IMG/VR virus record: IMGVR_UViG_3300045988_034528
DNA: 64,000 nucleotides
Source of the DNA: a virus
Direction: 5' to 3' (one strand)
Part shown: positions 1 to 64,000 of the stretch, in pieces
How the letters are laid out: each line of letters opens with the position of its first letter
How positions within the stretch are numbered: the stretch's first letter is position 1
Program-made: the position numbers and the translations under genes
The notes under the pieces: generated by a model
Seen by the model: the letters and a program-made list of their open reading frames with translations, nothing else
Told to the model about the DNA's origin: nothing
Database searches by the model: none

Positions 1-1165
1 AAATGTCTGTACCAATCTTAGTTCCTTCCCATGCTTCATTGATGTAGAATATCTGTTCTTCCTCTCCAGCATCCTTATCTATAACATAGGTTTCTGGGTA
101 GAAATTAAATACTTCTTCACCTGTTTGAGGGTCATAACTTCTTACCTTCTTAATCTTTCTTCTTGATTTCCAATATACTCTAAGTACTCTCAAGTTTCCA
201 GCCATATCATAAGGTAAAAGAGAATTATTTACTCCACCATAAGCACCCATAGGGTCCCAAAAGAAGTTCTCAGTGTTTATCTCATCACCTATCATATGAT
301 TATTAACAAAACCATATCTTTCATCAATATTATCCATAGAGTCTGTAGCAGCTTGACCTACATGGTCAGGCATTTTCTCTATGTACTCCATGTCCTTTTT
401 TGTCAATACATCATAATAGGTATCAATGACTTTGCCTGGACTCCAATAATCCTCAAGGATTATCATATCTGCATCCTCAATCTTATTGCTATATCCTGAC
501 TTAAAGATTCTTATCTTAAGTGGATCTAATCTCTCAATAGTAGGCTCTCCCCCTACAATATCACATTGATAAATTTCTTCACCAACTGCCATTGCATCCA
601 TAAATCCCTTATTGAACATAAGAGGAATATTATACTCCTTAATGTAATGATTAAGGAGAGCATTAGCTCTAATCTCCCTCATATCCTGCCACTCATAAGT
701 ATAATAGTCATTTATCTTTTCAAGCTCTTGGTTTGCCTCTTCTTCAGATTGAGCAGTATTAGATACCCACTCTTGTAGCTTCTGTAGTAATTCTTGCTTC
801 TTGTTATTCTCTATCTCTGTAATAGCATTAGGGTTAGTAACTACTACTTTGAAGTCAAAGACTCTCTTATTTTCCTCACCTCTAAGCACATTCAACTTAT
901 TATTCATAATAGGGTAGTGTTGAATCTTATCAGGAATAAATCCTGCTTGTAGGTTATCAGGATTAAGTATCATCTCAAGGTCACTCATGTAAAGTTTACC
1001 ATTGAGTAAGTCATAGTTTATTTTCTTATGGATTACAGATTTTCTGACTAAACTATAATTGAAGAAGGTCTTTGAATCGGCCCAATCCAAGTGAGCAGCT
1101 CTCCATTTTCTATTTTTCTTTGAAAAGGGTAACTGCTGCGATGGTAAGTTTATAAAATTACTCAT
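1..1165 (-). CDS. portal protein, N-terminal ~388 codons (gene runs off the window start)
   Basis: Absent from the supplied track because there is no stop in the window. Manual minus-strand translation from ATG 1165..1163 (MSNFINLPSQQLPFSKKNRKWRAAHLDWADSKTF...EAWEGTKIGTDI) stays open to position 1. The ATG overlaps the stop of the upstream gene (ATGAGTAA). The portal call rests on its position right after terL, as in crAss-like phages, not on a recognised motif. Confidence 0.5.
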   Translation of the reverse strand, partial: MSNFINLPSQQLPFSKKNRKWRAAHLDWADSKTFFNYSLVRKSVIHKKINYDLLNGKLYMSDLEMILNPDNLQAGFIPDKIQHYPIMNNKLNVLRGEENKRVFDFKVVVTNPNAITEIENNKKQELLQKLQEWVSNTAQSEEEANQELEKINDYYTYEWQDMREIRANALLNHYIKEYNIPLMFNKGFMDAMAVGEEIYQCDIVGGEPTIERLDPLKIRIFKSGYSNKIEDADMIILEDYWSPGKVIDTYYDVLTKKDMEYIEKMPDHVGQAATDSMDNIDERYGFVNNHMIGDEINTENFFWDPMGAYGGVNNSLLPYDMAGNLRVLRVYWKSRRKIKKVRSYDPQTGEEVFNFYPETYVIDKDAGEEEQIFYINEAWEGTKIGTDI

Positions 1166-1790
1166 ATTTCCATTTATATCCGTAAGCAGTTTTCCTCTTT
1201 CCAAGACAACAGCAACTTATATGGCTGCCTTTACCATTCAAGTGCCTTTCTGCCTCTGAAGCAGAGGAAAATCTATCAATAATATTATTATCTAAATCTA
1301 ATTGGAGTACGGCTTTGCTAAATCTCTTAATTATTAATTTTCTTGCATAATCTGAAATAGTTTTACCGTACATCCCATTATTAGAACCTCTATTAGCTAA
1401 TCCTATTTTTCTTTTAGTTTGCTCTGAGCAGGGCCTCTTTCCAGCATTACTGATTTTCCTCTTGGCTTCTTCTGTATGGTGTTTGCCCAACATACTTGGT
1501 ATGCTATTTTCTCCGCCATCAGTAATATTGTAACTCAAGTTTCTGCTCTTATAGTATTTAACCAAAGTCTTCTCCAAGAATAAAGCATTATCCTTACAAG
1601 TTTTACAAAGTACTATATGCTTAAAGTTGTCCCAACCATATTTTAGTATTGTATTATAAAACTTTTTGCACTTAGTATATCCATGCCCATTTTTCCATCT
1701 CTTATATACATTCTGATTTGTAATACCAACATATACTTTCTTATTCTTAGGATTTATATGCAGATATACCGTGTGTGTCTTATCTTCCAT
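1158..1790 (-). CDS. GIY-YIG homing endonuclease (I-TevI-like, with NUMOD3-type repeats and a C-terminal HTH)
   Basis: N-terminus TVYLHINPKNKKVYVGIT...YKRW...GHGY fits GIY-YIG. Repeated GKHHTEEAKRKIS / SEQTKRKIGLANRG / NGMYGK fit NUMOD3-like motifs. The C-terminus FSSASEAERHL...CCLGKRKTAYGYKWKY matches the HNH genes in this window. Free-standing between terL and portal. Confidence 0.85.
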   Translation of the reverse strand: MEDKTHTVYLHINPKNKKVYVGITNQNVYKRWKNGHGYTKCKKFYNTILKYGWDNFKHIVLCKTCKDNALFLEKTLVKYYKSRNLSYNITDGGENSIPSMLGKHHTEEAKRKISNAGKRPCSEQTKRKIGLANRGSNNGMYGKTISDYARKLIIKRFSKAVLQLDLDNNIIDRFSSASEAERHLNGKGSHISCCCLGKRKTAYGYKWKYE

Positions 1791-1810
1791 ACTTCAATAT
1801 ATTTGATATG

Positions 1811-1842
1811 CAAAGGTAACTAAAATAGTTAATCTATACAAG
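1811..1842 (-). promoter_or_regulatory. Bacteroides-type promoter upstream of the GIY-YIG gene
   Basis: The minus strand reads CTTG-N20-TACCTTTG followed by CA, about 20 nt upstream of the ATG at 1790. Matches the TTTG / TAnnTTTG consensus of Bacteroides primary-sigma promoters. Confidence 0.55.
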
Positions 1843-1886
1843 ACTATAAATGATTTACTAAGCAATAAGTCTTATTTTTACTAAAT

Positions 1887-4800
1887 TTACTGCCTAAATC
1901 TAGAATCATAGTTTCTCTTGAAGAAGGGGTCATTCCCATCATAGCTACTATTAGCTATTTCTTGCTTCTCTTTGCTAACATCTCCCTGATACCTTATCAT
2001 TCTATCTTCTCTTAGGAGCATCAACATGCCCATAGCAGATATTCTATCAAAGTTGCCTTCAGAGTTGTAATTAATAAGTTCTTTCAATAGTGCCCTGTTC
2101 CTTACAGTAAATAACCTTGGAACCATCACTTCTTTCTCTTCTCCATCAATAATCTGCACAATAGGAACTGGGGCTAATAACCAGCTTCTCAATCTACTCC
2201 TTGCATAGATATTAATGGCAGGAGAGGCATTAGTACCCTTGCTGTTATGAGTAGTAATAAAATCTCCTATAAGGTAACAAGAGTCTTTTGCATCAACAGT
2301 AACACATTTAGCTTGTTCTTTACCTACATATCTTATATCAAGTATTCCTGTTTTATAAGCTCTATTCTTTGTAACAGATTGCTTTATATATTTTCTTTGA
2401 AGCTTAAATAGTATAATATCTGTATAAAAAATAATCTTATAGTAGTCCCCATAAGAATTATGAAGTACCTGTCTATTACAATTTATACCTAGACTTCTCG
2501 CTACTTCCATGATGTCACTACTTAACTGAACAGAGCAAGTGGAATATTCAGGATTTCCTCCATATCCTATATGCCCATCAGTGTCTAATAACCCCTGAAG
2601 TAGAGAAAGTCTATTTTCCCTACTATTGTACTTGTAAGTATCTGGTATAAATTTTGTATGGGAAGTTTTATCTAAAAGGCAATACTCTTCCAATATTTTT
2701 CCTATATTAGGCACAATCCACCTATGGTGCCTATCATCATAGGTCTTTACCCTAAATGGGACATTTTTCTTATATGTTTCTAAATCTTGTAGAGTAGAGG
2801 TAAAATATGCTTGATGATGTCTTGATTGTGTAAAACACCCATCCCCCAACATAATTCCCATAAAATATGCGGGCAGCTTTATTTCTTGTTCTCTAAAATC
2901 TATCCCAGAATTTTTTGGGATGTAGTATTTACACTCCTTGTATTTCCCTCTAACTCTGTAATAACCTTTTAATAAATCTTTTGTACTAAGTATCTTTTTC
3001 TTATTATTCCCATTTATTACTTCCCATAAATGATTTTCTGAACATCTTACCCTTCTACCATCTTTAAGAGTTATTTCATATATATCAGTAATATTATCAA
3101 AAGGAATATCCAGTACTTTAGTAACTCCTCCATAAGTATTATATAACAAATCACCTATTTGTATATCTCCCCATTTCTTAATTCCATTAGGGGTATAAAC
3201 CTTTTCTGAATACGGATGAGCCTTGTTACCATAGCCATCCTTCATCATCTGCTTTTCCTTTAAGAAATCAAGAACATCTGTAAGAAGATAAAGACTATTT
3301 CTTGTCGAAAAGTGAGAAAACAAGCCTTTCTTATTATACTCATAATTCAATCTACCATTGTAGAATAGACAAAGTTTTCTACAAATCTCATAATAATCAT
3401 CAGCAAAAGATGGTCTTCCAGTGTACTCAGCTACTATCCTATCTGTCCATAAGTCCAATACAAATATAGAACCTAAAGACATGGTATTTGATTCATCATC
3501 ATCATAGGGGTCAGCTCCTAATATATACCTATCATTATATGGCTTACCTGTATTCTTATCAATCTCAGGCATTTGAAAGATTTCTATAGCACCTTCAATT
3601 TTATTATCTTTATGTGGAAAATCTCTAATAGGCATAGCAGAAGTAGGCTTATACTCTACTTGACCATCTTTATTAAATACCAAATCACCTACATAGACAT
3701 CATCATATTCAGTAGGATTAGCATCTAATTGACCTACTCTTTCAGTCAGGTCAGCTACAGGGAACATATTTACACCTGTCTTAACAATAGCCTCAGCAGG
3801 AGTAATAGGAACCTCAGCAATGGTCTTAATGATAGTATTAGGGTCAGTAGAATTGTACTTTACTCTGTACCTATTCATAAGAATCTCAATAAGAGCCTTA
3901 ATTACATCAGATACACCATTCTCATTATAGCATCCCTTTCTATTTACATAGCCAGGAAAGAAGAATACAAAGTAAGGTTTACCTTGGTTGTACTTATCAT
4001 ATACATTAGGTAAAGCATACATATTATAACCTTTTGGGTTATACATAATTTCTTGAGCACCAGCAAAGTCTGATTCATTATCACCAGCAGTACCCAACAT
4101 ATAGATTTGACCAAAGACAATATCACCTTCCTGTACTGAAGGTAATAATACATTATACAAGTCTACAAGTCTTGGGAATGTACCAAACTCCTCAATAAGA
4201 ATCTTAGCAGCTCTCTTACCTCTCAACTTAGACTCATCATCCTTAGATGATACCCCAAGTACTGTATTTTGAGTACCTCTTTCAATATCAAGGTCTACAT
4301 CCTTGTACCCCATTATCCATGTCATTTCCTGCAAAGAGTTCTTTAATCTCTTTCTTGGAAACTGGGTATTGGTTGCACAGAAATTAGCCATGTCCACAAA
4401 CTTGTTAAGGACACCATCCTTAGTAAGGTACTCTTTCTGATAAGCAGTTACTATACCCTTTACCTTATCATGTGCTTCTTCATTTTCACCTACTACAAAG
4501 ATATGGTTAAGAATAGAAGCAAGACTATATGACTTACCCTTACCTCTAGAAGCAAGCTCAGCCATATGCTGACCTCCCTCAAAGTTATTGTATAAACCAC
4601 CATTTGATGCTTGGTCTAAGCAATGGAATCTCCAATAGATTCCTTCCCAACACTCAGGTAATGCTTCTACTCTATCAGCTCTTTTAGACTTTCTCTTTTT
4701 ACCATTCTTATCCTTATACTCTCTAATTTTAGAGAGCATCATAGGAGAATAATTAAGGAACCAGTACATATAACCTGTAACCCATTCTCCATCACTTTCC

Positions 4801-5165
4801 CTCACATAACCATCCCAGACTCTTCTTTTTTCCTCTCTTATCCATTTACCATACTCACTATTAGGATTGGCATTAGGTCTAAGATTAGTAAATGTACCAT
4901 ACTTCTCATAATGTAAAGCAGATGGTCTGAAATAGTCCATATTCTCAAGTATGTGAGGATTAATCAAGTCCACAATGATTCTATCTCTATCATCTCTTGG
5001 TCTATCCTTGGCATGTTCTCTTGTAGGACTTATCAATCTCTTGACAAATTCTACATTATTTATAATATCAAATAACTGGTCCTGAACTTCCTGAGGAAGG
5101 CTATTAACCAATTCTTCAGTTAGCTCAGTCTGATATTCATTCATTGGTATTCTTTGAAAATCCAT
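1887..5165 (-). CDS. terL: terminase large subunit, interrupted by an in-frame intein
   Basis: 1092-aa ORF. Walker A-like LASRGKGKSYS, Walker B-like KILIEEFG, nuclease-type acidic cluster ILGADPYDDDE. Removing the 322-aa intein leaves a ~770-aa extein. An alternative start at M8 (5144) would reduce the overlap with the upstream ORF. Confidence 0.9.
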   Translation of the reverse strand: MDFQRIPMNEYQTELTEELVNSLPQEVQDQLFDIINNVEFVKRLISPTREHAKDRPRDDRDRIIVDLINPHILENMDYFRPSALHYEKYGTFTNLRPNANPNSEYGKWIREEKRRVWDGYVRESDGEWVTGYMYWFLNYSPMMLSKIREYKDKNGKKRKSKRADRVEALPECWEGIYWRFHCLDQASNGGLYNNFEGGQHMAELASRGKGKSYSLASILNHIFVVGENEEAHDKVKGIVTAYQKEYLTKDGVLNKFVDMANFCATNTQFPRKRLKNSLQEMTWIMGYKDVDLDIERGTQNTVLGVSSKDDESKLRGKRAAKILIEEFGTFPRLVDLYNVLLPSVQEGDIVFGQIYMLGTAGDNESDFAGAQEIMYNPKGYNMYALPNVYDKYNQGKPYFVFFFPGYVNRKGCYNENGVSDVIKALIEILMNRYRVKYNSTDPNTIIKTIAEVPITPAEAIVKTGVNMFPVADLTERVGQLDANPTEYDDVYVGDLVFNKDGQVEYKPTSAMPIRDFPHKDNKIEGAIEIFQMPEIDKNTGKPYNDRYILGADPYDDDESNTMSLGSIFVLDLWTDRIVAEYTGRPSFADDYYEICRKLCLFYNGRLNYEYNKKGLFSHFSTRNSLYLLTDVLDFLKEKQMMKDGYGNKAHPYSEKVYTPNGIKKWGDIQIGDLLYNTYGGVTKVLDIPFDNITDIYEITLKDGRRVRCSENHLWEVINGNNKKKILSTKDLLKGYYRVRGKYKECKYYIPKNSGIDFREQEIKLPAYFMGIMLGDGCFTQSRHHQAYFTSTLQDLETYKKNVPFRVKTYDDRHHRWIVPNIGKILEEYCLLDKTSHTKFIPDTYKYNSRENRLSLLQGLLDTDGHIGYGGNPEYSTCSVQLSSDIMEVARSLGINCNRQVLHNSYGDYYKIIFYTDIILFKLQRKYIKQSVTKNRAYKTGILDIRYVGKEQAKCVTVDAKDSCYLIGDFITTHNSKGTNASPAINIYARSRLRSWLLAPVPIVQIIDGEEKEVMVPRLFTVRNRALLKELINYNSEGNFDRISAMGMLMLLREDRMIRYQGDVSKEKQEIANSSYDGNDPFFKRNYDSRFRQ
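2244..3209 (-). mobile_element. intein (322 aa) with a LAGLIDADG homing endonuclease domain inside terL
   Basis: Block A-like start S-EKVYTPNGIKKWGDIQIGDLL (Ser1 codon 3209..3207). Block B RVRCSENHLW (TxxH-like). Two LAGLIDADG motifs: YFMGIMLGDGCF and LLQGLLDTDGHIG. Terminal ...CYLIGDFITTHN followed by +1 Ser (Asn codon 2246..2244). Confidence 0.8.
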
Positions 5166-5490
5166 TATATTCTCCCTTTATTACTTCTTCATAGAAATCA
5201 GAGCCTATCCAATTAAATATAAGATGACATAATTCAGTGTTTATATACTGTTGCATAGATTCCTCTTGCCCTTCTAGTACTTTATCAGAATGACTAAGTG
5301 AAATAACTATATGTCTATTCTTTCCTTTAACAAACCATAGAATAGCCTTATATGTTTTGTAGGCTTTGAAAGTAGGATGAGGCTCTATTACTTTTTGCAA
5401 TATTAGGTGCCCTTTAGATGAAATGCTTCTCTCCCTTCTCCTATCTTCAATATGTCTATTAAGTCCTTCTACTATATCTTCTGCTTTCAT
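5137..5490 (-). CDS. hypothetical protein
   Basis: 117-aa ORF. Its stop overlaps the terL start region (ATGAATGA), and its start overlaps the stop of the upstream ORF. No recognised motif. Confidence 0.6.
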   Translation of the reverse strand: MKAEDIVEGLNRHIEDRRRERSISSKGHLILQKVIEPHPTFKAYKTYKAILWFVKGKNRHIVISLSHSDKVLEGQEESMQQYINTELCHLIFNWIGSDFYEEVIKGEYNGFSKNTNE

Positions 5491-6050
5491 ACGTAATTCA
5501 TAAAATAAACACTAGTACTATCCTTCTTCAGGTTATCATTGATAACAGGATTATGTTTCTTTGCCCATCTTTTAATAGTAGAAAAGAAATTACCCCTTTT
5601 AATATTTTCCCAAAATGAAAGATTAGATAACCAAGGAATATAAGTATAATCTTTTATTATAGGGTCTCTATTTATTATAATTATCCATCCTCTTTTAATA
5701 CCAGCAAAAGATAAATTAGGGTAAAAATTTAAACAAGCATTTACCTCTTTAATAAAGAGAATTTCATCATTATAGTTTCCTTTTTCTAAAAGTATTCTTA
5801 CTTTAAGAGGTACAAAAGTATTTAAAATATGCTCTATAGAATAAAAAGTTTTATTAAAATCTACAAGACCATGACATACTCTCCACTTACATTCTTTATA
5901 ATCTCTTGTAATTCTAATATCAAAATAAGTCACTCCTAATGTAATTTGTTCTGATATACTTTTAGTTTGAGTTCTCCATAAAAATGAAAATAAATTAAAT
6001 ATTTTCTTTTTAGGAGGTAAATAAGTGTAACTATTATGTGTTCCTATCAT
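5487..6050 (-). CDS. PI-PLC X-box-like (PLC-like phosphodiesterase) protein
   Basis: MIGTHNSYTY ... SISEQITLGVTYFDIRIT ... WRVCHGLVDF ... VRILLEKG reproduces the X-domain pattern (G/S)(T/S)HNxY, QLxxGvRyfDiRi and a catalytic HG. Confidence 0.6.
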   Translation of the reverse strand: MIGTHNSYTYLPPKKKIFNLFSFLWRTQTKSISEQITLGVTYFDIRITRDYKECKWRVCHGLVDFNKTFYSIEHILNTFVPLKVRILLEKGNYNDEILFIKEVNACLNFYPNLSFAGIKRGWIIIINRDPIIKDYTYIPWLSNLSFWENIKRGNFFSTIKRWAKKHNPVINDNLKKDSTSVYFMNYV

Positions 6051-6586
6051 AGTGTTAAATCATCTTCAAAGATTGTTTTTTCTCCAGAACCCCTCATCTT
6101 ACCTGAACTCTTCATCTCAGAATTAAGTGCTTTTTCAGCTTCATCTAAGTCCTTTACAAGAGGAGGTATTTGCTTTATAAGAGCACCTACTTCTTTCAAG
6201 TCTTTAATCTCTAGGTCATCAAATTCTTGAGCCTTTAATCTCTTTCTATATTTATCAACCATAAATCTTGTGTCTTCAAGGAGTAAAGCAGATATAGGTT
6301 TGAATGACATATAGAAATTCATAGCTTCTGTGACTACCTTGTCAGGTTGCCATTTAGGAGGTAATCCTTCTCCCTCTTTAATAGCTTCCATTCTTTCCTT
6401 ATCATCTACAAGATATTGATAGTCACTTCTAGGATCACAGAAAAAATAAATGAATCCAAGTTCCATTATAGCCTTATCCTTATTAACAGTCTTATCTCTT
6501 TGCCATATTTGTCTGAAAGGTTTAAGAGCAAAGGCTTCCTCAGATATTACTATCTTGTAACCCTCATATTTGAACAATTTTATCAT
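6047..6586 (-). CDS. hypothetical protein (conserved-looking head/packaging module gene)
   Basis: 179-aa ORF with an ATGA-type overlap with the downstream gene. Charged, helical C-terminal half. No motif recognised. Confidence 0.65.
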   Translation of the reverse strand: MIKLFKYEGYKIVISEEAFALKPFRQIWQRDKTVNKDKAIMELGFIYFFCDPRSDYQYLVDDKERMEAIKEGEGLPPKWQPDKVVTEAMNFYMSFKPISALLLEDTRFMVDKYRKRLKAQEFDDLEIKDLKEVGALIKQIPPLVKDLDEAEKALNSEMKSSGKMRGSGEKTIFEDDLTL

Positions 6587-6641
6587 AATCTAAGAAAAAA
6601 AGAGTGTATCAAGATTAATTTTCCTGATACACTCCTTTGAG

Positions 6642-7064
6642 TTATACAATTAATTTCTTCTTCTCTGGTTGAATGATTGATGAAGGAGTTGGGTCAGGAA
6701 TTTCTTCCCATTCTTCAATAATAAAGTCAATATCTCTATCTTGAAGCAATAAGCACTGCTTCCCATCCATTTCTACCACATCAAAGTTATAAGTAGTAAC
6801 AGGGTTATCTGTCACAACCCCATCTTTCAATGAGCCTGCTTGGTGCTTTCTCACTGCAAATCTTGTAGGATTAACACATACTATATCACCTACTTTAATA
6901 TCTCTTACAGAACTACCTACTGCAAGTACTTTCTGATACTCTTTAAGTCCACCTTGCTGTCTAGAGGTATCTATAAGACCTCCAATCTTTACATCCTGCT
7001 CATACTTATCCATAGTGGCTATGAGTGATGTAAACATTGGCTTTATCTTCTTAACTTTAAGCAT
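6642..7064 (-). CDS. GroES/gp31-like co-chaperonin (Cpn10 fold) candidate
   Basis: IKPMFTSLIATM...VKIGGLIDTS...YQKVLAVGSSVRDIKVGDIVCVNP...CLLLQDRDIDFIIEE follows the Cpn10 pattern (kPlgDrvl...GGi...g.VvAVG...vkvGD.V...dIla). Confidence 0.5.
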   Translation of the reverse strand: MLKVKKIKPMFTSLIATMDKYEQDVKIGGLIDTSRQQGGLKEYQKVLAVGSSVRDIKVGDIVCVNPTRFAVRKHQAGSLKDGVVTDNPVTTYNFDVVEMDGKQCLLLQDRDIDFIIEEWEEIPDPTPSSIIQPEKKKLIV

Positions 7065-7329
7065 TCTTCTCCCTAATTTGCTTGATTAAATTATATCTCT
7101 TTTTCATACCTAACATCCTATCATAAGTACAAGTTAGTTTACCCAGTGATGGAATGTTGAAATTGGTTCTTAACTTAGTAAAATCCTCTCCATTAAGATT
7201 TTCCTTTAATGGTAAGGATTGTATATGGTTTTTTATGAATAACCAGTATGCTTTATATGTTTTATCTACCACTTCCTTTGGTAAATTCAACTCTCTAGAT
7301 ACCTTACCTACTATATCAGGATAACTCAT
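7057..7329 (-). CDS. hypothetical small protein (possible HU/IHF-like DNA-binding fold)
   Basis: 90-aa ORF. The N-terminal helical segment IVGKVSRELNLPKEVVDKTYKAYWLFIKNHI and FNIPSLGKLT weakly resemble HU/IHF. crAss-like phages carry IHF-like genes near terL. Weak call. Confidence 0.3.
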   Translation of the reverse strand: MSYPDIVGKVSRELNLPKEVVDKTYKAYWLFIKNHIQSLPLKENLNGEDFTKLRTNFNIPSLGKLTCTYDRMLGMKKRYNLIKQIREKNA

Positions 7330-7709
7330 TTCAATTCAAAAAGTAACAATAGCTGGAAGTAACCAGTTTCTTCATCAATGTTAGGTATAAATCTAGGATT
7401 TATCTTACCATCAATAATAACCTTATTCTTCCTTAGCTTGCCCATAATTACTTGAAAGTGTGGAAGAGTGATATTACACTCTTCCCTTACTTTCTTTTTT
7501 GTGTCCTCACTCATGATAACCTTATCAAGGATATTGTCATCCTTAATAACCTTACTGAGCTGGTATCTTTGCTTTACAAAAGCAGTAATTACGTCAATCT
7601 CTCTATTTGTTAGATTATGAAAAGGCTGTAGAAATTCAAACCAATATCTAAAGAACTTACCATTTAATGAAGTGGGTATTCGGACGATGTTATTTGCTTT
7701 CTTAATCAT
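7326..7709 (-). CDS. hypothetical protein
   Basis: The track ORF is 7326..7769. The internal ATG at 7709 (MIKKANNIVRIP...) overlaps the HNH stop as ATGATTAA and is the likelier start. Confidence 0.6.
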   Translation of the reverse strand: MIKKANNIVRIPTSLNGKFFRYWFEFLQPFHNLTNREIDVITAFVKQRYQLSKVIKDDNILDKVIMSEDTKKKVREECNITLPHFQVIMGKLRKNKVIIDGKINPRFIPNIDEETGYFQLLLLFELK

Positions 7710-8197
7710 CTTTATATTTCCATTTATACCCTCCAGCAGAAATCCTCTCTCCTCTACAACAAGTGGCAATATTTCTGTGTGAGATGCCTGTTTGCTTTGA
7801 AGCCTGAGATGTAGAATAATATTCAGCTATAGGCTCATTAAATATAGTCAGTTGGATAACTCTTTTTCCTAAAGCTCTAGATATTCTCTCATTCCTGCTG
7901 CCATAATTATTGTTATCCTTTGAAGATAACATTTCAAGATTTTCTACCCTATTATCAGTTTTAACTTCATTCCTGTGATTCACTTGCAAATCATCAGAGT
8001 AATTAAGTAAGAAAGATTTAGCTACTAATCTATGTATAGTGGATGTTTTGACTTTTCTATCCTTCTGAAAGGACTACTTTCAAATAGCCGTCTTCAGTAA
8101 ATGCAGGTTTTAATATTCTAACACTTCTTACCCTACCAAGATTAGAGACTTGATATAATCCATTATATCCTTCTATATCTCTCCACTCTTCCTTCAT
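7702..8197 (-). pseudogene. HNH homing endonuclease disrupted by a 1-nt frameshift
   Basis: From ATG 8197 the sequence reads MKEEWRDIEGYNGLYQVSNLGRVRSVRILKPAFTEDGYLKVVLSEG, then stops (TAG 8059..8057). The next frame continues (S)FQKDRKVKTSTIHRLVAKSFL...QVNHRNEVKTDNRVENLEM...GGYKWKY. Deleting one T of the T-run (plus-strand A-run 8068..8070) restores a single ORF colinear with the intact paralog at 25295..25855. Confidence 0.75.
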
Positions 8198-8205
8198 AAT
8201 AGTAA

Positions 8206-8520
8206 TTACTTCTTATCTTCAATCTCTGGCCCCTCTTCTTGCTCTGGAACTATCATTAAACTCTCAATCTCAGCAATACACTTTTCAAGAAAGTCTTGCT
8301 TAAACATATGTCCATTCTCTACTACTTTGAACAAGTAATCAAGTCTCTTGAACATATTGGTCATATTCAGCTCCTGCAACTTTGCAAACAGCTGTCTGTT
8401 TTGTTCACTAAGCTGATGGGCAACATTCTCAAGCTGCTCATAAGACATCTTTTCAGGCCTCTGTACTTGAGACTTCATTTCCACAACTTTCTTCTTTTGC
8501 TCTTCCATTTTAATATTCAT
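8206..8520 (-). CDS. hypothetical coiled-coil protein
   Basis: 104-aa ORF, highly charged and helical (QLENVAHQLSEQNRQLFAKLQEL). Confidence 0.6.
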   Translation of the reverse strand: MNIKMEEQKKKVVEMKSQVQRPEKMSYEQLENVAHQLSEQNRQLFAKLQELNMTNMFKRLDYLFKVVENGHMFKQDFLEKCIAEIESLMIVPEQEEGPEIEDKK

Positions 8521-8758
8521 CTAAGTAATTATGACCGAATTTATTCCTATAGAGATTCTCCCATTCCTCTATAGAACATTCTACTATATCAGTAGACCCA
8601 CAATTATCACAGTATTCTGAGTCTTTCATATCTAGAACATGCCTTACATTCAATGATAAACAATGCTTGCAGTAAAATACTGGCTCACTATTGTAATCAT
8701 TATGCGGTTTTCCTTTGTCTGTGCTTAAGTTGCTCATATATTCTCTTCTTCTCATCAT
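8510..8758 (-). CDS. hypothetical zinc-ribbon protein
   Basis: CKHC...(19 aa)...CDNC arrangement. The start is uncertain (alternative MSNLSTD at 8737). Confidence 0.55.
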   Translation of the reverse strand: MMRRREYMSNLSTDKGKPHNDYNSEPVFYCKHCLSLNVRHVLDMKDSEYCDNCGSTDIVECSIEEWENLYRNKFGHNYLDEY

Positions 8759-9008
8759 TTAGACTACCTTTCTTATGCTTAGCATTATTGAAAGGTCTCT
8801 TAGGGTAAATAATTCCATCAAGGGAGATATGGCCCCTTTTGATTGCTCTTCTCACAGACTTGAACCTTTTAACTGCTTCATAGGTTCTAAGATGAAGGAT
8901 ATTATTCTCATAGAAGTCTTTTACAATATCTACTCTATTGTCCTTCAAATAGTCCTTAAACTCCTCTTCTCCCATCAGAGTTCTTTCTACTAACTTTTGC
9001 TCTTCCAT
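8700..9008 (-). CDS. hypothetical basic protein
   Basis: 102-aa ORF with a lysine/arginine-rich C-terminus. Confidence 0.55.
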   Translation of the reverse strand: MEEQKLVERTLMGEEEFKDYLKDNRVDIVKDFYENNILHLRTYEAVKRFKSVRRAIKRGHISLDGIIYPKRPFNNAKHKKGSLNDEKKRIYEQLKHRQRKTA

Positions 9009-9019
9009 ATTTATAATGT

Positions 9020-9217
9020 TTACTTGAAATAAACTAAAACAAACTGCCCATTCTCTTTTAAGAGAGATACTATCTCTTCTCTTTTTATACCAATCTCATT
9101 AGCACTATTAACAATACCTCTAATAGTTGTAGCAATAAGAGCAGTCATAACTTGTGTTTTTTTAGAAGATCCTAAAGATTTAGTTTTAGCTTTTACTTGT
9201 TTTTCAGTCTCTTCCAT
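9020..9217 (-). CDS. hypothetical protein
   Basis: 65-aa ORF, the first gene after the tRNA array in the minus-strand block. Confidence 0.5.
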   Translation of the reverse strand: MEETEKQVKAKTKSLGSSKKTQVMTALIATTIRGIVNSANEIGIKREEIVSLLKENGQFVLVYFK

Positions 9218-9287
9218 AATAATTTAAATTAGTTATAAAAAAGTTATTGTAAGAGTAACTAATTATCCTTAAGTTAGTTATGTTTAG

Positions 9288-9358
9288 AGCAGAATAACAG
9301 ATTCGAACTGTCAACTTAACTTTGGAAGAGTTACATGTTACCATTACACTAATTCTGC
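9288..9358 (-). tRNA. tRNA-Gly (anticodon UCC)
   Basis: Manual cloverleaf: acceptor GCAGAAT/ATTCTGC, anticodon arm TAACT-CTTCCAA-AGTTA, T arm GACAG-TTCGAAT-CTGTT. Confidence 0.85.
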
Positions 9359-9368
9359 AATTAGAAAG

Positions 9369-9441
9369 AGCCTCTTATAGGAATCGAACCCATATCTTCT
9401 GAGTACAAAACAGAAATAATAAACCTTTATACTAAAGAGGC
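9369..9441 (-). tRNA. tRNA, probably Thr (UGU)
   Basis: Acceptor GCCTCTT/AAGAGGC, T arm ATGGG-TTCGATT-CCTAT. The anticodon arm is imperfect (TCTGT-TTTGTAC-TCAGA with a U-U mismatch), so the identity is tentative. Confidence 0.6.
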
Positions 9442-9445
9442 ATTG

Positions 9446-9529
9446 TAGGAGTAGAGGGACTCGAACCCTCAAGGACTTATGTCCATAACTGTTTAAGAGT
9501 TACATGTTTACCTATTTCATCATACTCCC
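9446..9529 (-). tRNA. tRNA-Leu (UAA), class II
   Basis: Acceptor GGGAGTA/TACTCCT, anticodon arm TAACT-CTTAAAC-AGTTA, long variable arm TGGACATAAGTCCTT, T arm GAGGG-TTCGAGT-CCCTC. Confidence 0.85.
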
Positions 9530-9563
9530 TCGGGTCTACCTATTCCCCCATGAAGCCTTTATT

Positions 9564-10010
9564 TTAATAAGGTCTCACATCACACAGGCCAAATAAGTAC
9601 CTATACTTATTAATATTCTGTATGAAGGTCTCACATTCTGAGGTAATACCTTTATATACAGTATCTTGGGGAATCTTGTCATAAAAAGATAATGTACCTG
9701 CTTTAACTTCTTCAATGAAGTCAATAGCATTCAGTGTATTACTTGCAGTACCTTTAATAACATTAGGTTGCATCTTCCCAAGTATTCCCATATAACCCTC
9801 TGCAAGACCATCCTGATAATCTGATAGTATATTAAGAAACTCATCAAGATATACATGTATATTTTTCTTAGGTGCTGCCCAATGAAGGTTTTTACACTTA
9901 GTTTTCCACCCCTCAAGTTGATTAAGGAAACTTATGAAGAATTGACTTCCTGTAGGAGAATTATTCTCTCTTTCCTCTTCCATTGGTGTAAATAAGCTAT
10001 CTTCAAACAT
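9564..10010 (-). CDS. Dps-family (ferritin-like) protein candidate
   Basis: 148 aa. KNLHWAAPKKNIHVYLDEFLNILSDYQDGLAEGY gives His, then H-x3-D-x10-D-x3-E, the spacing of the Dps inter-subunit ferroxidase ligands. The size fits Dps. It lies inside the tRNA array. Confidence 0.6.
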   Translation of the reverse strand: MFEDSLFTPMEEERENNSPTGSQFFISFLNQLEGWKTKCKNLHWAAPKKNIHVYLDEFLNILSDYQDGLAEGYMGILGKMQPNVIKGTASNTLNAIDFIEEVKAGTLSFYDKIPQDTVYKGITSECETFIQNINKYRYLFGLCDVRPY

Positions 10011-10033
10011 ATTTTATTTTATTTTATTTAAAG

Positions 10034-10114
10034 TACCTCTCAAGAGACTCGAACTCTTACACCCTAAGGCCATAGCTTCTAAGGCTATTATGTCTTCCAT
10101 TCCATCAGAGAGGT
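10034..10114 (-). tRNA. tRNA-Leu (UAG), class II
   Basis: Acceptor ACCTCTC/GAGAGGT, anticodon arm ATAGC-CTTAGAA-GCTAT, long variable arm, T arm AAGAG-TTCGAGT-CTCTT. Confidence 0.8.
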
Positions 10115-10262
10115 ATGTCTTTTATTGAAGATAGGTAAGTTACCTAGGAGGTAACATACCTGAGGGCAAGTAAGTTATATTTGAAAAAGCCCGACTTACC
10201 CTTCTTTTAAAAAATGAAATAATCTTTCTCATATCACTTAATTTAAAGGGATTAATAATCAG

Positions 10263-10335
10263 TTTCCCCACTAGGAGTTGAACCTAGCTCTCCTGATTAA
10301 AAATCAGGAGCATCCACCCTTAATGCTTTGGGGAA
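10263..10335 (-). tRNA. tRNA-Lys (UUU)
   Basis: Acceptor TTCCCCA/TGGGGAA, anticodon arm CCTGA-TTTTTAA-TCAGG, T arm CTAGG-TTCAACT-CCTAG. Confidence 0.8.
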
Positions 10336-10407
10336 ATGAAGTAAGTCTTTTATAGAGGACTTTCTGCTTTAGTTAGAAAGTTACTTTAGACAGATTGTCC
10401 AAGATAG

Positions 10408-10481
10408 TACTCACAAAGGGACTTGAACCCCTGACCTTGAATGTATAAGATTCCTGCTCTAACCAACTGAGCTATGTGAGT
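10408..10481 (-). tRNA. tRNA-Ile (UAU)
   Basis: Acceptor ACTCACA/TGTGAGT, D arm GCTC-AGTTGGTTA-GAGC, anticodon loop CTTATAC, T arm AGGGG-TTCAAGT-CCCTT. Confidence 0.8.
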
Positions 10482-10534
10482 ATAAACATGAGTAGTTAAG
10501 CTATGCTTAGAACATTCTCTAACTTCTTTCATAG

Positions 10535-10606
10535 CGGGGGTAGAAAGAATCGAACTTTCATCTCTTGATTAACAGTCAAGTGCATAGACCTTCCAGCTAC
10601 ACCCCC
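10535..10606 (-). tRNA. tRNA-Asn (GUU)
   Basis: Acceptor GGGGGTG/TACCCCC, anticodon arm CTTGA-CTGTTAA-TCAAG, T arm GAAAG-TTCGATT-CTTTC. The D stem is weak. Confidence 0.75.
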
Positions 10607-10614
10607 ATAATTTG

Positions 10615-10688
10615 TTGCTCCTATTAGAATCGAACTAATGACCTTTTCCTTGTAAGGGAACTATTCTTAACCACTGAACTAAGGAGCA
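10615..10688 (-). tRNA. tRNA-Val (UAC)
   Basis: Acceptor TGCTCCT/AGGAGCA, anticodon arm GTTCC-CTTACAA-GGAAA, T arm ATTAG-TTCGATT-CTAAT. Confidence 0.8.
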
Positions 10689-10771
10689 TGGTAGGCAGTT
10701 TCTTTAACCTCTAACTGCTTAAAAAGAGGGTTCAAGCAAAAGCTTAACAGTATGAAAACATGAAACATGTG

Positions 10772-10844
10772 TGGAGAATGAGGGACTCGAACCCTCTAAT
10801 ATAGCTTGCAAAGCTATCAGTTTATCCAGTTAGCTTAATTCCCC
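10772..10844 (-). tRNA. tRNA-Ala (UGC)
   Basis: Acceptor GGGGAAT/ATTCTCC with a G3-U70 wobble (the Ala identity element), anticodon arm ATAGC-TTTGCAA-GCTAT, T arm GAGGG-TTCGAGT-CCCTC. Confidence 0.85.
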
Positions 10845-10973
10845 CATATGAGAGTATAGGCTATCAACTCTCTTGTATACAGTTGCCATTCATTCCATAC
10901 TTTGAATACCTTAAAGGTGGTATCCCCTACCCTCATGTACTGTGGGTGAGCATCTTATATCTCTATAAGAACG

Positions 10974-11049
10974 TAGAGTAGACAAGACTCGAACTTGCAA
11001 TATCACTGCATCCCAAATGCAGGGGGCTAACCAATTACCCTACTACTCT
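10974..11049 (-). tRNA. tRNA-Pro (UGG)
   Basis: Acceptor AGAGTAG/CTACTCT, anticodon arm CTGCA-TTTGGGA-TGCAG, T loop TTCGAGT. The variable region is slightly long. Confidence 0.7.
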
Positions 11050-11055
11050 ATATTG

Positions 11056-11141
11056 CGGAGAGTATTGTACTCGAAACAAATACCTTATTAGGGTACTCAC
11101 TATTTAGCAGATAGGACTATCACCTTGATAGTTTACTCTCC
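11056..11141 (-). tRNA. tRNA-Ser (GCU), class II
   Basis: Acceptor GGAGAGT/ACTCTCC, anticodon loop CTGCTAA, long variable arm GTACC...GGTAT, T loop TTCGAGT. Confidence 0.75.
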
Positions 11142-11188
11142 ATTGCCTATCCTACCACTGTAGGAATAGGACTTTTAAGTTGGGTAGC

Positions 11189-11259
11189 AGACTATGAGGG
11201 AATTGAACCCTAAACTTCACATTAACAGTGTGATATGCAAACCATTACACTACATAGCC
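11189..11259 (-). tRNA. tRNA-Asn (GUU), second copy
   Basis: Anticodon arm TCACA-CTGTTAA-TGTGA, T loop TTCAATT, acceptor GGCTATG/CATAGTC. The register of the T stem and acceptor is ambiguous by 1 nt. Confidence 0.7.
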
Positions 11260-11266
11260 TATATAG

Positions 11267-11338
11267 TAGAGCCACTGGGAATTGAACCCAGATTTCTGCC
11301 TTGAAAGGGCAGTTACCTAACCTTTAGTAGATGACTCC
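11267..11338 (-). tRNA. tRNA-Glu (UUC)
   Basis: Acceptor GGAGTCA/TGGCTCT, anticodon arm CTGCC-CTTTCAA-GGCAG, T arm CTGGG-TTCAATT-CCCAG. Confidence 0.85.
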
Positions 11339-11344
11339 ATTCAG

Positions 11345-11416
11345 TAGGGAAGTAAGGACTTGAACCTTATCCTTAGCCTTGAGAGGGCTACGACCTAACC
11401 TATAGTCTACATCCCC
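11345..11416 (-). tRNA. tRNA-Glu (CUC)
   Basis: Acceptor GGGGATG/CTTCCCT (one mismatch), anticodon arm TAGCC-CTCTCAA-GGCTA, T arm TAAGG-TTCAAGT-CCTTA. Confidence 0.75.
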
Positions 11417-11424
11417 ATTCTTAG

Positions 11425-11496
11425 TACCCCCTATAGGAATCGAACCTATATCAAAAGATTAGAAGTCTCTTATTCTATCCATTGAACTAAGAGGGC
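11425..11496 (-). tRNA. tRNA-Arg (UCU)
   Basis: Acceptor GCCCTCT/AGGGGGT, anticodon arm AGAGA-CTTCTAA-TCTTT, T arm ATAGG-TTCGATT-CCTAT. Confidence 0.85.
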
Positions 11497-11513
11497 ATTT
11501 GCCTTTACTATTG

Positions 11514-11586
11514 TTACCCCAATAAGACTTGAACTTATGTTACAGGATCCAAAATCCAGTGTAATAACCAACTATACTATGGGGCA
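11514..11586 (-). tRNA. tRNA-Gln (UUG)
   Basis: Acceptor TGCCCCA/TGGGGTA, anticodon arm CTGGA-TTTTGGA-TCCTG (one mismatch), T arm ATAAG-TTCAAGT-CTTAT. Confidence 0.75.
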
Positions 11587-11677
11587 ATAAAAAGGAATAT
11601 TACTCTAAAACAACTGGTTAAAGTAACATTCCTAACAATGGAAATTTCCTAAAACCATCTCTCTTTCTTTTGCTCTG

Positions 11678-11709
11678 CAAAAGTAAACATAATTTTTGAA
11701 ACTACCAAA
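11678..11709 (-). promoter_or_regulatory. Bacteroides-type promoter in front of the minus-strand tRNA array
   Basis: The minus strand reads TTTG-GTAGTTTCAAAAATTATGTT-TACTTTTG-CA (TTTG, exactly 20 nt, TAnnTTTG), about 90 nt upstream of tRNA-Gln. Confidence 0.6.
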
Positions 11710-11959
11710 CTTTTCTCAATTATTTTTAGTTCAAGCATCACCTTTTTGTCATGAAAGGAGTAAAGTTAGACTTTTGGTTTTAGGTATAATCTATATTCTT
11801 TATACATAGAACTATCTGAATCCTTTATACTTACCTTTGTATTTGATATAACAATGTTTATATTATTAGCAAGCATATTCTGTGGAAACTACCATATCCA
11901 CATTAATGAATCCTTAATATAACTATCAATCTTATTCATTATTAGATATAATCTATCCC

Positions 11960-12222
11960 TACAGCTGGGTTTAACAGCCTTTAAGACAGCTATTCTAGCT
12001 TTCCTATTAATTACTTACTTCAGTAGACCCGGGCTTTTAATCCTCTAAAGTCTGATTCCCTGTGCCTTTTCTCAGTGTGATGTGCTCAGACAATCTACCT
12101 TATAAAGTAATCATTTGTGTAGTATTGGGGACACCTCTCTATTATTTATAGATACTACCCAACTTCTGCCCCACTACTTTCTAACCTCATGGGGGATAAC
12201 CTAATCACACTTAGGTTCTACG
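11960..12222 (-). ncRNA. candidate structured non-coding RNA or leader (unknown class)
   Basis: ORF-free stretch, noticeably more GC-rich than its flanks, directly downstream of the minus-strand promoter at 12228..12259. Helices read by eye: 12198-12204/12211-12217, 12169-12173/12190-12194, 12119-12125/12152-12158, 12139-12142/12148-12151, and the nested pair 12023-12027/12094-12098 around 12050-12055/12086-12091. The 3' end is undefined. Confidence 0.3.
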
Positions 12223-12227
12223 AGGTA

Positions 12228-12259
12228 CAAAGATAAGTAAAAGAAATGATATGACCAAA
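12228..12259 (-). promoter_or_regulatory. Bacteroides-type promoter firing leftward into the ORF-free structured region
   Basis: The minus strand reads TTTG-GTCATATCATTTCTTTTACT-TATCTTTG (TTTG, 20 nt, TAnnTTTG). Confidence 0.55.
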
Positions 12260-12441
12260 TATATAAATAGAAAATTTATTGACTATATAGATAATTTTTT
12301 TTCTGATTTTTTTGAAAAATTTTTGGTATTTGTAGGAGTGGTACTTACACCAACCACACCCTCCCCATCTCTTAGCCCAAGGGGGACTTACCCCCGTAGG
12401 TTAGGCAATATTGCCGTATAACTGACTAAAACTTTATAACC

Positions 12442-12705
12442 ATGTCAGCAAACAATCTTATCTTCCATGACACTCTTACAGTAGAGCAGTTTAAATCAGC
12501 AATGAATGTATCACGCATTGATGTGAAGAAGAATCCTAAGACAGGCAAACTCTTCTTCACCTATGGTGCAAAGACAGGTGCAGTTGCAGTCAAAGGCATT
12601 CCAGCTCATCCTATGCTCAGCAATGTCACTGGCTCTGATGGTTCTAACTTCTGGCTTCTGCATGAGGAAGGTCAGGGTGGAGCACCTGTATTGGCAAGCT
12701 TCTAA
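12442..12705 (+). CDS. hypothetical protein, first gene of the plus-strand block (compositional outlier)
   Basis: 87-aa ORF. It is visibly more GC-rich than its neighbours, so shadow ORFs stay open in two other frames. It is preceded by three leader hairpins and followed by a canonical terminator. Confidence 0.7.
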   Translation: MSANNLIFHDTLTVEQFKSAMNVSRIDVKKNPKTGKLFFTYGAKTGAVAVKGIPAHPMLSNVTGSDGSNFWLLHEEGQGGAPVLASF

Positions 12706-12711
12706 GGGATT

Positions 12712-12742
12712 GCAGGCTTTATGCCTGCTTTCCTTTTTATTT
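12712..12742 (+). terminator. rho-independent terminator
   Basis: GCAGGC-TTTAT-GCCTGC followed by TTTCCTTTTTATTT, immediately after the stop at 12705. Confidence 0.8.
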
Positions 12743-12750
12743 CCTCTAAG

Positions 12751-12821
12751 CATTAATAGTGTTTAATCCTTTGAACATTAATAGTATTTGTGTGTAAAGG
12801 TTATATGAGTAAGCATTAATA
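12751..12821. repeat. three spaced copies of CATTAATA
   Basis: Copies at 12751, 12776 and 12814 (gCATTAATAgtg / aCATTAATAgta / gCATTAATAtgc), with a related TTAATAGTAT at about 13074. Confidence 0.5.
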
Positions 12822-13087
12822 TGCTATTAGTATAGCTCCAAGACATGCTACACATTATATTATATGTAATAGGATTTAACTTTGTTAGTGATTAGAGTGA
12901 GATGAAATGTGCTCTATTTACATCTCTTCCTGACAAGAGGATTAGAGAGGTGAGTAGAGTGTTTAGAGGTTTAATATACTAGATAAGTAGGATAGGATAA
13001 TAGAGTGTGGAATACACTTTATGTCCTATCTTCCTTGTTTTGTGTTGAATGTAACTTGTTGATTTACTGAGAGTTAATAGTATGGAC

Positions 13088-13129
13088 TGACATATTGTCA
13101 GGTGTATGACATTATGACAGTATGACATA
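13088..13129. repeat. TGACA operator-like cluster: one palindrome plus three tandem 8-nt repeats
   Basis: TGACA-TAT-TGTCA at 13088..13100, then ATGACAtt / ATGACAgt / ATGACAta starting at 13106, 13114 and 13122. Lies about 115-155 nt upstream of the ORF at 13243. Confidence 0.55.
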
Positions 13130-13242
13130 CTCCCACAAATACCTCTCATTAAAATCAACAATAGTAGAACAATCATCCAGTAATATATAACTATTTGTAC
13201 TGCTACACAAATTTTATAGAAATATTAGTGTAATGGTAGCAC

Positions 13243-13512
13243 ATGGCTTTAAAAGAAAGAAAAGCTCAAATTCTTGCTGTAAGGCTTATTAATAAGTTGG
13301 GAGAAATCCTCAACCAAATCTACAACACTTATGGTATTCTTTTAAATGCTGATTTCTTTAGTACAGCTAATAAGTGTAATAAACAGCTTAAAAACTTAGT
13401 AAACATAGCTGCTTATTACCTGATAGTAGCAGACAGTCTTGCTATTAAGTATCAAGGAGAATTAGTAAATAATTATAGTATTAGTCAAATTAATGATTCT
13501 AACAGACGTTAG
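13243..13512 (+). CDS. hypothetical early protein
   Basis: 89-aa ORF, no motif. Confidence 0.6.
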   Translation: MALKERKAQILAVRLINKLGEILNQIYNTYGILLNADFFSTANKCNKQLKNLVNIAAYYLIVADSLAIKYQGELVNNYSISQINDSNRR

Positions 13513-13588
13513 AAAGATTCAAACTTGTACTCATTACTAACAGCAAAAGTAAAAGAAATAAGTGAAGCCCTTAATAAAATTCAATAAC

Positions 13589-13819
13589 ATGAAATATCCT
13601 TTCTTTAAAACTATTGTATTCTTAATTATAATTACAAGTAGCTTTGTGTTGTTTCTTTATATTATCTATTTCATAGAAACTCTTCAAGTAATAAACCTTA
13701 TTATTACAAGCTTAATTTTAGCTTTAATGATTAAAGGTTTACATTACTTATTTACCATTAAAGATGTATCTAAAATACTCTTTCTTGATAAATTAGGAAT
13801 AGACATTACTAAAGAATAA
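13589..13819 (+). CDS. hypothetical small membrane protein
   Basis: The track ORF starts at GTG 13562; ATG 13589 (MKYPFFKTIVFLIIITSSFVLFLYIIYFI...) is the likelier start. Two hydrophobic segments. Confidence 0.55.
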   Translation: MKYPFFKTIVFLIIITSSFVLFLYIIYFIETLQVINLIITSLILALMIKGLHYLFTIKDVSKILFLDKLGIDITKE

Positions 13820-13880
13820 CTCCCTATCCTAAGCATGATATAAAACTGCTTACTTTTTATTAACTCAAATAATCACAACA

Positions 13881-14114
13881 ATGAGAAAAAGATTCAATCC
13901 CAATACAATTTGCAGTTCATCTAATTACGAACAATCTAAAAAAGTTCATAAAAGATTCATTGCAAGAGTTCACGAAGAAAACATTGAAGTAGTATCTACT
14001 ATTAAAGTAACTACTAGAAGTAGGTATTATGTAAGATGCTTTGGTAAACTCGTAGAGATTACTAAAGAAGAAGCAGTTGAACTAAAACAAACTTTTGACA
14101 TCATTATACTATGA
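13881..14114 (+). CDS. hypothetical protein
   Basis: 77-aa basic ORF with an ATGA overlap with the next ORF. Confidence 0.55.
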   Translation: MRKRFNPNTICSSSNYEQSKKVHKRFIARVHEENIEVVSTIKVTTRSRYYVRCFGKLVEITKEEAVELKQTFDIIIL

Positions 14115-14296
14115 CTACACAAAGGCAAAAAGCTGCTGTTTACTTTTGTGAGCAGTGGCTTAATGTCACCTTTACTGGTGATATTAACAATAAAGTACAA
14201 GTTTCATTATTCTTAGCTGAATATCTTCAAGAAGCAAAGAATTTATACGATGAAATTAGATGTGAGTATGAAGCCTATTTGTGGGATAAAGATTAA
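14111..14296 (+). CDS. hypothetical protein
   Basis: 61-aa acidic ORF, translationally coupled to the previous one. Confidence 0.55.
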   Translation: MTTQRQKAAVYFCEQWLNVTFTGDINNKVQVSLFLAEYLQEAKNLYDEIRCEYEAYLWDKD

Positions 14297-14310
14297 ATAA
14301 ATAAACTACA

Positions 14311-14448
14311 ATGAAACACATTATAACTTTTATTAAAGAAGATGGTTCAATGTACTCATTAAAGTGTACTAGAACATACAATTCATGTGAGAAATTAGCA
14401 CTTAAGCATTATTTAAACAATAAATGTATTGCTTATGTGATTAATTAA
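14311..14448 (+). CDS. hypothetical small protein (45 aa, below the track cutoff)
   Basis: Manual translation: MKHIITFIKEDGSMYSLKCTRTYNSCEKLALKHYLNNKCIAYVIN. Confidence 0.35.
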   Translation: MKHIITFIKEDGSMYSLKCTRTYNSCEKLALKHYLNNKCIAYVIN

Positions 14449-14459
14449 TCATATCTTTG
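14428..14459 (+). promoter_or_regulatory. Bacteroides-type promoter
   Basis: ATTG-CTTATGTGATTAATTAATCA-TATCTTTG-CA (TTG, 20 nt, TAnnTTTG). Confidence 0.55.
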
Positions 14460-14593
14460 CATTGAAATTCGCATAAATATTTTGTTTTGTATTGACAATG
14501 GTTTAGAGAAACTACTGGTTCGTGAGAATAGGTAGTTTATTTTTAATAGGCACAATCAATTCAAATAAAAACAACTTTAAAAAAGATTTAAAA

Positions 14594-15034
14594 ATGGAAA
14601 ATAACTTCAAACCCTTTGATAAAGTATTAGTTCGTGATGGTAATGTCTATGAATGGCAGCCTGAATTATTCTATAAAATCAATGAAGAAGGCAAGTATTG
14701 TACTCTAGGAAATGTTGAATGGAGTCAATGTATTCCTTATGAAGGAAATGAACATTTAATGGATACAGTTAATATGCCTGAATTTACTGATTTAGAAAAT
14801 GGTATCCTATTTGGTGTTGAATTAAAAGTAGGATATGTATTAGTATTTAAAGATTCTCATATAGCAGGAGTTATAATTCCAACTGAAAAAAAGGAATTAG
14901 CAGTATCTTATTTTAACAGTGGTTGGGATTATCTTAAAAATATAAATATAGATAATGTTATAGCTATAAGATATTCTATAGGTAAATACTCTTTTAAAGA
15001 AGGCAAAGTATTGTGGCAAAAACATAATAAATAA
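14594..15034 (+). CDS. hypothetical protein
   Basis: The track ORF starts at GTG 14522. ATG 14594 (MENNFKPFDKVLVRDG...) lies downstream of the promoter and is preferred. Confidence 0.65.
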   Translation: MENNFKPFDKVLVRDGNVYEWQPELFYKINEEGKYCTLGNVEWSQCIPYEGNEHLMDTVNMPEFTDLENGILFGVELKVGYVLVFKDSHIAGVIIPTEKKELAVSYFNSGWDYLKNINIDNVIAIRYSIGKYSFKEGKVLWQKHNK

Positions 15035-15036
15035 TT

Positions 15037-15360
15037 ATGGAAGTAAAAATAGAAATCACTGAAGGATGTATGTGTTATTCTTATACTATTAATGGTATAG
15101 AATATGGAGATTTAATAGATAAGGAGAGTGATGATTATAATCCCGACTTTGTTTATGATGTTTTAGAAGCTATGACTAATGAAATTTATAAACAAAGAAA
15201 AGATAATCAAGATTTAATTACTGTTGAAATTGAAAATTCTCAATGGTTCTTTGAAAGATTAGTTCAATTTAATAATAATACTGAAGTAACAGATATTTCT
15301 TATTGTGAACAGTGTGGAGATACAATAATTACAAAAAGTTTAACAATAAATATTGAATAA
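15037..15360 (+). CDS. hypothetical protein with terminal Cys pairs
   Basis: 107 aa. GCMCYSY near the N-terminus and YCEQCGDT near the C-terminus. Confidence 0.6.
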   Translation: MEVKIEITEGCMCYSYTINGIEYGDLIDKESDDYNPDFVYDVLEAMTNEIYKQRKDNQDLITVEIENSQWFFERLVQFNNNTEVTDISYCEQCGDTIITKSLTINIE

Positions 15361-15476
15361 TAATGGAAACAAAAGAATTTAAAATATAAGTACCTGAAGG
15401 CTACGAGATTGACAAAGAAAATAGTACATTTGAATGTATTAAATTCAAAAAGAAATCTGTAACCATTATAGATATT

Positions 15477-15794
15477 ATGGATAAGTTTAAAGAGAAATGC
15501 AATTATCCAATAAAAGTACTTGCTACTTCAAATAATCATATGAAGAAAATTCTTGCTACTAATAGTTTAATTATAGTAGCTAAATATCTTAATAAAGATT
15601 GGGAACCATGTTTTAATAATTTTAAACAAGCTAAATATTGTATAATTATATATAATGATAAATTATCAATAGACTATTGTTATTGTACTGATAAGGGAGC
15701 TATAGTATATTTTAAAAGAGAAGAATTAGCACAACAAGCTATTGAATTGCTTGGAGAAGAAACTATTAAACAGGCATTAAGTCATAATTATTAA
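15477..15794 (+). CDS. hypothetical protein (the frame continues upstream through a single TAA)
   Basis: 105-aa ORF. The same frame is open from ATG 15363 except for TAA at 15387..15389 (METKEFKI*VPEGYEIDKENSTFECIKFKKKSVTIIDI-MDKF...). Confidence 0.6.
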   Translation: MDKFKEKCNYPIKVLATSNNHMKKILATNSLIIVAKYLNKDWEPCFNNFKQAKYCIIIYNDKLSIDYCYCTDKGAIVYFKREELAQQAIELLGEETIKQALSHNY

Positions 15795-15801
15795 TAAAAT
15801 A

Positions 15802-15873
15802 ACTCTCATAGTTTAATTGGTAAAACAACTATCTTATAAATAGAAGATGTAAGTTCGAATCTTACTGAGAGTA
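15802..15873 (+). tRNA. tRNA-Ile (UAU), plus-strand copy
   Basis: Acceptor ACTCTCA/TGAGAGT, anticodon loop CTTATAA, T arm GTAAG-TTCGAAT-CTTAC. Confidence 0.8.
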
Positions 15874-15934
15874 CCATGTTGTATTTGAGTTAATTTAATG
15901 GAAAGAGCTGGTATGTGATATATAGGCTCTTTAT

Positions 15935-16008
15935 GGCTGATTAGCTCAACTGCATAGAGCAAAAGCTTCCTAAGCTTTAGGTTAAGGGTTGGATTCCCTT
16001 ATCAGCCA
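15935..16008 (+). tRNA. tRNA-Arg (CCU)
   Basis: Acceptor GGCTGAT/ATCAGCC, D arm GCTC...GAGC, anticodon arm AAAGC-TTCCTAA-GCTTT, T arm AAGGG-TTGGATT-CCCTT. Confidence 0.8.
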
Positions 16009-16093
16009 CTAGAATTAATCACTCATAATATTTTTATTTATGTGACTTATTGTCACTATAGTATAATGGTCTGTGAAGATAGTCATACTTAAT

Positions 16094-16165
16094 GTCCTCA
16101 TAGTTCAATGGATAGAACAATAGCCTCCTAAGCTATTAATCTGAGTTCGAGTCTCAGTGGGGATA
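16094..16165 (+). tRNA. tRNA-Arg (CCU), second copy
   Basis: Acceptor GTCCTCA/TGGGGAT, D arm GTTC-AATGGATA-GAAC, anticodon arm ATAGC-CTCCTAA-GCTAT, T arm CTGAG-TTCGAGT-CTCAG. Confidence 0.8.
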
Positions 16166-16196
16166 CAATTATAAAGTAATTTATTAAAGCACTTAA

Positions 16197-16535
16197 ATGA
16201 GAGTATATCGCAAATGGACTGATGATGAAGAAAAAGTAATCATTAGTAAAATAAAAGAGAGTCCTAATAATTTATCACAAGCTTTTAAGGAAGCCTCTAT
16301 TGAATTAGATAGAAGTATAACTACTATAAGACAACATTGGTATATTGGAACACCTAAAAGACCAGCATTAAAGAGTAGATGTGGATGTTGTTTTATGACT
16401 TATGGAGGTAAATCTTTAAACATTAATAGAAAAAATGTAAATATTAATACCTCTAATAATACAATAACTCTATCTATAGATAAGTTATATAAGGTAATTG
16501 AGTTATTATTAAAAAGTACATCATTTAATTTTTAA
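16197..16535 (+). CDS. Myb/SANT-like HTH DNA-binding protein candidate
   Basis: RKWTDDEEKVIISKIKESPNNLSQAFKEASIELDRSITTIRQHWY fits the Myb-type W...W/Y repeat. Confidence 0.5.
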   Translation: MRVYRKWTDDEEKVIISKIKESPNNLSQAFKEASIELDRSITTIRQHWYIGTPKRPALKSRCGCCFMTYGGKSLNINRKNVNINTSNNTITLSIDKLYKVIELLLKSTSFNF

Positions 16536-16541
16536 TTTATT

Positions 16542-16919
16542 ATGAATGAAATTAAAGTAAGTGTGAGCATTGTACTTCGAGGAAGTATTATGCTTACCCA
16601 AGAGGAGGCTGAAACTCTTGAAAAAGAACAGTCAAGCAAAGGATTTGAAAAACATACTCAAGTAGTTGAAAATCCTAATAATAGAAAAGACAAACAAACT
16701 ATTCATTATCAAACTAGAAAATGTAGAACTGCCAGTCAATCTGTAAAACTATGTAAGGAAGCATATCTTCACATGATTGACAAGTTTGCCTGTCCTGAAT
16801 GGGAAAAGATGAATAAGTGGGTTGCTATGAGTAAGAAAGAAAGGCTTGAATCTCACTTACAGAGACTTACTAAACATCTTGGAGGAATTTCATTTACTTA
16901 TAAGGTATTTGAAGACTAA
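16542..16919 (+). CDS. hypothetical protein
   Basis: 125-aa ORF. Confidence 0.6.
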   Translation: MNEIKVSVSIVLRGSIMLTQEEAETLEKEQSSKGFEKHTQVVENPNNRKDKQTIHYQTRKCRTASQSVKLCKEAYLHMIDKFACPEWEKMNKWVAMSKKERLESHLQRLTKHLGGISFTYKVFED

Positions 16920-16997
16920 AAACCACAAAGAAGGATGAGACATAGTTCTTGTCCTCCTTTTTATAATCTATTCAATTAGTAACTAAAATGCTTAGGT

Positions 16998-17174
16998 ATG
17001 TATGGTATGATAGGATTAGGAGTATTTATGCTCCTCCTAATTATAAAGATACTACTTAGATATGAACCAAAATTTGACTTAGTAGTATCTAATAACAGAT
17101 TTATATTGTTATTGTGGTATAATAGATATGATGATAACAATATAAAGAAAAGAGTTTATACAAAACTATTTTGA
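16998..17174 (+). CDS. hypothetical small membrane protein (58 aa, below the track cutoff)
   Basis: Manual translation: MYGMIGLGVFMLLLIIKILLRYEPKFDLVVSNNRFILLLWYNRYDDNNIKKRVYTKLF. Confidence 0.35.
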   Translation: MYGMIGLGVFMLLLIIKILLRYEPKFDLVVSNNRFILLLWYNRYDDNNIKKRVYTKLF

Positions 17175-17176
17175 AT

Positions 17177-17941
17177 ATGCTGGAGTTTAAATTAAAAAGA
17201 AGCAGTAAGGGCAAAAGGTCAAGATGGTCTAAGAAATATCCAAGGAATAGAATATCCCATAGAGGGGATGAGAAATATGCTTATTGGTTTCCTCATAATT
17301 GGGCAGATGAGAAATATACTTATCTCCATGGTAAACTTGGAAAGTTTCTTAAGGCAAATCTATTTAGGCCTGTAGATAAAGTATTTTCTGAGTTCTTGCA
17401 AAGATGTAGAAAAGGAACTGAGGTATATAACCTTAAGAAGAAGTTCTACAGTATGTTTAAGAACAAAGAGGATGTAAAATATGAAGGTGGATTCTATCTA
17501 AGTAATGGTATAATCAATTTCAAGGAAGGAAACCTTCATCATAAGTATATTCCACATTGCCCAAGTTTCTCTGAGAAATATAAATCTGAACTCAAGTATA
17601 ATGATAGTATGTTACCTTATAAGAAACAACTACTTGAGATATGTAAGAGGTTAGAAGAGACTCATGAAATGCAATTACTTGGAGAGTTCTATGTATGTAC
17701 TGAATGGTATGATAGGAAAGTAGAAAAGAAACCTGTATATGTTACTACTCTAGAAGACTATAGAACTTATCACTCTTATATGAAACAATGCGAGATAATA
17801 GGTGAGATAGTAGGTAATAGAGCAGGAATTGAGTTTTCAATAGAAGAGAATCAATATCATGACACTATACAGATGTATGTCTATGACTTACTTGATTGTA
17901 AATGGAGTAACAATCATAGGTATATATTTGTTATAAAATAA
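17177..17941 (+). CDS. hypothetical protein
   Basis: The track ORF starts at TTG 17171. The first ATG is at 17177 (MLEFKLKRSSKGKRSRW...). Confidence 0.7.
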   Translation: MLEFKLKRSSKGKRSRWSKKYPRNRISHRGDEKYAYWFPHNWADEKYTYLHGKLGKFLKANLFRPVDKVFSEFLQRCRKGTEVYNLKKKFYSMFKNKEDVKYEGGFYLSNGIINFKEGNLHHKYIPHCPSFSEKYKSELKYNDSMLPYKKQLLEICKRLEETHEMQLLGEFYVCTEWYDRKVEKKPVYVTTLEDYRTYHSYMKQCEIIGEIVGNRAGIEFSIEENQYHDTIQMYVYDLLDCKWSNNHRYIFVIK

Positions 17942-17965
17942 AGCAATTTCTAACTAAATTAACAA

Positions 17966-18301
17966 ATGATTTGGATTATAGTTGGTGTAATATTCTTTAT
18001 AGTGACCATTTGGTCACTCAAGGGTACTACTTTTGTTAAATACAATGATGAAAAGAGAGTAGATGAGTTTCATATTCCTATATGGACATTGATTATAGCA
18101 TTTATAGGTTATTGTATCCCATATATAAGCCCTTTATTGTTTATAACATATAGCATTTGGTTTCTAACATTAGTTGCTAGGAAATCTATATATGAATATG
18201 ATGACTTATTTACAGAATATATCATCATAGAGTTATCTGAAAAGAATGCACTTCATAGGGTATTAATCTCTATTGGTAAATTTTTAATAAGGACAATATG
18301 A
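17966..18301 (+). CDS. hypothetical multi-pass membrane protein
   Basis: 111 aa with three hydrophobic segments. ATGA-coupled to the glucosaminidase-like gene. Confidence 0.6.
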   Translation: MIWIIVGVIFFIVTIWSLKGTTFVKYNDEKRVDEFHIPIWTLIIAFIGYCIPYISPLLFITYSIWFLTLVARKSIYEYDDLFTEYIIIELSEKNALHRVLISIGKFLIRTI

Positions 18302-18810
18302 TTTCAAACTCTTTTAAACAACTGAGCATTGCTATAGGAATTGCAATATTGATTTTTCCTATAATGTTCTGTGTAGGTTTATGGGTAGTCTCAGAAGATT
18401 CTAAAGAATGTAAGCCTCCTGAAACAAAGGTAGATACACTTGAATATAGACAGCACTTTCATAGTAAGTCACCTCAAGATGGGTTAATGGAGGCACTAAT
18501 ATATTATGATGTTAAGTATCCTCATATAGTTTATGCACAAGCCCTTATTGAGACTGGTAACTTCAAGTCTAACTTATGCTTAAGTGACAACAATTTGTTT
18601 GGACTTTATAACAGTAGCAGGAGTAGGTATCACAGGTTTGACCATTGGACAGAATCTGTGATAGCCTATAAGAATTTTATCCAACGTAGATATAAACCTC
18701 CGGAAGATTATTATAAGTTTCTACAAAGAATAGGGTATGCAGAAGATCCTAACTATATTAACAAATTAAAGAAAGTTGTAAACAAGAATGATACGAGAAG
18801 AAGTGAATAA
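18298..18810 (+). CDS. membrane-anchored GH73-like N-acetylglucosaminidase (peptidoglycan hydrolase) candidate
   Basis: N-terminal TM (IAIGIAILIFPIMFCVGLWVV), then YAQALIETGNFKS...DNNLFGLYN, resembling the AQAxLESGwG...NNlFG glucosaminidase signature. Confidence 0.55.
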   Translation: MISNSFKQLSIAIGIAILIFPIMFCVGLWVVSEDSKECKPPETKVDTLEYRQHFHSKSPQDGLMEALIYYDVKYPHIVYAQALIETGNFKSNLCLSDNNLFGLYNSSRSRYHRFDHWTESVIAYKNFIQRRYKPPEDYYKFLQRIGYAEDPNYINKLKKVVNKNDTRRSE

Positions 18811-19927
18811 CTTAGCTTTGTCTAAAATAGATAAAACTAAGTATCTGATACTAGAACTTATCACTGGGTATGGTAAGACCAAAGTAGCAATAGACCTCAT
18901 TAATCATATATGTGATAGGGTATTTAGGAATGATGAAAGTCCTACTACTATACTTATTCTTGTGGCTAAGACTGTGCATAAGCAGACTTGGAAGGATGAG
19001 ATTGAGAAATGGGGAGGTATCAAATCTGACTATATTACCATTGAATGCTATGAGTCACTAAAGAATTATGAGAACTCATACTTTGATGTAGTAGTGGCAG
19101 ATGAGATGCAACATTTGTCAGAAGCAAGAATTGATGTACTGGAGACTATTCATATCAATGAGTCTTTCATTGGGTTGTCTGCCACTATTAAGAGAGACAT
19201 GAGGGACTATTTCATCTACAATCACAAGGCTGAGGTCATTAAGTGTGGTCTCAAGGAAGCTGTAGAGGATGAAGTATTACCAGAGCCTACAGTGTATCTG
19301 TTGCCTTTAACCTTGGATAATTCTATATGTAAATATAGAACTAAAAGATTTGGTAAGGAAATTACTACTACTCAGAAAGGTTATTATGATAATATTTCTT
19401 CTCTTATAGAATGGTACAAGAATAAGTACTTTAACTCAAGAAATGAGAGAATAAAGAACTTATGGCTTTCTACTGCTGGTAAAAGATTAAAGTGGTGTGC
19501 TGAACAGAAGGAAACTCTTGTACTAGCTCTTCTTGACAAGTTCAGGGATTACAAGACTTTGACTTTCTGTAGTAGTATTGAACAGTCAGAGAGGTTAGGT
19601 AAATATAATATCACCTCGAAGAATAAGGCTTCAGTAAAGAACCTTGAAATGTTTAATCTTAACAAGATTAAGCATATCACTGCCTGTAACATACTCAATG
19701 AAGGTGTAAATCTGACTAATTGTAGGATAGGTATATTCTGCAACTTGAATAGTTCGGAGATTGTAGTAAAGCAAAGAGTTGGTAGAATACTTAGACATAA
19801 GTCTCCTATTATCATCATACCTTATTTCAAGGATACAAGGGAAGAAGAACTTGTACAGAAGATGATAGAGGAGTACTCTAAGGATTCTATCATTAGTGTT
19901 GATAATATTAATGATATTAAGCTATGA
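18788..19927 (+). CDS. superfamily 2 (DExH) helicase
   Basis: Walker A ITGYGKTKVA, DExH box VVADEMQHL, motif VI QRVGRILRH. Confidence 0.8.
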   Translation: MIREEVNNLALSKIDKTKYLILELITGYGKTKVAIDLINHICDRVFRNDESPTTILILVAKTVHKQTWKDEIEKWGGIKSDYITIECYESLKNYENSYFDVVVADEMQHLSEARIDVLETIHINESFIGLSATIKRDMRDYFIYNHKAEVIKCGLKEAVEDEVLPEPTVYLLPLTLDNSICKYRTKRFGKEITTTQKGYYDNISSLIEWYKNKYFNSRNERIKNLWLSTAGKRLKWCAEQKETLVLALLDKFRDYKTLTFCSSIEQSERLGKYNITSKNKASVKNLEMFNLNKIKHITACNILNEGVNLTNCRIGIFCNLNSSEIVVKQRVGRILRHKSPIIIIPYFKDTREEELVQKMIEEYSKDSIISVDNINDIKL

Positions 19928-20523
19928 CAATATGTTTAAGTAAGGAAGGATGTCAGAAGAACAATATTAGTCTTGCTGAGGCTCTTTTAATGCTTGCTAT
20001 CCATAATAATGTTGACCTTGATGCAGCTCAAAAGGAGCTAATCAAGAAAGGCTATATAACTGCTAACAGGAATGACCTGTTTCAGCAAGTTGGGTGGAGA
20101 CTCACTAATAAAGGTACTGAGGTAATAGATTCTGTAATTGTAGACTCTGATAAGAAACAAGAACCTAATGATAGATTGGTTCAGTTGGCTACAAGACTCA
20201 AGGAGATATTTCCTAAGGGCAAGAAAGATGGTACTAACTATTATTGGGCAGATGGAGTAGCTTTGATTATACGAAGATTAAAGCTATTCTTTAAGAAGTA
20301 TGGAAATACTTATACTGATGAGCAAATCATACAGGCAACCAGTAAGTATGTGGAGGGTTTCAATGGGAACTATACATATATGAGGTTATTAAAGTATTTC
20401 ATATTCAAAGAGAAAGTTGGTGCTGCTGGTGAGGTTGAAGGAGACTCAGAATTGATTAGTTATATTGAAAATGCTGGACAGGAGGAGAATTTAAGAAATG
20501 ATTGGACTTCTACAATTAACTGA
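19924..20523 (+). CDS. hypothetical protein (replication module; possible helicase loader or organiser)
   Basis: 199-aa ORF, ATGA-coupled between the two helicase genes. The function is inferred from position only. Confidence 0.6.
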   Translation: MTICLSKEGCQKNNISLAEALLMLAIHNNVDLDAAQKELIKKGYITANRNDLFQQVGWRLTNKGTEVIDSVIVDSDKKQEPNDRLVQLATRLKEIFPKGKKDGTNYYWADGVALIIRRLKLFFKKYGNTYTDEQIIQATSKYVEGFNGNYTYMRLLKYFIFKEKVGAAGEVEGDSELISYIENAGQEENLRNDWTSTIN

Positions 20524-20525
20524 TT

Positions 20526-21746
20526 ATGAGTAGATTTAAGCAAGTAATGGGAAATCTGAGGTTAAGGAGAGACAGGGTTCTTAATGGACTTTATAACTGT
20601 ATTCCTTTTCCTTTTCCAAGATTTAGAGCATTGGTTCCAGGCATTGAAACTTCTAAGTTCATAGTGGTAACTGCCAATCAGAAGGTAGGTAAATCAAAGT
20701 TCTGTGATTATTTATTTGTATATGAACCCTTATTCTTTATATTGGAGCATCCTGAGATGAGAGTAAAGGTTCTCTACTTTACTTTGGAGATGAGCCCAGA
20801 GGAAAAGTATAATGAGTTCTTGTGCCATCTATTATTCAGACTGGATGGGATAGAGGTGTCTCCTACTGAACTGAAAAGTATAGATAGAGACCATCCTATT
20901 GATGAGAAGATTCTTGAATTGCTTGAGACTGATAAATATCAGAGGTATATCAAGGCATTTGAGGATATGGTTGAGTATATTGATGACCAAAGGAATCCTA
21001 CAGGCATAAACAAGTATTGTAGGGACTATGCTTTGACTCATGGACATCTTAACTTCAAGAAAGGTAAGAGGAAAGACCCTATCACAGATGAACTCATTGA
21101 GGTAGATATAGTGGACAATGGCAATTCTTATACACCAGATGACCCAGAAGAAAGAAGAATAATAATCATAGATAATGCTTCTAACTTATCACTTGAAAGT
21201 AATCTGAAGTTATCAGAGACTATCAATAAGATGAGTAAGTATGGCATTACTCTCAAGAATCAGCTGGGTTATATCTTTGTGCTTATTCAGCATCAGGCTC
21301 AGGCACAGGAAGGTATTGAGAATCAGAAGCTCAACAAGCTTAAACCATCGTCAGATGGACTTGCAGACTGTAAGACTACCACCAGAGATGCCAATATGGT
21401 TATTGGTCTTTATAGCCCATTCAAGTATGGACTAAGAGAGTATGAGGGATATGATATAACCAAGTTCAGGAATCATATAAGGTTCATGGAAGTGATTGAA
21501 GATAGAGACTATGGAGCAGGTGGTCAAATCTGTCCTTTATTCTTTGATGGTGCAGTGAGTACATTTTATGAACTTCCAAGACCTGATGATAAGGAGGCAC
21601 TACAAAGAGTATATAACTATATGAAATCAAGGAAGAGCAAAACTGCTAAGTCATTTTTTAGTTATGGAATAAATAAAATAAATAAAATGAATAAAGAGTT
21701 GCACAGGTGGAGAATATTTCATAAATTTGCAGCCCTTTTCAAGTAA
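20526..21746 (+). CDS. DnaB-like replicative helicase (RecA-fold ATPase)
   Basis: Walker A TANQKVGKSKF, Walker B RRIIIIDNASNL, downstream LIQHQAQAQ. The last ~30 codons overlap a promoter and may not be genuine. Confidence 0.65.
   Translation: MSRFKQVMGNLRLRRDRVLNGLYNCIPFPFPRFRALVPGIETSKFIVVTANQKVGKSKFCDYLFVYEPLFFILEHPEMRVKVLYFTLEMSPEEKYNEFLCHLLFRLDGIEVSPTELKSIDRDHPIDEKILELLETDKYQRYIKAFEDMVEYIDDQRNPTGINKYCRDYALTHGHLNFKKGKRKDPITDELIEVDIVDNGNSYTPDDPEERRIIIIDNASNLSLESNLKLSETINKMSKYGITLKNQLGYIFVLIQHQAQAQEGIENQKLNKLKPSSDGLADCKTTTRDANMVIGLYSPFKYGLREYEGYDITKFRNHIRFMEVIEDRDYGAGGQICPLFFDGAVSTFYELPRPDDKEALQRVYNYMKSRKSKTAKSFFSYGINKINKMNKELHRWRIFHKFAALFK
21699..21729 (+). promoter_or_regulatory. Bacteroides-type promoter
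   Basis: TTG-CACAGGTGGAGAATATTTCA-TAAATTTG-CA (TTG, 20 nt, TAnnTTTG), 52 nt upstream of the ATG at 21781. Confidence 0.55.
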
Positions 21747-21780
21747 AAGCAATATTATAAAACAAAAACAAAGGTAAATT

Positions 21781-22551
21781 ATGAGTAAGATTTTAGTTCT
21801 TGCAAAAAGTGGGTTCGGAAAAACTACCTCTTATTGTGGTAGGGAGAAATTAGGTATCAAAGGTCTTGACCCAAAGGAAACTTATGTTATCCAGTGTATT
21901 GGTAGGGGTGTTCCTAACCCTAACTTTAAGCTGATTGAAGGTAGCATTGGAGTAGAGAATGTAGGTAAGCCTACACAGAAACTTGTAAATGCAAATGTCC
22001 TTAGTACAGGCAATAGAGTGCAAGTAGATAATCTTACAGGTCTTGATAGGTTTGCAGTGATAGCAGAACTCATAAATATGCTAAAGAAATCTCCTTTCAA
22101 GAATATTGTAATTGATGATTTCAATTATCTTGCACAGGATTTCTATATGGCAAATGCCATGAAAGGTGGATGGGATACTCCTAAGCAAATTGGCTATGGT
22201 ATGGGCCTCATCTTTGATGCTTTCAAGGGACTTCCTGAGGATAAGAATATCATCTGCTGTGCCCATTATGAGGAATATAAGGATAAGAATGGTGACTCCA
22301 TTTCCTACAAGTTCAAGACCACTGGAAAGATGGTTGATGACTATATTACTCCTGAGGGTAAGTTTGATATTATCCTCTTTGGCAAGGTAGGATATGATGC
22401 AGAAAACAAGAGGCCTATCAAGCACTTTGTCAAGGAGTTTGATGGAGAATATCCTGCTAAAGACAGTCTTGGTGCATTGGATGACCTTCCTGATGAGATT
22501 CCTAATGATTTGTCTATAGTAGTAGACAAATTGAGGGAGATTTATGGATAG
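21781..22551 (+). CDS. Sak4-like / AAA_24-type RecA-fold ATPase
   Basis: N-terminal Walker A ILVLAKSGFGKTTS and Walker B NIVIDDFNYL. Size and position are typical of phage recombination ATPases. Confidence 0.65.
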   Translation: MSKILVLAKSGFGKTTSYCGREKLGIKGLDPKETYVIQCIGRGVPNPNFKLIEGSIGVENVGKPTQKLVNANVLSTGNRVQVDNLTGLDRFAVIAELINMLKKSPFKNIVIDDFNYLAQDFYMANAMKGGWDTPKQIGYGMGLIFDAFKGLPEDKNIICCAHYEEYKDKNGDSISYKFKTTGKMVDDYITPEGKFDIILFGKVGYDAENKRPIKHFVKEFDGEYPAKDSLGALDDLPDEIPNDLSIVVDKLREIYG

Positions 22552-22818
22552 AGAGAAGACAGTATAACTTAGTAAACAAATATATGGTATTACACCATTT
22601 AATGCAAGTAATCAATTACAAATGCTAGAAGAGTTCTTATTGGAAAAGGGAAAAGAAAAAAGTATAGTTAACTTACTTATTAAAATATTATCCCATATAC
22701 CAATACGAGCAAGCATTAACTATTATATAACTGCTATTGAATATTATATTGCTAAGTATAATGTGTATAAATTAAGTAAAGACAACAAAATTATTTTAAT
22801 ATATTAAAAGAAACAATT

Positions 22819-23289
22819 ATGAAAACATTGACAATTAGACAGTTTGCAGGTGTAAAGAGAATTGCACAGAATGTTAATCCTTTGGTAGTAAAGAAGAATA
22901 AGATTGCTGCCAAGATTGATGAACTCAATGCAGAGTATAATGCTCTGACTGAGGAGATTGAAGGGCATGAGATGGGTGTCAAGGCTTTGACAGGTGGCCT
23001 CACAAGTGAAGATTTGGTTGTCAAGAAGGTAGAAGATACTGGTAAGGTTGATAAAGAAGGTAGGCCTGTAAAGGTTACTAAGTATGAGCCTAAAGAAGGT
23101 GTAGTAATATTCAATGAGGAGGCTAATGTGTATGAAATTCATATAGAGGAGCCTGAACTTGAAGCTGTTGCCCCTGAAGCAGTAGATGATACTGAGAAAG
23201 CTCCTGAAAGAGTTCTTCCTGCTGGAGCTGTATTAGCAGAGGAAATTGGAGAGGCATATCTTGAGAGTAAATTGAACAATAATCTTTAA
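22819..23289 (+). CDS. hypothetical protein with an acidic C-terminal tail
   Basis: 156-aa ORF. The richer GC content leaves long antisense shadow ORFs. Confidence 0.7.
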   Translation: MKTLTIRQFAGVKRIAQNVNPLVVKKNKIAAKIDELNAEYNALTEEIEGHEMGVKALTGGLTSEDLVVKKVEDTGKVDKEGRPVKVTKYEPKEGVVIFNEEANVYEIHIEEPELEAVAPEAVDDTEKAPERVLPAGAVLAEEIGEAYLESKLNNNL

Positions 23290-23321
23290 TAGAAGAAAAA
23301 AATTACTATAAAATTATAAGT

Positions 23322-24254
23322 ATGAAGAAGAATATTGGTTTTAATTTTATGGCCTTTAGTAAAGGAACAGTATCTACTGAAGGCAATGTAGTGAAGAGGT
23401 ATGTAGGTGTGGCTCCTGTATTTGTTTTAGCTGTAAATCCTGACAAAGCAGAGCTTGAAAAGCTATATAATACCCAACTTGAAAATGGCCCTGAGTATCT
23501 GGGTGAAGTTGAGGTAGGTGAGGACAAGCACAAGGTACAGAATGTTAGACTTGACTTTATTGTTAAGACTGATGCTGAAAAGTGTGGTGGCATTGAGTTT
23601 ACTACTAAGATAGCCTTCTTCCTTAGAAAGGAGTATAGATACAATAGAGACCAAACTAAGGTACAGGTAATTGATAAGTATGGTAGAACTGCTTGGGTTA
23701 CTGTAGAGCAGGCTAAGGCACATGAAATTCCTGTATATAAGAATGGTCCTGCCAACATTGATAAGGATTACAGACCTGTTTATCATGGTGAGGAAGAGCT
23801 TACTAAATTCATCAAGGCATACCTCAACATTCCTAATGTAATGAAGTATGTTAATAATACTTGGGTTATGGTAGATAATCCTGAGGATTGTGAAGCAAGA
23901 CTTGAACACATTGAGGATTACTTCAAGGGCAATTTCAAGGAGCTGAGAGAAGTTATTGCATTGCAACCTAATAACAGGGTTAAGGTATTGTTTGGTGTAA
24001 AAACCACCGATGATAACAAGCAGTATCAGGCTTTTTATAATCAGATGTTCTTGAAGAACATTACCACTGATTACAGCAAGTTAGATGCAGACTTGCAGGA
24101 AAGAAAGACTGCTGGTGCATATCCTACTACTGAGTTTATTGTGAGTGACTTGAAGGAGTATAATATTGAAGCTACTAACTTCAATAACTCTGGCTCAAGT
24201 GATATGCCTTTCCCTAAGGCAGAAGAGTCCTCCCCTTGGGACTTTGGAAAATAA
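23322..24254 (+). CDS. hypothetical protein (possible ssDNA-binding protein)
   Basis: 310-aa ORF between the recombination ATPase and the primase. The C-terminal SGSSDMPFPKAEESSPWDF resembles the acidic/aromatic tails of phage SSBs. The functional call is weak. Confidence 0.4.
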   Translation: MKKNIGFNFMAFSKGTVSTEGNVVKRYVGVAPVFVLAVNPDKAELEKLYNTQLENGPEYLGEVEVGEDKHKVQNVRLDFIVKTDAEKCGGIEFTTKIAFFLRKEYRYNRDQTKVQVIDKYGRTAWVTVEQAKAHEIPVYKNGPANIDKDYRPVYHGEEELTKFIKAYLNIPNVMKYVNNTWVMVDNPEDCEARLEHIEDYFKGNFKELREVIALQPNNRVKVLFGVKTTDDNKQYQAFYNQMFLKNITTDYSKLDADLQERKTAGAYPTTEFIVSDLKEYNIEATNFNNSGSSDMPFPKAEESSPWDFGK

Positions 24255-24278
24255 GTAGTAATCAAAAAATAGAAAAGC

Positions 24279-25316
24279 ATGGCTGTCAGTAAAGGTGAAT
24301 CTTCTGTTACTTTAAGTGACATCCTAGAGAAGACAACAGAGGCAAATATTCTGTCATTCTATCTAGGAGTCACTGAAATTCCTTGTATTATACATAGCCC
24401 TCTTAGGAAAGATAATAGACCATCATTTGGTCTATACTCTCCTAATGGAAAGAGAATATATTTTGTAGACTTTGCAACCAAGGATAGAGGAGGTATATTT
24501 GACCTCCTTTGTCAGATGTGGGGATGCAGCTACAAGGAAGTCTTAATAAGAATAAACAAGGATATACCAAAGCTCTGCTCTATAGGAACACCTAATGTTC
24601 ATAAACATATTCCATGTACTGTAAGAAGTACCATTGAATGTAAAAAAAGCACTGACTTACAATGTAAAGTCAGAGATTGGGCATCTTATGATGTTGAATA
24701 TTGGGAATCTTATGGAATAAGTCTTGATTGGTTGAAGTATGCAGAAGTTTATCCCATATCACATAAAATTATTATTAAAAATGGTAATAAATATGTGTTT
24801 AAAGCTGACAAATATGCTTATGCTTATGTTGAACATAAAGAAGGAAAGGTTACTTTAAAAGTATATCAACCATTTAATAAAGATGGTTATAAATGGAGTA
24901 GCAATATTGATAGGTCAGTATGGAGTCTTTGGACTAAAATACCTAAGTTTGGGAATAATCTTATAATATCTTCTTCAGTAAAGGATTGCTTAAATATTAT
25001 GTGTAACTTAGGCATTCCAGCTATATGTATGCAGGGGGAGGGGTATAAGCCCAAACCTCAAATTATTGAAGAGCTAAAGAGCAGATACAAGAATATTATT
25101 CTATTCTATGACAATGATTATAACAATCCAGATAATCCTGGGAAAAAAGATAGTATGGAACTATCACTAGAGTATAATCTAAAAAGAGTAGAGATACCTG
25201 TAAAGTATGAATCCAAAGACCCATCTGATTTATTCAAGAAGTATGGAAGAGATAGGTATTTAGAAATAATGAATGAAATCCTTAAAGATTTATTATGGAA
25301 GAATGGAGACCAATAG
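24279..25316 (+). CDS. DnaG-like primase (degenerate zinc-binding region plus TOPRIM-like domain)
   Basis: CIIHSPLRKDNRPSFGLYSPNGKRIYFVDFATKDRGGIFDLL mirrors the DnaG segment CPFH.EKTPSF....y.CFGCG.gGd.i.F. The C-terminal ILFYDNDYNNPDNPGKK fits the TOPRIM DxD. Confidence 0.65.
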   Translation: MAVSKGESSVTLSDILEKTTEANILSFYLGVTEIPCIIHSPLRKDNRPSFGLYSPNGKRIYFVDFATKDRGGIFDLLCQMWGCSYKEVLIRINKDIPKLCSIGTPNVHKHIPCTVRSTIECKKSTDLQCKVRDWASYDVEYWESYGISLDWLKYAEVYPISHKIIIKNGNKYVFKADKYAYAYVEHKEGKVTLKVYQPFNKDGYKWSSNIDRSVWSLWTKIPKFGNNLIISSSVKDCLNIMCNLGIPAICMQGEGYKPKPQIIEELKSRYKNIILFYDNDYNNPDNPGKKDSMELSLEYNLKRVEIPVKYESKDPSDLFKKYGRDRYLEIMNEILKDLLWKNGDQ

Positions 25317-25855
25317 AGGGGTATGAATATTATGAGGTTAGTAATCTAGGCAGAGTGAGAAGTTGGGTAGATAATAGATGGAGAAGAAGAAGTTCCCCTA
25401 AAGTACTATCTCCTCACAGACTAACCAAAGGATATTTAGGAGTATCTCTAAGTAGTGCTCCAAATGTTAGTAAAACTATAAAAGTACATAGACTAGTAGC
25501 TAAGGCATTTATCCCTAATCCTAATAATTTACCTATAGTAAATTATAAAGATGAAAATAAATCCAATAACTGTGTTTCCAATTTGGAATGGTGTACTAAT
25601 AAATATAATCTTAGTTATGGTACAGCCAGACAGAGAATTTTTGAAACCATTGAAAGAAATGGTGGATATAAGGTAAGACCTATTATACAAAAGGACTTAG
25701 AAGGAAATGTAGTTAAGGAATGGAATAGTGCTACAGAAGCTGCTAGAGAGCTAGGTATTGACTGTGGTAAAATACTAGTCGCTTGTCATAAATCTTATAA
25801 AGGATTTCTTTGGAATTTTAAGGAAAAAGAAAGTATTCAGGATAACATTCAGTAA
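25295..25855 (+). CDS. HNH homing endonuclease (NUMOD4-like N-terminus, HNH core, C-terminal HTH), intact
   Basis: MEEWRPIEGYEYYEVSNLGRVRS...VHRLVAKAFIPNPNNLPIVNYKDENKSNNCVSNLEW...N..YG...SATEAARELG. Overlaps the primase stop by 22 nt. Confidence 0.85.
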   Translation: MEEWRPIEGYEYYEVSNLGRVRSWVDNRWRRRSSPKVLSPHRLTKGYLGVSLSSAPNVSKTIKVHRLVAKAFIPNPNNLPIVNYKDENKSNNCVSNLEWCTNKYNLSYGTARQRIFETIERNGGYKVRPIIQKDLEGNVVKEWNSATEAARELGIDCGKILVACHKSYKGFLWNFKEKESIQDNIQ

Positions 25856-25885
25856 TTAAGTATTAACAATAAAAAACTTAACATT

Positions 25886-26161
25886 ATGGAATCTCGTAAA
25901 ATCACTATCGTATCAACTAAAAATCAAACTAAGAAAGTTATCATGTCCTCTGCTACAACTCTTGCAGAGTTAAAAGCTGATTTGAGACAAAATGGTATTG
26001 ATTACCAAGATATGACCTTCTTTGAAGGTACTTCTAAGGTAGAACTAAAGACAGACAATTCAATTCTTCCTCATGATGTACCTTGGAAGGGTACTATTAC
26101 AAATGAGTTGGTATTCATGCTCACCAATACTAACAAGAAAATTAAAAGCGGAAAATTTTAA
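25886..26161 (+). CDS. hypothetical small protein with a beta-grasp (ubiquitin-like) sequence pattern
   Basis: 91 aa. KITIVSTKN / KKVIMSS / helix TTLAELKADLRQNGI / MTFFEG..VELK / ELVFMLTN alternation resembles a beta-grasp fold. The C-terminus is ...KKIKSGKF. Pattern recognition only. Confidence 0.3.
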   Translation: MESRKITIVSTKNQTKKVIMSSATTLAELKADLRQNGIDYQDMTFFEGTSKVELKTDNSILPHDVPWKGTITNELVFMLTNTNKKIKSGKF

Positions 26162-26207
26162 TATGGAAATTTGAAAGGATGCTATAGGATTTGAAGGACT
26201 TTATAAA

Positions 26208-26681
26208 GTGTCTAATATAGGCAGAATTAAAAACAAAAAGGGTGCAATATTAAGTCCTTATCATAATAACAATGGTTATATTAGTATTGATTTGTATAAG
26301 AAAGGTAAAGTATATAAACTAAGAGTACATAGATTAGTAGCTTTAGCTTTTATACCCAATCCAAATAACTTACCTATGGTAAACCATAAGGACGAGAATA
26401 AAACAAACAATAATGTAACTAATCTTGAATGGTGTGACAATTCCTATAATCTTTCTTATGGCTCCAGAACAGAGAAGATGTTTCAATCAAGAAAAGAAAG
26501 AAACAGAAAAACTGCTCAAAAACAGGTAGTACAGCTTGATTTGCAAAATAACATAATAGCAAACTATAATTCTATATCTGAAGCAAGTAGATTTACAGGT
26601 ATAAGTTGTGGAGCTATATGGCAATCTTGTAATCAAGGTTGTATCACTAATAAATCATATAAATGGAAATATAAACAATAA
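26208..26681 (+). CDS. HNH homing endonuclease, N-terminally compromised
   Basis: The ORF as tracked starts at GTG 26208. The same frame begins at ATG 26163 (MEI-TGA-KDAIGFEGLYKVSNIGRIKN), with TGA 26172..26174 sitting where paralogs have the conserved Trp. Confidence 0.7.
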   Translation: MSNIGRIKNKKGAILSPYHNNNGYISIDLYKKGKVYKLRVHRLVALAFIPNPNNLPMVNHKDENKTNNNVTNLEWCDNSYNLSYGSRTEKMFQSRKERNRKTAQKQVVQLDLQNNIIANYNSISEASRFTGISCGAIWQSCNQGCITNKSYKWKYKQ

Positions 26682-26691
26682 AAAAGACATT

Positions 26692-27099
26692 ATGAATACA
26701 AATAATATGACAAGAACCGAGGCATATAATACCATTAAGAGCATGGGTCTTCAAGATGCCTGTTTTAAGAAATTTGGAAAGAATTTCACTATGTGTAAAA
26801 CTGCTGACCTAATTGCACTGATTGAGGCACACAAGGATTCCGAAGAAAAGGTTCCTGTTATACAGCCTGCTCCCATTGCTGCTACACAGCATGAGAGCTA
26901 TGTAGATGTTGCTGCAAGAGCTGCTATTACTAGAATGACAGAAATCCTTGTGAAGAATGGTCAGTTTAATGAGTATGAGAGTGAAGAGGTACTTAGCACC
27001 CTTGGTGGAGCATTAAATGTTACTCTTGTAGAAGATAAGTCTGAGTCTCCTTACTCTGACAATGAGATTGATACTATGTTTGATGACATGGGTATCTAA
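26692..27099 (+). CDS. hypothetical protein with an N-terminal HeH/SAP-like motif
   Basis: The track ORF starts at 26608 inside the HNH gene. ATG 26692 (MNTNNMTRTEAYNTIKSMGLQDACFKKFGKNFTMCKTADLIALIEAHK) is preferred. Confidence 0.6.
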   Translation: MNTNNMTRTEAYNTIKSMGLQDACFKKFGKNFTMCKTADLIALIEAHKDSEEKVPVIQPAPIAATQHESYVDVAARAAITRMTEILVKNGQFNEYESEEVLSTLGGALNVTLVEDKSESPYSDNEIDTMFDDMGI

Positions 27100-27126
27100 A
27101 GATAATAAAAGATTTATGCAATGGTA

Positions 27127-27160
27127 GGTAAGAGATATTATATCTCTTACCTCTTTTTTT
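27127..27160 (+). terminator. rho-independent terminator
   Basis: Perfect 11-bp stem GGTAAGAGATA-TTA-TATCTCTTACC followed by TCTTTTTTT. Confidence 0.85.
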
Positions 27161-27162
27161 AC

Positions 27163-28470
27163 ATGAACATGAGTGAAGAAAATATTAAGCAATTTAATGA
27201 AAGTGTACACCTAATCTATAATGCTATAATGGATAAGCCTCTTCAGGTGCTTAGCATATTCAATGATTTCTTTGGGGTAGATAGAGTTGATATGCAAGGT
27301 GTTTGGAGTGAAGATAGACTAAGGTCCTGGCTTGAAGTAGAACCTATTACTTCATACCTCTATAGAGGTAATTTAGATATATCAACTAGTGACTGGCATA
27401 CATACTCTACTAAGAGTATAATAGATTTGACTCAAAGTGATTTTGAGAGAGTAATTTCATCATTATCTTGTATAGATACGATAAAAAATATTGTTAATAG
27501 TAAGTTTAATAATATATTTATACTTGTACACTTTCCACATGTAAGGGTTACTAATGAACATGATAGGTATGTAGATATTAATCATCTATGGGCTAAGATT
27601 AGAATAACATTTAATGGTACTATGGAAGGTTATTTTGCTCTCAATAGGTCTGAGTACCAAGCTACTCACTTTATGAGTGGTTATATGCACAGTCATGTAA
27701 GTAGTATTCCTAAAAGTGACTTTACTAGGTTTCAGACTCCTTGCACTGGAAATGGGCCTATCAATAGTACTATATCCTCCTTACATGTAGAATTTGATAG
27801 TAACCTTTGGCAACTATTCTGCCTTGAACTCAGTAAATATGTTACTGTTGAATCTATTCAAGGAAGACCTTTTAGGTATCTTGAGAGAATAGGTACTAGT
27901 AATATGGATATGGGAGTATCTTCCTTTATTGTATTTAATGCTCTTAGATACTGGGATGCTTCTTTTGAAAATCCAGACAAGTTAAAAGAGTTTGTCAAAT
28001 ACTTTATTCAAGATAATCATTTGAAGTTTAATTATGTAAATGGCTCCTATTCTATAGGAATGTCTTTCATAGAGTTTATAGTATTGATTAGTAATGAATT
28101 TATCAAATGGTATAATAAACAATTCAATGATAAGAAAGTAACTACTACTTTTGAAAATCTGAAAAGAGGCCGTGTAATTAGAGAGTGTATTATTAGTGGT
28201 AGTAAAATCTATTATAATAACAACCACAGGAACAATGTTAATAATCTCGTTTCTTATATAGGAAAAAAGATTTGCACTTTCAAAGGAACAGAGATTACTC
28301 TTAGTATAGTAGGAGTATCTGAAGTAAATGATGAGAACAAGAGCATTATACTTGACCCTCAGACTGCATTATTTATATTAAGTCAAATCCTCAAAGTATT
28401 AAATTACAGATATGGAAGAGAAACAGCAACTCATACAAACAAAATTGGTACAGAAGTCAGGTACTTATAA
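27163..28470 (+). CDS. hypothetical protein, first gene of the JAB/E1 cassette
   Basis: The track start at 27121 lies inside the terminator hairpin. ATG 27163 or 27169 (MNMSEENIKQF...) is preferred. Contains SGYMHSHVSS and TPCTGNGP. No confident family assignment. Confidence 0.7.
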   Translation: MNMSEENIKQFNESVHLIYNAIMDKPLQVLSIFNDFFGVDRVDMQGVWSEDRLRSWLEVEPITSYLYRGNLDISTSDWHTYSTKSIIDLTQSDFERVISSLSCIDTIKNIVNSKFNNIFILVHFPHVRVTNEHDRYVDINHLWAKIRITFNGTMEGYFALNRSEYQATHFMSGYMHSHVSSIPKSDFTRFQTPCTGNGPINSTISSLHVEFDSNLWQLFCLELSKYVTVESIQGRPFRYLERIGTSNMDMGVSSFIVFNALRYWDASFENPDKLKEFVKYFIQDNHLKFNYVNGSYSIGMSFIEFIVLISNEFIKWYNKQFNDKKVTTTFENLKRGRVIRECIISGSKIYYNNNHRNNVNNLVSYIGKKICTFKGTEITLSIVGVSEVNDENKSIILDPQTALFILSQILKVLNYRYGRETATHTNKIGTEVRYL

Positions 28471-28750
28471 TTATAAGATAGTCATACCAGCTGAAGTTGA
28501 GAAAAAGATAAGATTTACCTGTCAAAGAGTATGGAATACAGAGTGGTCAGGTACATTATTCTTTACATATGAAGGCTCATTTGAAAATAATGACCTTGTA
28601 ATCAGATGTGTTGATATTTACATTATGGATATTGGTACTCAAGCTTATACAGAGTTTGATATGAATCCTGATGTAATTGCATATATGTGTAAAAATCCTG
28701 AGTTATTAGATTGTCAGATGGGGTTAATCCATTCACATAACAATATGTCT
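28412..28750 (+). CDS. JAB/MPN (JAMM) metalloprotease domain protein, exon 1
   Basis: NTEWSGTLFF (conserved Glu) ... GLIHSHNNMS. The HxH of the JAMM motif is followed by an artificial stop two codons later. The motif is completed only after the intron is removed. Confidence 0.7.
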
Positions 28751-28768
28751 AAATAATTTATTTATTTC

Positions 28769-28800
28769 TTTGCATAATTCAAAATATTTTCTTATCTTTG
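28769..28800 (+). promoter_or_regulatory. Bacteroides-type promoter inside the intron, upstream of the LAGLIDADG ORF
   Basis: TTTG-CATAATTCAAAATATTTTCT-TATCTTTG-CA (TTTG, 20 nt, TAnnTTTG), 23 nt before the ATG at 28823. Confidence 0.55.
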
Positions 28801-28822
28801 CAGCATAACAAATAAAAAAGCT

Positions 28823-29719
28823 ATGCTGAACATCAAAGATTACAAAGAGCAAATTGTAGATTTATATCAAAAAGGTAAAACTGCTAAAGAAATCAGTTCT
28901 ATATTAGGATTTAAGTATCATCAGCCAGTTTATAATTTCTTTAAAAAAATGGGCTGGGAAAGAAATGGTAAAACAGGTAAAAGAATCTATAAGGTAAATG
29001 AGCAATTTTTCAATAATATAAACACTGAGGAAAAAGCTTATATACTAGGTTTTATATGTGCTGATGGACATATAGAAAAGGATAGATTAAATGTAACTGT
29101 AGCTATAAAAGATAAGGATATACTTGAAAAGATTAGAAAAGCTATGCAATCTAATCATCCTATAAAAGAAGTAAAAAGAACTAATCCATATAATAAAACT
29201 AACAGGAAAACTCTTACACTTGCAGAATTAATGATAGGCAGTGTTGAGGTAGTTAAACCATTATTTAAGATGGGATTAACTACTAATAAGTCTTATACAC
29301 TAAATGGGGATATAGTAAAATATATTCCGAAATATTTAATTAGAGATTTCCTAAGAGGTTATTTTGATGGAGATGGTAATGTATTCTTTGGCAGAAGATA
29401 CTCCTCTGGGTATAAATATAATATAAATATATGTGGTAATGAAGATTTTCTACTGAAATCATTTCAAACTTACTTCCCAAGTAATAACAAGCTATATAAA
29501 GATTTATATAGCAAGCAATGTTTTGTTTGGAAATTAAGCCAAAGAGATAAAGTAAGAGATTTCATGTATTATCTATATTACAATTCTTCAATTTTTCTAC
29601 AAAGAAAATATAATGAATTTAGAAAAATAATGTGGGCATATAAAACTGGGTTAATTGCTGGAAACTCCTACTCTAATATGCAAAATAGAGGGACAATCAG
29701 CAGCCAATCTATAGATTAA
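28823..29719 (+). CDS. LAGLIDADG homing endonuclease (intron-encoded)
   Basis: Two LAGLIDADG motifs, YILGFICADGHIE and FLRGYFDGDGNVF, plus an N-terminal HTH-like KGKTAKEISSILG. The 3' end overlaps the intron P/Q core elements. Confidence 0.85.
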   Translation: MLNIKDYKEQIVDLYQKGKTAKEISSILGFKYHQPVYNFFKKMGWERNGKTGKRIYKVNEQFFNNINTEEKAYILGFICADGHIEKDRLNVTVAIKDKDILEKIRKAMQSNHPIKEVKRTNPYNKTNRKTLTLAELMIGSVEVVKPLFKMGLTTNKSYTLNGDIVKYIPKYLIRDFLRGYFDGDGNVFFGRRYSSGYKYNINICGNEDFLLKSFQTYFPSNNKLYKDLYSKQCFVWKLSQRDKVRDFMYYLYYNSSIFLQRKYNEFRKIMWAYKTGLIAGNSYSNMQNRGTISSQSID

Positions 29720-29879
29720 ATGTTTATAGCAGGTTCAACGACTAACAGGTGAAACTATAGAAATATAGAATATAATCCTGACACGAAATCCCAGCACATA
29801 GAAATATGTGAAGATATAGTCTGAACACTATAGTAATATAGTGAACATAGGGATAAAGAGCCTTATGGGTAACAAAATG

Positions 29880-30752
29880 ACATTTTTTAGTGGAACAGAT
29901 ACTGCTACATTAAAAGAAGAAGGTAGGGATAGGAATAATTTTGTGTCTCTTATTGTCAATAATGAAGGTACTTATACTGCTGCTATTACTAGAAAAGTTA
30001 AAAGATATAGCCAAATTAAAGATATATTAGTATATGAATTTTTTGGTGATGGAGAGAAACAAGACACAAAAGAATATACTCAAGATGGGATAGATGAGAT
30101 TGAATGGTTTTATCTTAAAATAGAGAAAGAAGGAGATAATTATTCCTTTTCAGACATAACAACAAGACTTGAGGAAATCAAGCAAGCTAAAGCAGAAAGG
30201 GCAAAGAAAGTTCAGACACCTATATATCAAGGTAGTTATAAGCCTGTTATTGCTAATTCCTATAGTATAAAAGCAGGCCCAGCAAATCTTACCAAGAAAG
30301 AAGTTGATAAGCCAAAAATAATCCAAACTTCTCTCTTTGATGATATAGATGACTTGCCATTTGAAGAAAGGTATGACATACCTTATGGTCAAGTATCATT
30401 TGATAAGTCTACCTTGAAATCTCTTGTACTTCAACTGATTACAGGTAGTATTATTATTTCCAATGATAGTAAGATTAACATTACTAAATGGGCTAATTCA
30501 ATGCCTACACTATATGAAAAGAGGTTTGGTAATGGTGAAGAAGGTATGAAAAATTTCAAAATGTGGGCAGATACCTATACAGATTATCTGACATGGTATG
30601 TGACAGATGAGAAATTAGAAGAGCTTGGCTTTGATGAAACAGAAATTTGTGCTATTTGTGCTCATGATATGATTGAGGAATTAACCAAGCTCCCTGAAAA
30701 TGAATATATTAAAGGATTTATTGATGTACTTCAAAAGTATTTAGTATTATGA
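29880..30752 (+). CDS. JAB/MPN protein, exon 2 (rest of the JAMM motif plus a ~280-aa C-terminal region)
   Basis: Begins TFFSGTDTATLKEEG (the S-x2-D of JAMM). The track ORF start (GTG 29841) is intron sequence. The stop overlaps the E1-like start (ATGA). Confidence 0.7.
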   Translation, partial: TFFSGTDTATLKEEGRDRNNFVSLIVNNEGTYTAAITRKVKRYSQIKDILVYEFFGDGEKQDTKEYTQDGIDEIEWFYLKIEKEGDNYSFSDITTRLEEIKQAKAERAKKVQTPIYQGSYKPVIANSYSIKAGPANLTKKEVDKPKIIQTSLFDDIDDLPFEERYDIPYGQVSFDKSTLKSLVLQLITGSIIISNDSKINITKWANSMPTLYEKRFGNGEEGMKNFKMWADTYTDYLTWYVTDEKLEELGFDETEICAICAHDMIEELTKLPENEYIKGFIDVLQKYLVL

Positions 30753-31669
30753 CAACTAGTGAAATAGAAGACAGAGTAGCAGAATCTGAAAGAGCTTTAG
30801 AAGAAGCTATTGAAGAGTTCAACTCTGTAGAGGAGTATGAAGAGGCTCTTCAGAATCTTGATAATGATTCACCTTTGACAGAGGAAGAACAGGCTATTCT
30901 TGACCAAGCTGTAGAGGAAGCACATCAGGAGATACCTGTAAATTCTGAAACTTTGCTTGTGGATGAAGCTACTAGTAGGTTCAGCTCTGCTATTTGGTAT
31001 GAAAAGATACAGGAAAAGACTATTGTTCTTGCAGGTGTAGGAGGTATTGGCAGTTATGTTGGATTCCTACTTGCAAGGATGAAGCCGGCTTCTATGTTTA
31101 TTTATGATGATGATATAGTAGAAGCTGTTAATATGTCAGGTCAGTTATATGGTCAGAATGATATTGGAGTTGCTAAAGTAACTGCCCTTGCAAATATGGT
31201 TAGGAATTATGCTAACTATAATAGTGTATTTGCTATAGCTGAAAGATTTACTTCTGAATGTGAACCTACAGATATTATGATTTGTGGGTTTGATAATATG
31301 GAAGCTAGAAGAGTATTCTTTACAAAGTGGACTGAGTATGTTTATAGCAAGCCTAAGGAGGAAAGAAAGAATTGTTTGTTTATTGATGGTAGATTGGCAG
31401 CAGAAGAGTTTCAAATATTATGTATTAGAGGAGACGATGAATTTAATATCCACAGGTATAATAATGAATTTTTATTCTCTGATGCAGAAGCTGATGAAAC
31501 TATTTGCTCTTATAAACAAACTACCTTCTGTGCAAATATGATTGCTTCTTACATGGTTAATTTGTTTGTAAACTTCTGTGCTAACCAATGTAACCCTATT
31601 ATTGACAGAGACCTGCCATTCCTTACTACATATAATGCAGAAACAATATATTTTAAAACCGAAGCATAA
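30749..31669 (+). CDS. E1-like adenylyltransferase (ThiF/MoeB/UBA family)
   Basis: IVLAGVGGIGSYVGFLLARM (GxGxxG Rossmann), IYDDDIVEAVNMSGQLY (equivalent to D.D.Ve.sNL.RQ), ICGFDNMEARRVF. Acidic ~75-aa N-terminal extension. Confidence 0.8.
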   Translation: MTTSEIEDRVAESERALEEAIEEFNSVEEYEEALQNLDNDSPLTEEEQAILDQAVEEAHQEIPVNSETLLVDEATSRFSSAIWYEKIQEKTIVLAGVGGIGSYVGFLLARMKPASMFIYDDDIVEAVNMSGQLYGQNDIGVAKVTALANMVRNYANYNSVFAIAERFTSECEPTDIMICGFDNMEARRVFFTKWTEYVYSKPKEERKNCLFIDGRLAAEEFQILCIRGDDEFNIHRYNNEFLFSDAEADETICSYKQTTFCANMIASYMVNLFVNFCANQCNPIIDRDLPFLTTYNAETIYFKTEA

Positions 31670-32454
31670 TGGAATTTTCAGATAGATTTGTATATGAAAT
31701 GACTAGACCATTCTATGTTGCCCAATCTACTAACCTTGATACAAGCCTTGAAAGTAGTCTTACTCTTGACAGTAATAATATATTCAGTAGAAGTCTTGTT
31801 GTAGATATTACAGGGGATGATATTGAAATACCTTCGATTGTTAGAGCACCTTGTGAAAACTTTATCAGAAATAATTTAGTTTATAATTTTATACAGAAGG
31901 CAGAGAGAATTATATTACCTCTTTATACAAATAGTAATGATCTAAATAAAAGAACTTTTGACAGTATCATTAAAGAGTTCTTTTGTCAAGTATCTTTTAA
32001 TAAAAGATTACTAAAGATTACAACTGCTAAAGGTGAGACTTACTATGGTGGATGTGGACTCATATTAGATGAGAAGTTTAATCCTCTCTTAATGTGTGGA
32101 CTAAAGGCTAGAAAGGTAGTAACAAAGAATAATAAAGGTATAGAATTTGTATCTATGCAATACTATAGGACTATCTGTCGTGTTAGTCCTGTAGTATTTG
32201 CAGAGCCTAATAGGTTAATTAACAAGGGTATTATAAATAAACTAATTCCTCTATATACTACTGAGGACATACAATTTCCAACTTCTAATTCTGGCATTTC
32301 AAATAATCCTAATAGTATGAAAGTAGAAGTGGTTATAGATGATTTTAGTAAGTTTTTCATTACCCCTATTGCACCTACTCCTAGTAAGTGTAGTAATGGT
32401 ACACTTAATAAGTGTCTAAATGACAATATAGAAGACATTCTGGATTTGCTATGA
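31669..32454 (+). CDS. hypothetical protein, coupled to the E1-like and UDG genes
   Basis: 261-aa ORF. TAATG overlap upstream and ATGA overlap downstream. Confidence 0.7.
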   Translation: MEFSDRFVYEMTRPFYVAQSTNLDTSLESSLTLDSNNIFSRSLVVDITGDDIEIPSIVRAPCENFIRNNLVYNFIQKAERIILPLYTNSNDLNKRTFDSIIKEFFCQVSFNKRLLKITTAKGETYYGGCGLILDEKFNPLLMCGLKARKVVTKNNKGIEFVSMQYYRTICRVSPVVFAEPNRLINKGIINKLIPLYTTEDIQFPTSNSGISNNPNSMKVEVVIDDFSKFFITPIAPTPSKCSNGTLNKCLNDNIEDILDLL

Positions 32455-33128
32455 CAGTAGAAGAATATTTTGGGGATTGGATGAAAGTAATTGATAGAGT
32501 AGAACTTAATAATGTAATGACTAAGATTGGACAAGAATATAAAAGAAAACCTATATGCCCTACTCAATCTGATGTATTCAAAGCATTTGAGTTATGCTCT
32601 CTTAAAGACTTGAAGATAGTTATGCTTGGTCAGGATCCATACCCACAAAAGGAAGTTGCTACTGGTATACTATTTGGGAATAAAGTAAATTCTCAAGAAA
32701 AAAATTTATCTCCATCTTTACAAGTTATTAAAGAGGCTGCTATAAATTTTGAAGTCCCAAAAAATAGTTGTATCTTTGACCCCACTTTAGAGAGTTGGGC
32801 AAAACAGGGGATACTAATGATAAATTCAGCCCTCACAGTAGAAATGAATAAGGTTGGTTCTCATGTGATGATATGGAGACCATTCATAATTGCCCTATTA
32901 AAACACTTATCAGAGTGTGAGACTGGTATTATTTATGTTCTATTTGGGAGGCAGGCTCAGACATTTAAGCCCTATATTAACAAACAATTCAATAACATTC
33001 TTGAAATTGAACATCCAGCATACTATGCAAGACTTAATAAGAGAATGTCATCTGAATTGTTTGCTACTATAAGTAATTTGTGTAAAGATAAATATGGAGT
33101 ACCAATTAAATGGTATCAAGAATATTAA
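32451..33128 (+). CDS. ung: uracil-DNA glycosylase (family 1-like)
   Basis: VMLGQDPYPQKEVATGILFG (compare GQDPYH...G), GILMINSALTVE, IEHPAYYA (compare HPSPLS). Confidence 0.8.
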   Translation: MTVEEYFGDWMKVIDRVELNNVMTKIGQEYKRKPICPTQSDVFKAFELCSLKDLKIVMLGQDPYPQKEVATGILFGNKVNSQEKNLSPSLQVIKEAAINFEVPKNSCIFDPTLESWAKQGILMINSALTVEMNKVGSHVMIWRPFIIALLKHLSECETGIIYVLFGRQAQTFKPYINKQFNNILEIEHPAYYARLNKRMSSELFATISNLCKDKYGVPIKWYQEY

Positions 33129-33148
33129 ATAAAAAAAAACAAAAGACA

Positions 33149-33712
33149 ATGGAAAAATTTTATTTGAAAAATGGAAAAGAAGTACAGATTGGAGACACTC
33201 TTACCAAGGTAACTAAGACTAAACATCCTCTATTTGGCGAAGGTACTAAGGTAGAAAGTATAGTAATTACCAAGACATCTTTGCCTAAACTGATTGAGAG
33301 GGGTATTATTACTACCTCACTTGGTTCTGACTTTGATGTAGACAAAGTTATGCCTACTGAGTCACATATGAATCTTCACTACTATGTTGAAAAGCTAGCA
33401 AAGAAACTTAACTGGAAGGTAGATAAAGTGTATAACTATATTAATACCATTGACAGTGTATATCCTGCTGCTGCATTCTCTATGTTACTCAGAGAAATAG
33501 CTATTGAGCTTGACAAGAAGTATAAAGATCATATTGAAAATAGTCCTGAGATTTATGTAATCTCTGTGTTTGATGGTAGAATTACCAAGGCTAATAAGGC
33601 TCATATCAAGAATTATAGGAATTTTGCTGCATTTAGGTCTGTAAGTGATGCCAAGATTGCTTGTAATATTATGAAGGATATTCTTAAAGAACTGTTCAAA
33701 AGTGGTAAATAA
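33149..33712 (+). CDS. hypothetical protein
   Basis: The track start 33110 overlaps UDG. ATG 33149 (MEKFYLKNGKEVQIGD...) is preferred. Confidence 0.65.
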   Translation: MEKFYLKNGKEVQIGDTLTKVTKTKHPLFGEGTKVESIVITKTSLPKLIERGIITTSLGSDFDVDKVMPTESHMNLHYYVEKLAKKLNWKVDKVYNYINTIDSVYPAAAFSMLLREIAIELDKKYKDHIENSPEIYVISVFDGRITKANKAHIKNYRNFAAFRSVSDAKIACNIMKDILKELFKSGK

Positions 33713-34226
33713 GAAGATTAAGAATGCTACTAAGAGTAATCTAGGAAACTTGGCCTTTAAATCACAGTTGGAGAAGAGTATATATAATACTCTTCTTCAA
33801 CAGGGATTTACTCCTCAATATGAGCCAATTACCTTTACATTATGGGATGGGTTTACTCCTATTACACCTTACTATGATAAAGAAACTGATAAACAGAAGA
33901 TAAAAAGATTGTCAAATGGAATAAATACTTGTCCCTCAAAGATACTTATTCAGAAAGTAGGCAAAGTGGTGGGTATAAGATATACTCCAGACTTTTATTT
34001 CAATTATAAGGGCTTAGATGTTTACATTGAGGCTAAGGGAATTGAGAATGACGTCTTTTATATCAAAAAGAAGATGTTTATAAAGTATCTTGATGATATA
34101 TTGATTAATACTGGAAGAAGGTCTATATACTTTGAGGTTTATACTAAGAAGCAACTCTTACAGGCAATAGAAATAATTAAAGACTATGCAACAGAATGTA
34201 ATTCACAAACTGATACAACAAGCTAA
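33702..34226 (+). CDS. PD-(D/E)XK-type endonuclease (possible junction resolvase)
   Basis: VGIRYTPDFYFNYKGLDVYIEAKG fits the YxPDF ... hhhE-x-KG restriction-endonuclease-like motif. Confidence 0.5.
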   Translation: MVNKKIKNATKSNLGNLAFKSQLEKSIYNTLLQQGFTPQYEPITFTLWDGFTPITPYYDKETDKQKIKRLSNGINTCPSKILIQKVGKVVGIRYTPDFYFNYKGLDVYIEAKGIENDVFYIKKKMFIKYLDDILINTGRRSIYFEVYTKKQLLQAIEIIKDYATECNSQTDTTS

Positions 34227-34392
34227 TAAATTACCTGTATTGGAATATGACCCTAATCCTATTATTTTCAAAGATAATGTGGAGGCTACTATAAGAGAGG
34301 TAAAGCAGAGACTTGGGGTTTTACAGACTCTTAAGGCAGAAATAGATTATCAATTAACTTTAACCCATACAGATAATGAAGAGTTTATATGA
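34186..34392 (+). CDS. hypothetical protein
   Basis: 68-aa ORF bridging two nuclease genes. Start uncertain. Confidence 0.45.
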   Translation: MQQNVIHKLIQQANKLPVLEYDPNPIIFKDNVEATIREVKQRLGVLQTLKAEIDYQLTLTHTDNEEFI

Positions 34393-35419
34393 TATATCTC
34401 TTAAAATAACAGAAGAAGAATATAGGGCAGACTCTGCACTTAGCTACTCTACTCTTGCAAGATATGAAAGAGAAGGATTTAATAACTTGGATAAATTGTT
34501 TGACAAGATAGAAACTCCTTCTTTAACATTTGGAGCATCAGTAGATGCTTTAATTACAGGTGGGCAAGAAGAGTTTGATGAGAGGTTCATGGTAGCTGAA
34601 TTTCCCCTAATACCTGACTCTATTGTGAAGATAATAAAATCTTTGTATAAACAATATGCTGGAACATATAGGAGTCTGCTTAATATACCTGATAATTCAA
34701 TTATTAGAGAAACTGAAGACCAAAACTACCAAATGAATTGGAAGCCTGAAACAAGGGCTAAGGCCATCAGAGAAAAAGGTACTGACTATTATAATCTATT
34801 GTTTGTGGCAGGTGATAGAACTATACTTGATACTCAGACCTATCAAGATGTATGTAATGCAGTTAAGGCATTGAAGGAGGGTAGCTCTACCAAGTTATAC
34901 TTTGCAGATGATAATCCTTTTGAGCCTGATATTGAAAGATTATATCAGTTGAAGTTTAAGGGAGAGTTTGATGGTATAACCTATAGAAATATGGCTGACT
35001 TAATTATAGTCAATCATAAAAAGAAGTGGGTAAAGCCAGTAGATTTGAAAACAAGTTCTCATGCAGAATGGGATTTCTATAAATCCTTTGTGGATTGGAG
35101 ATATGATATTCAAGCCAGACTATATTGGGCTATTATAAGACAGAATATGGATAAGGATGAGTACTTTAAAGACTTCAAGTTACTTGACTATGATTTTATT
35201 GTAGTTAATAAGAGAACTTTAACCCCTCTTGTATGGAATTGTCCCTTTACTCAAGCACAAGGTACATTGAGATTTGGTAATAATTCCCAAATTGAAATGA
35301 GAAGCCCCTTTGAAATAGGAAAAGAGCTTAATTCTTATCTCTCTTCAAGACCTAAAGTACCAAAGGGAATTTCAGATACAGGGGCAAATGATTTAAAAGA
35401 ATGGCTAAATACTTTATGA
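34376..35419 (+). CDS. PD-(D/E)XK recombination exonuclease candidate
   Basis: MADLIIVNHKKKWVKPVDLKTSSH fits the D...(D/E)xK core. The size and context are typical of phage RecB/YqaJ-like exonucleases. Confidence 0.55.
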   Translation: MKSLYDISLKITEEEYRADSALSYSTLARYEREGFNNLDKLFDKIETPSLTFGASVDALITGGQEEFDERFMVAEFPLIPDSIVKIIKSLYKQYAGTYRSLLNIPDNSIIRETEDQNYQMNWKPETRAKAIREKGTDYYNLLFVAGDRTILDTQTYQDVCNAVKALKEGSSTKLYFADDNPFEPDIERLYQLKFKGEFDGITYRNMADLIIVNHKKKWVKPVDLKTSSHAEWDFYKSFVDWRYDIQARLYWAIIRQNMDKDEYFKDFKLLDYDFIVVNKRTLTPLVWNCPFTQAQGTLRFGNNSQIEMRSPFEIGKELNSYLSSRPKVPKGISDTGANDLKEWLNTL

Positions 35420-35420
35420 T

Positions 35421-37622
35421 ATGCAAGTAATAAAAAAAGACAAAAGCAGAGAAGAATTTGACATCAGTAAGATTAACAAAGCTGTAGAGAAAGCCTTTAA
35501 TTCTTGTAATAAGAAGATGCCTCAGTATCTGTATGATATGATAGGTGCCTTGTTTGGTACTTTGGAAGGAGATACAATAGGCATTGAAGAAATTCAAAAT
35601 AAGGTTGAGGATATACTTATGAATGACAAACACTTTGATGTAGCAAAGAGTTATATCATTTATAGAAATAAGCATGAAGAGTCTAGGTTCATTAGGGGAA
35701 GGATTGATTATATGTCTAACTATGCAGATTCTGATGATAATGCTGCTAGTTCTTCAGAGACTGATCCTAATGCTAATACAACCATGAAGAATGTTGCCAA
35801 CCTTGATGGAGAAGTCTATAAGACTACTAATAGAATAATTCAAAGACAAAGAATGAAGGATAAACTAAATGAGTTATATCCTGAAGTAGCTAAACAATAT
35901 GAAGAGGATTTAAATCATCATATTATTTATACTCATGATGAAGCTAGTTCTCCTACATTAAAGCCATATTGTATGGCAGTTACTCTTTATCCTCTCATGA
36001 ATGAAGGAAGCGGTAATATAGATGGTGTAACTCCTTCTATACCTAATGATATACAGTCATTTAGTGGCCAAGTAACTAATCTAGTATTTTTACTTAGTTC
36101 TCAATGTAAAGGAGCAGTAGCTCTTGGAGACTACTTTATAGCTTTAAATTATTATGTAATTTCGGAATTTGGATCTAATTGGTATGATAAAATAGATTAT
36201 AAGGCTTCTTCTGAACATTGTAATATCCAAAGATCAATAAAAGATACTATTAGAAAAGGGATGAAACAATTCATTTATGGTGTAAACCAACCTGCGGGAA
36301 ATAGAAGCTACAATAGTCCTTTTACTAATATATCATACTATGATAAGTATTATTTTGAGTCATTATTTGGGGATTTTTACTATCCTGATGGAACCAAGCC
36401 AGAATGGAAAGCAGTAGATATTCTTCAAAGAATGTTTATGGAATTACATAGAGAACTTAGATTAATTAAGCCGTTAACTTTTCCTGTATCTACAATAGCT
36501 CTTGTACATAATAATAATGAATATTTGGATAAAGACTATAAAGAATTGTGTGCTTCAGAATGGGCTAAAGGAGGTTCTTTCTTCTGTTATAATAGTGATA
36601 ATCCTTCATCATTAGCATCATGTTGTAGAGTGTTAAATGAAATGTCTAATAATACATTCAGTTCTACCACAGGAATGACTGGTGTCATGACTGGTTCTTG
36701 TAATGTAATCACTCTTAATATCAATAGAATTGTACAGGATTGGTATAAGAAGTATTCTCCACAAAGACATAGGTCTAATAATGGTGCAGCAGAAAGAAAG
36801 ATGATTGCAGTCCGTAGATTGTGGAATGAAGAAGGAAGAAATTTACTAAGCCAATATATAAGTAACATTCTTGAAAGAGTCTATAAGTATCATATTGCTT
36901 ATAAGACTATGCTTTATGAAATGGAAGATAGTAAAATGTATTCTTGTAGTAATGCAGGATATATTTATATAAAGAAACTTTATAGTACCATAGGAATAAT
37001 AGGATATACTGAAGCTGCTCAATTTTTAGGATTAGAAATAGGAAATAATCAAGAATATAAGGAATTTCTTCAATTAATTCTAGGAACTATTAAAGAACAA
37101 AATAAACTTCATAGTATAAATGATAAAAAGAGGCCTTTCTTATTTAATAGTGAAGCTGTTCCAGGAGAAGGATTAGGGGTAAAGTTCTATGAAGTTGATA
37201 AGCGAGAGGGATACTGTGTTCCTAAAGAACAAAATTTATATAACTGTTATTTCTATAATCCTTGGAACACTAACACATCTATTTTAGATAAGATGACACT
37301 TCATGGAAAAGAAATTAGTACTTTTTGTGATGGAGGACAAGCAGCTCATCTTAACTTAGATGCTCATTTAAGCAAAGAACAATATCTTAAACTACTAGAT
37401 TTTGCATTAAATAATGGAACTAATTATTTCACATTTAATATTCCAATGAGTGAATGTGCTGAGTGTGGACATATAGTTAATGCTCCTATTAAAGAATGTC
37501 CTAAATGTCATAGTAATAAAATTAAATACTGGACAAGAATAATTGGCTACTTGACTTGTGTTAATAGTTGGAGTAATCCAAGACAAAAGGAATTTACTAA
37601 AAGAATATATAGTCATGCTTAA
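35421..37622 (+). CDS. nrdD: anaerobic ribonucleoside-triphosphate reductase (class III)
   Basis: N-terminal ATP-cone (VIKKDKSREEFDISKINKAVEKAF), C-terminal Zn ribbon CAECGH...CPKCHS, and a glycyl-radical-type RIIGYLT. Confidence 0.85.
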   Translation: MQVIKKDKSREEFDISKINKAVEKAFNSCNKKMPQYLYDMIGALFGTLEGDTIGIEEIQNKVEDILMNDKHFDVAKSYIIYRNKHEESRFIRGRIDYMSNYADSDDNAASSSETDPNANTTMKNVANLDGEVYKTTNRIIQRQRMKDKLNELYPEVAKQYEEDLNHHIIYTHDEASSPTLKPYCMAVTLYPLMNEGSGNIDGVTPSIPNDIQSFSGQVTNLVFLLSSQCKGAVALGDYFIALNYYVISEFGSNWYDKIDYKASSEHCNIQRSIKDTIRKGMKQFIYGVNQPAGNRSYNSPFTNISYYDKYYFESLFGDFYYPDGTKPEWKAVDILQRMFMELHRELRLIKPLTFPVSTIALVHNNNEYLDKDYKELCASEWAKGGSFFCYNSDNPSSLASCCRVLNEMSNNTFSSTTGMTGVMTGSCNVITLNINRIVQDWYKKYSPQRHRSNNGAAERKMIAVRRLWNEEGRNLLSQYISNILERVYKYHIAYKTMLYEMEDSKMYSCSNAGYIYIKKLYSTIGIIGYTEAAQFLGLEIGNNQEYKEFLQLILGTIKEQNKLHSINDKKRPFLFNSEAVPGEGLGVKFYEVDKREGYCVPKEQNLYNCYFYNPWNTNTSILDKMTLHGKEISTFCDGGQAAHLNLDAHLSKEQYLKLLDFALNNGTNYFTFNIPMSECAECGHIVNAPIKECPKCHSNKIKYWTRIIGYLTCVNSWSNPRQKEFTKRIYSHA

Positions 37623-38067
37623 ATACGTTGATACCCTAGTTACTTTTAGTGAAGTGCCTGATGAAATTACTTTATGTATTAATATAAGTAATTGCCCTTG
37701 TCATTGTGAAGGTTGCCACTCTTCTTATTTAGCTAAAGATATTGGAGAAGAATTAAATGACTTGGCTTTAAATAGGTTATTAATAAAGAATCAAGGTATT
37801 ACTTGCGTAGCATTTATGGGAGGAGATTCTGACCCTTCAGAAATAAATGAATTTGCAAGAAAACTTAAAGTTCATACTAATCTTAAAGTAGCTTGGTATA
37901 GTGGTAGACAAGAGCTTAGTAAGGATATTGATTTAAAAAATTTCGATGCAGTCAAGTTAGGGCCTTATATTAAAGAATTCGGACCTCTTAACAGTAAAAC
38001 TACTAATCAAAGATTTTATAAAGTTAATAATAATCAATTAATTGATATAACAAAAAAGTTTTGGTAA
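37615..38067 (+). CDS. nrdG: anaerobic RNR activating protein (radical SAM)
   Basis: CPCHCEGCHS cluster. ATG 37615 (MLKYVDTLVTFSEVPDE...) overlaps the nrdD stop. Confidence 0.8.
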   Translation: MLKYVDTLVTFSEVPDEITLCINISNCPCHCEGCHSSYLAKDIGEELNDLALNRLLIKNQGITCVAFMGGDSDPSEINEFARKLKVHTNLKVAWYSGRQELSKDIDLKNFDAVKLGPYIKEFGPLNSKTTNQRFYKVNNNQLIDITKKFW

Positions 38068-38594
38068 TGAAATTAAAGATTAAAGTAAAAGAAATTACTA
38101 AAGGTTGCATGCCTTATATCATTCAAAATGGTGATTGGATTGACCTTATTTGTGCTGAAGATATGAAAATAAATGTACCACAAGCATATACTTTAAAAGA
38201 AATTCATTTTAATGATGATAGTAGGGATATTACTGCTGATCTTAAATATATTCCTCTAGGAGTAGCTATGCAATTACCTAAGGGATTTGAAGCTATAGTA
38301 GCTCCTAGAAGTAGTACTCCTAATAAATTTGGAATTATGTGTGCTAACTCATTTGGTGTAATTGATAATTGCTATTGTGGAAATAATGATGAATGGAAAT
38401 TTCCAGTAATTGCTATTAGGCCTACTTTTATTGAAAAAGGGTGCAGAATTTGTCAATTTAAAATTCAATTAAGTCAAAAAGCTACTCTATGGCAAAAGAT
38501 TAAATGGTTATTTAGTTCTGGAGTAGAATTAGTAAAAGTTAATAATCTACAAGAAAATAGTCGTGGAGGATTTGGAAGCACTGGAACAAAGTAA
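38067..38594 (+). CDS. dut: dUTPase
   Basis: VAPRSSTPNKFG, FGVIDNCYCGNNDEW and C-terminal SRGGFGSTG correspond to dUTPase motifs 2, 3 and 5. TAATG overlap with nrdG. Confidence 0.8.
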   Translation: MKLKIKVKEITKGCMPYIIQNGDWIDLICAEDMKINVPQAYTLKEIHFNDDSRDITADLKYIPLGVAMQLPKGFEAIVAPRSSTPNKFGIMCANSFGVIDNCYCGNNDEWKFPVIAIRPTFIEKGCRICQFKIQLSQKATLWQKIKWLFSSGVELVKVNNLQENSRGGFGSTGTK

Positions 38595-38614
38595 TAACAA
38601 AAAAAGCATTAAAT

Positions 38615-39109
38615 ATGGTATTGAAAATAGTTGTAATCTTACTTGTAGTTATCCTTTTAGCTGTCATCATCAATGGTGCAGAGAGTTATTGTAAGCAAAA
38701 GAAGAGAGAAAATATATCCTTTAGAGAGGCAATGGACTTGGTAGAATTACCCATTATAACTTTCTATAATAAGGACACAAAGTTGAATTTTCTCTTGGAT
38801 ACTGGCAGTGACCTCTCCTATATCAATAAATCTATCCTGCCTTCCTTAGAGTATATAGAAATAAATGAAAGTAGGAATATTATAAGTGTAGGGGGTAACT
38901 CACAAAGTCTTGGGTGCTGTAATATGATAGTTACCTATAAGAGTCAAAAGTTTATTGATAGATTTTATATTAGTGACCTTGATGAAGCCTTTGGAGCTAT
39001 AAAGGCTGAAACAGGAGTACAAATTCATGGTATCTTAGGAAGTAAATTCTTTGTAAAATATAAGTATGTTCTTGATTTCAAAGATTTAATTGCATATATT
39101 AGAAAATGA
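38615..39109 (+). CDS. membrane-anchored retropepsin-like aspartic protease candidate
   Basis: N-terminal TM (VLKIVVILLVVILLAVIING), catalytic-type FLLDTGSDLSYI, and downstream HGILGSKFF. Confidence 0.55.
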   Translation: MVLKIVVILLVVILLAVIINGAESYCKQKKRENISFREAMDLVELPIITFYNKDTKLNFLLDTGSDLSYINKSILPSLEYIEINESRNIISVGGNSQSLGCCNMIVTYKSQKFIDRFYISDLDEAFGAIKAETGVQIHGILGSKFFVKYKYVLDFKDLIAYIRK

Positions 39110-41241
39110 TATATCTTGTTACAGGACAAAAAAGTTTATTTGAAAATAAAATCTATAAAACCATAGGAGTTAAGGAGTCATTATCTATTCTAAATGAATG
39201 GAAAATGATACAATTTGATACTGAAACTTTAGGTAAAGACCCTCATGTAGGGTCTTTACTTTTAGTTCAGTTTGGTAGTATAGATAAAAAAATACAAATA
39301 GTAATTGATTGTACCACTATAAATATTTTATTATATAAGGACATACTAGAAACTAAGTATTTAATAGGTCAGAATTTAAAATTTGATTTACAGTGGTTAT
39401 ATAATTATAGTATTATACCTTTGAAAATTTATGATACTATGATTGTGGAACAGCTTCTTTATTTGGGCTATTCTCCAGAGTATAAGGACCCTGTAAATGG
39501 TATATCTTATAGTTTAAATTCTATTGCTAAAAGAAGGTTAAATGTTTATATAGATAAAACTGTAAGAGGGGAAATACAATGGAGAGGCATTGATGATTCT
39601 GTAATAAATTATGCTGCTACAGATGTTATATATCTTGCAGATATAATGTATTCTCAGCTATCAGATTGTAAAAGACAAAGTTGTATAATTGGAGCTAAAT
39701 TAGAGTGTGATTTTGTTCCTGTAATAGCTTATCTTGAATGGTGTGGTATTCATTTAGATGTAGATGCTTGGAAACATAAAATGGAAATAGATAAATTAAA
39801 TCTAGAACAATCTTTAAAAGATTTAAATGATTATGTATGTAATAATCCTAAATTAAAAGAGTTTACATACATTGATTATCAAATGGATTTATTTACTGGG
39901 TTTGATTTAACTCCAAAATGCACTATAAATTGGGCATCTTCTACTCAAGTAATACCTTTACTAAAAAAACTAGGATTTGATACTAAAGTTCAAGATAAAA
40001 ATACTGGAGAAGATAAAGAGAGTGCTATGGAAAAAGTACTTAAAAAACAGAAGGGAATCAATGATGAGTTTCTCAAGTTATATTTAGGTAAAGGAGACCC
40101 AGAGGATGAAGATTATTATGCTGGATATAATGGTTCTGCTAAAGTAGTAACTTCTTTTGGTCAAAATCATCTTAATGCTATCAATCCTAATACTCAAAGA
40201 ATACATACTGTTTATAGACAATTAGGATGTGATACAGGAAGAATGTCCTCTGGTACAAAGGATAATAATAATGATTTAGCTAAGTTAAAGCATTTACCAA
40301 TTAATCCCTCAAACAAACAAAAGAAAGAAGGTAAAGCTTGTCCTTATCCTAATATGCAACAACTACCTGCTGATGGTATTACTAGAAGTTGTTTTACAGC
40401 TCCTAAAGGATACAAATGGTGCAGTTGTGATTATAGTGCTATAGAAAGTAGATTAGGAGCTGATATATATCAAGAAAAATCTATGATAGATGAATTCCTT
40501 TATGGTAGTGGAGATATGCACTCACTATGTGCTTACATGGTATATACAAAAGAAATTCCTAGGGATACTCCTATTAAAAACATTAAAAAATTATATCCAC
40601 ATTTAAGAAAAGAAGTTAAATCTGTTGAATTTTCTCAACAATTTGGTGGTTCAGCTTTTGCTATACAAAATGCTATGGGTTGTACTTTAGAAAAAGCAGA
40701 AGAATTTGCTGAAGCTTATGCTAAAGGTTTTCCTGACATTGCAAAGTTTAAAGAAAAGGGGTCTAAAGAAGTTAGAAATAAAGGATATATATTATTAAAT
40801 CCTATAACAGGGCATAAAACTTATTGGGCAACTTTTAATAAGTGGAAAGATAAACATAGACAATTTACCCCTGAATTTTGGGATGAGTATAGAAGAATAC
40901 ATAAACCAAATGAAGATAGTGTATATCAAGAAGTAAGAAATCATTTTAAAGAAGTCTCTAAATGGGATAGAAAGGCTCTTAATTCTGTTACACAGGGAAC
41001 TGGAGCTATAATATTAAAGGATTCACAAATACAATTATTTCATTGGGTAGTTAACAATGGGTATTTTGGTAAGTGTAGACTTGTTAATTTAACCCATGAT
41101 GAATGTAATTGGGAATTTCCAGAAGATTTAGATAAATTTCCTAAAATAATAGAAGATTGTATGGAAAGTTCTGCTAGTAAATATTGTAAATCAGTTCCCA
41201 TTCCTGCTGTTGCAGAAGTGGGGGATTGTTGGATTCATTAA
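39106..41241 (+). CDS. polA: family A DNA polymerase with a 3'-5' exonuclease domain
   Basis: Exo I FDTETLG, Exo II QNLKFDLQWL, Exo III YAATDV. Pol motif A CDYSAIESRL, motif B RKEVKSVEFSQQFGGS, motif C NLTHDEC. Confidence 0.9.
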   Translation: MIYLVTGQKSLFENKIYKTIGVKESLSILNEWKMIQFDTETLGKDPHVGSLLLVQFGSIDKKIQIVIDCTTINILLYKDILETKYLIGQNLKFDLQWLYNYSIIPLKIYDTMIVEQLLYLGYSPEYKDPVNGISYSLNSIAKRRLNVYIDKTVRGEIQWRGIDDSVINYAATDVIYLADIMYSQLSDCKRQSCIIGAKLECDFVPVIAYLEWCGIHLDVDAWKHKMEIDKLNLEQSLKDLNDYVCNNPKLKEFTYIDYQMDLFTGFDLTPKCTINWASSTQVIPLLKKLGFDTKVQDKNTGEDKESAMEKVLKKQKGINDEFLKLYLGKGDPEDEDYYAGYNGSAKVVTSFGQNHLNAINPNTQRIHTVYRQLGCDTGRMSSGTKDNNNDLAKLKHLPINPSNKQKKEGKACPYPNMQQLPADGITRSCFTAPKGYKWCSCDYSAIESRLGADIYQEKSMIDEFLYGSGDMHSLCAYMVYTKEIPRDTPIKNIKKLYPHLRKEVKSVEFSQQFGGSAFAIQNAMGCTLEKAEEFAEAYAKGFPDIAKFKEKGSKEVRNKGYILLNPITGHKTYWATFNKWKDKHRQFTPEFWDEYRRIHKPNEDSVYQEVRNHFKEVSKWDRKALNSVTQGTGAIILKDSQIQLFHWVVNNGYFGKCRLVNLTHDECNWEFPEDLDKFPKIIEDCMESSASKYCKSVPIPAVAEVGDCWIH

Positions 41242-41252
41242 ACCTAAAGTAT

Positions 41253-41537
41253 ATGAAAAATAAGGAAGTAGTAGAAAGTTTTATTTCTAGAAATATAGCT
41301 AACTCTGCTAATTTAATTAGTACTGGAAACAGATTAATTTCTTACAATACTTGTATTGCAGAATGGTATACTTCAAGTATCATTTTAATAAATGAAACTT
41401 ATTATTCAAATACTACTAGTAGACATTTAAATTTATTAAAAAGAGGTTTACCTTCTTACATAAGATGTCTTACTAGAAATAGTATAGACATAAATACTAG
41501 TAAAATAGAATCATATTTTAGTATTAAATTGTTATGA
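41253..41537 (+). CDS. hypothetical protein
   Basis: The track start is TTG 41226, inside polA. The first ATG is at 41253 (MKNKEVVESF...). Confidence 0.55.
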   Translation: MKNKEVVESFISRNIANSANLISTGNRLISYNTCIAEWYTSSIILINETYYSNTTSRHLNLLKRGLPSYIRCLTRNSIDINTSKIESYFSIKLL

Positions 41538-41965
41538 AAATAGAATTTAAAGCAGGAAACTATTATCTTTGTACTAAAGATTATATTATTAATAAACAAT
41601 TAGCATTTAAAAGAAAACATTTGTATCTTTGTAAAGAAGATGGGGTTCTAGAAGGATGCAATAAGGAATTATATCATCTTGATAATGTAAACTTTAAAGA
41701 AGATATATTCAGAATAAGATTTAAAATGGAAGATAATGTTAATCATCCTTCTCACTACACATGGCTTAAAGATAAGTGTGGAATTGAGGTAATTGATATA
41801 ACAAGACATATGGATTTTTGTTTAGGAAATTCAATAAAATATATTCTAAGAGCAGGCCGTAAACAGGATGCAAGTCTTACAGATAATCAGAAGGAAATTG
41901 AGGATTTGAAGAAGGCTATATGGTATATTAATGACAGGATAAAACAATTAGGTGGTGAAGTATGA
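41534..41965 (+). CDS. DUF3310-like phage protein
   Basis: C-terminal NHPSHYT...IEVIDI...FCLGNSIKYILRAGRK is the pattern I associate with DUF3310. Confidence 0.55.
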   Translation: MKIEFKAGNYYLCTKDYIINKQLAFKRKHLYLCKEDGVLEGCNKELYHLDNVNFKEDIFRIRFKMEDNVNHPSHYTWLKDKCGIEVIDITRHMDFCLGNSIKYILRAGRKQDASLTDNQKEIEDLKKAIWYINDRIKQLGGEV

Positions 41966-42105
41966 CATTTATAATTCATTTCAAAGATGGACATAGGGAA
42001 ACCTATAGTAATAGGTATGATGAGGATGTAGAGCATGAAAGGGATGCTGCATGGGATGATGTAAGAATGACCTTTCCTGATGCTGATTATATAGAAGAGT
42101 ACTAA
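41962..42105 (+). CDS. hypothetical small acidic protein (47 aa, below the track cutoff)
   Basis: ATGA overlap with the previous stop. MTFIIHFKDGHRETYSNRYDEDVEHERDAAWDDVRMTFPDADYIEEY. Confidence 0.4.
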   Translation: MTFIIHFKDGHRETYSNRYDEDVEHERDAAWDDVRMTFPDADYIEEY

Positions 42106-42106
42106 T

Positions 42107-42265
42107 ATGAAAAAAGCAATTTTAGTAGCTGTAGTATATATTATAATATTTGCTATGGAAATATTAGCATACTATATAACTCAAGCAGATGTTATTTTTA
42201 TATATGGTATCTTAACATTAGTTGCATTTATATTTACTTTTGTTGCAATATTACAGTCTGAGTAA
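42107..42265 (+). CDS. hypothetical small membrane protein (52 aa)
   Basis: MKKAILVAVVYIIIFAMEILAYYITQADVIFIYGILTLVAFIFTFVAILQSE. Preferred over the antisense track ORF 42181..42411. Confidence 0.4.
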   Translation: MKKAILVAVVYIIIFAMEILAYYITQADVIFIYGILTLVAFIFTFVAILQSE

Positions 42266-42276
42266 GGAATAAGAAT

Positions 42277-42456
42277 ATGAATAAAGAGAAATTTAATATT
42301 ATCTATAAGTACTTTGCAAAACCCATTGCTGCTATGAAAATGACTTATAATAATAGTGCATTGACTGTAGAAGCTGGAGTAGTAAATCCTAAAGTAAGCA
42401 AGTGTTTTCAAGCTCTAATGGACGCATTAAATGAACAATTAGATAGTTATAGATAA
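42277..42456 (+). CDS. hypothetical small protein (59 aa)
   Basis: MNKEKFNIIYKYFAKPIAAMKMTYNNSALTVEAGVVNPKVSKCFQALMDALNEQLDSYR. On the same strand as all neighbours. Confidence 0.4.
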   Translation: MNKEKFNIIYKYFAKPIAAMKMTYNNSALTVEAGVVNPKVSKCFQALMDALNEQLDSYR

Positions 42457-42478
42457 TAGTCAAAAGGAGTTTTATAAT

Positions 42479-42946
42479 ATGGCTAAAATAATTCTTTGTA
42501 GAGGTATTCAAGGTAGTGGTAAGACTACTTGGGCTAAACAATATTGTAAGGAGCATCCCAATACTATTAGGGTAAATAGGGATGATATTAGGCAGATGTT
42601 TAGCAAAAAATGGTCTAAGGAATTGGAACAAATAGTAATAGATACAGAATTGAGAACTATAGACAATGCTCTATATGAGGAGATGGATGTTGTAGTAGAT
42701 GATGTATCTAATCTTAATAAGTCTACTGTAGATAAAATCTGGAATATTGTTAGAAAATATCAGCAGATGAGGAGTATTTCTGATTATGGTATAATCTACC
42801 AAGACTTCTCTACCCCTCTACAAGTTTGTATAGACAGAGACTCTAAAAGGGAACATCCTATAGGAGAGAAGGTAATAAGAGAAACTTACGAAAAATATAA
42901 AGATATAATAGAAGATAGTATGTTTAATAGTATTCAAGAAAACTAA
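42479..42946 (+). CDS. P-loop kinase (AAA_33 / polynucleotide kinase-like)
   Basis: N-terminal Walker A ILCRGIQGSGKTTWAK and Walker B-like VVVDDVSN. Confidence 0.6.
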   Translation: MAKIILCRGIQGSGKTTWAKQYCKEHPNTIRVNRDDIRQMFSKKWSKELEQIVIDTELRTIDNALYEEMDVVVDDVSNLNKSTVDKIWNIVRKYQQMRSISDYGIIYQDFSTPLQVCIDRDSKREHPIGEKVIRETYEKYKDIIEDSMFNSIQEN

Positions 42947-42947
42947 T

Positions 42948-43121
42948 ATGGAAAAGACTAATTTAATAGTGTTAGATTTTAATACTAGTAGTGTACATAT
43001 TTATAATAATGTTACCTATACAGAAGATATTGATTCTTTATTAAAAGAATTAAATCATAATATTGATGAAGTATCTTATATGTGGTCTGATAATCTAAAT
43101 ATTGAATTTAAACAACTATAA
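42948..43121 (+). CDS. hypothetical small protein (57 aa)
   Basis: MEKTNLIVLDFNTSSVHIYNNVTYTEDIDSLLKELNHNIDEVSYMWSDNLNIEFKQL. Confidence 0.4.
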   Translation: MEKTNLIVLDFNTSSVHIYNNVTYTEDIDSLLKELNHNIDEVSYMWSDNLNIEFKQL

Positions 43122-43123
43122 TT

Positions 43124-43477
43124 ATGGATAACTATCCTAAGTTAACTACAAGTGAAGAAGCTAGTTCTCCATGGAATAAGAAAGAAAATAAACCTGTAGA
43201 AATAGAAGTTACAGTATGTTTATCTATCTCTAAAACTTTTAAAATTACAGTAGATGATTATAAGGTAATAGAGGATGATGATGGTACTACCTTTAATGAT
43301 TATACTTATTGTAATTTAGAAGAAGCAGTAGAAAAACAAATATATTTACCTCATGAAGTAGGTGATATACTTAATGATAGTTTTATAAGTAAAGATATTA
43401 CTAACCCTAATTATTCTTTAATAATTAAAGATGTAAGAGGATGGAATATAGACGATTTTAAAGTAATTCAAGAATGA
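43124..43477 (+). CDS. hypothetical protein
   Basis: 117-aa ORF. Confidence 0.6.
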   Translation: MDNYPKLTTSEEASSPWNKKENKPVEIEVTVCLSISKTFKITVDDYKVIEDDDGTTFNDYTYCNLEEAVEKQIYLPHEVGDILNDSFISKDITNPNYSLIIKDVRGWNIDDFKVIQE

Positions 43478-43641
43478 AAAATAAAATAGATTATATAACA
43501 ATAATAAGAGTAATACTTGCTCTTATTATTGTTTTAATAATAGTGTATGGTTTATTTCATTATTTACCTACACTATTAGCTTTATTTATTGTCTGTTTAT
43601 TAGGTCTGATTGCAATAGATATTTTTGAAGAAGAAATATAA
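43474..43641 (+). CDS. hypothetical small membrane protein (55 aa)
   Basis: ATGA overlap. MKNKIDYITIIRVILALIIVLIIVYGLFHYLPTLLALFIVCLLGLIAIDIFEEEI. Confidence 0.4.
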   Translation: MKNKIDYITIIRVILALIIVLIIVYGLFHYLPTLLALFIVCLLGLIAIDIFEEEI

Positions 43642-43666
43642 TTAAATATAACTAAATATAATTAAA

Positions 43667-43879
43667 ATGAAAATAGTTCAACAAAATACTTATAAAATAG
43701 AATATATAGATTATGGTTTAAAGGAGGTTACTTTAGTAGAAGCTGATAGCTTCGAAGAGGCATTAAATATATTTAATGAGTATAATAGTAATAATAATAA
43801 TAAATTAAGGATGATTAGTATTTCTAAAGGTACTTCTGTTCTTAAACCTTTAATTAAAACAATTACTGTAGAAATATAA
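43667..43879 (+). CDS. hypothetical protein
   Basis: 70-aa ORF. Confidence 0.55.
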   Translation: MKIVQQNTYKIEYIDYGLKEVTLVEADSFEEALNIFNEYNSNNNNKLRMISISKGTSVLKPLIKTITVEI

Positions 43880-43883
43880 TTAT

Positions 43884-44498
43884 ATGAGTAAAGTTATTAG
43901 AATGGAAAAGGCTACTCTTTGGAAGAGAGCCTTAAATGCTGCAAGAAGAACTATAGGTAAAAATCCTTTAGATAAAGAACCCTCTAATAGTTGGAAAGCT
44001 AAAATGCTTTTAGCTGAACATAGTCCTATAAGACTAATTGAATATGAATGGACTTGGTCTGACATTATGCAATGGGTTACTACGCATCTAGTTAGACACC
44101 ATGAAGGCTGTGAGAAGTTTGTTCATTCTCAAAGAGGAGATAGAAGAGCTATCTTAGATGAGTATAATGTATCTTCAAGGAATGAACTACCACAAGGTGC
44201 TACAAATGATATGGATATGACAGCTAATGCTCAGGCTTTGATAAGTATATCAAGAAAGAGACTGTGTAATTGTGCATCTAAGGAAACAAGAGAGGCTTGG
44301 AAACAGGTACAAGATGCTATTAGGGAAGTAGACCCAGTAATGGCAGATAAGATGGTTCCAGAGTGTATCTATAGAGGATTCTGTCCTGAATTTATGAATT
44401 CCTGTGGATATGCAAATACAGAGAAGTATCAGCAGGACTTGAAGAGATATAGAAGCACTAATTATGGTGAAAGTGGATATTTGATAAATAATAACTAA
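43884..44498 (+). CDS. thyX: flavin-dependent thymidylate synthase (ThyX-like)
   Basis: LVRHHEGCEKFVHSQRGDRR resembles the ThyX RHRxxSxxxxSxR signature (second Arg replaced by His). The size (204 aa) and the nucleotide-metabolism context fit. Confidence 0.6.
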   Translation: MSKVIRMEKATLWKRALNAARRTIGKNPLDKEPSNSWKAKMLLAEHSPIRLIEYEWTWSDIMQWVTTHLVRHHEGCEKFVHSQRGDRRAILDEYNVSSRNELPQGATNDMDMTANAQALISISRKRLCNCASKETREAWKQVQDAIREVDPVMADKMVPECIYRGFCPEFMNSCGYANTEKYQQDLKRYRSTNYGESGYLINNN

Positions 44499-44554
44499 TT
44501 TGATATGATTGAGCAAATAAATCAGTTAAAGCTAAGAATAACAAATCTTCCAGC

Positions 44555-44908
44555 TTGTATGTGCATAGATTAGTGGCTCAATCTTTTGTAGCAAATCCTA
44601 ATGGTTATATAGAAATTAACCATATAGATGAAAATAAGAGAAATAATCACCACTCTAACTTAGAATGGTGTAGCAGAGTCTATAATTGCAATCATGGTAG
44701 TAGAAACAATAAGATTGGCATGGCTTCTTCAATGAATAAGCTTACCCCAGTTATGCAGCTATCCAAAGAAGGTACTATTATTAATACTTTTAATAGTATT
44801 AATGAAGCTGGAGAATATCTTGGTAAGAATCCTTCTCACATATCCAGTTGTTGTACAGGTAAAAGAAGAACAGCTTTTGGCTTTGTTTGGAAATACCTGA
44901 ACAACTAA
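44555..44908 (+). CDS. HNH homing endonuclease remnant lacking the N-terminal (NUMOD4-like) domain
   Basis: (L)YVHRLVAQSFVANPNGYIEINHIDENKRNNHHSNLEW...NHGSRN...INEAGEYLG...GKRRTAFGFVWKY. The frame opens only at 44513. No ATG precedes the VHRLVA box (the track uses TTG). Confidence 0.6.
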   Translation: MYVHRLVAQSFVANPNGYIEINHIDENKRNNHHSNLEWCSRVYNCNHGSRNNKIGMASSMNKLTPVMQLSKEGTIINTFNSINEAGEYLGKNPSHISSCCTGKRRTAFGFVWKYLNN

Positions 44909-44918
44909 TTCCTATAAT

Positions 44919-44957
44919 GGAGGGTAAGTTAAACACTTATTCTCCCTTTAGCTTTTT
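44919..44957 (+). terminator. probable rho-independent terminator
   Basis: GGAGGGTAAGT-TAAAC-ACTTATTCTCC (two G-U pairs) followed by CTTTAGCTTTTT. Confidence 0.5.
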
Positions 44958-44966
44958 GAATAAAAG

Positions 44967-44998
44967 CTTGTGTATCACAATTAAATTCCTTACTTTTG
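44967..44998 (+). promoter_or_regulatory. Bacteroides-type promoter upstream of the giant RNAP gene
   Basis: CTTG-TGTATCACAATTAAATTCCT-TACTTTTG-CA (TTG, 20 nt, TAnnTTTG), 22 nt before the ATG at 45020. Confidence 0.55.
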
Positions 44999-45019
44999 CA
45001 CAAATAATACTTTTAATAT

Positions 45020-48000
45020 ATGAGTACAAATCCAACTTGTTTAGTAGTAACTCCTAAAATAAGAGAGTTAGCAGCAAAATTTCCAAATGAAACAGTAGAA
45101 TCTGTAAAGAATCTTGTATCATTATGGCAAGCTAAAAATAATAAGTCTAGTGAGGATATTCCATTAGGTAGTGAACTCAATGCTTTTATTAAGGAGATTA
45201 GAAAGGAAAGCCCAACTACTGCTCTGCCTATTAGTAAATATGTGAATACTGAGGGTAAGAATAAGGGCTTTCTTACAAAGAAAGGGAAAGAATTACTTAG
45301 TACTTCCTTTGATAAAGAAAAATTTAATGAAGGAACTACTAAAGTAAGTATGTATCCTGGATCTAGTGGGACAGAAATCAGAATTGATTTTACCAGCCCT
45401 ACTACAGGTAATAGTGCTTTTGCCATTTATTATGGTAGTCCTACAAGAAAGATTTGGGATTTATTCAATAGTAGTGGAAGTAATGCTACTAATGTTAATG
45501 ATGATAGGTATTGGAATAATATAAATAAGATTGTTCCTGAATCTATTAGAGATTTAGTAGAATCTGGTAAATATAGTGAGATGGATAGTACTGCCGTTGA
45601 AACTGACCCTGAAACCTTAATGGTTAAAAGAACTGCCTTAGAAGATTATTTTGAGAAAGAATATAATGTTCTAAAATGGGGAAGAAGTACGGAGTATAAT
45701 ACTATACAGATAAAAAAAGCTATTAGCCTTCTTTCAAGACCAGAAGAGAAAACTACAGATGCACTCAGTAGTTCTTTTGATACTCCAAGAGTTACTTCTG
45801 TTGAGGAGCAGCAAAAGGTGGACCTACTCTTTGATCCAAAAACAAGAAAAGATAGAGTGACACTTATTGCAAGACTCTTCAGCAATGAAGTTGATGATGC
45901 CTTGCAGGAAATTGCTGATTCTTTGAAGAGAAGAATTGATGATGCCAGTGGTGTAGAAAGAGAAGAATTACAGGCTGAACTTAATAGCTTGGATAGATTC
46001 TCTGCTATAAAGAAGTGCACTCCTGCTGGTATATTCAAGAGAGTGGCTAACATCTTTAATTCTTATGTACAGGATACAGAGGAAGGTAGAATACAGCAAG
46101 AACTTAATAAGATTAATGCTGAGGAAAATGCTCTTATTGAAGCTGGAGAAATAGATGAATCTGAAAGATTTTCTGATGAAGAAAAACTGGAAGCTGCCAA
46201 GAAGAAAGCTGCTTATAAGAATCAGGAGTATAAGAAGATAGTTGATGACCCCAGTGTTTATAAAGCTCTTGCTGAGAAAGCAAGTACTTTGCTTGTAATG
46301 ACTGAGGGTATTAGAATGGACCCTAACTACATTGCGCCTGCTGATGCAAACCTCAATGATGATGACCCTGAGGGTAACAGTGAGGTAGATGATGAAGCAG
46401 AGGATTGGAGACAAGAAGAGGCTTATAAGGATGGGTGGATGACTAATTTCAGACAAGTAAGTTCACAGGAGTCTTTATCACAAGCTGTAAGAAAAGTAAT
46501 CAGACAAGTACCTAAACTTGATTATGAAGGAATGTATGAAGAGGATGATTTAGGTTTTACAAGATACCTTGATGCTGACTATGTTCATGCTACTCTTATA
46601 GACAAGTTAAGGAACATGATTAACTCTGATGACATGATCCCTTTATTAGAAAATATGGCTAAGATTAAACCTTGGGTTAATCAAGTAATAGAATTACTTC
46701 AAGGTGATGAGACTTTGTTCTCTCAATTCTACCAAGACTTCAGAAAGGACTTTATGCCTTACTGGATTCAAAAGAAGAAGATGCTACCTGATGGTACTTT
46801 CAAGATGGAAACTATTGCTGTTAATAAGCCTGAAGGTGTATATTATCTCCTTGATGCTTGGAGAGACAACTATGAGAATGGAGTACAGCTTGATGATGAT
46901 AGTGTATATGAGAAGAATGGAGAAATAAATAAGGATAATGCAGCTAAAGGTTTACAATGGACTGTGACATTGAACAATATGTTCCAGAACCTTGATACAG
47001 AATCCAGACTTCAACTCTTGGAGAGAGAAGATGTATGGAATACCATAATGAAGTTACTTCATATGTTAGGTATTGATGCTAATCCTTCTGTATTGAGAAC
47101 TGCATTAACTGATATAAAGACAACTCCAGGTATCACATTTACTGACCCAATTATGCTTCTTTTACCACAATTAAATATTATATTTAGTGGTATTAAGAAA
47201 GGAGAAATCAAGTCTGAGACAAGAGAGGATGGTACTGAGAAGAGAGGAGACCTTATCAATACTTTTGGCTCTGCTTACAATATGATTGCAAGTATGATGG
47301 CAGAAGTAACTGAGGATGATATTGAAAGTAGTGTCAGGGAGAATGATAAGTCTTACTATTCTCATGTTACTCCTAACTATTTAGGTAAACTTATTAAGAA
47401 TCTCAAGAATGTTATGAATGACAAGGAGAGATTTGAACAGTTTATGCAGACTGAGTTTAAACAGTATGAGTGGTTCTTTAAGGATGGTCATTGGAGAAAT
47501 GACTGGCTAAGACAACTTACAGAGTCTGATGAATTAAGAAAAGGTCTTAATCATAAAGTAGTACTAAATTCTGATAAGGTAGACTATACTAATTGGGATG
47601 ATTTGGACTATACTTTAGTTCTTCTTACAGAATATTGGGGAGACCCTGATTCTACAAAATCAAGTATAAAGTATGCTTGGTATCATGTTCCTATTCTTTC
47701 AGATAGTCCTTCTGCTGAGTTTATCAGATTTAGAAAGTACACAACAGGTGATGTGCTTGATGAGAATGGTAAGAAGAGAACCTATGATGATGTTATCCTT
47801 GACAAGTTAGTAGACTTAGTAAATCAGGAATATGACAGAATCATGCTGGTTAGAGAAAGGGATGAGGCTTATCAAAGTGGAGATAAGAGTGTGGAACCTA
47901 TTGCAAACTATGATATTGTCAGAAAGAAAGATGGCAGTATAAAGAGTATGGGAGGTGCAGAATTTAAGTTCCTTCCTTCACTTAACAACCTCAGATATGA

Positions 48001-51000
48001 CAATGGAGAGACATTCATTGATAGGTTAAGCAGACTTAAATCCAAAGGTACTGGTGCTGAACTTAGGAACTTCCTAAGAACTACTCTTAATGACATAATG
48101 GAAGATGGTTTTGAACAAACCTACAAAGGTTGGGTAAGAGTAGGACTGCTTGATGAACTTCCTAATGGTAAGTACAAGTATCTTCCTTTTGAAGGTCAAT
48201 CCAAGCAGAATGCAATAACTGCAAAGGCACTCATTAAGGCTAAAGATGCTTTAGGTTCATTATGGAATACCAATATGGCTCTAATGCTTAGAGCCTATAA
48301 CAATAATAGTGCTTTTGATAGTAGGGAAGCTAATAGCCTAATGGAGCAAATCAAGGCATTACTTACAGATAAGACAACAAGAGGTGAGATGAAGTTGAAA
48401 GATGCCCAATCAATCTCAAGAAGTCTGTTTGTTAAGAACAATGCTAAGGATGCACTTAGGGAATACTATTGGAACAGTAAGTTAGCTACTTCACAAATTA
48501 TCCAGCTTACTACTACAGACCTTGCCTTCTATAAGAATCTTGAGGACTTTCAGAAGAGATATAAGGAGGTTCATGCTCCTGCCCTCAGACTGAATACTAA
48601 GGCTACTTATAAAGGTGAGAGAATTGGTAGGGATTGGGAAAGAACCATCTACTTGAAGGATGATGAGATAGTATCTTCTGTACTTGAAGACATCAAGACT
48701 GTACTTGATGAAAGGGTTAGAAGAAATGAAATGACCAAGATAGACAGAGATAATATCATCAGCAAGTTTAGAAATGTGAATGTAGCAGATGCTCAGGCAT
48801 ATAGAAGTTTGAGTTCCTATAGGGCAATACTTGGCATGTCAGGTCAGTGGACAGATGATATGGAGCAAGCATATAACAACTTCAAGAATGGAGATTGGAA
48901 TATTAAAGACTTCAATATCATTTGGCAGACTAAGAAGCCTTATGTTTATACACAAGTCAATAATAACAGTGGCATTAAAGGTCATACTGGAATTAAGACT
49001 CCTGTACAACATAAGAACTCAGAGTTTCTATTACTTGCTATACATGAACTAATTGCTGGTCCTTTAGGAAAGTCAGGCAAGCTGAAAGCCATAAATAAGT
49101 TTATGGAGGATAATCAGATTGATGTAGTTCAGTTTGAATCTACTACTAAGGTTGGAAAACAAGGTGTAATAGATTTGAATGATGTAAATACTGAAGCTGA
49201 TGTAATCCAAAGACTTAAAGATACTACAGGTATTGGATTTGGTAATGAGAATCCTAATGTAGTACATAAGGTATCTTATGAAGATTATGGTATTCAGACT
49301 GCAACTCCTGAACATGCTATTGATACAGTTCAGTTGGTAGGTACTCAGATTAGAAAGCTAATTACTGCTGACATCTCTGATGATACAATCATTGAAGTTA
49401 ATGGTAAGAAGATGACTAAGAAAGAGTGGATTGACCTGTACAATGCCATCAATACTGAGAATATTCTTCAAGCATTTGCTGATGTAGATAAGATATTCAA
49501 AGACCCAAAGAAGGTAGAAGAAATCTTACTTGAAGAGATAAGAGGTAATCAGAGATATGGTATGGATATGATGAGGGCTTGTACTCTTGATGAGAACAAT
49601 AACTTCAATATACCTCTCTTTGACCCTGTACAATCTCAAAGAGTACAAACTCTTCTTAATAGCGTAATTAAGGGTGGTAGTAAGAAAGTATCAGGAATTA
49701 CTAAGCAAAAGATTAGAGGTGGAGCATTAATTCAGGTATCTGATTATGGCTTAACTGACCAACTAAACATTGTATTCAAAGACAAGAATGGCAATCCTTT
49801 GAATTATGAACTTTATAAAAAGGAGTATCCTAATACCACAAGGGAAAGCTATGAAGAATTTGTCAAGAATGCCCAAAAGGAAGGTGGGTTGTCTATCATG
49901 TATCTTGAATGTTATATGCCTGCATATAGTAGAAAGTTTTATGAGCCTCTTATGGACCCAAATACTCATCAGCTTGATGTAACTAAACTTCCTGATGATT
50001 TGAGAAAGTTGATTGGATATAGAGTTCCAACAGAGGATAAGTACTCAATGGCTCCTCTGTATATTAAGGGATTCCTTCCTCAACAGAATGGTTCTGCAAT
50101 CATGCTTCCTGCTGAGATTACTACTCTATCAGGTTCTGACTTTGATGTGGATAAGATGTATATCATGTTACCTGAGTTTAATATTAAGAAACTATATAAT
50201 ATCAAGGGAGCTTGGGATGATTTCTATCTTAATAACCCAGATATTGTAGATGAGATTGATAGAAACTTAGGTGAGGCACTTACACAATTTATTAAAGAGC
50301 AGACTGAAGATTGGGATGAGGCAGCAGACTTGGATGATATAGAAGATATAACAAAAGAGTTTAAGGAATGGTTAAAGAAAGAAGGTATTAAAAGATACCA
50401 ATTCTCTGAAACTGCGCAGAAGAGATTCTCTGAATGGTTCAGAACTAATAAGAAGAATTACTTCATTAAGGAGAATATAGAAAAGATAAAGTATGACTTC
50501 AATAAGTCTCCACAGGAGAATAGTCTTAAGGCAAGAAATAACTTGTTGATAGATATGATGTATGGAGTTTTGACTAATGCAGATACAGCTTCAAAGATTC
50601 TTAACCCAGGTGGTTTTGATTATCAGAAGAAGGCTGCAAGAATTATGACCATTCTCAATGATTCTTATGAGAGTGACTTGGCTCAAGCATTAAAGGATGT
50701 AGGTGTAGAACTTAATAAGACTGTACAGAAAGGTGAAAAGTCTTATCCTAAGTCTATTGCTTCATATCTATTTGACTTAGACCTTGATACTCTTGATAAG
50801 TTGGCAGAGAAAACAAAGGTCAAGATGGACCCATTATCACCAAGAACTCAAGTAATGTTACATCAACAAAACATGACTGGTGCTAAGTTGATTGGTATTT
50901 ATGCCAACCATAATGCAAACCATGCTTTGATGCAACATACAGCATCTAATAAAGATGAAGATAAAGGTTTAGCTCTTAGTAAAGAGTATGGCTCATTTGT

Positions 51001-53095
51001 ATTGAATGGAAAGAGGCTTACATCTTTACATGATATTATGAATGGTGACAAGGAATTTATCTCAAAGAATAATGCTGGATTCTTGGCTGCTTCTGTGGAT
51101 AATGTTAAAGACCCTGTGCTTGCAGCACTTAATCAGAATACTTTCACTGCTGATGCTTCTATGCTTCTTTCAAGATTAGGTTATAATCCTATTGAGATAG
51201 GTCTGTTAATGATGCAGCCTATAGTTCAAGAGATTACTCAGACCTATTTTAGAGAGAGTAGAGAAGGCAAAGACCAGGATACTATCATAAATGAAGTACT
51301 GGATAAGTATGAGAAGAAGGCTGCTATTAATAATGACTTGACTTATGATAACTACAAGAGTAATAACTTCTACATTGAAGAGCTTGCAGATAACATAATG
51401 CTTGCTAAGGAAGCTGTTACTGACAGGTCTCAGACTTCTGATTTCAGAAAGATTGAGTTCTATCCAAGACAAGTTGCAGTTGGATATTTGTTTAAGAGAG
51501 TTATGAACTCTGCCAAGGCTTTGAAACAAGTAGTACAAGCTACTAGGGCTGATACTCAAAATGGAGCTGCTGGTCCTACTATTGCAGATACAGAGTTAAA
51601 GATACAGAAAGTAAAAGGTCTGTTAGACCAGATAAAGAAAAATGACAAATTCCCATTGGAGAATGCAGATGTTATCAGTGATTCTATTAGTGTGGATATG
51701 TCTATAGAGAATGTAGAGGAGAGAATGAATACTATCAGAAAACAATTACTTGACAGTAAACTTCCTTTCTTACAGGCATTCTATACATTAGGTCTTAAAA
51801 TGACAGAGAACATGCTAGGGTCTTATTTCCCTCAATATTCTGAATCATTCAGAGCTGTAATTAATAAGCTTAGAGACATGACTAAGACAGGTAAATTAGA
51901 TGTAAAAACTATGAATAGTGTTTATAATGATTTGCTTGCTTATATAATGTCAAAAACTAAGTTCTTTGGTTCTGAGTTGGTCATAAATCCTAATTCAGAA
52001 GTAGGAGATAAAATTAGGAGTTCTGCTGAGAAAAGGAGGGATTTTATTAATTATTTTCCTGAATACTTTAAAGAGGTAGTTTCTGAAAATGAGGATATAG
52101 CTGAATTAGAGTTCATTAAAAGGCTTAAAGTAATTAGAGCAAATGACAATAATCCTGTAGCTACTTTGGTATTTAAAAATGTAGGTCAATTAAGTCCTAC
52201 TTTAAGAGAGAGATATATGAGGGACTGGGCAACATTATTATATAAGGATAATCCAGAAGCTCAAAAGCTCGCCCTTAATCTATTTAGATACAGTTTCTAT
52301 AGAAATGGCTTTGCTTTTGGTCCTAATACCTTTATTCACTTAGCACCTGTTGCATTAAGAAAGGCAGTACCAGAATACATAAGTACCCTAAGAGATTTAG
52401 TAAATTGGAATGAGGATGACTATAGTCAATTTGTGGACCAATATGTCTATAATCACTTGGATAATAGAAAATTGGTTCCTGAAATCCCTGATACAGCCTC
52501 TGTCCAGTTCATAGGAGAGGATAATGAAGTTAAGGATAAAGTTACATTTGTGATTGATGGTAATGCTACCTTTGGAGATGAGAAAGTCATCAAGAAAAGG
52601 GAAGATACTCCTGATGGTCCTACTTATGACTTCTTTAGATATATAGGTAAGAGAATCGGAGGAAAATACATTTATTACAAACTGTCTTCATTAAATACTA
52701 AACAAGTCAATGTTGCAACTTATGAAAGGATTGAACCATTAGGTTTCAGAAACAGCTTCATTGAATATGAATATGGCAAGGATGTAGAGGAGATGGAAAC
52801 TGTAATTGATAAGAATGAGAAAGATTATGACCCTTATGCAGGTACATTGTCAAGATTTGACTTTGGGGATGTTATACCTGACTATGATGCTATGCCTGAA
52901 TATCAAGAATCAGAGGAATATGTAAAATCTCTTCTAACAGATATATCTGCAATGGCTTTTCAGCAAACATACAATGTTCCTCTTGATACTTCTGCTCCAA
53001 AGGCTGATGATGTAACAGCTATTCAGCCTAATACAGAGTATAAGGATGAGAATGGTGATAGTATTTGTGATGCTCCAACATTATATAGTTTATAA
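45020..53095 (+). CDS. giant virion-type RNA polymerase (two-barrel RNAP homolog of crAss-like phages)
   Basis: 2691-aa ORF. TTLSGSDFDVDKMYIM (Asp codons 50138, 50144, 50150) mirrors the universal NADFDGDQM metal-binding loop of multisubunit RNAP beta-prime. Such giant RNAPs are a hallmark of crAss-like phages. Confidence 0.75.
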   Translation: MSTNPTCLVVTPKIRELAAKFPNETVESVKNLVSLWQAKNNKSSEDIPLGSELNAFIKEIRKESPTTALPISKYVNTEGKNKGFLTKKGKELLSTSFDKEKFNEGTTKVSMYPGSSGTEIRIDFTSPTTGNSAFAIYYGSPTRKIWDLFNSSGSNATNVNDDRYWNNINKIVPESIRDLVESGKYSEMDSTAVETDPETLMVKRTALEDYFEKEYNVLKWGRSTEYNTIQIKKAISLLSRPEEKTTDALSSSFDTPRVTSVEEQQKVDLLFDPKTRKDRVTLIARLFSNEVDDALQEIADSLKRRIDDASGVEREELQAELNSLDRFSAIKKCTPAGIFKRVANIFNSYVQDTEEGRIQQELNKINAEENALIEAGEIDESERFSDEEKLEAAKKKAAYKNQEYKKIVDDPSVYKALAEKASTLLVMTEGIRMDPNYIAPADANLNDDDPEGNSEVDDEAEDWRQEEAYKDGWMTNFRQVSSQESLSQAVRKVIRQVPKLDYEGMYEEDDLGFTRYLDADYVHATLIDKLRNMINSDDMIPLLENMAKIKPWVNQVIELLQGDETLFSQFYQDFRKDFMPYWIQKKKMLPDGTFKMETIAVNKPEGVYYLLDAWRDNYENGVQLDDDSVYEKNGEINKDNAAKGLQWTVTLNNMFQNLDTESRLQLLEREDVWNTIMKLLHMLGIDANPSVLRTALTDIKTTPGITFTDPIMLLLPQLNIIFSGIKKGEIKSETREDGTEKRGDLINTFGSAYNMIASMMAEVTEDDIESSVRENDKSYYSHVTPNYLGKLIKNLKNVMNDKERFEQFMQTEFKQYEWFFKDGHWRNDWLRQLTESDELRKGLNHKVVLNSDKVDYTNWDDLDYTLVLLTEYWGDPDSTKSSIKYAWYHVPILSDSPSAEFIRFRKYTTGDVLDENGKKRTYDDVILDKLVDLVNQEYDRIMLVRERDEAYQSGDKSVEPIANYDIVRKKDGSIKSMGGAEFKFLPSLNNLRYDNGETFIDRLSRLKSKGTGAELRNFLRTTLNDIMEDGFEQTYKGWVRVGLLDELPNGKYKYLPFEGQSKQNAITAKALIKAKDALGSLWNTNMALMLRAYNNNSAFDSREANSLMEQIKALLTDKTTRGEMKLKDAQSISRSLFVKNNAKDALREYYWNSKLATSQIIQLTTTDLAFYKNLEDFQKRYKEVHAPALRLNTKATYKGERIGRDWERTIYLKDDEIVSSVLEDIKTVLDERVRRNEMTKIDRDNIISKFRNVNVADAQAYRSLSSYRAILGMSGQWTDDMEQAYNNFKNGDWNIKDFNIIWQTKKPYVYTQVNNNSGIKGHTGIKTPVQHKNSEFLLLAIHELIAGPLGKSGKLKAINKFMEDNQIDVVQFESTTKVGKQGVIDLNDVNTEADVIQRLKDTTGIGFGNENPNVVHKVSYEDYGIQTATPEHAIDTVQLVGTQIRKLITADISDDTIIEVNGKKMTKKEWIDLYNAINTENILQAFADVDKIFKDPKKVEEILLEEIRGNQRYGMDMMRACTLDENNNFNIPLFDPVQSQRVQTLLNSVIKGGSKKVSGITKQKIRGGALIQVSDYGLTDQLNIVFKDKNGNPLNYELYKKEYPNTTRESYEEFVKNAQKEGGLSIMYLECYMPAYSRKFYEPLMDPNTHQLDVTKLPDDLRKLIGYRVPTEDKYSMAPLYIKGFLPQQNGSAIMLPAEITTLSGSDFDVDKMYIMLPEFNIKKLYNIKGAWDDFYLNNPDIVDEIDRNLGEALTQFIKEQTEDWDEAADLDDIEDITKEFKEWLKKEGIKRYQFSETAQKRFSEWFRTNKKNYFIKENIEKIKYDFNKSPQENSLKARNNLLIDMMYGVLTNADTASKILNPGGFDYQKKAARIMTILNDSYESDLAQALKDVGVELNKTVQKGEKSYPKSIASYLFDLDLDTLDKLAEKTKVKMDPLSPRTQVMLHQQNMTGAKLIGIYANHNANHALMQHTASNKDEDKGLALSKEYGSFVLNGKRLTSLHDIMNGDKEFISKNNAGFLAASVDNVKDPVLAALNQNTFTADASMLLSRLGYNPIEIGLLMMQPIVQEITQTYFRESREGKDQDTIINEVLDKYEKKAAINNDLTYDNYKSNNFYIEELADNIMLAKEAVTDRSQTSDFRKIEFYPRQVAVGYLFKRVMNSAKALKQVVQATRADTQNGAAGPTIADTELKIQKVKGLLDQIKKNDKFPLENADVISDSISVDMSIENVEERMNTIRKQLLDSKLPFLQAFYTLGLKMTENMLGSYFPQYSESFRAVINKLRDMTKTGKLDVKTMNSVYNDLLAYIMSKTKFFGSELVINPNSEVGDKIRSSAEKRRDFINYFPEYFKEVVSENEDIAELEFIKRLKVIRANDNNPVATLVFKNVGQLSPTLRERYMRDWATLLYKDNPEAQKLALNLFRYSFYRNGFAFGPNTFIHLAPVALRKAVPEYISTLRDLVNWNEDDYSQFVDQYVYNHLDNRKLVPEIPDTASVQFIGEDNEVKDKVTFVIDGNATFGDEKVIKKREDTPDGPTYDFFRYIGKRIGGKYIYYKLSSLNTKQVNVATYERIEPLGFRNSFIEYEYGKDVEEMETVIDKNEKDYDPYAGTLSRFDFGDVIPDYDAMPEYQESEEYVKSLLTDISAMAFQQTYNVPLDTSAPKADDVTAIQPNTEYKDENGDSICDAPTLYSL

Positions 53096-53112
53096 CAGTT
53101 TATAGAATAAAC

Positions 53113-56100
53113 ATGGCAAGAAGTTGTGCAATTATTCCAAAGGTAAAGAATAGGAATGGTCAAGTAGTGGACAGCAAGTTATTTAAGGACTTGCTGTCCT
53201 TCACTTCAAACAATAGAAGTGAGGCTACAAGACTATATCTTATTACAAAAGCTGACTCTTTTATAAGAGACTGGAATCCAAGGCTAACATTAGATGAAAA
53301 CAATGAACCTACATTGAGAAGTTTGATAAAGCAGACTAATCTTAGTAAAGTCATTCCAGAAACTAAAGTACTTGAGAGACTTAATAGGGAGATTGGGTAC
53401 TATAAGAAAGGAATGGACAGACCATCCCTATGGGTAAACAATGATGAGAATTATCAAAAGTTGAAACAAAGGGCTATAGCCTTTAATCAGAACTCAGAGT
53501 ATAGGGATGATTATGTGGCTAATATAATCAAGATTCAGGACAATGAGTCCCCAAGAGTATTCATTGGAGTAAAGATTGAGAAAAGAAATAGGCTTAACTC
53601 TGTCAATGCAGATAAGATGGAATACAACGAAAACCTTAATAACAGGTTGAGAGGTATTCTTGAATCTCATGGAATAGGGATAGGTGCTTTGACTGACCTT
53701 GAAAAGAGAATGGGTATTCATGGTATAACTGACTTTGATGTTGCAAGAAATGCAGCAAATGGTCTTGTTGAAATGATTAGGCTTGCTAATGGTATTCAAG
53801 GTGAAAGAGCACTTCCTGAGGAATTTGCACACTTTGCCATTGAAGCTATGGGAGATAATCCACTTATCAATAGACTTATCAATAATATATCTTCCAATGG
53901 ACTGGCAAGAGAAATTATAGGTGAGGACTATGACACCTATGATACCTTATATCATAGTGATGAGACTAAGTTAGCAAAAGAAGCTGCGGGTAAATTACTT
54001 GCAAAACATCTATTACAGAGTGAGGAAGTTCCTATAAAGCCATATAGAAACTTACTACAAAGAGTAATTCAGGCAGTTAAGAATCTCTTTAAGAATATTA
54101 ATGCAAGTCCTATACAAAGAGCTATGAAGGAGGCTGACAAGAACTTTGGTTCTTTAGCACAGCAAATACTTAATGGCAGTATGGATGAGGTTATTGATAT
54201 TAGTAATATTACTTCAAGTGGGGTATTTTATAGTACCTCAGAGAGAGTGGCAAGAGATAAGAAGTTACTTCAAGGAATCATTGAGAATGAGTTGAAGAGA
54301 TTGAAGATTTATGAAAAGAGAAATCCTAATAGCCAGTTTAGTGCTAATCAAAGGTTACTCATTGATAGATTGGATATTGAATTAGCTGATAATAATGAAA
54401 TTGAGGGTATTTATACTTTTGTAGAGAATGCTCTTGAAGAATTGACTAAGGTAAGTGACAGACTTACTATGTTACAGAATACTCCTGCTACTAATGTTAA
54501 TGAAAGGGCTGGTGTTCTAAGAGATGTCAGAAACTACTTGTATAGTTACAAGCACATTACTGATGATATTAGAAAGGCTCTTATTGATGAAGAAAGATAT
54601 GCAGACAATAGATATGGTCAGAGAGTAAGGGTTGTGTTAGATAATACAACTACACTACTTGGAGACTTGTTTGTCAGATACAACAATGTAGCAATGCCTC
54701 TTTTTGTTGATTTCATTAAGCCTTTTGTGGGAGAGAGTATAACTGTTCCATTTGGTAAGTTCAAGGGTAAGACTATGACTGCTGAAGACTTGGTGAAGGT
54801 AGCTGATAAGGACATATCTTTCTTTGATAGATGGCTTGACTCTATGGCAGACTCTTCAGATTATATGCTGAAAGTTATGGACCAAGCTGTCAAAAAGAGT
54901 AAAGAAAATGCAAGGTTGGAGACTATCAATGTTATGAAGGAACTTCAAGCTGCTACCATTAAGTTAGAGCAAGCTGGGATTAAGAATACTGACTGGATGT
55001 TTGAAAGAGACAGTAAAGGTAATCTTACAGGTAATTATATCTCTGAGATTAACCAAGGTCTATTCAAGGAGAAAGTTAGGGAAATGTTCAAGTCTCTTAA
55101 TGAAAAGTATGGCAATAATCCTGTAGGAGATAATGTAGAGAAGTACAGAAAAGAGAGACAAGCTTGGTTTGATGATAATATGGAAGTGGTCAATGGAAAG
55201 AAGCAGCCTAAAGTGTCAATCTATGGCAATAAGGCTTATCAGAACTTGAATCCTGCCCAAAAAGAATACTACAATAGGATTATGGAAATAAAAGCTAAGT
55301 TGGATTCACACCTTCCTGATAAGTACACTACCTTAACTAATGCAGTTAAAATCAGAAAGGACTTACTTGAAAGAGTAAAGGCATCTGATAGTGTAAGGTC
55401 AGGTAGTACACAAGTATGGGAAGCTATTAAAGACCAATTCATTAGAAGGACAGATGACACTGAGTTTGGAGATAGGGCTACAGTAAAGGACTTTGAAGGT
55501 AAAGAGGTACAAGTACTTCCTATCTATTATACTAAGATGAAAGAGGGTGAAAGTCCTAATGACCTATCTACTGATATAGTATCTACTCTTACAGCCTATG
55601 CAGCTATGGCTAATGACTTTAATGAAATGAACAAAGTAATTGATGTTCTTGAGCTTGGTAGGGATATGCTAAAGGAGAGGGAGATTATACAGACAAGAGG
55701 TGGTAAACCATTGGTTGAAAAGTTCAAGTCTGTAGGTAGGAAAGTTGAATCTACTCTTACTAAATCTGGTGATGAAACAAGATTCATGCAAAGACTAAAT
55801 GACTTCTTTGAGATGCAAGTCTATGGTAGATATATGGCTGATGAAGGTACATTTGGTAATACTAAGATTGATAAGGGAAAGGTGGCTAACTTTGTTAATA
55901 GGATGACTTCTCTTAATACATTAGCTGTCAATGTGCTATCAGGTATTTCCAATGTGGCTACTGGTGGAGTTATGATGAGAATTGAATCTTTCTCTGGAGA
56001 GTTCTTCAATGAATCTAATACTCTAAGAGCTGATAGAAACTATGGTCAAGCATTACCTGAGTATCTTGCAGAGATTGGTAACAGAGTTAAGACAAGTAAA

Positions 56101-57168
56101 CTTGCTCTGTGGGATGAATTGTTCAATGTATTGCAGGAGTATGAGACTGATGTTAGAGAAGTAAACTTTGACAGAAAGACTTGGTTCAGTAGAATGTTTG
56201 GTACTTCTGCTCTATTCCTTATGAATAATGCTGGTGAACATTGGATGCAGAATAGAACCTCATTAGCACTTGCAGATGCTTATAAAATGAAAGCTTCTGA
56301 TGGTAAAATAGTTTCCTTGTGGGATGCTATGGAGGTGGTTCCTATTGATAAGAATAACAAGAAATTAGGTGCTAAATTGCAGTTAAAGCAAGGTTATACT
56401 AAGGAAGATGGTTCTGCATTTACAAAGGATGATATTATAGCATTTAGTAGAAAATCTGCTGCTATAAATCAGAGAATGCACGGTATTTACAATAAGGCTG
56501 ACAGAAGTGCAGTACAAAGGTTAGCTGTAGGTAGAATGGGTGTCATGTTTAGAAAGTGGATAAAGCCAAGCCTAAATAGGAGATTCAAATCTGCTACATA
56601 TAACTATGACTTGCAAGCATGGACAGAGGGTTACTATAATACCACAAGTAGGTTCTTGATGCAGCTTGCTAAGGAATTAAAAGAAGGTCAGTTTACATTA
56701 GCTGCAAATTGGAAAAATTTAACCAAGACTGAAAAGGCAAATATCAAGAGAGCTGCAACTGAAGTTGGTCATTTCTTAGCAGTAGCACTTGTACTTGGTC
56801 TTATGGACTGGTCAGATGACAAGGATAGACCTTGGTTGGCTAAGATGGCAGAATATCAGGCAAGAAGATTATACACTGAATTAGGTTCTTTGATTCCCGG
56901 ACCTCAGATGGTTGGAGAAGGATTGAAGATTATAAAGTCTCCTGCTGCTGGTATTAATACTCTTGAAAATACTCTTGATTTAATTGGGCTTATGAACCCA
57001 TTCAATTATGAAGTATTTGCTGGAGAGGAAGCTCTGATACAATTAGGTAGATATAAAGGAGAATCAAGGGCTTATAGGTTATTCTTTGAATCTCCTATTA
57101 TCCCAATGAACAAGACTATTTATAGAGGTTTGCATCCTGAGGAAGGTATTCCATTTTTTAAACAATAA
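53113..57168 (+). CDS. giant hypothetical protein co-transcribed with the RNAP (probable virion/ejected protein)
   Basis: 1351-aa ORF starting 18 nt after the RNAP gene. One clear hydrophobic helix (VGHFLAVALVLGLMDW). No catalytic motif recognised. Confidence 0.7.
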   Translation: MARSCAIIPKVKNRNGQVVDSKLFKDLLSFTSNNRSEATRLYLITKADSFIRDWNPRLTLDENNEPTLRSLIKQTNLSKVIPETKVLERLNREIGYYKKGMDRPSLWVNNDENYQKLKQRAIAFNQNSEYRDDYVANIIKIQDNESPRVFIGVKIEKRNRLNSVNADKMEYNENLNNRLRGILESHGIGIGALTDLEKRMGIHGITDFDVARNAANGLVEMIRLANGIQGERALPEEFAHFAIEAMGDNPLINRLINNISSNGLAREIIGEDYDTYDTLYHSDETKLAKEAAGKLLAKHLLQSEEVPIKPYRNLLQRVIQAVKNLFKNINASPIQRAMKEADKNFGSLAQQILNGSMDEVIDISNITSSGVFYSTSERVARDKKLLQGIIENELKRLKIYEKRNPNSQFSANQRLLIDRLDIELADNNEIEGIYTFVENALEELTKVSDRLTMLQNTPATNVNERAGVLRDVRNYLYSYKHITDDIRKALIDEERYADNRYGQRVRVVLDNTTTLLGDLFVRYNNVAMPLFVDFIKPFVGESITVPFGKFKGKTMTAEDLVKVADKDISFFDRWLDSMADSSDYMLKVMDQAVKKSKENARLETINVMKELQAATIKLEQAGIKNTDWMFERDSKGNLTGNYISEINQGLFKEKVREMFKSLNEKYGNNPVGDNVEKYRKERQAWFDDNMEVVNGKKQPKVSIYGNKAYQNLNPAQKEYYNRIMEIKAKLDSHLPDKYTTLTNAVKIRKDLLERVKASDSVRSGSTQVWEAIKDQFIRRTDDTEFGDRATVKDFEGKEVQVLPIYYTKMKEGESPNDLSTDIVSTLTAYAAMANDFNEMNKVIDVLELGRDMLKEREIIQTRGGKPLVEKFKSVGRKVESTLTKSGDETRFMQRLNDFFEMQVYGRYMADEGTFGNTKIDKGKVANFVNRMTSLNTLAVNVLSGISNVATGGVMMRIESFSGEFFNESNTLRADRNYGQALPEYLAEIGNRVKTSKLALWDELFNVLQEYETDVREVNFDRKTWFSRMFGTSALFLMNNAGEHWMQNRTSLALADAYKMKASDGKIVSLWDAMEVVPIDKNNKKLGAKLQLKQGYTKEDGSAFTKDDIIAFSRKSAAINQRMHGIYNKADRSAVQRLAVGRMGVMFRKWIKPSLNRRFKSATYNYDLQAWTEGYYNTTSRFLMQLAKELKEGQFTLAANWKNLTKTEKANIKRAATEVGHFLAVALVLGLMDWSDDKDRPWLAKMAEYQARRLYTELGSLIPGPQMVGEGLKIIKSPAAGINTLENTLDLIGLMNPFNYEVFAGEEALIQLGRYKGESRAYRLFFESPIIPMNKTIYRGLHPEEGIPFFKQ

Positions 57169-57266
57169 GATTATGGGTTTATATTTAGTAGTATTAATTA
57201 TTGGTATTCCTTTATGTATATTAGCATTAGGATTTCTAAATAAAGAAGATTAAGTTGTTAATAAGA

Positions 57267-57312
57267 AAGGGGAGTGAGTAGATTAAGTTCTACTCCTCCC
57301 CTTATTTTTTTA
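57267..57312 (+). terminator. rho-independent terminator for the plus-strand block
   Basis: AAGGGGAGTGAGTAG-ATTAAGTT-CTACTCCTCCCCTT followed by ATTTTTTTATTTT. Confidence 0.7.
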
Positions 57313-57314
57313 TT

Positions 57315-57356
57315 TTCTATAAAATAAAAGGGAAGTAACATTTCTGTTACCTCCCT
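57315..57356 (-). terminator. rho-independent terminator for the convergent minus-strand gene
   Basis: The minus strand reads GGGAGGTAACA-GAAA-TGTTACTTCCC followed by TTTTATTTTAT, about 25 nt after the stop at 57380. Confidence 0.65.
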
Positions 57357-57379
57357 AATAAAAAATTTCATCCTACTGA

Positions 57380-60300
57380 CTAAAAAGCTATACATTTAAT
57401 AGCTTGGTCTCTCTCTTCTTGAGAAATTGAATCAAACTTCTCTACTGTCCAACCTTTCTTCAATAGATTTTTCTGCATCTCTGTATCTAAAGACTCAAAA
57501 GAAGAATTAGGTACTTTTCTATATCTAATATCATCATTAGTTCTAGAGAATGTTCCTACATTATCAGTAGCTGATTTAATTTGATTAGGATTAAATACTA
57601 CATATTCACTATAATTAGCATCACTTATAATAATATGCTGACCATCGTTATCTCCTATATTAGAATCTTTTTTTGTATAACCTTTTTTACGAGTTCCTTC
57701 ATAATTAGTTATTTTAGGATTTCTAATGTTTAAGAAGAAAGCTCTAGTACTTGGTTTTTCTATTTCCCAAGCTTCATCCATCTTTTTCTTATCTTCATCA
57801 TTTAATAGTCCTTCTCTTACTAAATCAGCTAACTCAATCCACTTTTCTTCACTCTTAAAAGTATATATTTCTTCATAGAATTTTGCATTAGATTTAGAAG
57901 TAGTAAAATATGTTCCTATATCTCCTTTTTTAATACCTGCCCCAAATTGTCCTCCTTTAGTATTGAAAATCTTAGCACTACTACCTCCATGATAAACAAC
58001 TAAAGGTTCACCATTTTCATCAACTACTTTAGAAGCATTTTCTGGGTCATTTTCCCAATCACCAAACCAATCTTTGAAAGCTTTAGTTCTTACTTGAGCA
58101 TATTGTCTTTCAGTAAGATTAGATACTGGACCTCCAGGTTTAACTAATAATTTACCTTCAGAGTTTCTAGGAGCTTTAGTAAGAATATCTTGCATTTCTT
58201 TAGAGTATTCTTCTTGTCCTGCTCTAGCTTGACTAAGAGTTTTTACAGGCAATTCTCTATTACTATATTCTCCTCTATTTATCATTTGATAGTATGCAGT
58301 AAGATGAGGTCTAATACTATTCCAATTAGTTACTTTAATCCATAGGTCTCTAAAGAAGTTTTTAATTTTACCTAATAATCCAGCATTTTGTCTAGTAGTA
58401 ACATACTCTCTGAATCCTTCTGCCATATCTTCTTCAAGAGAAAGATTATCTTTTTCACCATATAATTTCCTTGCTTCATCATATAGTGCTTGTCTTTCAT
58501 CATTGTCAAGAAGGAGATTAAATACAGCATGGAATGCTTCATGGTATGCAGTACCTTCAGCAGCTATGTCAGACAATGTGATTACACCTTTATCAAATTG
58601 ACCCCAAGCTAAAGTACCCCTCTTACCTACTTTAATAAGACCTTTTACTACCTTTACTCTATCTGATTCACTTAATTGTGGAAGTACTTTATTTAACCAT
58701 TTAAGTTCTTTTTTCTCATCCCACTTTTCATAATCAGGTGATTTTACTTTTCTTAATTTATGTCTTGTTCTTGAGGCTTTCTTATTGTTTATTGCCTGTT
58801 CCTTTTGAGTAGTATAGGCAGCACCTGTCTGGGTATTACCTTGATTAATAGTTGCAGGAGTTTCCACAGTAGTGATAGGAGTAGCATTTACAGTAGGTAC
58901 TGCATCAGGGTCAAACAATATAGTCTTTTCTGATGCTAATTCCTTAACTTTCTGAGGCTTAGCTTCAAGTCCTTTCTTAATTGCATCCTCAACTTGTGAT
59001 TGGATCATACCCTCCTGCACCTGATTATTCTTCAAGAATAAGAATGTCTTACCATTAGGGAATACTGCATAGAAGCTGTTTGAAGCTACATGGACTACTT
59101 CAGTTTCTCTTCCAAATCCCTTTGTAATATTAGGAACTTTAGTTATATAAACTTCAACCCCATCAATTACAGTAAGTGGTGTAACATATCCTTTATGTAA
59201 TTTGCCATCCAACTCAAAGTAACCTACTCCCTCATCAGCATTATTCATACTGTGTTCAGGTGTTAAATCTTCAATAGGGTTCTGTGTCTCTAATGAAGTC
59301 TCAAAGATAGGTAATACTGTCTGAGCTTGTGCTGGAGTAGCAGGAGTTTCTGTAGATTTATCTACTTTAACTGCACTTGCTAAAGGCACATTAACAGCAG
59401 GATTATATGCAATAGGAATACCCTTTTCACTTTGTACTGCTGATACATTCTCCTTATCATAACTCAATACAAATGGCATTACAGCTAACTTAGTAACTGG
59501 TACACCATACTGAGATTCAAATAGGTTCTTGTAAGCAGAAAGTTGTAAAGTATAGTAATCTTTTGTACTCATTCTCTGAGTAGCAGATGGAGTAGTAAAG
59601 TAATTAACCTTGTGACCATATCTGTCTGTAAAGTCATAGAAGCTGTATCTGCTTGTCTTCACATCATAGATTCTAAAGTTACCATTCTTATCAACAGAGA
59701 GAATATCAACCTCACCTGCAATTCTTGTACCATCAGGATATTTTTGGAATAATACTATGTTATCAGCAAGGAATCTCTCTCCCATTTGCTCCATATTTGA
59801 CTTAACTCTATTAAGAGTAGTAATCAAATCTATGAAAGCATTCTCTGACATATTGGAGGGCTTTACTATCTTAGATACATCTTTTATAGTAAAGTACTGT
59901 CTAATGATACTATCTACTGCTAAACCAGCATCAAGTGCCCTTTGTGAATTAGTACTAGACATCTTGTCTCTTACTATATTCATAATAGTATCTCTACTCT
60001 TGGCATCAGTCTTATCTCTGTAGGCAGTCAAGTCTATCTTAAACTTGTTCTCCAAGTGTTTCAGATAGTTCTCATACTGAGTAGGATTATCTACAAACTT
60101 GCTAAGATTAAGTCTTGCTAATTCAAGAGTCTTTGTCTGCTTGTCAGATACTATCCAATTAGAGCCTAATCTGCTATGTACTCTACTATATTGGTGATAT
60201 TCACCATCATCTTCAAGTACATAATAAAACTCTCCATCAGTTCTTGTCTTGTCTACTCTCTTTTGGTTCTCATATATTTCACTGATAACCTCCTTAGACT

Positions 60301-63300
60301 TGGTAACTCTATCTTCTCTTTCTTTCTTCCTACCTGCAATAGTATCCTTAACATCTTGTGCATCCTGACCACTGAGATATGTCTGCTTGCTTCTATCAAG
60401 TACTTTACCATCAGGAGTAAGAACCTTATTATCTACCATCATTGAAGAATTAGTAGAATCCCCAAAGTTATCTTGTGCCCAAGCTAAATCAAATAATATT
60501 CTATTATCATTAGTAATTGTTACACTTTTACCTTGGTCATCCCTAATAGTATTTGTCTTTAAGTCCACATAGTATGGCTTGTTTGAGAATACAGATGTTA
60601 TTCTTGTACCACTTATAGCACCTTCAGTACCACCTACAGGAGTCTCTACTTTCCTCTTAGGTTGAGGAGCTACAGAAGCTGGACTTATAGCTTGATGTAA
60701 GTTACTTTCATTATCAAAGTAATCAGTTGTGAACCAAGTACCTCTTACTGAAGCCTCAGTAATATTTGAAGTGAGAATATTAGAGTTTATCAATCTGTTG
60801 TTGTATGTACCCTCATTTATTCTTCTTGTGCTAACCTGCAAAGGAAGATTGAACTTGATAAGGTGTCCAAGTATCTCATTGTATATATCCTCAGGATTCT
60901 TAGGGGTACCTAATGCACTTGTATCTCCCAAATCTTCAAGAGCAGCCACATCAAAGTTTATACCTCCAATCTCTGCACTCTTGCTACTTGTAGAGAAATA
61001 TACATCATACTTATCTTCCTTGATTTGCTCCTTCCCATTAATGGTTACTTTCTCATAAGTACCATCTGGCTTTCTTACCTTCTTACTGATAACAATTCCA
61101 TCACCTGTTCCACTATTGAACCAAGTAATCATAATATCCTGCATATACAAGTCTTGTGCTAAGTCTTGCATAGCAGCAGATACATCATCTTGTGATGTAG
61201 CAGTTGATAACTTAGTAATAGCATTCTTTATATCTTCTCCTATAGCAGTAGAACTTACTGAGCTATCATTCAAATTAAACTCTTCATTATTGAAGTGTTT
61301 AACTCTTACAGCAGCAGGAGAGTACTTACCAGCTCCATTAGGTATAAGCATATATAATCTACCCTCCTTTTGACTCATATCCACTGGCTTGATAATAAGA
61401 CTGTCATTAATCTTATTATTAGTAGTAAGAACACCATTCTTTATGATACCAAAGATAGGCTTTCTATCAGTTGAAGATACATTAGGAATATCTTTAAGAC
61501 TTCTTTCAGTATTACCATAAGGAACTCTACCTACCATTACCTTAGATACTCTTGTAGTAGGTGTAGCAATGAACTTACCTTTAGTTGAAATACTTTTTGC
61601 TACATATTTATCTACAGCTTCTTTTTTTAAGGGTACTCTTAAATCTCTACCAATACTAAAATCAACAAAGGCTCTTCCATCTTTTGTTATTATTATTTTC
61701 CTTATACCAACCTCTAATTTATTAGTAAACTGGTTAGTAAGTAAAGTAGTAATAGTTTTTTTTCCTTCTTCTACTTCTTCTTTAGTTGCATTATTCTTAG
61801 TAACTACTGTACCATCCTGCCTCCTAGCTCCAGCAGCATACTCTGCAAAGTCTATATCATCAAAGTCTAATTCTATAAATGCTTTTCCATCTTCTAGAGT
61901 TCTTATTTCTCCCTCTTGATGTCCTTTTGGGGCACCTTTAACATAAGTTAGTTTAGCAGAATAAGTTATAACAGTATTACCATTACTATCTATTTTCTTA
62001 TGTGGAGTAACATTATAATTAACCTCTCTAGTCTCGCTTTTTATATTAAAATTAAATCTATCTTCTGCTTGACTCTCATTATCAGACGGTTTTGAAGACT
62101 GAGAACCTCTCTCAGCATACTCACTTCTTATCTTCTCTTCAAGACTTTTCAGACCCTCATACCTTGAAACACTATAGTCAGATTCATCTAAACTACCAAC
62201 TACTTGACCATTCTTTTTATCTATAATAAATATAGTAGGTTGAGTATGCCAAGATTGTCCTTCTACTCTTTTTTCATATTCTGGGTCTATCATAAACCCA
62301 AGCTCACTGCCTACCTTTAAATTACCTTGATTAACATATTCAAAGGCATTATTATCTAATAGGTAGTTATATATCTCTGAAAAATCTACACCTTTTTCTC
62401 TCTCACTTACTACAACATTAAAAGGCCTAAAGTCTCCTTCCTTGCTTGCCTCTATATGTAGTTCAGGTATAGCAGGTCTATAGAATTGATTGGTAGTATC
62501 CCTACTTGGTCTTTGTGGAGTTTCTACCTTTTCATTAGCTTTCTTATTCTCCTCACTAACCATCTCAGCAGTTATATTACCTACAGGTAATTCTACTGTA
62601 GGCAAAGCCTCACTACTTGTTACAGTAGGAGTAGTAGTTGTACCACTATCTCCTGTATCAGTCCTATCATCACCTCTTACAGTTCCCTCTCTTTTCTCTA
62701 CTGGCTTCTTATATTCAGGTGAGAATCTATCCTTAAATTTATTGTCATTGTTTACTTTAGACATTGCTCTTTGAAGTTCATATTGAGCTTCTTGGAATCT
62801 TGTTGCAGACAACTCAACATCTCCCTCAGAATCTTCATCAAAGGCATTCTCATTATTAATGTAGATTGAATTAGGATTAGCTAAGTACTCCAAACTATCA
62901 GAGTTATTGAATTGGTCTTGAAGAAGTTTCATAGCATCTTGTTTAACCTGTGGTTCTGCATCTGACTCATTAAGAACTCTCCTTACTTCATTATTATATT
63001 GTGAAGTTTCTCTGTAGTTCTTAGCTATTTCACTACCTTCATCCTCAAGTTCTTTTAGGACTTTATCTCTATTCTCTGTATCATCTTGGGCATCTATTGT
63101 ACTTCTGAACTCTTGCAAGTTCTGTGCAGCATTTAAAGATGCTTTCAAGTCATCAGATTTCTTTTTAGTCTCTTGTAATGTAGCCTGTTCATCAGCTCTT
63201 GCATGGTCTTCTGCTTGCTTTTGAGGATTCTTAAGGTACTCTTTTAACTTTGCATTATATGTCTTTGAGGCATTACCTAACTTGACAATATCATTCAGCT

Positions 63301-64000
63301 TAGTTGTAATATCTGCTTTCTCATCTGCACTAAGTACAGTTTCATCTACCTCATTAATTTCCTTGATAAGACCATCTACAAACTTAGGATTAGTTGCCAA
63401 TGTATGAGCCAGTACCTTATCATCTTGACCTCTAACCATATTAAGAGTGTTGATAGCACCTTCAATGGCTTTTACATTCTTATCTGCTTGTTTATATCTA
63501 TCAGTTAAATCAGCATGAGATTGACCTTCAAAGTCTCTTACTTGCTGATTGAATCTAAGGAATGAATCTAAGTTACCTATTACATCACTAATAGCTGACT
63601 TTACCTCTCCAGACATAGCTGTTGCCCTTTCAGCCCAGTTACCTATCTGAGACTTCATCCATGTCAATTCTTCAAGCTGACCATCTGATAATTGCTGACC
63701 TGTTCTAAGAATAAGTTCATCCTTTATATCTTGATACTCCTTTATTGTATTAAGAATGTCTTCCTTATTCTTGTTTATTTTGGAAGCCATCTCATTCATA
63801 GCTTCTTTAGTCCCAAAATTGGCTATTATATTGCCATTATCATCTTTAGAAGCATATTGGGAAAATGGTCCAATTAAATTACCCTCTTCATCCTTTGAAG
63901 TAGTATTAACCACTATAGACTCTAAATCCTCTTGTGAAGTTCCTGATGCCTCATTTATAGCAGATTTTAAGTCTTCTAGCTTTCCTGCTTGGTCAAACAT
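57380..64000 (-). CDS. giant polyvalent protein (C-terminal 2206 aa; may extend beyond the window): PD-(D/E)XK nuclease, HExxH metallopeptidase and ART-like domains
   Basis: AGEVDILSVDKNGNFRIYDVKTSRY (about 59650..59720) fits D...(D/E)xK. GTAYHEAFHAVF...EEDMAEGFREY (HEAFH codons 58528..58542) fits a zincin. The C-terminal VVYHGGSS...GTYFTTS...SEYVVFNPNQIKS (about 57560..58010) fits an H-Y-E ADP-ribosyltransferase-like pattern. The N-terminal third is coiled-coil-like. Confidence 0.7.
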   Translation of the reverse strand: MFDQAGKLEDLKSAINEASGTSQEDLESIVVNTTSKDEEGNLIGPFSQYASKDDNGNIIANFGTKEAMNEMASKINKNKEDILNTIKEYQDIKDELILRTGQQLSDGQLEELTWMKSQIGNWAERATAMSGEVKSAISDVIGNLDSFLRFNQQVRDFEGQSHADLTDRYKQADKNVKAIEGAINTLNMVRGQDDKVLAHTLATNPKFVDGLIKEINEVDETVLSADEKADITTKLNDIVKLGNASKTYNAKLKEYLKNPQKQAEDHARADEQATLQETKKKSDDLKASLNAAQNLQEFRSTIDAQDDTENRDKVLKELEDEGSEIAKNYRETSQYNNEVRRVLNESDAEPQVKQDAMKLLQDQFNNSDSLEYLANPNSIYINNENAFDEDSEGDVELSATRFQEAQYELQRAMSKVNNDNKFKDRFSPEYKKPVEKREGTVRGDDRTDTGDSGTTTTPTVTSSEALPTVELPVGNITAEMVSEENKKANEKVETPQRPSRDTTNQFYRPAIPELHIEASKEGDFRPFNVVVSEREKGVDFSEIYNYLLDNNAFEYVNQGNLKVGSELGFMIDPEYEKRVEGQSWHTQPTIFIIDKKNGQVVGSLDESDYSVSRYEGLKSLEEKIRSEYAERGSQSSKPSDNESQAEDRFNFNIKSETREVNYNVTPHKKIDSNGNTVITYSAKLTYVKGAPKGHQEGEIRTLEDGKAFIELDFDDIDFAEYAAGARRQDGTVVTKNNATKEEVEEGKKTITTLLTNQFTNKLEVGIRKIIITKDGRAFVDFSIGRDLRVPLKKEAVDKYVAKSISTKGKFIATPTTRVSKVMVGRVPYGNTERSLKDIPNVSSTDRKPIFGIIKNGVLTTNNKINDSLIIKPVDMSQKEGRLYMLIPNGAGKYSPAAVRVKHFNNEEFNLNDSSVSSTAIGEDIKNAITKLSTATSQDDVSAAMQDLAQDLYMQDIMITWFNSGTGDGIVISKKVRKPDGTYEKVTINGKEQIKEDKYDVYFSTSSKSAEIGGINFDVAALEDLGDTSALGTPKNPEDIYNEILGHLIKFNLPLQVSTRRINEGTYNNRLINSNILTSNITEASVRGTWFTTDYFDNESNLHQAISPASVAPQPKRKVETPVGGTEGAISGTRITSVFSNKPYYVDLKTNTIRDDQGKSVTITNDNRILFDLAWAQDNFGDSTNSSMMVDNKVLTPDGKVLDRSKQTYLSGQDAQDVKDTIAGRKKEREDRVTKSKEVISEIYENQKRVDKTRTDGEFYYVLEDDGEYHQYSRVHSRLGSNWIVSDKQTKTLELARLNLSKFVDNPTQYENYLKHLENKFKIDLTAYRDKTDAKSRDTIMNIVRDKMSSTNSQRALDAGLAVDSIIRQYFTIKDVSKIVKPSNMSENAFIDLITTLNRVKSNMEQMGERFLADNIVLFQKYPDGTRIAGEVDILSVDKNGNFRIYDVKTSRYSFYDFTDRYGHKVNYFTTPSATQRMSTKDYYTLQLSAYKNLFESQYGVPVTKLAVMPFVLSYDKENVSAVQSEKGIPIAYNPAVNVPLASAVKVDKSTETPATPAQAQTVLPIFETSLETQNPIEDLTPEHSMNNADEGVGYFELDGKLHKGYVTPLTVIDGVEVYITKVPNITKGFGRETEVVHVASNSFYAVFPNGKTFLFLKNNQVQEGMIQSQVEDAIKKGLEAKPQKVKELASEKTILFDPDAVPTVNATPITTVETPATINQGNTQTGAAYTTQKEQAINNKKASRTRHKLRKVKSPDYEKWDEKKELKWLNKVLPQLSESDRVKVVKGLIKVGKRGTLAWGQFDKGVITLSDIAAEGTAYHEAFHAVFNLLLDNDERQALYDEARKLYGEKDNLSLEEDMAEGFREYVTTRQNAGLLGKIKNFFRDLWIKVTNWNSIRPHLTAYYQMINRGEYSNRELPVKTLSQARAGQEEYSKEMQDILTKAPRNSEGKLLVKPGGPVSNLTERQYAQVRTKAFKDWFGDWENDPENASKVVDENGEPLVVYHGGSSAKIFNTKGGQFGAGIKKGDIGTYFTTSKSNAKFYEEIYTFKSEEKWIELADLVREGLLNDEDKKKMDEAWEIEKPSTRAFFLNIRNPKITNYEGTRKKGYTKKDSNIGDNDGQHIIISDANYSEYVVFNPNQIKSATDNVGTFSRTNDDIRYRKVPNSSFESLDTEMQKNLLKKGWTVEKFDSISQEERDQAIKCIAF

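What the first reader, a model, noticed from the sequence alone, without database searches (positions are those of the whole stretch)
25886..32454. Phage-borne JAB + E1-like cassette with a nearby beta-grasp-like protein: a ubiquitin-like conjugation or sulfur-carrier type module in the replication block
Seen in sequence:
- an E1-type adenylating enzyme (30749..31669: GxGxxG Rossmann motif, DDDIVEAVNMSGQLY, FDNMEAR);
- directly upstream of it and ATGA-coupled, a JAMM/JAB metalloprotease gene (28412..28750 + 29880..30752);
- two large unassignable proteins flanking the pair (27163..28470, 449 aa; 31669..32454, 261 aa);
- overlapping start/stop codons that chain the whole string into the uracil-DNA glycosylase gene.

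If the two HNH insertions are ignored, a 91-aa protein with a ubiquitin-like strand/helix alternation and a C-terminus of ...KKIKSGKF (25886..26161) lies just upstream.

Established knowledge: E1-like plus JAB, with or without E2-like and Ubl partners, defines prokaryotic ubiquitin-like transfer systems (CBASS Cap2/Cap3, Bil-type operons, PRTRC cassettes on mobile elements) and Ubl sulfur-carrier pathways (ThiS/MoaD/TtuB types, where a JAMM protease trims the Ubl tail).

Inference: the phage may conjugate or deconjugate a Ubl, either as an anti-defence decoy or for replisome or virion modification. Alternatively it may run a sulfur relay; the phage also carries tRNA-Lys(UUU), Glu(UUC) and Gln(UUG), the classes that receive 2-thiouridine. 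I cannot assign an E2, and the Ubl call is pattern recognition only.
Basis: partly seen in the sequence, partly recalled or inferred. Interest (0 to 1): 0.8.

Follow-up and report, generated by a model that had tools for sequence, protein, structure and literature searches.

The report
Phage ubiquitin-like protein, E1 and JAB cassette
A crAss-like gut phage carries, inside its DNA-replication genes, a conserved set of genes for a ubiquitin-like protein made as a precursor, the enzyme that would activate it and the protease that would trim it, so this phage group probably runs its own protein-tagging system, whose targets are unknown.

Summary
30749-31669 is an E1/ThiF-type adenylating enzyme. 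28412-28750 + 29880-30752 is a JAB/JAMM protease gene, split inside its catalytic motif by a group I intron carrying a LAGLIDADG gene. The 91-aa ORF (25886-26161) models confidently as a beta-grasp fold with a floppy tail.

The main correction is that the 91-aa ORF is not a complete gene. In 81 of 84 related loci it is the N-terminal domain of a 215-290 aa protein. The domain always ends in ...K-x-[KR]-S-G, and a variable C-terminal part follows. Here a free-standing HNH gene has cut the gene two codons after that Gly.

Ubl precursor, an orphan 435-aa protein, JAB and E1 occur together, in that order, in every relative examined: Bacteroides, Flavobacterium and lemur-gut crAss-like phages. The orphan protein and JAB each occur in 74 of 50,697 phage genomes, with the same genus breakdown. 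This E1 clade was found only on phage contigs.

No E2 could be assigned. Tests of the orphan protein against E2s were negative. Conjugation, sulfur transfer and other roles cannot be separated by computation.

Best reading: a phage-encoded pro-Ubl processing and activation module. It is a new variant of a known kind and can be tested in the cultured phage crAss001 (Gp79-Gp75).

The parts
25886..26161 (+). N-terminal piece of the split pro-Ubl gene: a beta-grasp domain (residues 4-81), a flexible tail NTNKKIKSG, and two non-native residues (KF) supplied by the inserted element
   Evidence: AF2 pLDDT 89.8 with topology b-b-a-b-b..b. Foldseek PDB hits are all ubiquitin-like folds. It is collinear with residues 1-89 of the 253-aa and 225-aa proteins of L001 and L002. 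The S-G is invariant in 84 loci and K-[S/A]-G is kept in distant clades.
26163..26681 (+). Free-standing HNH homing-endonuclease gene that splits the pro-Ubl gene. It has an in-frame TGA at codon 4, and the longest clean ORF starts at GTG 26208.
   Evidence: It is paralogous to the HNH at 25295-25855. No group I intron signal was found in 25200-27300 even at E<=10. The insert is almost entirely ORF. Relatives L004 and L048 carry the same insertion, and L003 carries a decayed remnant.
26689..27099 (+). C-terminal piece of the split pro-Ubl gene (136 aa): a conserved ~40-aa motif MxRxEAYxxIKxxGLQxxCxKxFGKNFTxCKTxDLIxL, a low-complexity linker, a helical region, and a tail S..EI..MF
   Evidence: tblastn with the fused homologues and an alignment of 55 distinct C-terminal regions. 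No Pfam, NCBIfam or PADLOC family matches.
27126..27160 (+). Intrinsic-terminator-like hairpin (12-bp stem, 3-nt loop) followed by CTTTTTTT, between the pro-Ubl gene and the 435-aa gene
   Evidence: It is the best terminator-like site in 24000-34000. A hairpin plus T-run at the same place, with different stem sequences, is found in 12 diverse relatives including Flavobacterium phage Fpv3.
27163..28470 (+). Orphan 435-aa protein ('p449') that is always found with the Ubl, JAB and E1. Invariant residues: Y-x-H-S-H ... C-x-G ... E-S-x-x-G-x-P. Role unknown.
   Evidence: Alignments. Same phyletic profile as JAB. The family has 2253 clusters at 50% identity. No fold or family assignment.
28412..28750 (+). 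JAB/JAMM metalloprotease, exon 1 (through ...GLIHSHNNMS)
   Evidence: The spliced product matches uninterrupted homologues. E44, H107, H109, S117 and D120 are invariant across distant clades. 27 of the 31 PDB matches, including all the best-scoring ones, are JAMM enzymes: CSN5, Rpn11, JAMM1. Pfam Prok-JAB E = 3.7e-4.
28751..29879 (+). Group I intron inserted within the JAMM motif codons. It carries a LAGLIDADG homing-endonuclease ORF (28823-29719), and the ribozyme core is at 29630-29843.
   Evidence: Rfam RF00028 at 74.1 bits against a cut-off of 50. Pfam LAGLIDADG_3 at 2.4e-10 and PHROG endonuclease at 4e-48. U precedes the 5' splice site and G ends the intron.
29880..30752 (+). JAB/JAMM metalloprotease, exon 2 (TFFSGTD..., the rest of the MPN domain, plus a conserved C-terminal helical domain of unknown function)
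30749..31669 (+). E1-like (ThiF/MoeB superfamily) adenylating enzyme. Kept in all homologues aligned: GxGGxGS, the N-terminal R-F-S motif, DNMxxR, and a Cys (C253, ETICSYKQTTF) that I place, from memory, at the position of the E1 active-site cysteine.
   Evidence: Pfam ThiF 1e-16. PDB profile hits to UBA5, MccB, TcdA, PaaA, ThiF, Cap2 and NAE. Alignments.
31669..32454 (+). 261-aa protein of unknown function. It is the last gene of the cassette slot, has no invariant Cys or His, and is found only in the Bacteroides-phage clade.
   Evidence: Alignment. No PDB, Pfam, NCBIfam, PADLOC or PHROG match. The HMM finds no homologue in the Fpv-like or Dulem-like phages. It lies inside the primase-UDG slot.

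Best explanation
This is a self-contained, phage-encoded module for maturing and activating a ubiquitin-like protein.

Proposed mechanism:
1. The substrate is a precursor: a beta-grasp domain whose flexible basic tail ends in Ser-Gly, followed by a variable C-terminal region. In this window the two halves are already separated by an HNH gene.
2. The JAB metalloprotease cuts after the conserved Gly. In this window it removes Lys-Phe. In most relatives it releases the whole C-terminal protein.
3. The E1-like enzyme adenylates the exposed Gly carboxylate, and may carry it on its conserved Cys253.
4. The Ubl is then passed to lysines of phage or host proteins. Transfer could be direct, as in archaeal SAMP/UbaA systems that have no E2, or go through the always-associated 435-aa protein with its invariant HxH...CxG site.
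5. JAB could also reverse the conjugation.
6. A conserved terminator after the precursor gene would let the substrate be made in excess over the enzymes.

Shown: the folds and families of the three core proteins, their intact catalytic residues, the conserved Gly boundary, and the linkage and phyletic pattern.

Inferred: cleavage, adenylation of this Ubl, conjugation, the role of the 435-aa protein, and the targets.
For: - The Ubl has a beta-grasp fold with a disordered tail.
- S-G is invariant at the domain boundary in 84 loci, while the residues after it vary in number and kind.
- K-[S/A]-G is kept in Flavobacterium and other distant clades (KQVKSGG, KTKSG, QSKAG), although the downstream region is unrelated in length and sequence.
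- Natural split alleles end two residues after the Gly (SGKF, SGIC, SGKC, SGK) in many ~100-kb phage contigs. The split persists after the HNH gene has decayed (L003). The two halves are therefore tolerated as separate polypeptides.
- JAB keeps all five JAMM residues. E1 keeps its nucleotide-binding, Arg, Asp and Cys residues.
- The gene order Ubl / 435-aa / JAB / E1 is kept in 80 IMG/VR loci and in Fpv-like and Dulem-like phages.
- The 435-aa protein and JAB are each found in 74 of 50,697 phage genomes with the same genus breakdown. E1 is found in 82 with the same breakdown plus 8 records of other phages (mostly jumbo phages).
- This E1 clade was found only on phage-like contigs among the contigs of 185,579 species genomes.
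- Bil operons have the order Ubl-E2-JAB-E1 (PMC11601603).
- A terminator hairpin after the precursor gene is kept with different stem sequences.
- In Cellulophaga phage phi14:2 the same primase-UDG slot holds an amidoligase/ATP-grasp/GGCT ligation cassette instead.
Against: - There is no biochemical evidence.
- No E2 or E3 was recognised. The 435-aa protein shows nothing against E2 profiles or solved structures, and its model is only moderate (pLDDT 66.9).
- The E1 cannot be placed in a Ubl-activating clade. MccB, TcdA and PaaA, which act on other substrates, score about as well as UBA5.
- The tail has a single Gly (Ser-Gly), not Gly-Gly, in most members.
- All carriers are related phages with collinear replication modules, so conserved order and an identical phyletic pattern may partly reflect common descent rather than functional coupling.
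- The terminator places the Ubl gene in a different transcription unit from the enzymes.
- The AF2 alignment for the Ubl was shallow (37 sequences, 53% identity or more).
Confidence: 0.5

Rival explanations
1. Sulfur-carrier pathway. After JAB trimming, the E1 adenylates the Ubl Gly and it is converted to a thiocarboxylate. That donates sulfur to a small molecule, tRNA or DNA base, with the 435-aa protein (conserved Cys and His) as the sulfur-inserting enzyme.
For: - The best NCBIfam matches of the E1 are ThiF/MoeB models.
- From established knowledge, JAB trimming of sulfur-carrier Ubls is known (CysO/Mec+, QbsE/QbsD).
- The phage encodes tRNA-Lys(ttt), Glu(ttc) and Gln(ttg).
- The cassette sits among nucleotide-metabolism genes.
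- The 435-aa protein has an invariant Cys and HxH.
Against: - The ThiF/MoeB matches are far below the family cut-offs (62 against 159 bits, 34 against 449) and cover only the Rossmann part.
- No rhodanese, cysteine desulfurase, PP-loop, ThiG, MoaE or CysM-like partner appeared in the Pfam and NCBIfam scans of the cassette proteins.
- The tail is Ser-Gly rather than Gly-Gly in most members.
- From memory, a 130-200 aa conserved C-terminal extension is unusual for sulfur carriers, and bacterial 2-thiouridine-34 synthesis does not use a Ubl.
Confidence: 0.12
2. No Ubl activation at all. The beta-grasp domain is just a structural or adaptor domain of a replication-associated protein. The E1-like enzyme adenylates some other carboxylate, such as a peptide C-terminus as MccB/PaaA do or a nucleoside as TcdA does. 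JAB is an ordinary maturation protease. The genes are neighbours only because the replication module is collinear in related phages.
For: - MccB (2e-8), TcdA (4e-7) and PaaA (3e-6) score like UBA5.
- A conserved terminator separates the Ubl gene from the enzyme genes.
- All carriers are related phages, and primase and UDG are equally syntenic.
- Beta-grasp domains have many non-conjugating roles; the top Foldseek hit is a DIX domain.
Against: - It does not explain why the only strictly conserved feature at the domain boundary is a basic tail ending in Gly, across clades whose downstream regions are unrelated.
- It does not explain why split alleles break just after that Gly.
- From established knowledge (Iyer et al. 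2006, PMC1779556), the combination beta-grasp with terminal Gly + JAB + E1 is the signature of Ubl systems.
- No alternative peptide substrate gene was noticed in the ORF list of the region, though short ORFs were not searched systematically.
Confidence: 0.2
3. Counter-defence. The phage JAB and E1 act on the host's Ubl-type immunity (Bil, Bub, type II CBASS Cap2/Cap3). For example, they could strip host Ubl from phage proteins or CD-NTase conjugates, or the phage Ubl could act as a decoy that titrates host enzymes.
For: - The PADLOC 'E1-E2' (Cap2-type) models are the only defence-library hits, at 1e-11.
- Host Ubl conjugation to phage tail proteins is an established defence (PMC11601603).
- Some of the cultured carriers are lytic Bacteroides phages.
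Against: - The PADLOC hits cover only the shared E1 Rossmann segment (residues ~85-175).
- A deconjugase alone would suffice for stripping, yet the phage keeps its own Ubl precursor, E1 and a fourth protein as a unit.
- The cassette sits in the replication module rather than among accessory genes, and it is kept across hosts as different as Bacteroides and Flavobacterium.
Confidence: 0.1

Closest known systems
Bacterial Bil (BilABCD) ubiquitination-like anti-phage operons
   Same: Four-gene logic and order: Ubl, then a second protein, then a JAB/JAMM peptidase, then E1 (PMC11601603, read). The Ubl is a beta-grasp, and the JAB and E1 are predicted to be active.
   Different: - It is carried by a phage, in the replication module, not by a bacterial defence island.
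- The second gene shows no detectable E2/UBC similarity.
- The Ubl is made as a fusion precursor with a long C-terminal region and ends in Ser-Gly.
- A terminator follows the Ubl gene.
- No PADLOC hit was found for the Ubl, and only a weak one for JAB (E 0.013).
Archaeal SAMP / UbaA / HvJAMM1 (and Thermus TtuB/TtuC) systems
   Same: From established knowledge, a minimal set of beta-grasp Ubl, a single-domain E1 and a JAMM protease conjugates proteins without any E2 or E3. NCBIfam SAMP-activating E1 matches weakly (4e-6).
   Different: Those Ubls end in Gly-Gly, double as sulfur carriers and are cellular. Here there is a precursor fusion, Ser-Gly, an extra obligate 435-aa partner and a phage context. 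The score is far below the family cut-off (26 against 450 bits).
Lambda/T1 tail-assembly proteins I (Ubl) and K (JAB + NlpC/P60)
   Same: It is phage-encoded. The Ubl domain has a conserved terminal Gly and is fused through a linker to a C-terminal domain. A JAB peptidase was predicted to release the Ubl at that Gly (Iyer et al. 2006, PMC1779556).
   Different: That system has no E1, and it lies in the tail module. Its JAB is fused to NlpC/P60, whereas here the JAB carries an unrelated helical C-terminal domain and the cassette is in the replication module.
UFM1 / UBA5 and other single-Gly, C-terminally extended eukaryotic Ubls (Atg8, Atg12); ubiquitin-ribosomal fusion precursors
   Same: From established knowledge, these Ubls are made with a C-terminal extension that a protease removes to expose a single Gly, and the E1 is minimal with one adenylation domain. 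UBA5 is the best solved-structure match of this E1 (7e-9).
   Different: The match covers only ~77 residues of the nucleotide-binding region, and there is no UFC1-like E2. The protease here is a JAMM metalloenzyme rather than a cysteine protease.
Microcin C mccA-terminator-mccB arrangement (E1-like MccB)
   Same: An E1-like adenylating enzyme acts on a gene-encoded substrate, and the substrate gene is followed by a terminator so that it is over-expressed relative to the enzymes (from memory). MccB scores 2e-8.
   Different: That substrate is a heptapeptide ending in Asn, not a folded beta-grasp ending in Gly, and that system has no JAB.

Membership tests
Prokaryotic Ubl + E1-like + JAB triad (Iyer et al. 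2006 class) | A beta-grasp (ubiquitin-like) protein or domain with a conserved Gly at the end of the domain | tested here: met
   AF2 pLDDT 89.8 with beta-grasp topology. Foldseek hits to ubiquitin, SUMO, DIX and UBX folds. S-G is invariant in 84 loci, and K-[S/A]-G is kept in distant clades.
Prokaryotic Ubl + E1-like + JAB triad (Iyer et al. 2006 class) | An E1-like adenylating Rossmann domain with intact nucleotide-binding and catalytic residues | tested here: met
   Pfam ThiF at 61.3 bits against a cut-off of 28.1. GxGGxGS, R-F-S, DNMxxR and Cys253 are invariant.
Prokaryotic Ubl + E1-like + JAB triad (Iyer et al. 2006 class) | A JAB/MPN+ peptidase with the motif E...HxHx7Sx2D | tested here: met
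   The motif is restored by splicing. E44, H107, H109, S117 and D120 are invariant. 27 of the 31 PDB matches, including all the best-scoring ones, are JAMM enzymes. Pfam Prok-JAB is just below its cut-off (20.8 and 23.5 against 25 bits).
Prokaryotic Ubl + E1-like + JAB triad (Iyer et al. 2006 class) | Conserved gene linkage of the three | tested here: met
Prokaryotic Ubl + E1-like + JAB triad (Iyer et al. 2006 class) | The E1 adenylates the Ubl Gly, and the JAB cleaves at it | not testable with these tools
   This needs biochemistry or complex structure prediction.
Bil (BilABCD) operons | A separate E2 (UBC-fold, catalytic Cys) between the Ubl and JAB | tested here: not met
   For the 435-aa protein at that position: hhalign against four eukaryotic E2s gives probability 0.3%. 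Foldseek against PDB gives no match (best E 0.7). There are no meaningful PADLOC, NCBIfam or Pfam hits. The model is only moderate (pLDDT 66.9), and no bacterial E2 profile was available, so a very divergent E2 is not excluded.
Bil (BilABCD) operons | Encoded in bacterial genomes as an anti-phage defence system | tested here: not met
   This E1 clade was found only in phage genomes and phage-like contigs.
Type II CBASS Cap2/Cap3 | An E2-E1 fusion (Cap2) acting on a CD-NTase, with a Cap3 JAB | tested here: not met
   The E1 is a 306-aa single-domain protein. The PADLOC E1-E2 models match only residues ~85-175. No CD-NTase was seen among the cassette proteins.
PRTRC cassette (ParB-related, ThiF-related) | Proteins reach the NCBIfam PRTRC_ThiF and PRTRC_A cut-offs | tested here: not met
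   PRTRC_ThiF scores 33.9 against 144.75 bits, and PRTRC_A 12.5 against 101.8 bits. Other PRTRC proteins have no hit.
ThiS/MoaD-type sulfur-carrier pathways | ThiF/MoeB equivalog-level E1, a Gly-Gly terminus, and linked sulfur-transfer or acceptor enzymes | tested here: not met
   The best ThiF model scores 62 against 159 bits. The terminus is Ser-Gly in the window's clade. No rhodanese, ThiG, MoaE or PP-loop domain appeared in the Pfam and NCBIfam scans of the cassette proteins.
MccB/PaaA-type peptide-adenylating E1-like enzymes | An N-terminal peptide-clamp domain and a short precursor peptide gene upstream | tested here: inconclusive
   MccB matches at 2e-8, but only over residues 67-134 of the profile, the Rossmann region. 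The N-terminal ~70 residues here are acidic and variable. Short precursor ORFs were not searched.

The most novel reading that the evidence does not exclude
crAss-like phages of the crAss001/DAC15/Fpv4 lineages run a true E1-dependent protein-conjugation system of their own. As far as I know it would be the first described for a virus of bacteria. The 435-aa orphan family (HxH...CxG) would be a previously unknown kind of E2/E3-like transferase. Proteolytic release of the Ubl would at the same time liberate a replication-associated C-terminal protein. Related phages would fill the same genomic slot with an unrelated amidoligase-type ligation system.
Probability: 0.3. Interest if true: 0.85.

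Novelty: new variant of a known kind. Interest (0 to 1): 0.62.

Why it matters
Ubl conjugation in bacteria has recently been shown to be an anti-phage weapon (Bil, type II CBASS). A complete Ubl / protease / E1 set carried by phages themselves would show that the other side of the conflict uses the same chemistry.

The carriers are relatives of the most abundant phage group of the human gut. They include cultured, tractable members: crAss001 Gp79-Gp75, DAC15/DAC17 and Flavobacterium phage FpV4. The prediction can therefore be tested directly.

The cassette also points to a large orphan protein family (more than 2000 clusters at 50% identity) as a candidate new component of Ubl pathways.

Public annotation calls these genes 'thiamine biosynthesis protein', 'metalloprotease domain containing protein' and 'hypothetical protein'. 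This work gives grounds to revise those names.

Tried and rejected
- **Group I intron around the second HNH gene.** Rfam at E<=10 over 25200-27300 found nothing, and the insert has no room for a ribozyme. I therefore read it as a free-standing homing-endonuclease gene and a truly split gene, not an intron.
- **E2 assignment for the 435-aa protein.** All of these were negative: a PDB sequence profile, AF2 plus Foldseek against PDB, BFVD, which returned family members only, hhalign against four eukaryotic E2s, and PADLOC, NCBIfam and Pfam.
- **E2-like motif in a jumbo-phage neighbour.** A motif IHPH...LCLG in a Xanthomonas jumbo-phage protein aligned with the HSH...CxG segment, but without significance (probability 0.4%). 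I dropped it as evidence.
- **The 261-aa protein.** Nothing was found in any library.
- **SAP/HeH reading of the C-terminal piece.** This is my pattern recognition only. Pfam at E<=1 gives nothing, so it is not claimed.
- **Cellular counterparts.** The genome scan returned four contigs binned as MAGs of unrelated phyla. The three long enough to check carry the phage cassette, and the fourth, 3.7 kb, carries its E1 and 261-aa genes. I take them to be mis-binned phage.
- **Literature.** No paper in the library holds both 'crAss-like' and 'ThiF', or both 'crAss001' and 'ThiF'. Searches returned nothing relevant. The Iyer et al. 2009 amidoligase paper could not be retrieved, so what I say about it is from memory.
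- **Subfamily placement of the E1.** Profile matches cover only the common Rossmann core, so no assignment was made.

Full report
**What the window is.** The region lies in the plus-strand replication block of a crAss-like phage. The nearest public records are bajarodcaudo virus 1 and the Kehishuvirus phages related to crAss001, at about 74-79% DNA identity over parts of the region. In crAss001 the orthologous genes are annotated as follows:
- Gp80: primase
- Gp79 and Gp78: hypothetical proteins
- Gp77: 'metalloprotease domain containing protein'
- Gp76: 'thiamine biosynthesis protein, ThiF'
- Gp75: hypothetical protein
- Gp74: uracil-DNA glycosylase

**Check of the observation: E1.** It matches Pfam ThiF well above the curated cut-off, 61.3 against 28.1 bits.

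**Check of the observation: JAB.**
- Relatives with an uninterrupted gene have exactly this sequence.
- The intervening 1129 bases hold a LAGLIDADG ORF and a group I ribozyme core that Rfam scores at 74 bits against a threshold of 50.
- The exon ends in U and the intron ends in G.
- Sequence matches to JAB families are individually weak: Pfam Prok-JAB 3.7e-4 and PDB JAMM1 2.4e-3.
- With a profile that includes distant homologues, 27 of the 31 solved-structure matches, including all the best-scoring ones, are JAMM enzymes: CSN5, Rpn11 and JAMM1.
- The Glu, both His, the Ser and the Asp are invariant.

I regard both enzyme calls as secure.

**The 91-aa ORF.** An AlphaFold2 model built on 37 homologues has mean pLDDT 89.8. 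Its order of elements is strand-strand-helix-strand-strand...strand, and its last ten residues are of low confidence. The 50 Foldseek matches listed in the PDB include ubiquitin, SUMO, DIX, UBX and related domains, with TM 0.45-0.63 among the top matches and E values of 1e-3 to 1e-2.

**The key correction.**
- The ORF is not a whole gene. In bajarodcaudo virus 1 and PhiCrAssBcn22, the 91-aa ORF and the 136-aa ORF at 26689-27099 are the two ends of a single protein of 253 or 225 aa.
- Of 84 related loci that could be read, 81 have the fused form and 3 have the split form.
- In every one the beta-grasp domain ends ...K-x-[KR]-S-G. After the Gly come one to four variable residues, then a conserved motif MSRxEAY.
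- In more distant phages (Flavobacterium phage Fpv3 and environmental relatives, Dulem virus 41) the domain still ends KQVKSGG, KTKSG, QTKSG, KVSSG or QSKAG. What follows differs in length (about 60 to 200 aa) and sequence.
- In the window an HNH gene occupies nearly all of the 527-base insert. No intron signal was found even at a lax threshold. The gene is therefore really in two pieces: the first ends SG-KF-stop and the second starts at a new ATG.
- The large protein database holds many stand-alone 91-aa versions ending SGKF, SGIC, SGKC or SGK, some on contigs of about 100 kb.
- One close relative (L003) keeps the split although its HNH gene has decayed to a remnant.

So the strongly conserved feature at the junction is a flexible basic tail ending in Gly, and nature has repeatedly tolerated a break just after it. 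That is what one expects if the protein is normally cut there.

**Linkage.**
- tblastn with the window's proteins shows the order primase / Ubl-fusion / 435-aa / JAB / E1 / 261-aa / UDG in the 80 IMG/VR loci fetched with the E1. Exceptions are loci where the contig ends, and two loci where no UDG match was found.
- HMMs built from these find Ubl-fusion / 435-aa / JAB / E1 in most of the Fpv3-like and Dulem-like loci, where the E1 is only 33-37% identical, and in the same order where all four are found. In three of the Fpv3-like loci (L101, L103, L104) one of the four was missed or found only in pieces.
- The 261-aa protein has no detectable homologue there, although another unassigned gene follows the E1.
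- Among 50,697 phage genomes, the 435-aa protein and JAB each hit 74 records with the same genus breakdown. The E1 hits 82, with the same breakdown for the shared genera plus 8 records of other phages, mostly jumbo phages.
- The Ubl is found by tblastn in 45 records, and by HMM in the Flavobacterium phage Fpv3 and its environmental relatives.
- A scan of one genome for each of 185,579 bacterial and archaeal species found this E1 clade on only four contigs. They are binned as MAGs of unrelated phyla. The three long enough to check carry the phage cassette, and the fourth carries its E1 and 261-aa genes. I take them to be mis-binned phage.

A caveat applies to all of this. The carriers are related phages with collinear replication modules, so part of the pattern is inheritance and not proof of functional coupling.

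**The same slot in a phage that lacks the cassette.** Cellulophaga phage phi14:2 belongs to the same family (Steigviridae) and did not appear among the phage records matched by any of the four genes. Between its primase and UDG, with the same flanking genes further out, it has five different genes: GGCT, a RimK-like ATP-grasp, a COOH-NH2 ligase, a class II amidotransferase and an amidoligase. The same gene set sits beside the primase/helicase in LUZ24-like phages (PMC3890496). From memory, Iyer and colleagues (2009) predicted that this set makes or attaches peptide tags; I could not retrieve that paper. One ligation system replacing another in one slot is suggestive. It does not prove a shared role.

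**A conserved terminator.** The best terminator-like site in 24000-34000 is a 12-bp hairpin plus T-run at 27126-27160, between the end of the Ubl-fusion gene and the 435-aa gene. A hairpin plus T-run is present at that place in twelve diverse relatives, including Fpv3, and the stem sequences differ. It has three consequences:
- It makes 27163 the probable start of the next gene, which is then 435 aa and not 449.
- It means the Ubl gene is not translationally chained to the enzymes.
- It fits a layout in which a substrate gene is over-expressed relative to its processing enzymes, as I recall for mccA and mccB. It could equally mean separate regulation.

**The enzymes in detail.**
- E1: the alignment keeps the glycine-rich loop, an N-terminal R-F-S motif, the DNMxxR motif and one Cys (C253 in ETICSYKQTTF), even in the jumbo-phage homologue. 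My placement of that Cys at the position of the E1 active-site cysteine is from memory and was not tested.
- E1: profile matches to solved structures are UBA5 (7e-9), MccB (2e-8), TcdA, PaaA, ThiF, Cap2 and NAE, all over the Rossmann core only. NCBIfam matches (ThiF, MoeB, 6A-MBL cap2_3, PRTRC_ThiF, SAMP E1) are all far below their cut-offs. Superfamily membership is certain. The subfamily, and hence the substrate class, is open.
- JAB: it carries a conserved C-terminal helical domain of about 110 aa with no match.

**The 435-aa protein.**
- It belongs to a large family: 2253 clusters at 50% identity, all 248-458 aa among the 150 listed.
- Across the deepest splits, the residues that stay fixed include Y-x-H-S-H, then C-x-G 14 to 27 residues later, then E-S-x-x-G-x-P.
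- It occupies the position that E2 holds in Bil operons, whose order is Ubl, E2, JAB, E1 (PMC11601603).
- Its model shows helices, a three-strand meander, a loop with the His and Cys residues, then helices. However, the model is only moderate (pLDDT 66.9).
- Foldseek finds nothing in the PDB and only family members in BFVD.
- hhalign against a small eukaryotic E2 profile gives 0.3% probability.

I therefore do not call it an E2. It may be a new transferase, an adaptor or a target.

**Mechanism.** The best-supported reading is a pro-Ubl maturation and activation module:
1. JAB cuts after the conserved Gly.
2. E1 adenylates that Gly.
3. The Ubl is then attached to proteins, either directly as in the E2-less archaeal SAMP system or through the 435-aa protein.

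I give this 0.5. The rivals are:
- a sulfur-carrier pathway (0.12);
- no Ubl activation, with the E1 acting on another carboxylate (0.2);
- a counter-defence role against host Ubl-type immunity (0.1), which could also be the biological purpose of a true conjugation system.

None of these can be excluded without experiments.

**Comparison with known systems.** The cassette meets the defining features of the general prokaryotic Ubl + E1 + JAB class (Iyer et al. 2006, PMC1779556). It does not meet those of Bil, type II CBASS, PRTRC or ThiS/MoaD pathways.

Its nearest phage precedent is the lambda tail-assembly pair I/K. There, a Ubl with a terminal Gly fused to a C-terminal domain was predicted to be released by a JAB. 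That system has no E1 and lies in the tail module.

I found no paper in the searchable library that links crAss-like phages with ThiF, E1, JAB or ubiquitin-like proteins. Public annotation recognises only 'ThiF' and 'metalloprotease'.

**Verdict.** The feature is real and conserved. It is a new variant of a known kind, with a testable and fairly novel implication. Interest 0.62.

Noticed in passing
L106 (Cellulophaga phage phi14:2, NC_021806) 20971-28370: A phage of the same family lacks the Ubl/435-aa/JAB/E1 genes. In the identical slot between primase and UDG it carries GGCT, a RimK-like ATP-grasp, a COOH-NH2 ligase, a class II amidotransferase and an amidoligase. The same set lies next to the primase/helicase in LUZ24-like phages (PMC3890496).
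   Followed up: partly
window 27126-27160: A strong terminator-like hairpin plus T-run lies between the Ubl-precursor gene and the 435-aa gene. It is kept with different stem sequences in 12 diverse relatives, including Flavobacterium phage Fpv3.
   Followed up: yes
window 26163-26681; L003, L004, L048: The HNH gene that splits the Ubl gene has TGA at codon 4, where its paralogue (25295-25855) and the L048 copy have Trp. L004 has the same TGA. L003 keeps only a decayed remnant of the HNH gene but still has the split. The TGA could be a nonsense mutation with a downstream GTG start, or recoding; this was not resolved.
   Followed up: partly
window 25295-25855: A second free-standing HNH endonuclease gene overlaps the 3' end of the primase gene (24279-25316) and sits just upstream of the Ubl gene. 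Relatives such as L012, L020, L033 and L048 also have extra DNA between the primase and the Ubl gene.
   Followed up: no
window 28751-29879; L061, L076, L103, L060, L033, L047, L048, L054, L056: Mobile insertions recur in this gene string. JAB is interrupted at or near the JAMM motif in L061, L076 and L103, and tblastn finds it in two pieces under an annotated 'endonuclease' in some Flavobacterium phages (Fpv1, Fpv20). E1 is interrupted in L060, L076 and L103. UDG is interrupted after residue 62 in several loci.
   Followed up: partly
L085 (Xanthomonas phage PhiXhv-15) 2763-7518: Jumbo phages of Xanthomonas and Erwinia have an E1 (29% identical, with the same conserved Cys). Near it lie a 141-aa protein ending ...KASGG-stop and an 892-aa Cys-rich protein containing IHPH...SLCLG. 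This may be another phage Ubl system. The similarity to the window's 435-aa protein was not significant.
   Followed up: partly
window 9287-11586 (minus strand) and 15802-16166 (plus strand): There are 18 tRNA genes in two arrays, including two tRNA-Ile(tat), two tRNA-Arg(cct), two tRNA-Asn(gtt) and both tRNA-Glu(ttc) and tRNA-Glu(ctc).
   Followed up: no
window ~13000 and ~57000: GC skew changes sign at about 13 kb and again at about 57 kb. This coincides with the plus-strand early/replication block, which is flanked by minus-strand regions.
   Followed up: no
L086-L089: Four contigs carrying this phage cassette are deposited as parts of MAGs assigned to Bacilli, Acholeplasmatales, Spirochaetia and Clostridium. 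They are most likely crAss-like phage contigs that were mis-binned.
   Followed up: partly

What the first reader, a model, noticed from the sequence alone, without database searches (positions are those of the whole stretch)
28751..29879. Group I intron with its own host-type promoter splits the JAMM catalytic motif of the JAB gene
The JAB ORF stops two codons after HSH (…GLIHSHNNMSK*). The S-x2-D half of the JAMM motif (TFFSGTD) reappears 1.1 kb downstream in a different ORF.

The intervening DNA holds a double-motif LAGLIDADG ORF. It also holds, in the canonical order, close matches to the four classical group I core elements as I recall them:
- P, AATTGCGGGAAAGG vs AATTGCTGGAAACT;
- Q, AATCCGCAGC vs AATCAGCAGC;
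- R, GTTCACAGACTAAA vs GTTCAACGACTAAC;
- S, AAGATATAGTCC vs AAGATATAGTCT.

Splicing after T28750 and after G29879 keeps the frame and yields HSH-NNMSTFF-SGTD, exactly HxH-x7-S-x2-D.

Phage group I introns usually sit in DNA-metabolism genes such as td, nrd or pol. One inside a JAB protease gene is unusual, and it implies this gene is conserved enough to be a homing target. A perfect TTTG-N20-TATCTTTG promoter lies inside the intron ahead of the endonuclease ORF.
Basis: partly seen in the sequence, partly recalled or inferred. Interest (0 to 1): 0.7.

Follow-up and report, generated by a model that had tools for sequence, protein, structure and literature searches.

The report
Mobile group I intron splitting JAB gene
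A crAss-like gut phage carries a self-splicing, mobile group I intron, with its own homing endonuclease gene, inside the catalytic motif of a JAB-type metalloprotease gene; it is a clear but ordinary example of a well-known kind of selfish element in a host gene where none had been reported.

Summary
Window 28751..29879 (1129 nt) is a group I intron (Rfam RF00028, 74-78 bits against a gathering score of 50). It interrupts a JAB/JAMM gene of a crAss-like phage between HSHNNMS and TFFSGTD.

- **Splice sites.** Splicing after U28750 and G29879 gives a 403-aa protein. Two 98-99% identical sibling phages encode that same protein, 100% identical, as one uninterrupted ORF.
- **Guide sequence.** It lies 880 nt downstream of the 5' splice site, at 29629..29641. 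It forms an 8-bp P1 and a 5-bp P10 and covaries with the exon in two other phages.
- **Endonuclease gene.** The intact double-motif LAGLIDADG gene therefore sits in the P1 loop, and its last 30 codons overlap P3-P6.
- **Core.** 20 of 50 core pairs show compensatory changes across four related introns.
- **Mobility.** Four synonymous substitutions cluster at the junction (P = 2e-5), as expected for a homing co-conversion tract.
- **Hotspot.** Related introns occupy three sites within 24 nt of the same motif, including an unannotated one in cultured Flavobacterium phage Fpv1.
- **Promoter.** The TTTG-N20-TATCTTTG motif recurs ahead of an independent intron endonuclease gene, so it is plausible but unproven.

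This is a new member of a known kind. Introns with LAGLIDADG genes are already documented in crAss-like phages. Interest is moderate to low.

The parts
28412..28750 (+). JAB/JAMM gene, exon 1 (residues 1-113, ending ...GLIHSHNNMS)
   Evidence: ORF. Aligns gap-free with uninterrupted homologs. Carries invariant E44, H107 and H109.
28743..28750 (+). P1 5' strand (exon AUAUGUCU); U28750 forms the U.G wobble that defines the 5' splice site
   Evidence: Pairs with 29634..29641 over 8 bp. This is the unique best site in the intron; 1 of 2000 shuffles matches it. Compensatory changes occur in L067 and L194.
28751..29879 (+). Group I intron, 1129 nt
   Evidence: Rfam RF00028 at 74-78 bits. Absent from the 98-99% identical siblings L002 and L003, with the breakpoint exactly here.
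28754..28756 (+). TAA stop in the exon-1 reading frame, one codon into the intron
   Evidence: Read directly.
28769..28800 (+). Promoter-like motif: TTTG (28769-28772), 20-nt spacer, TATCTTTG (28793-28800), ending 23 nt upstream of the endonuclease ATG
   Evidence: Exact match; 7 in the window against 1.46 expected. Conserved in L067, and an independent copy lies ahead of the endonuclease ORF of L067's E1-gene intron. Function is inferred.
28823..29719 (+). Double-motif LAGLIDADG homing endonuclease gene (298 aa, with an N-terminal HTH-like region), located in the P1 loop; its last ~30 codons overlap the guide sequence and P3-P6a
   Evidence: Pfam LAGLIDADG_3 E 2.4e-10; phrog_4645 E 4e-48. 89% identical intact copy in L067/L193, 45% in L194, 30% in L068.
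29629..29641 (+). Internal guide sequence: AAUGU (P10 strand, 29629-29633) followed by GGGCAUAU (P1 3' strand, 29634-29641), 4 nt upstream of P3
   Evidence: Covaries with the exon in L067 (GGGCAUGU with ACAUGUCU) and L194 (GGCCAUU with AAUGGCU).
29646..29843 (+). Ribozyme core: P3 29646-50/29790-94; P4 29656-61/29697-702; P5-P5a 29666-75/29686-93; P6-P6a 29703-16/29722-34; P7 29740-44/29817-21; P7.1 29746-49/29777-80; P7.2 29755-59/29764-68; P8 29795-800/29805-10; P9 29826-32/29837-43
   Evidence: Rfam alignment, thermodynamic fold, and covariation: 93% of cells paired and 20 of 50 pairs compensatory, with 0 of 500 shuffles reaching this.
29846..29879 (+). P9.1 hairpin (29846-52/29861-67) and 3' tail GGUAACAAAAUG, ending in the terminal G (omega-G) at 29879
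   Evidence: Fold. Similar hairpin and GAUAACA tail in the L068 and Fpv1 introns.
29880..30752 (+). JAB/JAMM gene, exon 2 (residues 114-403, starting TFFSGTD); 29880-29884 ACAUU is the exon strand of P10
   Evidence: S117 and D120 are invariant.

Best explanation
Window 28751..29879 is a mobile, self-splicing group I intron of the phage IA-like type, with P7.1/P7.2 present and no P2. It lies in the JAB/JAMM metalloprotease gene of a crAss-like phage.

Shown by computation:
- The ribozyme fold.
- The exact exon junction, U28750 | A29880.
- A guide sequence placed 880 nt from the 5' splice site, so that the whole LAGLIDADG endonuclease gene lies in the P1 loop.
- The presence/absence polymorphism among near-identical phages.

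Inferred mechanism:
1. The gene is transcribed through the intron.
2. Ribosomes translating exon 1 stop at the TAA one codon into the intron.
3. The distal guide sequence pairs with the exon-1 end (P1) and then with the exon-2 start (P10).
4. Guanosine-initiated transesterification joins the exons and restores HxH-x7-S-x2-D, giving a full 403-aa protein.
5. The endonuclease is probably expressed from its own Bacteroidota-type promoter inside the intron. Such a transcript lacks the 5' splice site and serves only as messenger.
6. The endonuclease cuts intron-less alleles at the highly conserved motif-coding DNA during co-infection. Repair then copies in the intron plus a few flanking exon nucleotides.
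7. Because the endonuclease ORF runs into P3-P6, its translation and ribozyme folding are probably mutually exclusive on one RNA, as in T4 td/I-TevI.
For: Core fold:
- Rfam RF00028 scores 74.1 and 78.4 bits against a gathering score of 50.
- On an alignment of four related introns, 93% of cells pair, against 33-46% for slid controls. 20 of 50 pairs change on both sides, and 0 of 500 shuffles reach this.

Junction and P1/P10:
- P1 of 8 bp plus an adjacent P10 of 5 bp at G29634 is the unique best guide-sequence candidate (1 of 2000 shuffles) and lies 4 nt before P3.
- P1 has compensatory changes in L067 (U-A to C-G) and L194 (two more).
- The spliced product aligns without a gap to the 401-aa CDS of Bajarodcaudo virus 1. 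It is 100% identical to uninterrupted ORFs in L002 and L003, whose flanks are 98-99% identical in DNA.

Host gene:
- 67 of 69 related loci are uninterrupted, and the motif HSHNNMSTFFSGTD is identical in 57.
- The family hits Pfam Prok-JAB in 7 of 7 diverse members, best E 6.4e-7. The top PDB profile hits are JAMM1 and Rpn11-like proteins with the motif aligned.

Mobility:
- 4 of 32 window-versus-L003 mismatches fall within 10 nt of the junction (TCT|ACA TTT against AGT|ACC TTC, all synonymous; P = 1.9e-5). The same flanks occur in the intron-containing L067.
- The endonuclease ORF is intact in the window, L067 and L194.

Promoter:
- The motif is enriched in the window and conserved in L067. 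It is repeated ahead of the endonuclease ORF of an unrelated intron in L067's E1 gene.

Precedents:
- An internal promoter, an ORF overlapping the core, and co-conversion are all described for T4 introns in PMC2988022.
Against: - There is no RNA evidence. Splicing, endonuclease activity and promoter use are all inferred.
- A P1 whose two strands are 880 nt apart must fold around a translated ORF, which could make splicing slow or dependent on a protein factor.
- The window's own spliced product scores just below Pfam's Prok-JAB cutoff (20.8-22.6 bits against 25), and a single-sequence AlphaFold model failed (pLDDT 33). The JAMM assignment therefore rests on the motif, family-wide Pfam hits and weak PDB profile hits.
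- 4 of the 7 promoter-motif matches in the window lie inside ORFs, so the motif does occur by chance in this AT-rich DNA.
Confidence: 0.88

Rival explanations
1. The intron is a splicing-dead relic. The JAB gene in this phage is a pseudogene split into two untranslated or non-functional pieces.
For: No RNA data exist. The intron allele is rare: 2 of 68 IMG/VR loci carry any interruption, and the exact endonuclease occurs on only 4 public contigs. P1 is long-range.
Against: All core helices, the U.G pair at the splice site, the terminal G, P1 and P10 are intact, and P1 covaries with the exon across three lineages. The exons are 100% identical in protein to the intron-less siblings, with only synonymous changes at the junction. 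The same intron is kept, with an intact ORF, in phages 85% and about 40% related.
Confidence: 0.05
2. The gene is truly split, without RNA splicing. The endonuclease insertion divides JAB into two polypeptides that assemble non-covalently, as described for genes split by free-standing endonucleases in T4-like phages.
For: Gene callers and GenBank annotators treat such loci as separate ORFs (Fpv1). PHROGs even holds two half-gene families.
Against: A complete ribozyme lies exactly between the halves. The split would separate HxH from S-x2-D, which together coordinate a single metal site. The 'exon-2 ORF' has no conserved start; its GTG at 29841 lies inside P9.
Confidence: 0.03
3. Splicing occurs at a different pair of sites. 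One option is after U28738 and G29867, which also keeps the frame and gives HSH-GNKMTFF-SGTD. Another is a 5' site at U28748, paired with the nearby GCAUA at 28772 or 28803.
For: The 3' tail TAACAAAATG resembles the exon-1 end TAACAATATG. The minimum-energy fold of the 5' region pairs UAUGU with GCAUA.
Against: - Homologs read NNM[SAP]TFF, not GNKMTFF.
- The DNA of the intron-less siblings breaks exactly at 28750/29880.
- U28748 has no in-frame partner ending in G that keeps the x7 spacing (checked by hand).
- The GAUAACA tail is conserved in introns at other sites, so it belongs to the ribozyme and is not an exon duplicate.
- Only G29634 offers P1 plus an adjacent P10.
Confidence: 0.02
4. The TTTG-N20-TATCTTTG motif is a chance match in AT-rich non-coding DNA. 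The endonuclease is then translated only from the read-through pre-mRNA or from the excised intron.
For: 4 of 7 matches in the window are inside ORFs. L068 and Fpv1 have no exact match ahead of their opposite-strand endonuclease ORFs. L194 keeps only the -7 box, TATATTTG.
Against: Enrichment is 7 against 1.46 expected, with 1 of 100 shuffles reaching 7. Two other window copies lie just upstream of the minus-strand tRNA array. L067 has 3 against 0.14 expected, and two of those lie in the short leaders of two different intron endonuclease ORFs.
Confidence: 0.35

Closest known systems
Phage T4 td intron with I-TevI (and the T4 nrdB and nrdD introns)
   Same: It is a self-splicing group I intron in a phage gene, inserted in DNA that encodes a conserved catalytic region. 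The endonuclease gene has its own promoter immediately upstream, inside the intron. The ORF's 3' end extends into the structured core, so translation and splicing compete. Homing proceeds with exon co-conversion (PMC2988022).
   Different: Here the endonuclease is a double-motif LAGLIDADG enzyme, not GIY-YIG or HNH. The ORF sits in the P1 loop, with the guide sequence 880 nt from the 5' splice site, rather than in P6 or P9. There is no P2. The host gene is a JAB metalloprotease, and the promoter type is Bacteroidota -33/-7.
Group I intron in the dUTPase gene of prototype crAssphage (Carjivirus communis BK010471, KP06_gp34/gp35)
   Same: Same phage order. The ribozyme core is about 69% identical. 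The layout is the same, with the endonuclease ORF upstream of, and overlapping, a 3'-terminal core. It is already annotated as an intron.
   Different: It has an HNH endonuclease instead of LAGLIDADG, and a different host gene.
LAGLIDADG-containing group I introns of Delta and Zeta crAss-like phages (Yutin et al. 2021, PMC7886860)
   Same: Group I introns with LAGLIDADG ORFs interrupting conserved crAss-like phage genes.
   Different: They are reported in MCP, PolB, primase, ATP_43b and RNAP genes, and JAB and ThiF are not mentioned. That paper states that alpha-gamma group genomes lack such insertions. This window's relatives are about 98 kb human-gut crAss-like phages, with the intron present in only a small minority of strains.
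Related introns found here in the same motif: L068 (site GLIH|SH), Flavobacterium phage Fpv1 KU599877 (site VGH|IHSH), L067 and L194 (same site as the window)
   Same: Homologous ribozyme cores, 51-91% identical with shared P7.1/P7.2 and joiner sequences, and homologous LAGLIDADG enzymes at 30-89% identity. All interrupt the JAMM catalytic motif.
   Different: L068 and Fpv1 use a local guide sequence about 10 nt from the 5' splice site. They carry the endonuclease gene on the opposite strand downstream of the core, at sites 18 and 24 nt upstream of the window's site.

Membership tests
Group I intron (Rfam RF00028) | Sequence and structure match to the P3-P9 catalytic core above the curated threshold | tested here: met
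   74.1 bits (gathering settings) and 78.4 bits (permissive filters) against a gathering score of 50; E 6e-17 and 3e-18.
Group I intron (Rfam RF00028) | Helices supported by covariation in related sequences | tested here: met
   93% of cells paired and 20 of 50 pairs with changes on both sides. 0 of 500 shuffles reach this, and slid controls give 33-46% paired. P7 is invariant, so it is uninformative.
Group I intron (Rfam RF00028) | P1 formed by the exon-1 end and an internal guide sequence, with U.G at the 5' splice site | tested here: met
   AUAUGUCU pairs with GGGCAUAU, with U28750.G29634. It is the unique best candidate and shows compensatory changes in L067 and L194.
Group I intron (Rfam RF00028) | Terminal G (omega-G) at the intron's 3' end, and P10 with the exon-2 start | tested here: met
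   G29879. AAUGU (29629-33) pairs with ACAUU (29880-84), directly adjacent to the P1 strand.
Group I intron (Rfam RF00028) | Guanosine-dependent self-splicing | not testable with these tools
   Needs in vitro transcription and splicing, or RT-PCR.
Subgroup IA2 (typical phage introns) | Extra helices P7.1 and P7.2 between P7 and the 3' strand of P3 | tested here: met
   CAGG/CCUG and CUAUA/UAUAG at 29746-29780. In helix P7.1 all 4 pairs change on both sides across relatives.
Subgroup IA2 (typical phage introns) | Full subgroup architecture (P2 and the P9 extensions as in reference IA2 introns) | tested here: inconclusive
   There is no P2 between the guide sequence and P3; only AAAA separates them. 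No subgroup-specific model was available, so I call it IA-like only.
LAGLIDADG homing endonuclease | Two LAGLIDADG motifs in one chain (monomeric type) and a profile match above threshold | tested here: met
   YILGFICADGHI and FLRGYFDGDGNV. Pfam PF14528 at 40.9 bits against 22.5; phrog_4645 at E 4e-48.
LAGLIDADG homing endonuclease | Site-specific cleavage of the intron-less allele, leading to homing | not testable with these tools
   Indirect support only: presence/absence among 98-99% identical genomes, and a co-conversion-like cluster of substitutions (P = 1.9e-5).
JAB/JAMM (MPN+) metalloprotease (host gene) | E ... HxH-x7-S-x2-D metal-binding motif | tested here: met
   Restored only after splicing. 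E44, H107, H109, S117 and D120 are invariant in seven sequences down to 54% identity.
JAB/JAMM (MPN+) metalloprotease (host gene) | Profile match to a curated JAB family above threshold | tested here: inconclusive
   The window's product scores 20.8-22.6 bits against a cutoff of 25. All 7 of 7 family members hit Prok-JAB, best E 6.4e-7. The PDB profile's top hits are JAMM1 (E 0.03) and Rpn11-like. The AlphaFold model was unusable.
Bacteroidota housekeeping-sigma promoter (-33 TTTG / -7 TAnnTTTG; consensus recalled from general knowledge) | Both elements present with 19-21 nt spacing, upstream of a gene | tested here: met
   28769..28800, ending 23 nt before the ATG. 7 in the window against 1.46 expected. 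It recurs ahead of another intron's endonuclease ORF in L067.
Bacteroidota housekeeping-sigma promoter (-33 TTTG / -7 TAnnTTTG; consensus recalled from general knowledge) | Transcription actually starts there | not testable with these tools
   Needs 5' end mapping.

The most novel reading that the evidence does not exclude
One lineage of IA-like ribozymes in Bacteroidota phages may have repeatedly re-targeted itself within a 24-nt stretch encoding the JAMM motif, at three sites. This would have happened by changing its guide sequence and swapping the position and strand of its LAGLIDADG gene. Ribozyme and endonuclease would then evolve as separable modules. The window's form, with the endonuclease gene in the P1 loop and a guide sequence 880 nt away, would be a derived state in which endonuclease translation gates JAB expression. 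Core similarity tracks phage relatedness rather than insertion site: the window's core is 74% identical to L068's at a different site, but only 51% to L194's at the same site. That pattern is compatible with local site-hopping or module exchange.
Probability: 0.2. Interest if true: 0.55.

Novelty: new member of a known kind. Interest (0 to 1): 0.35.

Why it matters
- **Annotation.** The locus is one 403-aa metalloprotease gene plus a mobile element, not three unrelated ORFs. The same mis-annotation exists in GenBank for Flavobacterium phage Fpv1, and it has propagated into PHROGs as two artefactual half-gene families.
- **Biology.** The window and its intron-less siblings are a natural snapshot of intron homing in human-gut crAss-like phage populations, complete with a co-conversion tract.
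- **An experimental system.** The cultured pair Fpv1 (intron present) and FpV4 (intron absent) would allow homing to be tested in Bacteroidota phages.
- **The host module.** Three insertion sites within 24 nt, plus an intron in the neighbouring E1 gene, mark the JAB-E1 module as highly conserved and probably important. Its function in these phages is unknown.

Tried and rejected
- **Local P1.** The 5' region folds UAUGU (28744-48) onto GCAUA (28772 or 28803). A splice after U28748 has no partner ending in G that keeps both the frame and the x7 spacing, so I rejected it.
- **Alternative in-frame pair U28738/G29867.** Rejected on homolog sequence, the breakpoint in the sibling phages, and the lack of a guide sequence.
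- **Scan of viral contigs with the P...Q pattern.** The pattern is generic to phage group I introns and does not help define close relatives.
- **AlphaFold on a single sequence (P0001).** It gave pLDDT 33 and was unusable. I did not run a fold search on it.
- **phmmer of the endonuclease against PDB.** It matched only an N-terminal helix-turn-helix-like 26-residue stretch and no solved LAGLIDADG enzyme.
- **Rfam at gathering settings.** It missed the Fpv1 and L194 introns in multi-locus scans. Focused scans found them at 43.4 bits (below the gathering score) and 54.5 bits.
- **Promoter motif ahead of the opposite-strand endonuclease ORFs of L068 and Fpv1.** No exact match.
- **Literature searches** for crAss-like phages with JAB/ThiF, and for group I intron with JAMM and phage, found nothing specific.
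Full report
**1. What is there**

The window is from a crAss-like phage. Its nearest deposited record is Bajarodcaudo virus 1 at about 79% nucleotide identity, and more distant matches are Bacteroides intestinalis crAss-like phages.

- An ORF at 28412..28756 ends ...GLIHSHNNMSK*.
- A 298-aa ORF at 28823..29719 has two LAGLIDADG motifs.
- The sequence TFFSGTD starts at 29880.
- Rfam's group I intron model matches 29630..29843 at 74.1 bits, against a gathering score of 50 (E 6e-17). With permissive filters it matches 29586..29843 at 78.4 bits. It is the only intron hit in the 64 kb window.

**2. The junction**

Joining U28750 to A29880 gives a 403-aa protein with HSH-NNMSTFF-SGTD.
- It aligns without a gap across the junction to the uninterrupted 401-aa CDS that occupies the same position in Bajarodcaudo virus 1, between a 430-450-aa unknown gene and an E1/ThiF gene.
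- Two IMG/VR contigs, L002 and L003, are 98-99% identical to the window in flanking DNA. They encode a protein 100% identical to the predicted spliced product as one continuous ORF. Their similarity to the window breaks exactly at 28750/29880.
- Of 69 related loci, 67 are uninterrupted at the motif, and 57 have exactly HSHNNMSTFFSGTD.
- The protein database holds 4,823 relatives, including a 99% identical uninterrupted 403-aa protein.

**3. P1, P10 and the position of the ORF**

No guide sequence near the 5' splice site fits the junction. The fitting one is at 29629..29641, AAUGU|GGGCAUAU.
- GGGCAUAU pairs with the exon-1 end AUAUGUCU over 8 bp, with the U28750.G29634 wobble.
- The adjacent AAUGU pairs with the exon-2 start ACAUU over 5 bp, forming P10.
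- It is the single best candidate in the intron. Only 1 of 2000 shuffled introns contains an equal one anywhere, and here it lies 4 nt before P3, where a guide sequence must be.
- It covaries with the exon. In L067 the pair is ACAUGUCU with GGGCAUGU, and in the distant L194 it is AAUGGCU with GGCCAUU.

The 878 nt between the 5' splice site and the guide sequence are therefore the P1 loop. That loop holds the promoter-like motif and the endonuclease gene. There is no P2. The last ~30 codons of the endonuclease ORF (29629..29719) encode the guide sequence and P3 through P6a.

**4. The core**

From the Rfam alignment and a thermodynamic fold I assigned P3, P4, P5/5a, P6/6a, P7, P7.1, P7.2, P8, P9 and P9.1, followed by a 12-nt tail ending in G29879. 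I tested this assignment on an alignment of four related introns: the window, L067, L068 and Flavobacterium phage Fpv1.
- 93% of cells form standard pairs, against 33-46% when the partners are slid by 1-3 columns.
- 20 of 50 pairs show changes on both sides, and 0 of 500 shuffles reach this.
- P7 is invariant.
- Two helices between P7 and the 3' strand of P3 (P7.1 and P7.2) place the intron with the IA-type introns typical of phages. Because P2 is missing and no subgroup model was available, I do not assign a subgroup more precisely.

**5. Evidence of mobility**

- *Distribution.* The intron is sporadic. Its own siblings lack it. It is present at the same site, with an 89% identical intact endonuclease ORF, in L067 (about 85% nucleotide identity). 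It is also present, with a 45% identical endonuclease and the same architecture, in L194, whose JAB protein is only 40% identical. The exact endonuclease sequence is on 4 public contigs; the one place shown has the same gene context.
- *Co-conversion.* Between the window and L003, 4 of 32 mismatches in 3,767 compared positions fall within 10 nt of the junction (TCT|ACA TTT against AGT|ACC TTC). All are synonymous (hypergeometric P = 1.9e-5). The same flanks occur in the intron-containing L067, while 55 of 67 intron-less alleles cannot form the full P1. This is the pattern expected from co-conversion of exon flanks during homing (PMC2988022).
- *Possible loss or source lineage.* Four intron-less loci (L034, L040, L042, L043) carry donor-type flanks. 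They may represent precise intron loss or the source lineage.

**6. A hotspot**

The JAMM-motif DNA has been invaded at three sites within 24 nt.

| Site | Locus | Junction | Rfam bits | Guide sequence | Endonuclease ORF |
|---|---|---|---|---|---|
| A | Fpv1 (KU599877) | VGH\|IHSH | 43.4 (below the gathering score; E 2e-9 in a focused scan) | local, GGUCAU/GUGACC | opposite strand |
| B | L068 | GLIH\|SH | 66.3 | local | opposite strand |
| C | window, L067, L194 | HSHNNMS\|TFF | 74-78 (window) | 880 nt downstream | sense strand, in P1 loop |

- GenBank annotates the Fpv1 locus as three hypothetical proteins. The intron-less FpV4 has a single 423-aa CDS with 99.7% identical flanks.
- PHROGs contains two families whose profile lengths (117 and 314 positions) correspond to the two Fpv1 half-genes.
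- L067 also has a second group I intron (97 bits) in the adjacent E1 gene, right after GxGxxG.

**7. The promoter claim**

- TTTG-N20-TATCTTTG at 28769..28800 is an exact match to the Bacteroidota -33/-7 pattern, a consensus I recall from general knowledge. It ends 23 nt before the endonuclease ATG.
- The window has 7 matches against 1.46 expected, and 1 of 100 shuffles reaches 7. Three lie in non-coding DNA: this one and two just upstream of the minus-strand tRNA array. Four lie inside ORFs.
- The motif is conserved in L067. An independent TTTG-N20-TATCTTTG lies at the start of L067's E1-gene intron, again just ahead of its LAGLIDADG ORF. L067 has 3 matches against 0.14 expected.
- L194 keeps only the -7 box.
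- I rate a functional promoter at about 0.6. The arrangement is not new in kind: T4 I-TevI has a late promoter immediately upstream, inside the td intron (PMC2988022).

**8. The host gene**

- The spliced product hits Pfam Prok-JAB at E 1e-4 to 4e-4, just under the curated cutoff. All seven diverse family members hit it, with best E 6.4e-7.
- A family profile's best PDB matches are archaeal JAMM1 and Rpn11-like proteins, with HSH...SGxD aligned.
- E44, H107, H109, S117 and D120 are invariant.
- Depositors name relatives 'metalloprotease domain protein' or '26S proteasome regulatory subunit'.
- A single-sequence AlphaFold model failed.
- The gene is the middle member of a conserved triad, unknown 430-450-aa protein, then JAB, then E1/ThiF, lying beside UDG and primase genes. 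The triad's function in these phages is unknown.

**9. Comparison and novelty**

- Group I introns with LAGLIDADG genes are documented in crAss-like phages, in MCP, PolB, primase and RNAP genes (PMC7886860).
- The prototype crAssphage has an annotated intron in its dUTPase gene. Its core is about 69% identical to this one and it has the same ORF-then-core layout.
- I found no report of an intron in a JAB/JAMM or E1 gene.
- This is therefore a new member of a known kind. The less common features are the endonuclease gene in the P1 loop with a very distant guide sequence, the three-site hotspot, and clean population-level evidence of homing.

**10. Verdict**

| Claim | Confidence |
|---|---|
| Structurally complete group I intron at exactly these boundaries | about 0.9 |
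| It is, or recently was, mobile through its LAGLIDADG enzyme | about 0.75 |
| The internal promoter is functional | about 0.6 |

Interest is moderate to low (0.35).

Noticed in passing
L067:4302..5379 (IMGVR_UViG_3300045988_031478): A second group I intron (Rfam 97 bits) interrupts the neighbouring E1/ThiF gene immediately after the GxGxxG motif (GVGGIG|SYVG). It has its own LAGLIDADG ORF (4360..5187) and the same TTTG-N20-TATCTTTG motif at 4305..4336. The window's E1 gene (30749..31669) is uninterrupted.
   Followed up: partly
L190:2783..3803 (Flavobacterium phage Fpv1, KU599877.1), compared with L191 (FpV4, KT876724.1): A cultured phage carries an unannotated group I intron with an opposite-strand LAGLIDADG ORF in its JAB homolog. 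GenBank lists three hypothetical proteins there. FpV4 is an intron-less sibling with 99.7% identical flanks. Many other F. psychrophilum phage records show the same truncated match.
   Followed up: partly
PHROGs phrog_21448 and phrog_16107: These two 'unknown function' families correspond to the two halves of intron-split JAB genes. They appear to be annotation artefacts rather than real protein families.
   Followed up: partly
window 29689..29719; L068:3491..3520 (minus strand): The endonuclease C-termini are encoded by conserved ribozyme elements. The window's ...GTISSQSID is encoded by the Q element on the sense strand. The opposite-strand endonucleases of L068 and Fpv1 end ...QVQTISSP, encoded by the reverse complement of the S element (P7 3' strand). 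The shared 'TISS' uses different codons and is probably coincidence.
   Followed up: no
window 27121..28470 (449-aa ORF) with 28412..30752 and 30749..31669: A conserved gene triad, [430-450-aa protein with no Pfam hit, containing HSH and PCTGxGP motifs]-[JAB]-[E1/ThiF], occurs in crAss-like phages and in Fipvunavirus Flavobacterium phages beside UDG and primase genes. The upstream ORF overlaps the JAB start by 59 nt. The function of this ubiquitin-system-like module in phages is unknown.
   Followed up: no
L034, L040, L042, L043 (position ~3337 in each): Four intron-less JAB alleles carry the donor-type flanks TCT|ACA TTT, which would fully support P1 and P10. They could mark precise intron loss or the lineage in which the intron arose.
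   Followed up: no
window 9288..11586 (-) and 15802..16165 (+): Two tRNA gene arrays, about 19 tRNAs by Rfam. Two exact TTTG-N19-21-TAnnTTTG motifs (11678..11709 and 12228..12259, minus strand) lie just upstream of the minus-strand array.
   Followed up: no
identity matrix (window, L067, L194, L068, L190, L208): Ribozyme core similarity follows phage relatedness rather than insertion site or endonuclease type. The window's core is 74% identical to L068's (different site), 69% to the crAssphage dUTPase intron's (HNH endonuclease), and 51% to L194's (same site, homologous endonuclease). This suggests ribozyme and endonuclease modules are exchanged.
   Followed up: partly

Follow-up and report, generated by a model that had tools for sequence, protein, structure and literature searches.

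A swappable ADP-ribosyltransferase cassette in the gp47-type giant cargo protein of a crAss-like phage

The giant gene at one end of the window, the 64,000-nucleotide stretch of DNA analysed here, encodes a gp47-type protein in which conserved flanks enclose a swappable cassette, the body of the ADP-ribosyltransferase (ART) module. Among its three enzyme modules, only the ART varies strikingly between near-identical phages. The swappable body, and the presence of the same ART type on the virion RNA polymerase (RNAP) of distant crassviruses, are the new results of this analysis. Each module belongs to a known type and the protein to a known family, so that nothing is new in kind. The initial annotation regarded their combination as unexplored. 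However, the zincin (2018) and a PD-(D/E)XK domain (2021) had already been noted by others in gp47/gp65-type proteins, and ART-PolyVal is an existing database label in crAss phages.

The giant gene and its ART cassette

On the minus strand, one uninterrupted open frame of 2206 codons and a stop is cut by the window edge (Table 1), in agreement with the single ORF of more than 2206 aa described initially. The ATG at position 64000 is an internal Met and not the gene start. The full-length protein (P0001, 2757 aa) is identical to the fragment, and its first 551 residues lie outside the window. Residue numbers of motifs and modules refer to the 2206-aa fragment.

The window has ~80% nucleotide identity to Kahnovirus cr85_1, and the phage is crAss-like and Steigviridae-like. 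On the 95.7-kb contig, the gene order is Ring, MUZ, CARG1, CARGO2 and the giant gene, followed by the convergent gp49 and gp50. The giant gene closes the crassvirus cargo operon (muzzle, cargo 1, cargo 2, gp47), of which it is also the largest member, and it is the syntenic orthologue of PhicrAss001 gp47 and phi14:2 gp65. Aligned with PhicrAss001 gp47, it is 41% identical in the N-terminal part and 51% in the nuclease and zincin, and the C-terminal tail is also aligned. The convergence on RNAP genes is confirmed, with both the gp49-like and the gp50-like gene on the plus strand. The back-to-back terminators proposed at 57267..57356 also hold, since both hairpins with their T-runs fold far better than shuffles (plus strand, 57267-57303, dG -25.7, z -5.5; minus strand, 57356-57329, dG -18.9, z -6.4). 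A consensus terminator scan picked up only the minus strand hairpin and not the plus strand one.

Table 1. Features of the giant gene and its neighbourhood (residues in fragment numbering)
Feature	Position	Strand	Details
3' part of gp47-type giant cargo / polyvalent protein gene	57380..64000	-	2206 of 2757 codons + stop
Charged, Pro/Gly-poor region ('coiled-coil-like' stretch)	62651..63853	-	aa ~50-450; composition only
First variable segment	61571..62053	-	aa ~650-810; mean identity ~0.35, about 50% gaps
RecB/Cas4/EXO5-like PD-(D/E)XK nuclease module, long N-terminal helical part	59441..60433	-	aa 1190-1520
Nuclease core motifs G-E1430-V-D1432 ... D1446-V-K1448-T-S	59651..59713	-	motif search and conservation
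Q1486-L-S-A-Y1490 (QxxxY motif)	59531..59545	-	Q invariant, Y at least 90%
Zincin-like metallopeptidase module: one helix and a small beta-sheet, then the HExxH and Glu helices	58388..58717	-	aa ~1762-1871
H1820-E-A-F-H1824	58529..58543	-	motif search, conservation, shuffle test
E1857 ... E1861 (EEDMAEGF), candidate third zinc ligands	58418..58432	-	both invariant in alignment A2
Conserved upstream flank of ART cassette, LLxPxG..SNLTERQYAQVRTKAFKDWFGDWEN..ASKVVDENGEPLVVYH	58001..58153	-	alignment
ART-PolyVal ADP-ribosyltransferase module with H2004, Y2031, E2132	57548..58021	-	aa 1994-2151
Hypervariable body of ART cassette	57596..57988	-	aa ~2005-2135
C-terminal tail, ..SFESLDTEMQKNLLKKGWTVEKFDSISQEERDQAIKCIAF	57383..57508	-	conserved also in ART-less orthologues
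Intrinsic terminator of giant gene	57319..57356	-	12-bp stem + T-run
Intrinsic terminator of convergent gp50/gp49-like operon	57267..57316	+	hairpin + T-run
gp49-like RNAP-associated cargo protein	53113..57168	+	71% identity to PhicrAss001 gp49
gp50-like virion RNA polymerase	45020..53095	+	DFDVD at aa 1707

The charged, Pro/Gly-poor region is probably helical, judging from its composition. In most near relatives, the first variable segment is missing or another sequence takes its place. The C-terminal tail holds the sole Cys of the 2206-aa fragment.

Located between the zincin and this tail, the ART module contains YHGG (aa 2003-2006), GTYFTTS (aa 2029-2035) and SEYVVF (aa 2131-2136); all enzyme motifs quoted in the initial annotation are found in the fragment. 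The module scores 48.7 bits against Pfam ART-PolyVal PF18760 (cut-off 31.2), and every top PDB fold match is a PARP or tankyrase domain, at weak E values of 0.035-0.08. Among the BFVD matches, with E values down to 1e-21, are several proteins named 'ART-PolyVal' or 'PolyVal ADP-ribosyltransferase', and the remaining ones are crAss and phage proteins, otherwise named or unnamed. The model of zincin and ART is of moderate quality (pLDDT 68) and patchy within the ART. Our findings support an ART-PolyVal module that has all three residues of the H-Y-E triad and for which ADP-ribosylation is predicted.

Comparing 120 near homologues revealed an identity of ~0.9 throughout, but of only 0.03-0.15 in the ART body. 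At least 15 types of this body, 100-316 aa in length, occur on ~90% identical backbones. The relatives include forms with no ART, as in PhicrAss001, and forms with alternative, different cassettes. The same ART type (77-81% identity) is also located at the N-terminus of gp50-like RNAPs of distant crassviruses, and these RNAPs are only 30-40% identical to that of the window phage. The triad Tyr and Glu are not kept across the cassette types, many of which carry other residues; ART activity may therefore differ or be lost in relatives.

Nuclease and zincin-like modules

In the nuclease module, EVDILSV (aa 1430-1436) and IYDVKTS (aa 1444-1450) form the core, and Q1486-L-S-A-Y1490 follows, which we take to be the QxxxY motif after the DxK strand in RecB-family nucleases. 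The RecB-like pattern by itself is not rare by chance, being present in 21% of shuffles, so the weight of the assignment comes from conservation and fold. In 40 sequences, down to 32% identity, D1432 is invariant and E1430, D1446, K1448, Q1486 and Y1490 are conserved in at least 90%. The AF2 model (pLDDT 89.6, pTM 0.79) finds EXO5 (E 5e-4, prob 0.99), SduA, AdnAB, Cas4 SSO0001, ACE1 and NucS as top Foldseek matches. The module matches PHROG 298 'exonuclease' at E 5.9e-10, and stays under the Pfam PDDEXK_1 cut-off of 22 with 20.8 bits (18.1 with the whole protein scanned). These results support a conserved RecB/Cas4-like PD-(D/E)XK nuclease module whose catalytic residues are intact and whose activity is predicted.

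The zincin-like module is supported less directly, by its residues, its helix topology and the literature. Its motifs are YHEAFHAVF (aa 1819-1827) and MAEGFREY (aa 1859-1866). HExxH occurs once in the fragment, against an expectation of ~0.02 and a frequency of 1.9% among shuffles. H1820, E1821, H1824, E1857 and E1861 are invariant in alignment A2 (25 sequences, down to 40% identity). In the model, helix 73-86 carries HExxH and helix 108-127 carries the Glu pair, as expected, with a small sheet before them. Searches of Pfam, NCBIfam and PDB sequences gave no match to the zincin, the Pfam-A scan returning no model, and its fold matches are weak (SPRTN, MATCAP, E ~0.7-1). All 65 of the 65 records with this module are crAss-like, and a published profile analysis of the zincin covers orthologues of the giant protein. 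We regard it as a crassvirus-specific HExxH...E zincin-like module and a putative peptidase.

Possible function of the giant protein

We favor, at a probability of about 0.6, the idea that this gp47 orthologue is made late, packaged, ejected with the virion RNAP and acts as a multi-effector. Mass spectrometry detected PhicrAss001 gp47, largely alpha-helical by AF2 prediction, in virions, and it was placed in the capsid cargo zone (PMC10172136). The literature treats it as an "RNAP-associated" protein. It is transcribed late (PMC8375218). The initial annotation counted a lack of early expression as a refutation, which it is not, because late synthesis is what one would expect of a packaged protein and is the case for gp47. 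From this ART-less orthologue, and from the location of the gene right behind the crAss cargo genes, we infer that the window protein is probably a virion protein as well. Together with the polyvalent-protein model of an MPTase hub plus ART, including N4-like RNAP-ART fusions (PMC5512222), the orthologue suggests a multi-effector function and delivery with the DNA.

In the proposed mechanism, the giant protein would be synthesized late and packed into the cargo zone of the capsid. It would leave the particle alongside the virion RNAP, in a partly unfolded state and either before the DNA or together with it, and would act as a multi-effector once inside the cell. The ART would spend NAD+ to modify a host target, which may be RNA polymerase, the translation machinery, a protein of host defence or nucleic acid, and the nuclease would cut or resect DNA. 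The zincin would most likely process the giant protein or RNAP partners, releasing or activating modules. The turnover of cassettes suggests an arms race with Bacteroides hosts.

The RNAP-associated label could point to a transcription role rather than an effector. It is possible, though unlikely, that gp47 serves transcription by the virion machinery and is not host-directed: the nuclease would nick or resect the entering DNA end, providing the single-stranded template favored by crass RNAP, the zincin would remove a self-inhibiting domain that blocks the RNAP cleft, and the ART would be an optional add-on. The phi14:2 RNAP is indeed good on ssDNA or denatured DNA and poor on dsDNA, and it crystallized self-inhibited, its authors suggesting that the gp65 zincin may activate it. 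Moreover, gp47, gp49 and gp50 are kept together and form a single fused polyprotein in some phages, PhicrAss001 and more distant phages retain nuclease and zincin but can do without the ART, and the same ART is fused straight to RNAPs elsewhere. On the other hand, gp47 is late, with tail and cargo genes, whereas gp49 and gp50 are middle genes (PMC8375218); recombinant gp66 is active in vitro by itself, and a physical gp47-RNAP complex is not in evidence. A transcription role is also compatible with the effector model, not exclusive of it.

We consider it improbable that gp47 acts mainly in an ejectosome or in crossing the envelope, with its N-terminal hydrophobic, Gly-rich part in the membrane and its zincin digesting peptidoglycan cross-links for a DNA channel. 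The gene comes immediately after those for cargo 1 and cargo 2, the proposed channel formers (PMC10172136), peptidoglycan digestion is one zincin option in Drobysheva et al., and the single Cys of the fragment fits a protein that unfolds for tail passage. The hydrophobic segment (P0001 aa 110-130, with Gly/Ala-rich stretches close by) is however the only one, weak and outside the window, profile searches of the protein gave no lysozyme or peptidoglycan-peptidase-family signature, and the periplasm is no sensible place for a nuclease of cytoplasmic type or for an ART that depends on NAD+. That the modules are inactive relics, mere bulk or scaffold in the capsid, is very improbable: their activities are so far predicted only, the ART Tyr and Glu vary between cassette types and the zincin lacks a profile match, but the nuclease and zincin catalytic residues vary little or not at all down to 32-40% identity, and the ART of the window phage has the full triad and a score above the Pfam cut-off.

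Comparison with known systems

PhicrAss001 gp47 (YP_009910787, 'putative RNA-polymerase subunit') and phi14:2 gp65 occupy the same place as the giant gene, behind cargo 1 and cargo 2 and converging on gp49/gp50. The 41-51% identity to PhicrAss001 gp47 covers the N-terminal region as well as the nuclease, the zincin and the C-terminal tail, and HEAFH is identical. In contrast, the 2341-aa PhicrAss001 protein has no ART where the window protein carries ~210 aa, and its variable segment (aa 650-810) differs.

The RecB-family, Cas4 and EXO5 nucleases are the best fold matches of the nuclease module and have the same motif order, GxxD ... DxK(T/S) ... QxxxY. Unlike them, the window module has no Fe-S cluster cysteines, indeed no Cys at all, and has a long N-terminal helical extension; TM-scores are low (0.17-0.28) and the Pfam score is slightly under the cut-off. 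The ART likewise resembles the PARP and tankyrase catalytic domains (H-Y-E ARTs). Its VVYHGG, GTYFTTS and YSEYVVF are similar to the PARP-1 strands xHGS, GIYFA and YNEYIVY. Those matches are weak (11-17% identity), and the window ART lacks the PARP regulatory or helical domain.

Phage T4 Alt, a head-carried ART that is injected with the DNA and modifies host RNAP and other proteins, offers a working model; it is a stand-alone protein of the R-S-E clade (PMC5512222), and we claim no homology. The polyvalent proteins of phages and conjugative elements (Iyer et al. 2017) differ in several respects. The window zincin was found only in Crassvirales and gave no Pfam model in the overall Pfam-A scan. 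The polyvalent ART family is H-Y-D as published (PMC5512222), versus H-Y-E in the window copy, and the crassvirus RNAP partner is QDE-1-like, with two barrels, rather than T7-like. They are nevertheless alike in being giant virion-associated strings of unrelated enzymatic domains with a zincin peptidase and a PF18760-family ART. N4-like virion RNAPs with MPTase and the Roseovarius Plymouth podovirus 1 vRNAP with ART are known examples (PMC5512222), and ART-to-RNAP fusions occur in crassviruses as well.

Gene, family and neighbourhood

The gene under study reads as a single unbroken frame that runs on past the window edge, and the Met at position 64000 is an internal Met of the giant protein. 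A database copy of 2757 aa (P0001), encoded on a 95.7-kb metagenomic contig (L009), is 100% identical across all 2206 residues of the in-window fragment, whose numbering is used below for the residues of its modules and motifs.

DNA matches came from crAss-like phages only, the best being Kahnovirus cr85_1 (Steigviridae, Asinivirinae) at ~80% identity. The homologue in cr85_1 is annotated 'putative RNA-polymerase subunit [phiCrAss001]', and that in another record 'putative RNAP associated protein fused to zincin protease'. BLASTP against gp47, the giant cargo protein of PhicrAss001 (2341 aa), aligned the N-terminal part (aa 74-1183) at 41% identity, the nuclease-zincin part (aa 1360-2477) at 51% with an identical HEAFH, and also the last ~40 residues. 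By tblastn, the nuclease part showed 64% identity to gp47. Because of this three-part alignment and the neighbourhood, we identify the gene as the gp47 orthologue.

The gp50-like gene for the virion RNAP and the gp49-like gene for an RNAP-associated cargo protein both lie on the plus strand, and the giant gene converges on them from the minus strand, as the initial annotation had proposed. Its back-to-back terminators are two genuine hairpins, each followed by a T-run; a consensus terminator scan detected the minus-strand hairpin alone and missed the other. On L009 the giant gene comes after those for ring, muzzle, cargo 1 and cargo 2, the last three with the Pfam domains crAss_MUZ, crAss_CARG1 and crAss_CARGO2 respectively, and cargo 2 and the giant gene are one base apart.

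Mass spectrometry of PhicrAss001 virions detected gp47 (262.5 kDa), which was placed in the cargo zone of the capsid along with gp46, gp49 and gp50 and proposed to be ejected partly unfolded (PMC10172136). It is a late transcript, whereas gp49 and gp50 are middle genes (PMC8375218), and this difference in timing agrees with the convergent layout and separate terminators in the window. By analogy with the cargo status of gp47, the giant protein would enter the host cell alongside the DNA.

Several further features were observed around the gene and elsewhere in the window. Between the gp49-like stop and the plus-strand terminator lies a small ORF; in PhicrAss001 this gap is taken by gp48, annotated as a 63-aa 'shock protein C', and in cr85_1 by an HNH endonuclease. 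The cargo 1 gene on L009 appears to be split by a GIY-YIG (homing-endonuclease-type) gene, in the order 270-aa ORF, 255-aa GIY-YIG ORF and 531-aa ORF with the crAss_CARG1 domain. An orthologue of PhicrAss001 gp73 contains GIITTSLGSDFDVDKVMP, almost a copy of AEITTLSGSDFDVDKMYIMLP, the active-site loop of the RNAP that the gp50-like gene encodes. None of the orthologues in PhicrAss001, bajarodcaudo virus and cr85_1 has this segment, which sits in a variable loop; probably the match arose by chance or as a short conversion patch particular to this phage. The window also carries 18 tRNA genes, including two each of tRNA-Ile(TAT), tRNA-Arg(CCT), tRNA-Asn(GTT) and tRNA-Glu.

Features of the giant gene and its surroundings (window coordinates unless stated; residues in fragment numbering)
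Feature	Coordinates	Strand	Fragment residues	Remarks
tRNA array	9287-11586	-		15 genes
tRNA-Arg(TCT)	11424-11496			76-nt inverted repeat with tRNA-Arg(CCT) at 16094-16166
tRNA genes	15802-16166	+		three genes
tRNA-Arg(CCT)	16094-16166			partner in the inverted repeat
gp73 orthologue	33110-33712	+		200 aa, adjoins UDG
RNAP-loop-like patch	33308-33345			DNA 79% identical to 50117-50154 over 38 nt
gp50-like virion RNAP	45020-53095	+		DFDVD at aa 1707
gp49 orthologue	53113-57168	+		71% identical to PhicrAss001 gp49
Small ORF	57172-57255	+		27 aa (MGLYLVVLIIGIPLCILALGFLNKED), strongly hydrophobic
Terminator hairpin	57267-57303	+		dG -25.7, z -5.5
Terminator hairpin	57356-57329	-		dG -18.9, z -6.4
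Giant gene	57380-64000	-	1-2206	2206 codons in window, stop at 57380-57382
Conserved tail	57383-57508	-		aa 2203, sole Cys of the fragment, in KCIAF (RCNS in PhicrAss001)
Second replaceable segment	61571-62053	-	650-810	replaced or lacking in most close relatives
Nuclease module			1190-1520	EVDILSV 1430-1436, IYDVKTS 1444-1450
Zincin-like module			~1762-1871	YHEAFHAVF 1819-1827, MAEGFREY 1859-1866
ART module			1994-2151	YHGG 2003-2006, GTYFTTS 2029-2035, SEYVVF 2131-2136
Cargo 1 gene on L009	5034-8177 (L009)			beyond the window's end, upstream of the giant gene

Nuclease, zincin-like and ADP-ribosyltransferase modules

The initial annotation had read a PD-(D/E)XK nuclease, an HExxH...E zincin and an H-Y-E type ADP-ribosyltransferase (ART) in this protein, and each motif that it quoted is present at one place. 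A single-sequence search of the giant protein against the PDB returned no match, two homologue alignments used as profiles (A1 and A2) gave chance-level PDB matches only, NCBIfam gave nothing, and Pfam on isolated segments (the zincin, the post-nuclease linker and two middle segments) gave nothing credible.

For the nuclease module, PHROG 298 'exonuclease' matches aa 1225-1508 (E 5.9e-10), and Pfam PDDEXK_1 falls just short of its cut-off of 22, scoring 20.8 bits on the isolated domain and 18.1 bits in the whole-protein scan. A homologue scan of 1.84 billion representatives returned 7159 hits, from which 40 diverse nuclease copies, down to 32% identity, were aligned. In this alignment D1432 and the downstream Q1486 are invariant, and E1430, D1446, K1448, T1449, S1450 and Y1490 are each conserved in at least 90%. 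The AlphaFold (AF2) model (pLDDT 89.6, pTM 0.79) best matches human EXO5 in the PDB by Foldseek (E 5e-4, probability 0.99), followed by SduA, AdnAB, Cas4 SSO0001, ACE1, NucS/EndoMS and AddAB. All of these best matches are PD-(D/E)XK nucleases of the RecB/Cas4 kind; their TM-scores are low because the alignment covers the core only. The conserved D...(D/E)xK residues and the restriction-endonuclease-like fold bear out the proposed core. The four-Cys Fe-S cluster of the Cas4/EXO5 subgroup is absent, the module having no Cys at all (the sole one in the fragment is aa 2203), and the nuclease is therefore RecB-like and outside that subgroup. A PD-(D/E)XK domain in proteins of this family had already been noted (Yutin et al. 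2021).

In the zincin-like module, an alignment of 25 homologues (A2, down to 40% identity) revealed that Y1819, H1820, E1821, F1823, H1824, E1857, A1860 and E1861 are invariant. From the amino-acid composition of the protein, 0.02 occurrences of HExxH would be expected, a chance of about 2%. In the model (local pLDDT 70-88 in this part), the HExxH helix (model residues 73-86) follows a small sheet, and both Glu lie on a later helix (108-127). The predicted zincin residues, H1820, E1821, H1824 and E1857/E1861, are thus invariant and on the expected helices, and the order of secondary structures fits the layout described for the MPTases of polyvalent proteins (PMC5512222). SPRTN (6mdw, E 0.73) and MATCAP (E ~1), both weak, are the sole zincins among the PDB matches, and the module has no Pfam, NCBIfam or PDB-profile match. 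Within the phage collection it occurs in crAss-like genomes only (65 records). A zincin in orthologues of gp65, the phi14:2 counterpart of gp47, is already reported in Drobysheva et al., citing Yutin 2018, and the assignment in the literature used other profile methods.

The ART module matches Pfam ART-PolyVal (PF18760) with 48.7 bits (gathering cut-off 31.2), and the match spans the entire model (positions 1-140 of 140). H2004 (strand 1), Y2031 (strand 2) and E2132 (strand 5) form a full H-Y-E triad, as first proposed; the polyvalent ART family is described as H-Y-D (Iyer et al., PMC5512222), whereas the copy studied here has Glu. The model of zincin and ART together has a pLDDT of 68, with patchy quality over the ART part. 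Its PDB fold matches at ranks 1-32 are all catalytic domains of PARP4, tankyrase, PARP12 or PARP1, and these matches are weak (E 0.035-0.6, the top ones 0.035-0.08; probability up to 0.90). Predicted viral structures (BFVD) match down to E 1e-21. Several are titled 'ART-PolyVal-like domain-containing protein' (crAss phages cr271_1, cr130_1 and cr116_1) or 'PolyVal ADP-ribosyltransferase [CrAss-like virus]', and others are unnamed or have unrelated names. The ART label for crAss phages is therefore already in databases; our literature search found no paper discussing ART-PolyVal for crassviruses. Outside the window, other giant proteins have many tandem ART-PolyVal copies: P0194 shows 10 matched stretches, P0197 shows 7 and P0256 shows 8. 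One of the three reaches 7040 aa.

One 2757-aa phage protein holds a nuclease, a zincin and an ART; such a union of at least two unrelated catalytic domains of effector type in a large protein of a phage or conjugative element marks polyvalent proteins (Iyer et al. 2017). The initial finding is correct and its domain calls are good, and its view of the combination as unexplored is not upheld in kind: the giant protein is an unexceptional representative of a family already described, the literature on that family covers two of the three modules, and databases routinely label the third. The part worth following is the pattern of exchange at the ART.

Exchange of the ART cassette

Positional identity among the 120 nearest homologues is ~90% along the giant protein except at two places. 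At fragment aa 650-810 identity falls to ~0.35 with half gaps, and in the ART body (aa ~2010-2130) it falls to 0.03-0.15. The first of these segments has no recognisable domain. The flanks of the ART body are strongly conserved, both upstream (...RTKAFKDWFGDWEN..ASKVVDENGEPLVVYH) and downstream (NPNQIKSATDNVGTFSRTNDDIRYR).

Cutting 108 proteins at these flanks revealed 15 types of ART body, less than 60% identical to each other and 100-316 aa long; the type of the studied phage has 21 members. Across types the His of the triad is invariant, and the Tyr and Glu positions vary. The motif at the Glu position is SEYVVF in the studied phage and KEYVAF, DEYIAF, NEFVV, TSFVVF, QDVRIVF, TQIYV or TDYLV in others. 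These differences are reminiscent of PARPs, in which H-Y-E goes with poly-ARTs and H-Y-Φ with mono-ARTs.

The slot may also lack an ART, as in PhicrAss001, P0067, P0083 and P0094. In three relatives (P0032, P0058 and P0087) the slot holds a ~600-aa cassette for which Pfam gave no match and in which an NTase-like motif (GS...DID) and a P-loop motif (GHPAIGKTT) were recognised solely by eye; P0099 has an additional weak GNAT-like piece. The tail, the last ~40 residues (..KGWT.EKF.SISQEER..A.KC...), is kept in all of these, ART-less ones included, and could be a packaging or partner-binding signal.

The ART type of the studied phage is 77-81% identical to the N-terminal module of P0185, P0188 and P0193. 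These are gp50-like proteins, with the DFDVD motif seen in P0185 and P0193, and are only 30-40% identical to the RNAP of the studied phage. So similar an ART type on such distant RNAPs indicates that the cassette moved between different crassvirus cargo proteins.

Two other origins were considered. A diversity-generating (DGR-like) origin of the variability is rejected: the window holds no template-like repeat of the ART region, and the variants are whole-segment replacements with length change (100-316 aa), not point changes. A recent DNA transfer from the Suoliviridae phage cr130_1, to which megablast gave an 84.6% hit, is not supported: DNA similarity is confined to patches of 57 nt and 103 nt, identity at the protein level is 40%, and gp80 of cr130_1 is no RNAP.

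Possible roles of the giant protein

Most likely, the giant protein is synthesised late, stored in the cargo zone of the capsid and ejected together with the RNAP. In the cell, the putative ART would use NAD+ to modify a host macromolecule, the nuclease would act on DNA, and the zincin may process the giant protein or its partners. Quick exchange of the ART on a frozen backbone is what host counter-evolution against a module would be expected to produce.

In the main rival reading, gp47 would serve the RNAP itself. The phi14:2 RNAP favours single-stranded templates and crystallised in a self-inhibited form, and Drobysheva et al. suggested that the gp65 zincin might activate it. Resection of the entering DNA end by a RecB-like nuclease would supply such a single-stranded template. 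Service to the RNAP is compatible with an effector role of the ejected modules, and the two are not mutually exclusive. A role of gp47 in envelope crossing or at the peptidoglycan is less likely, as is the reading of the enzyme modules as a 'dead relic'.

A more speculative reading is that the gp47 slot between zincin and tail and, in other crassvirus families, the N-terminus of the virion RNAP act as a recombination 'socket' for interchangeable ejected effectors. We give this a probability of about 0.4. The flanks …FKDWFGDWEN…VVDENGEPLVVYH and NPNQIKSATDNVGTF… would permit swapping between near-identical phages, and the occupants would be ART variants with different triads, the ~600-aa NTase-like/P-loop-like cassette, the GNAT-like module, or nothing.

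No phages are more abundant in the human gut than crassviruses. The cassette pattern points to an arms race between phage and host in the first minutes of infection. The intact nuclease, together with the protease-like module and the fast-exchanging putative ART, offers concrete testable activities and point mutants, and PhicrAss001 with its relatives is a cultivable system for testing gp47-type enzyme modules. If the socket proposal is true, the cassette carried would help decide which Bacteroides strains or defence systems a phage overcomes. The ART on crassvirus gp50-like RNAPs mirrors the N4-like RNAP-ART fusion (Iyer et al., PMC5512222), and the gp47 socket resembles the variable tips of polymorphic toxins.
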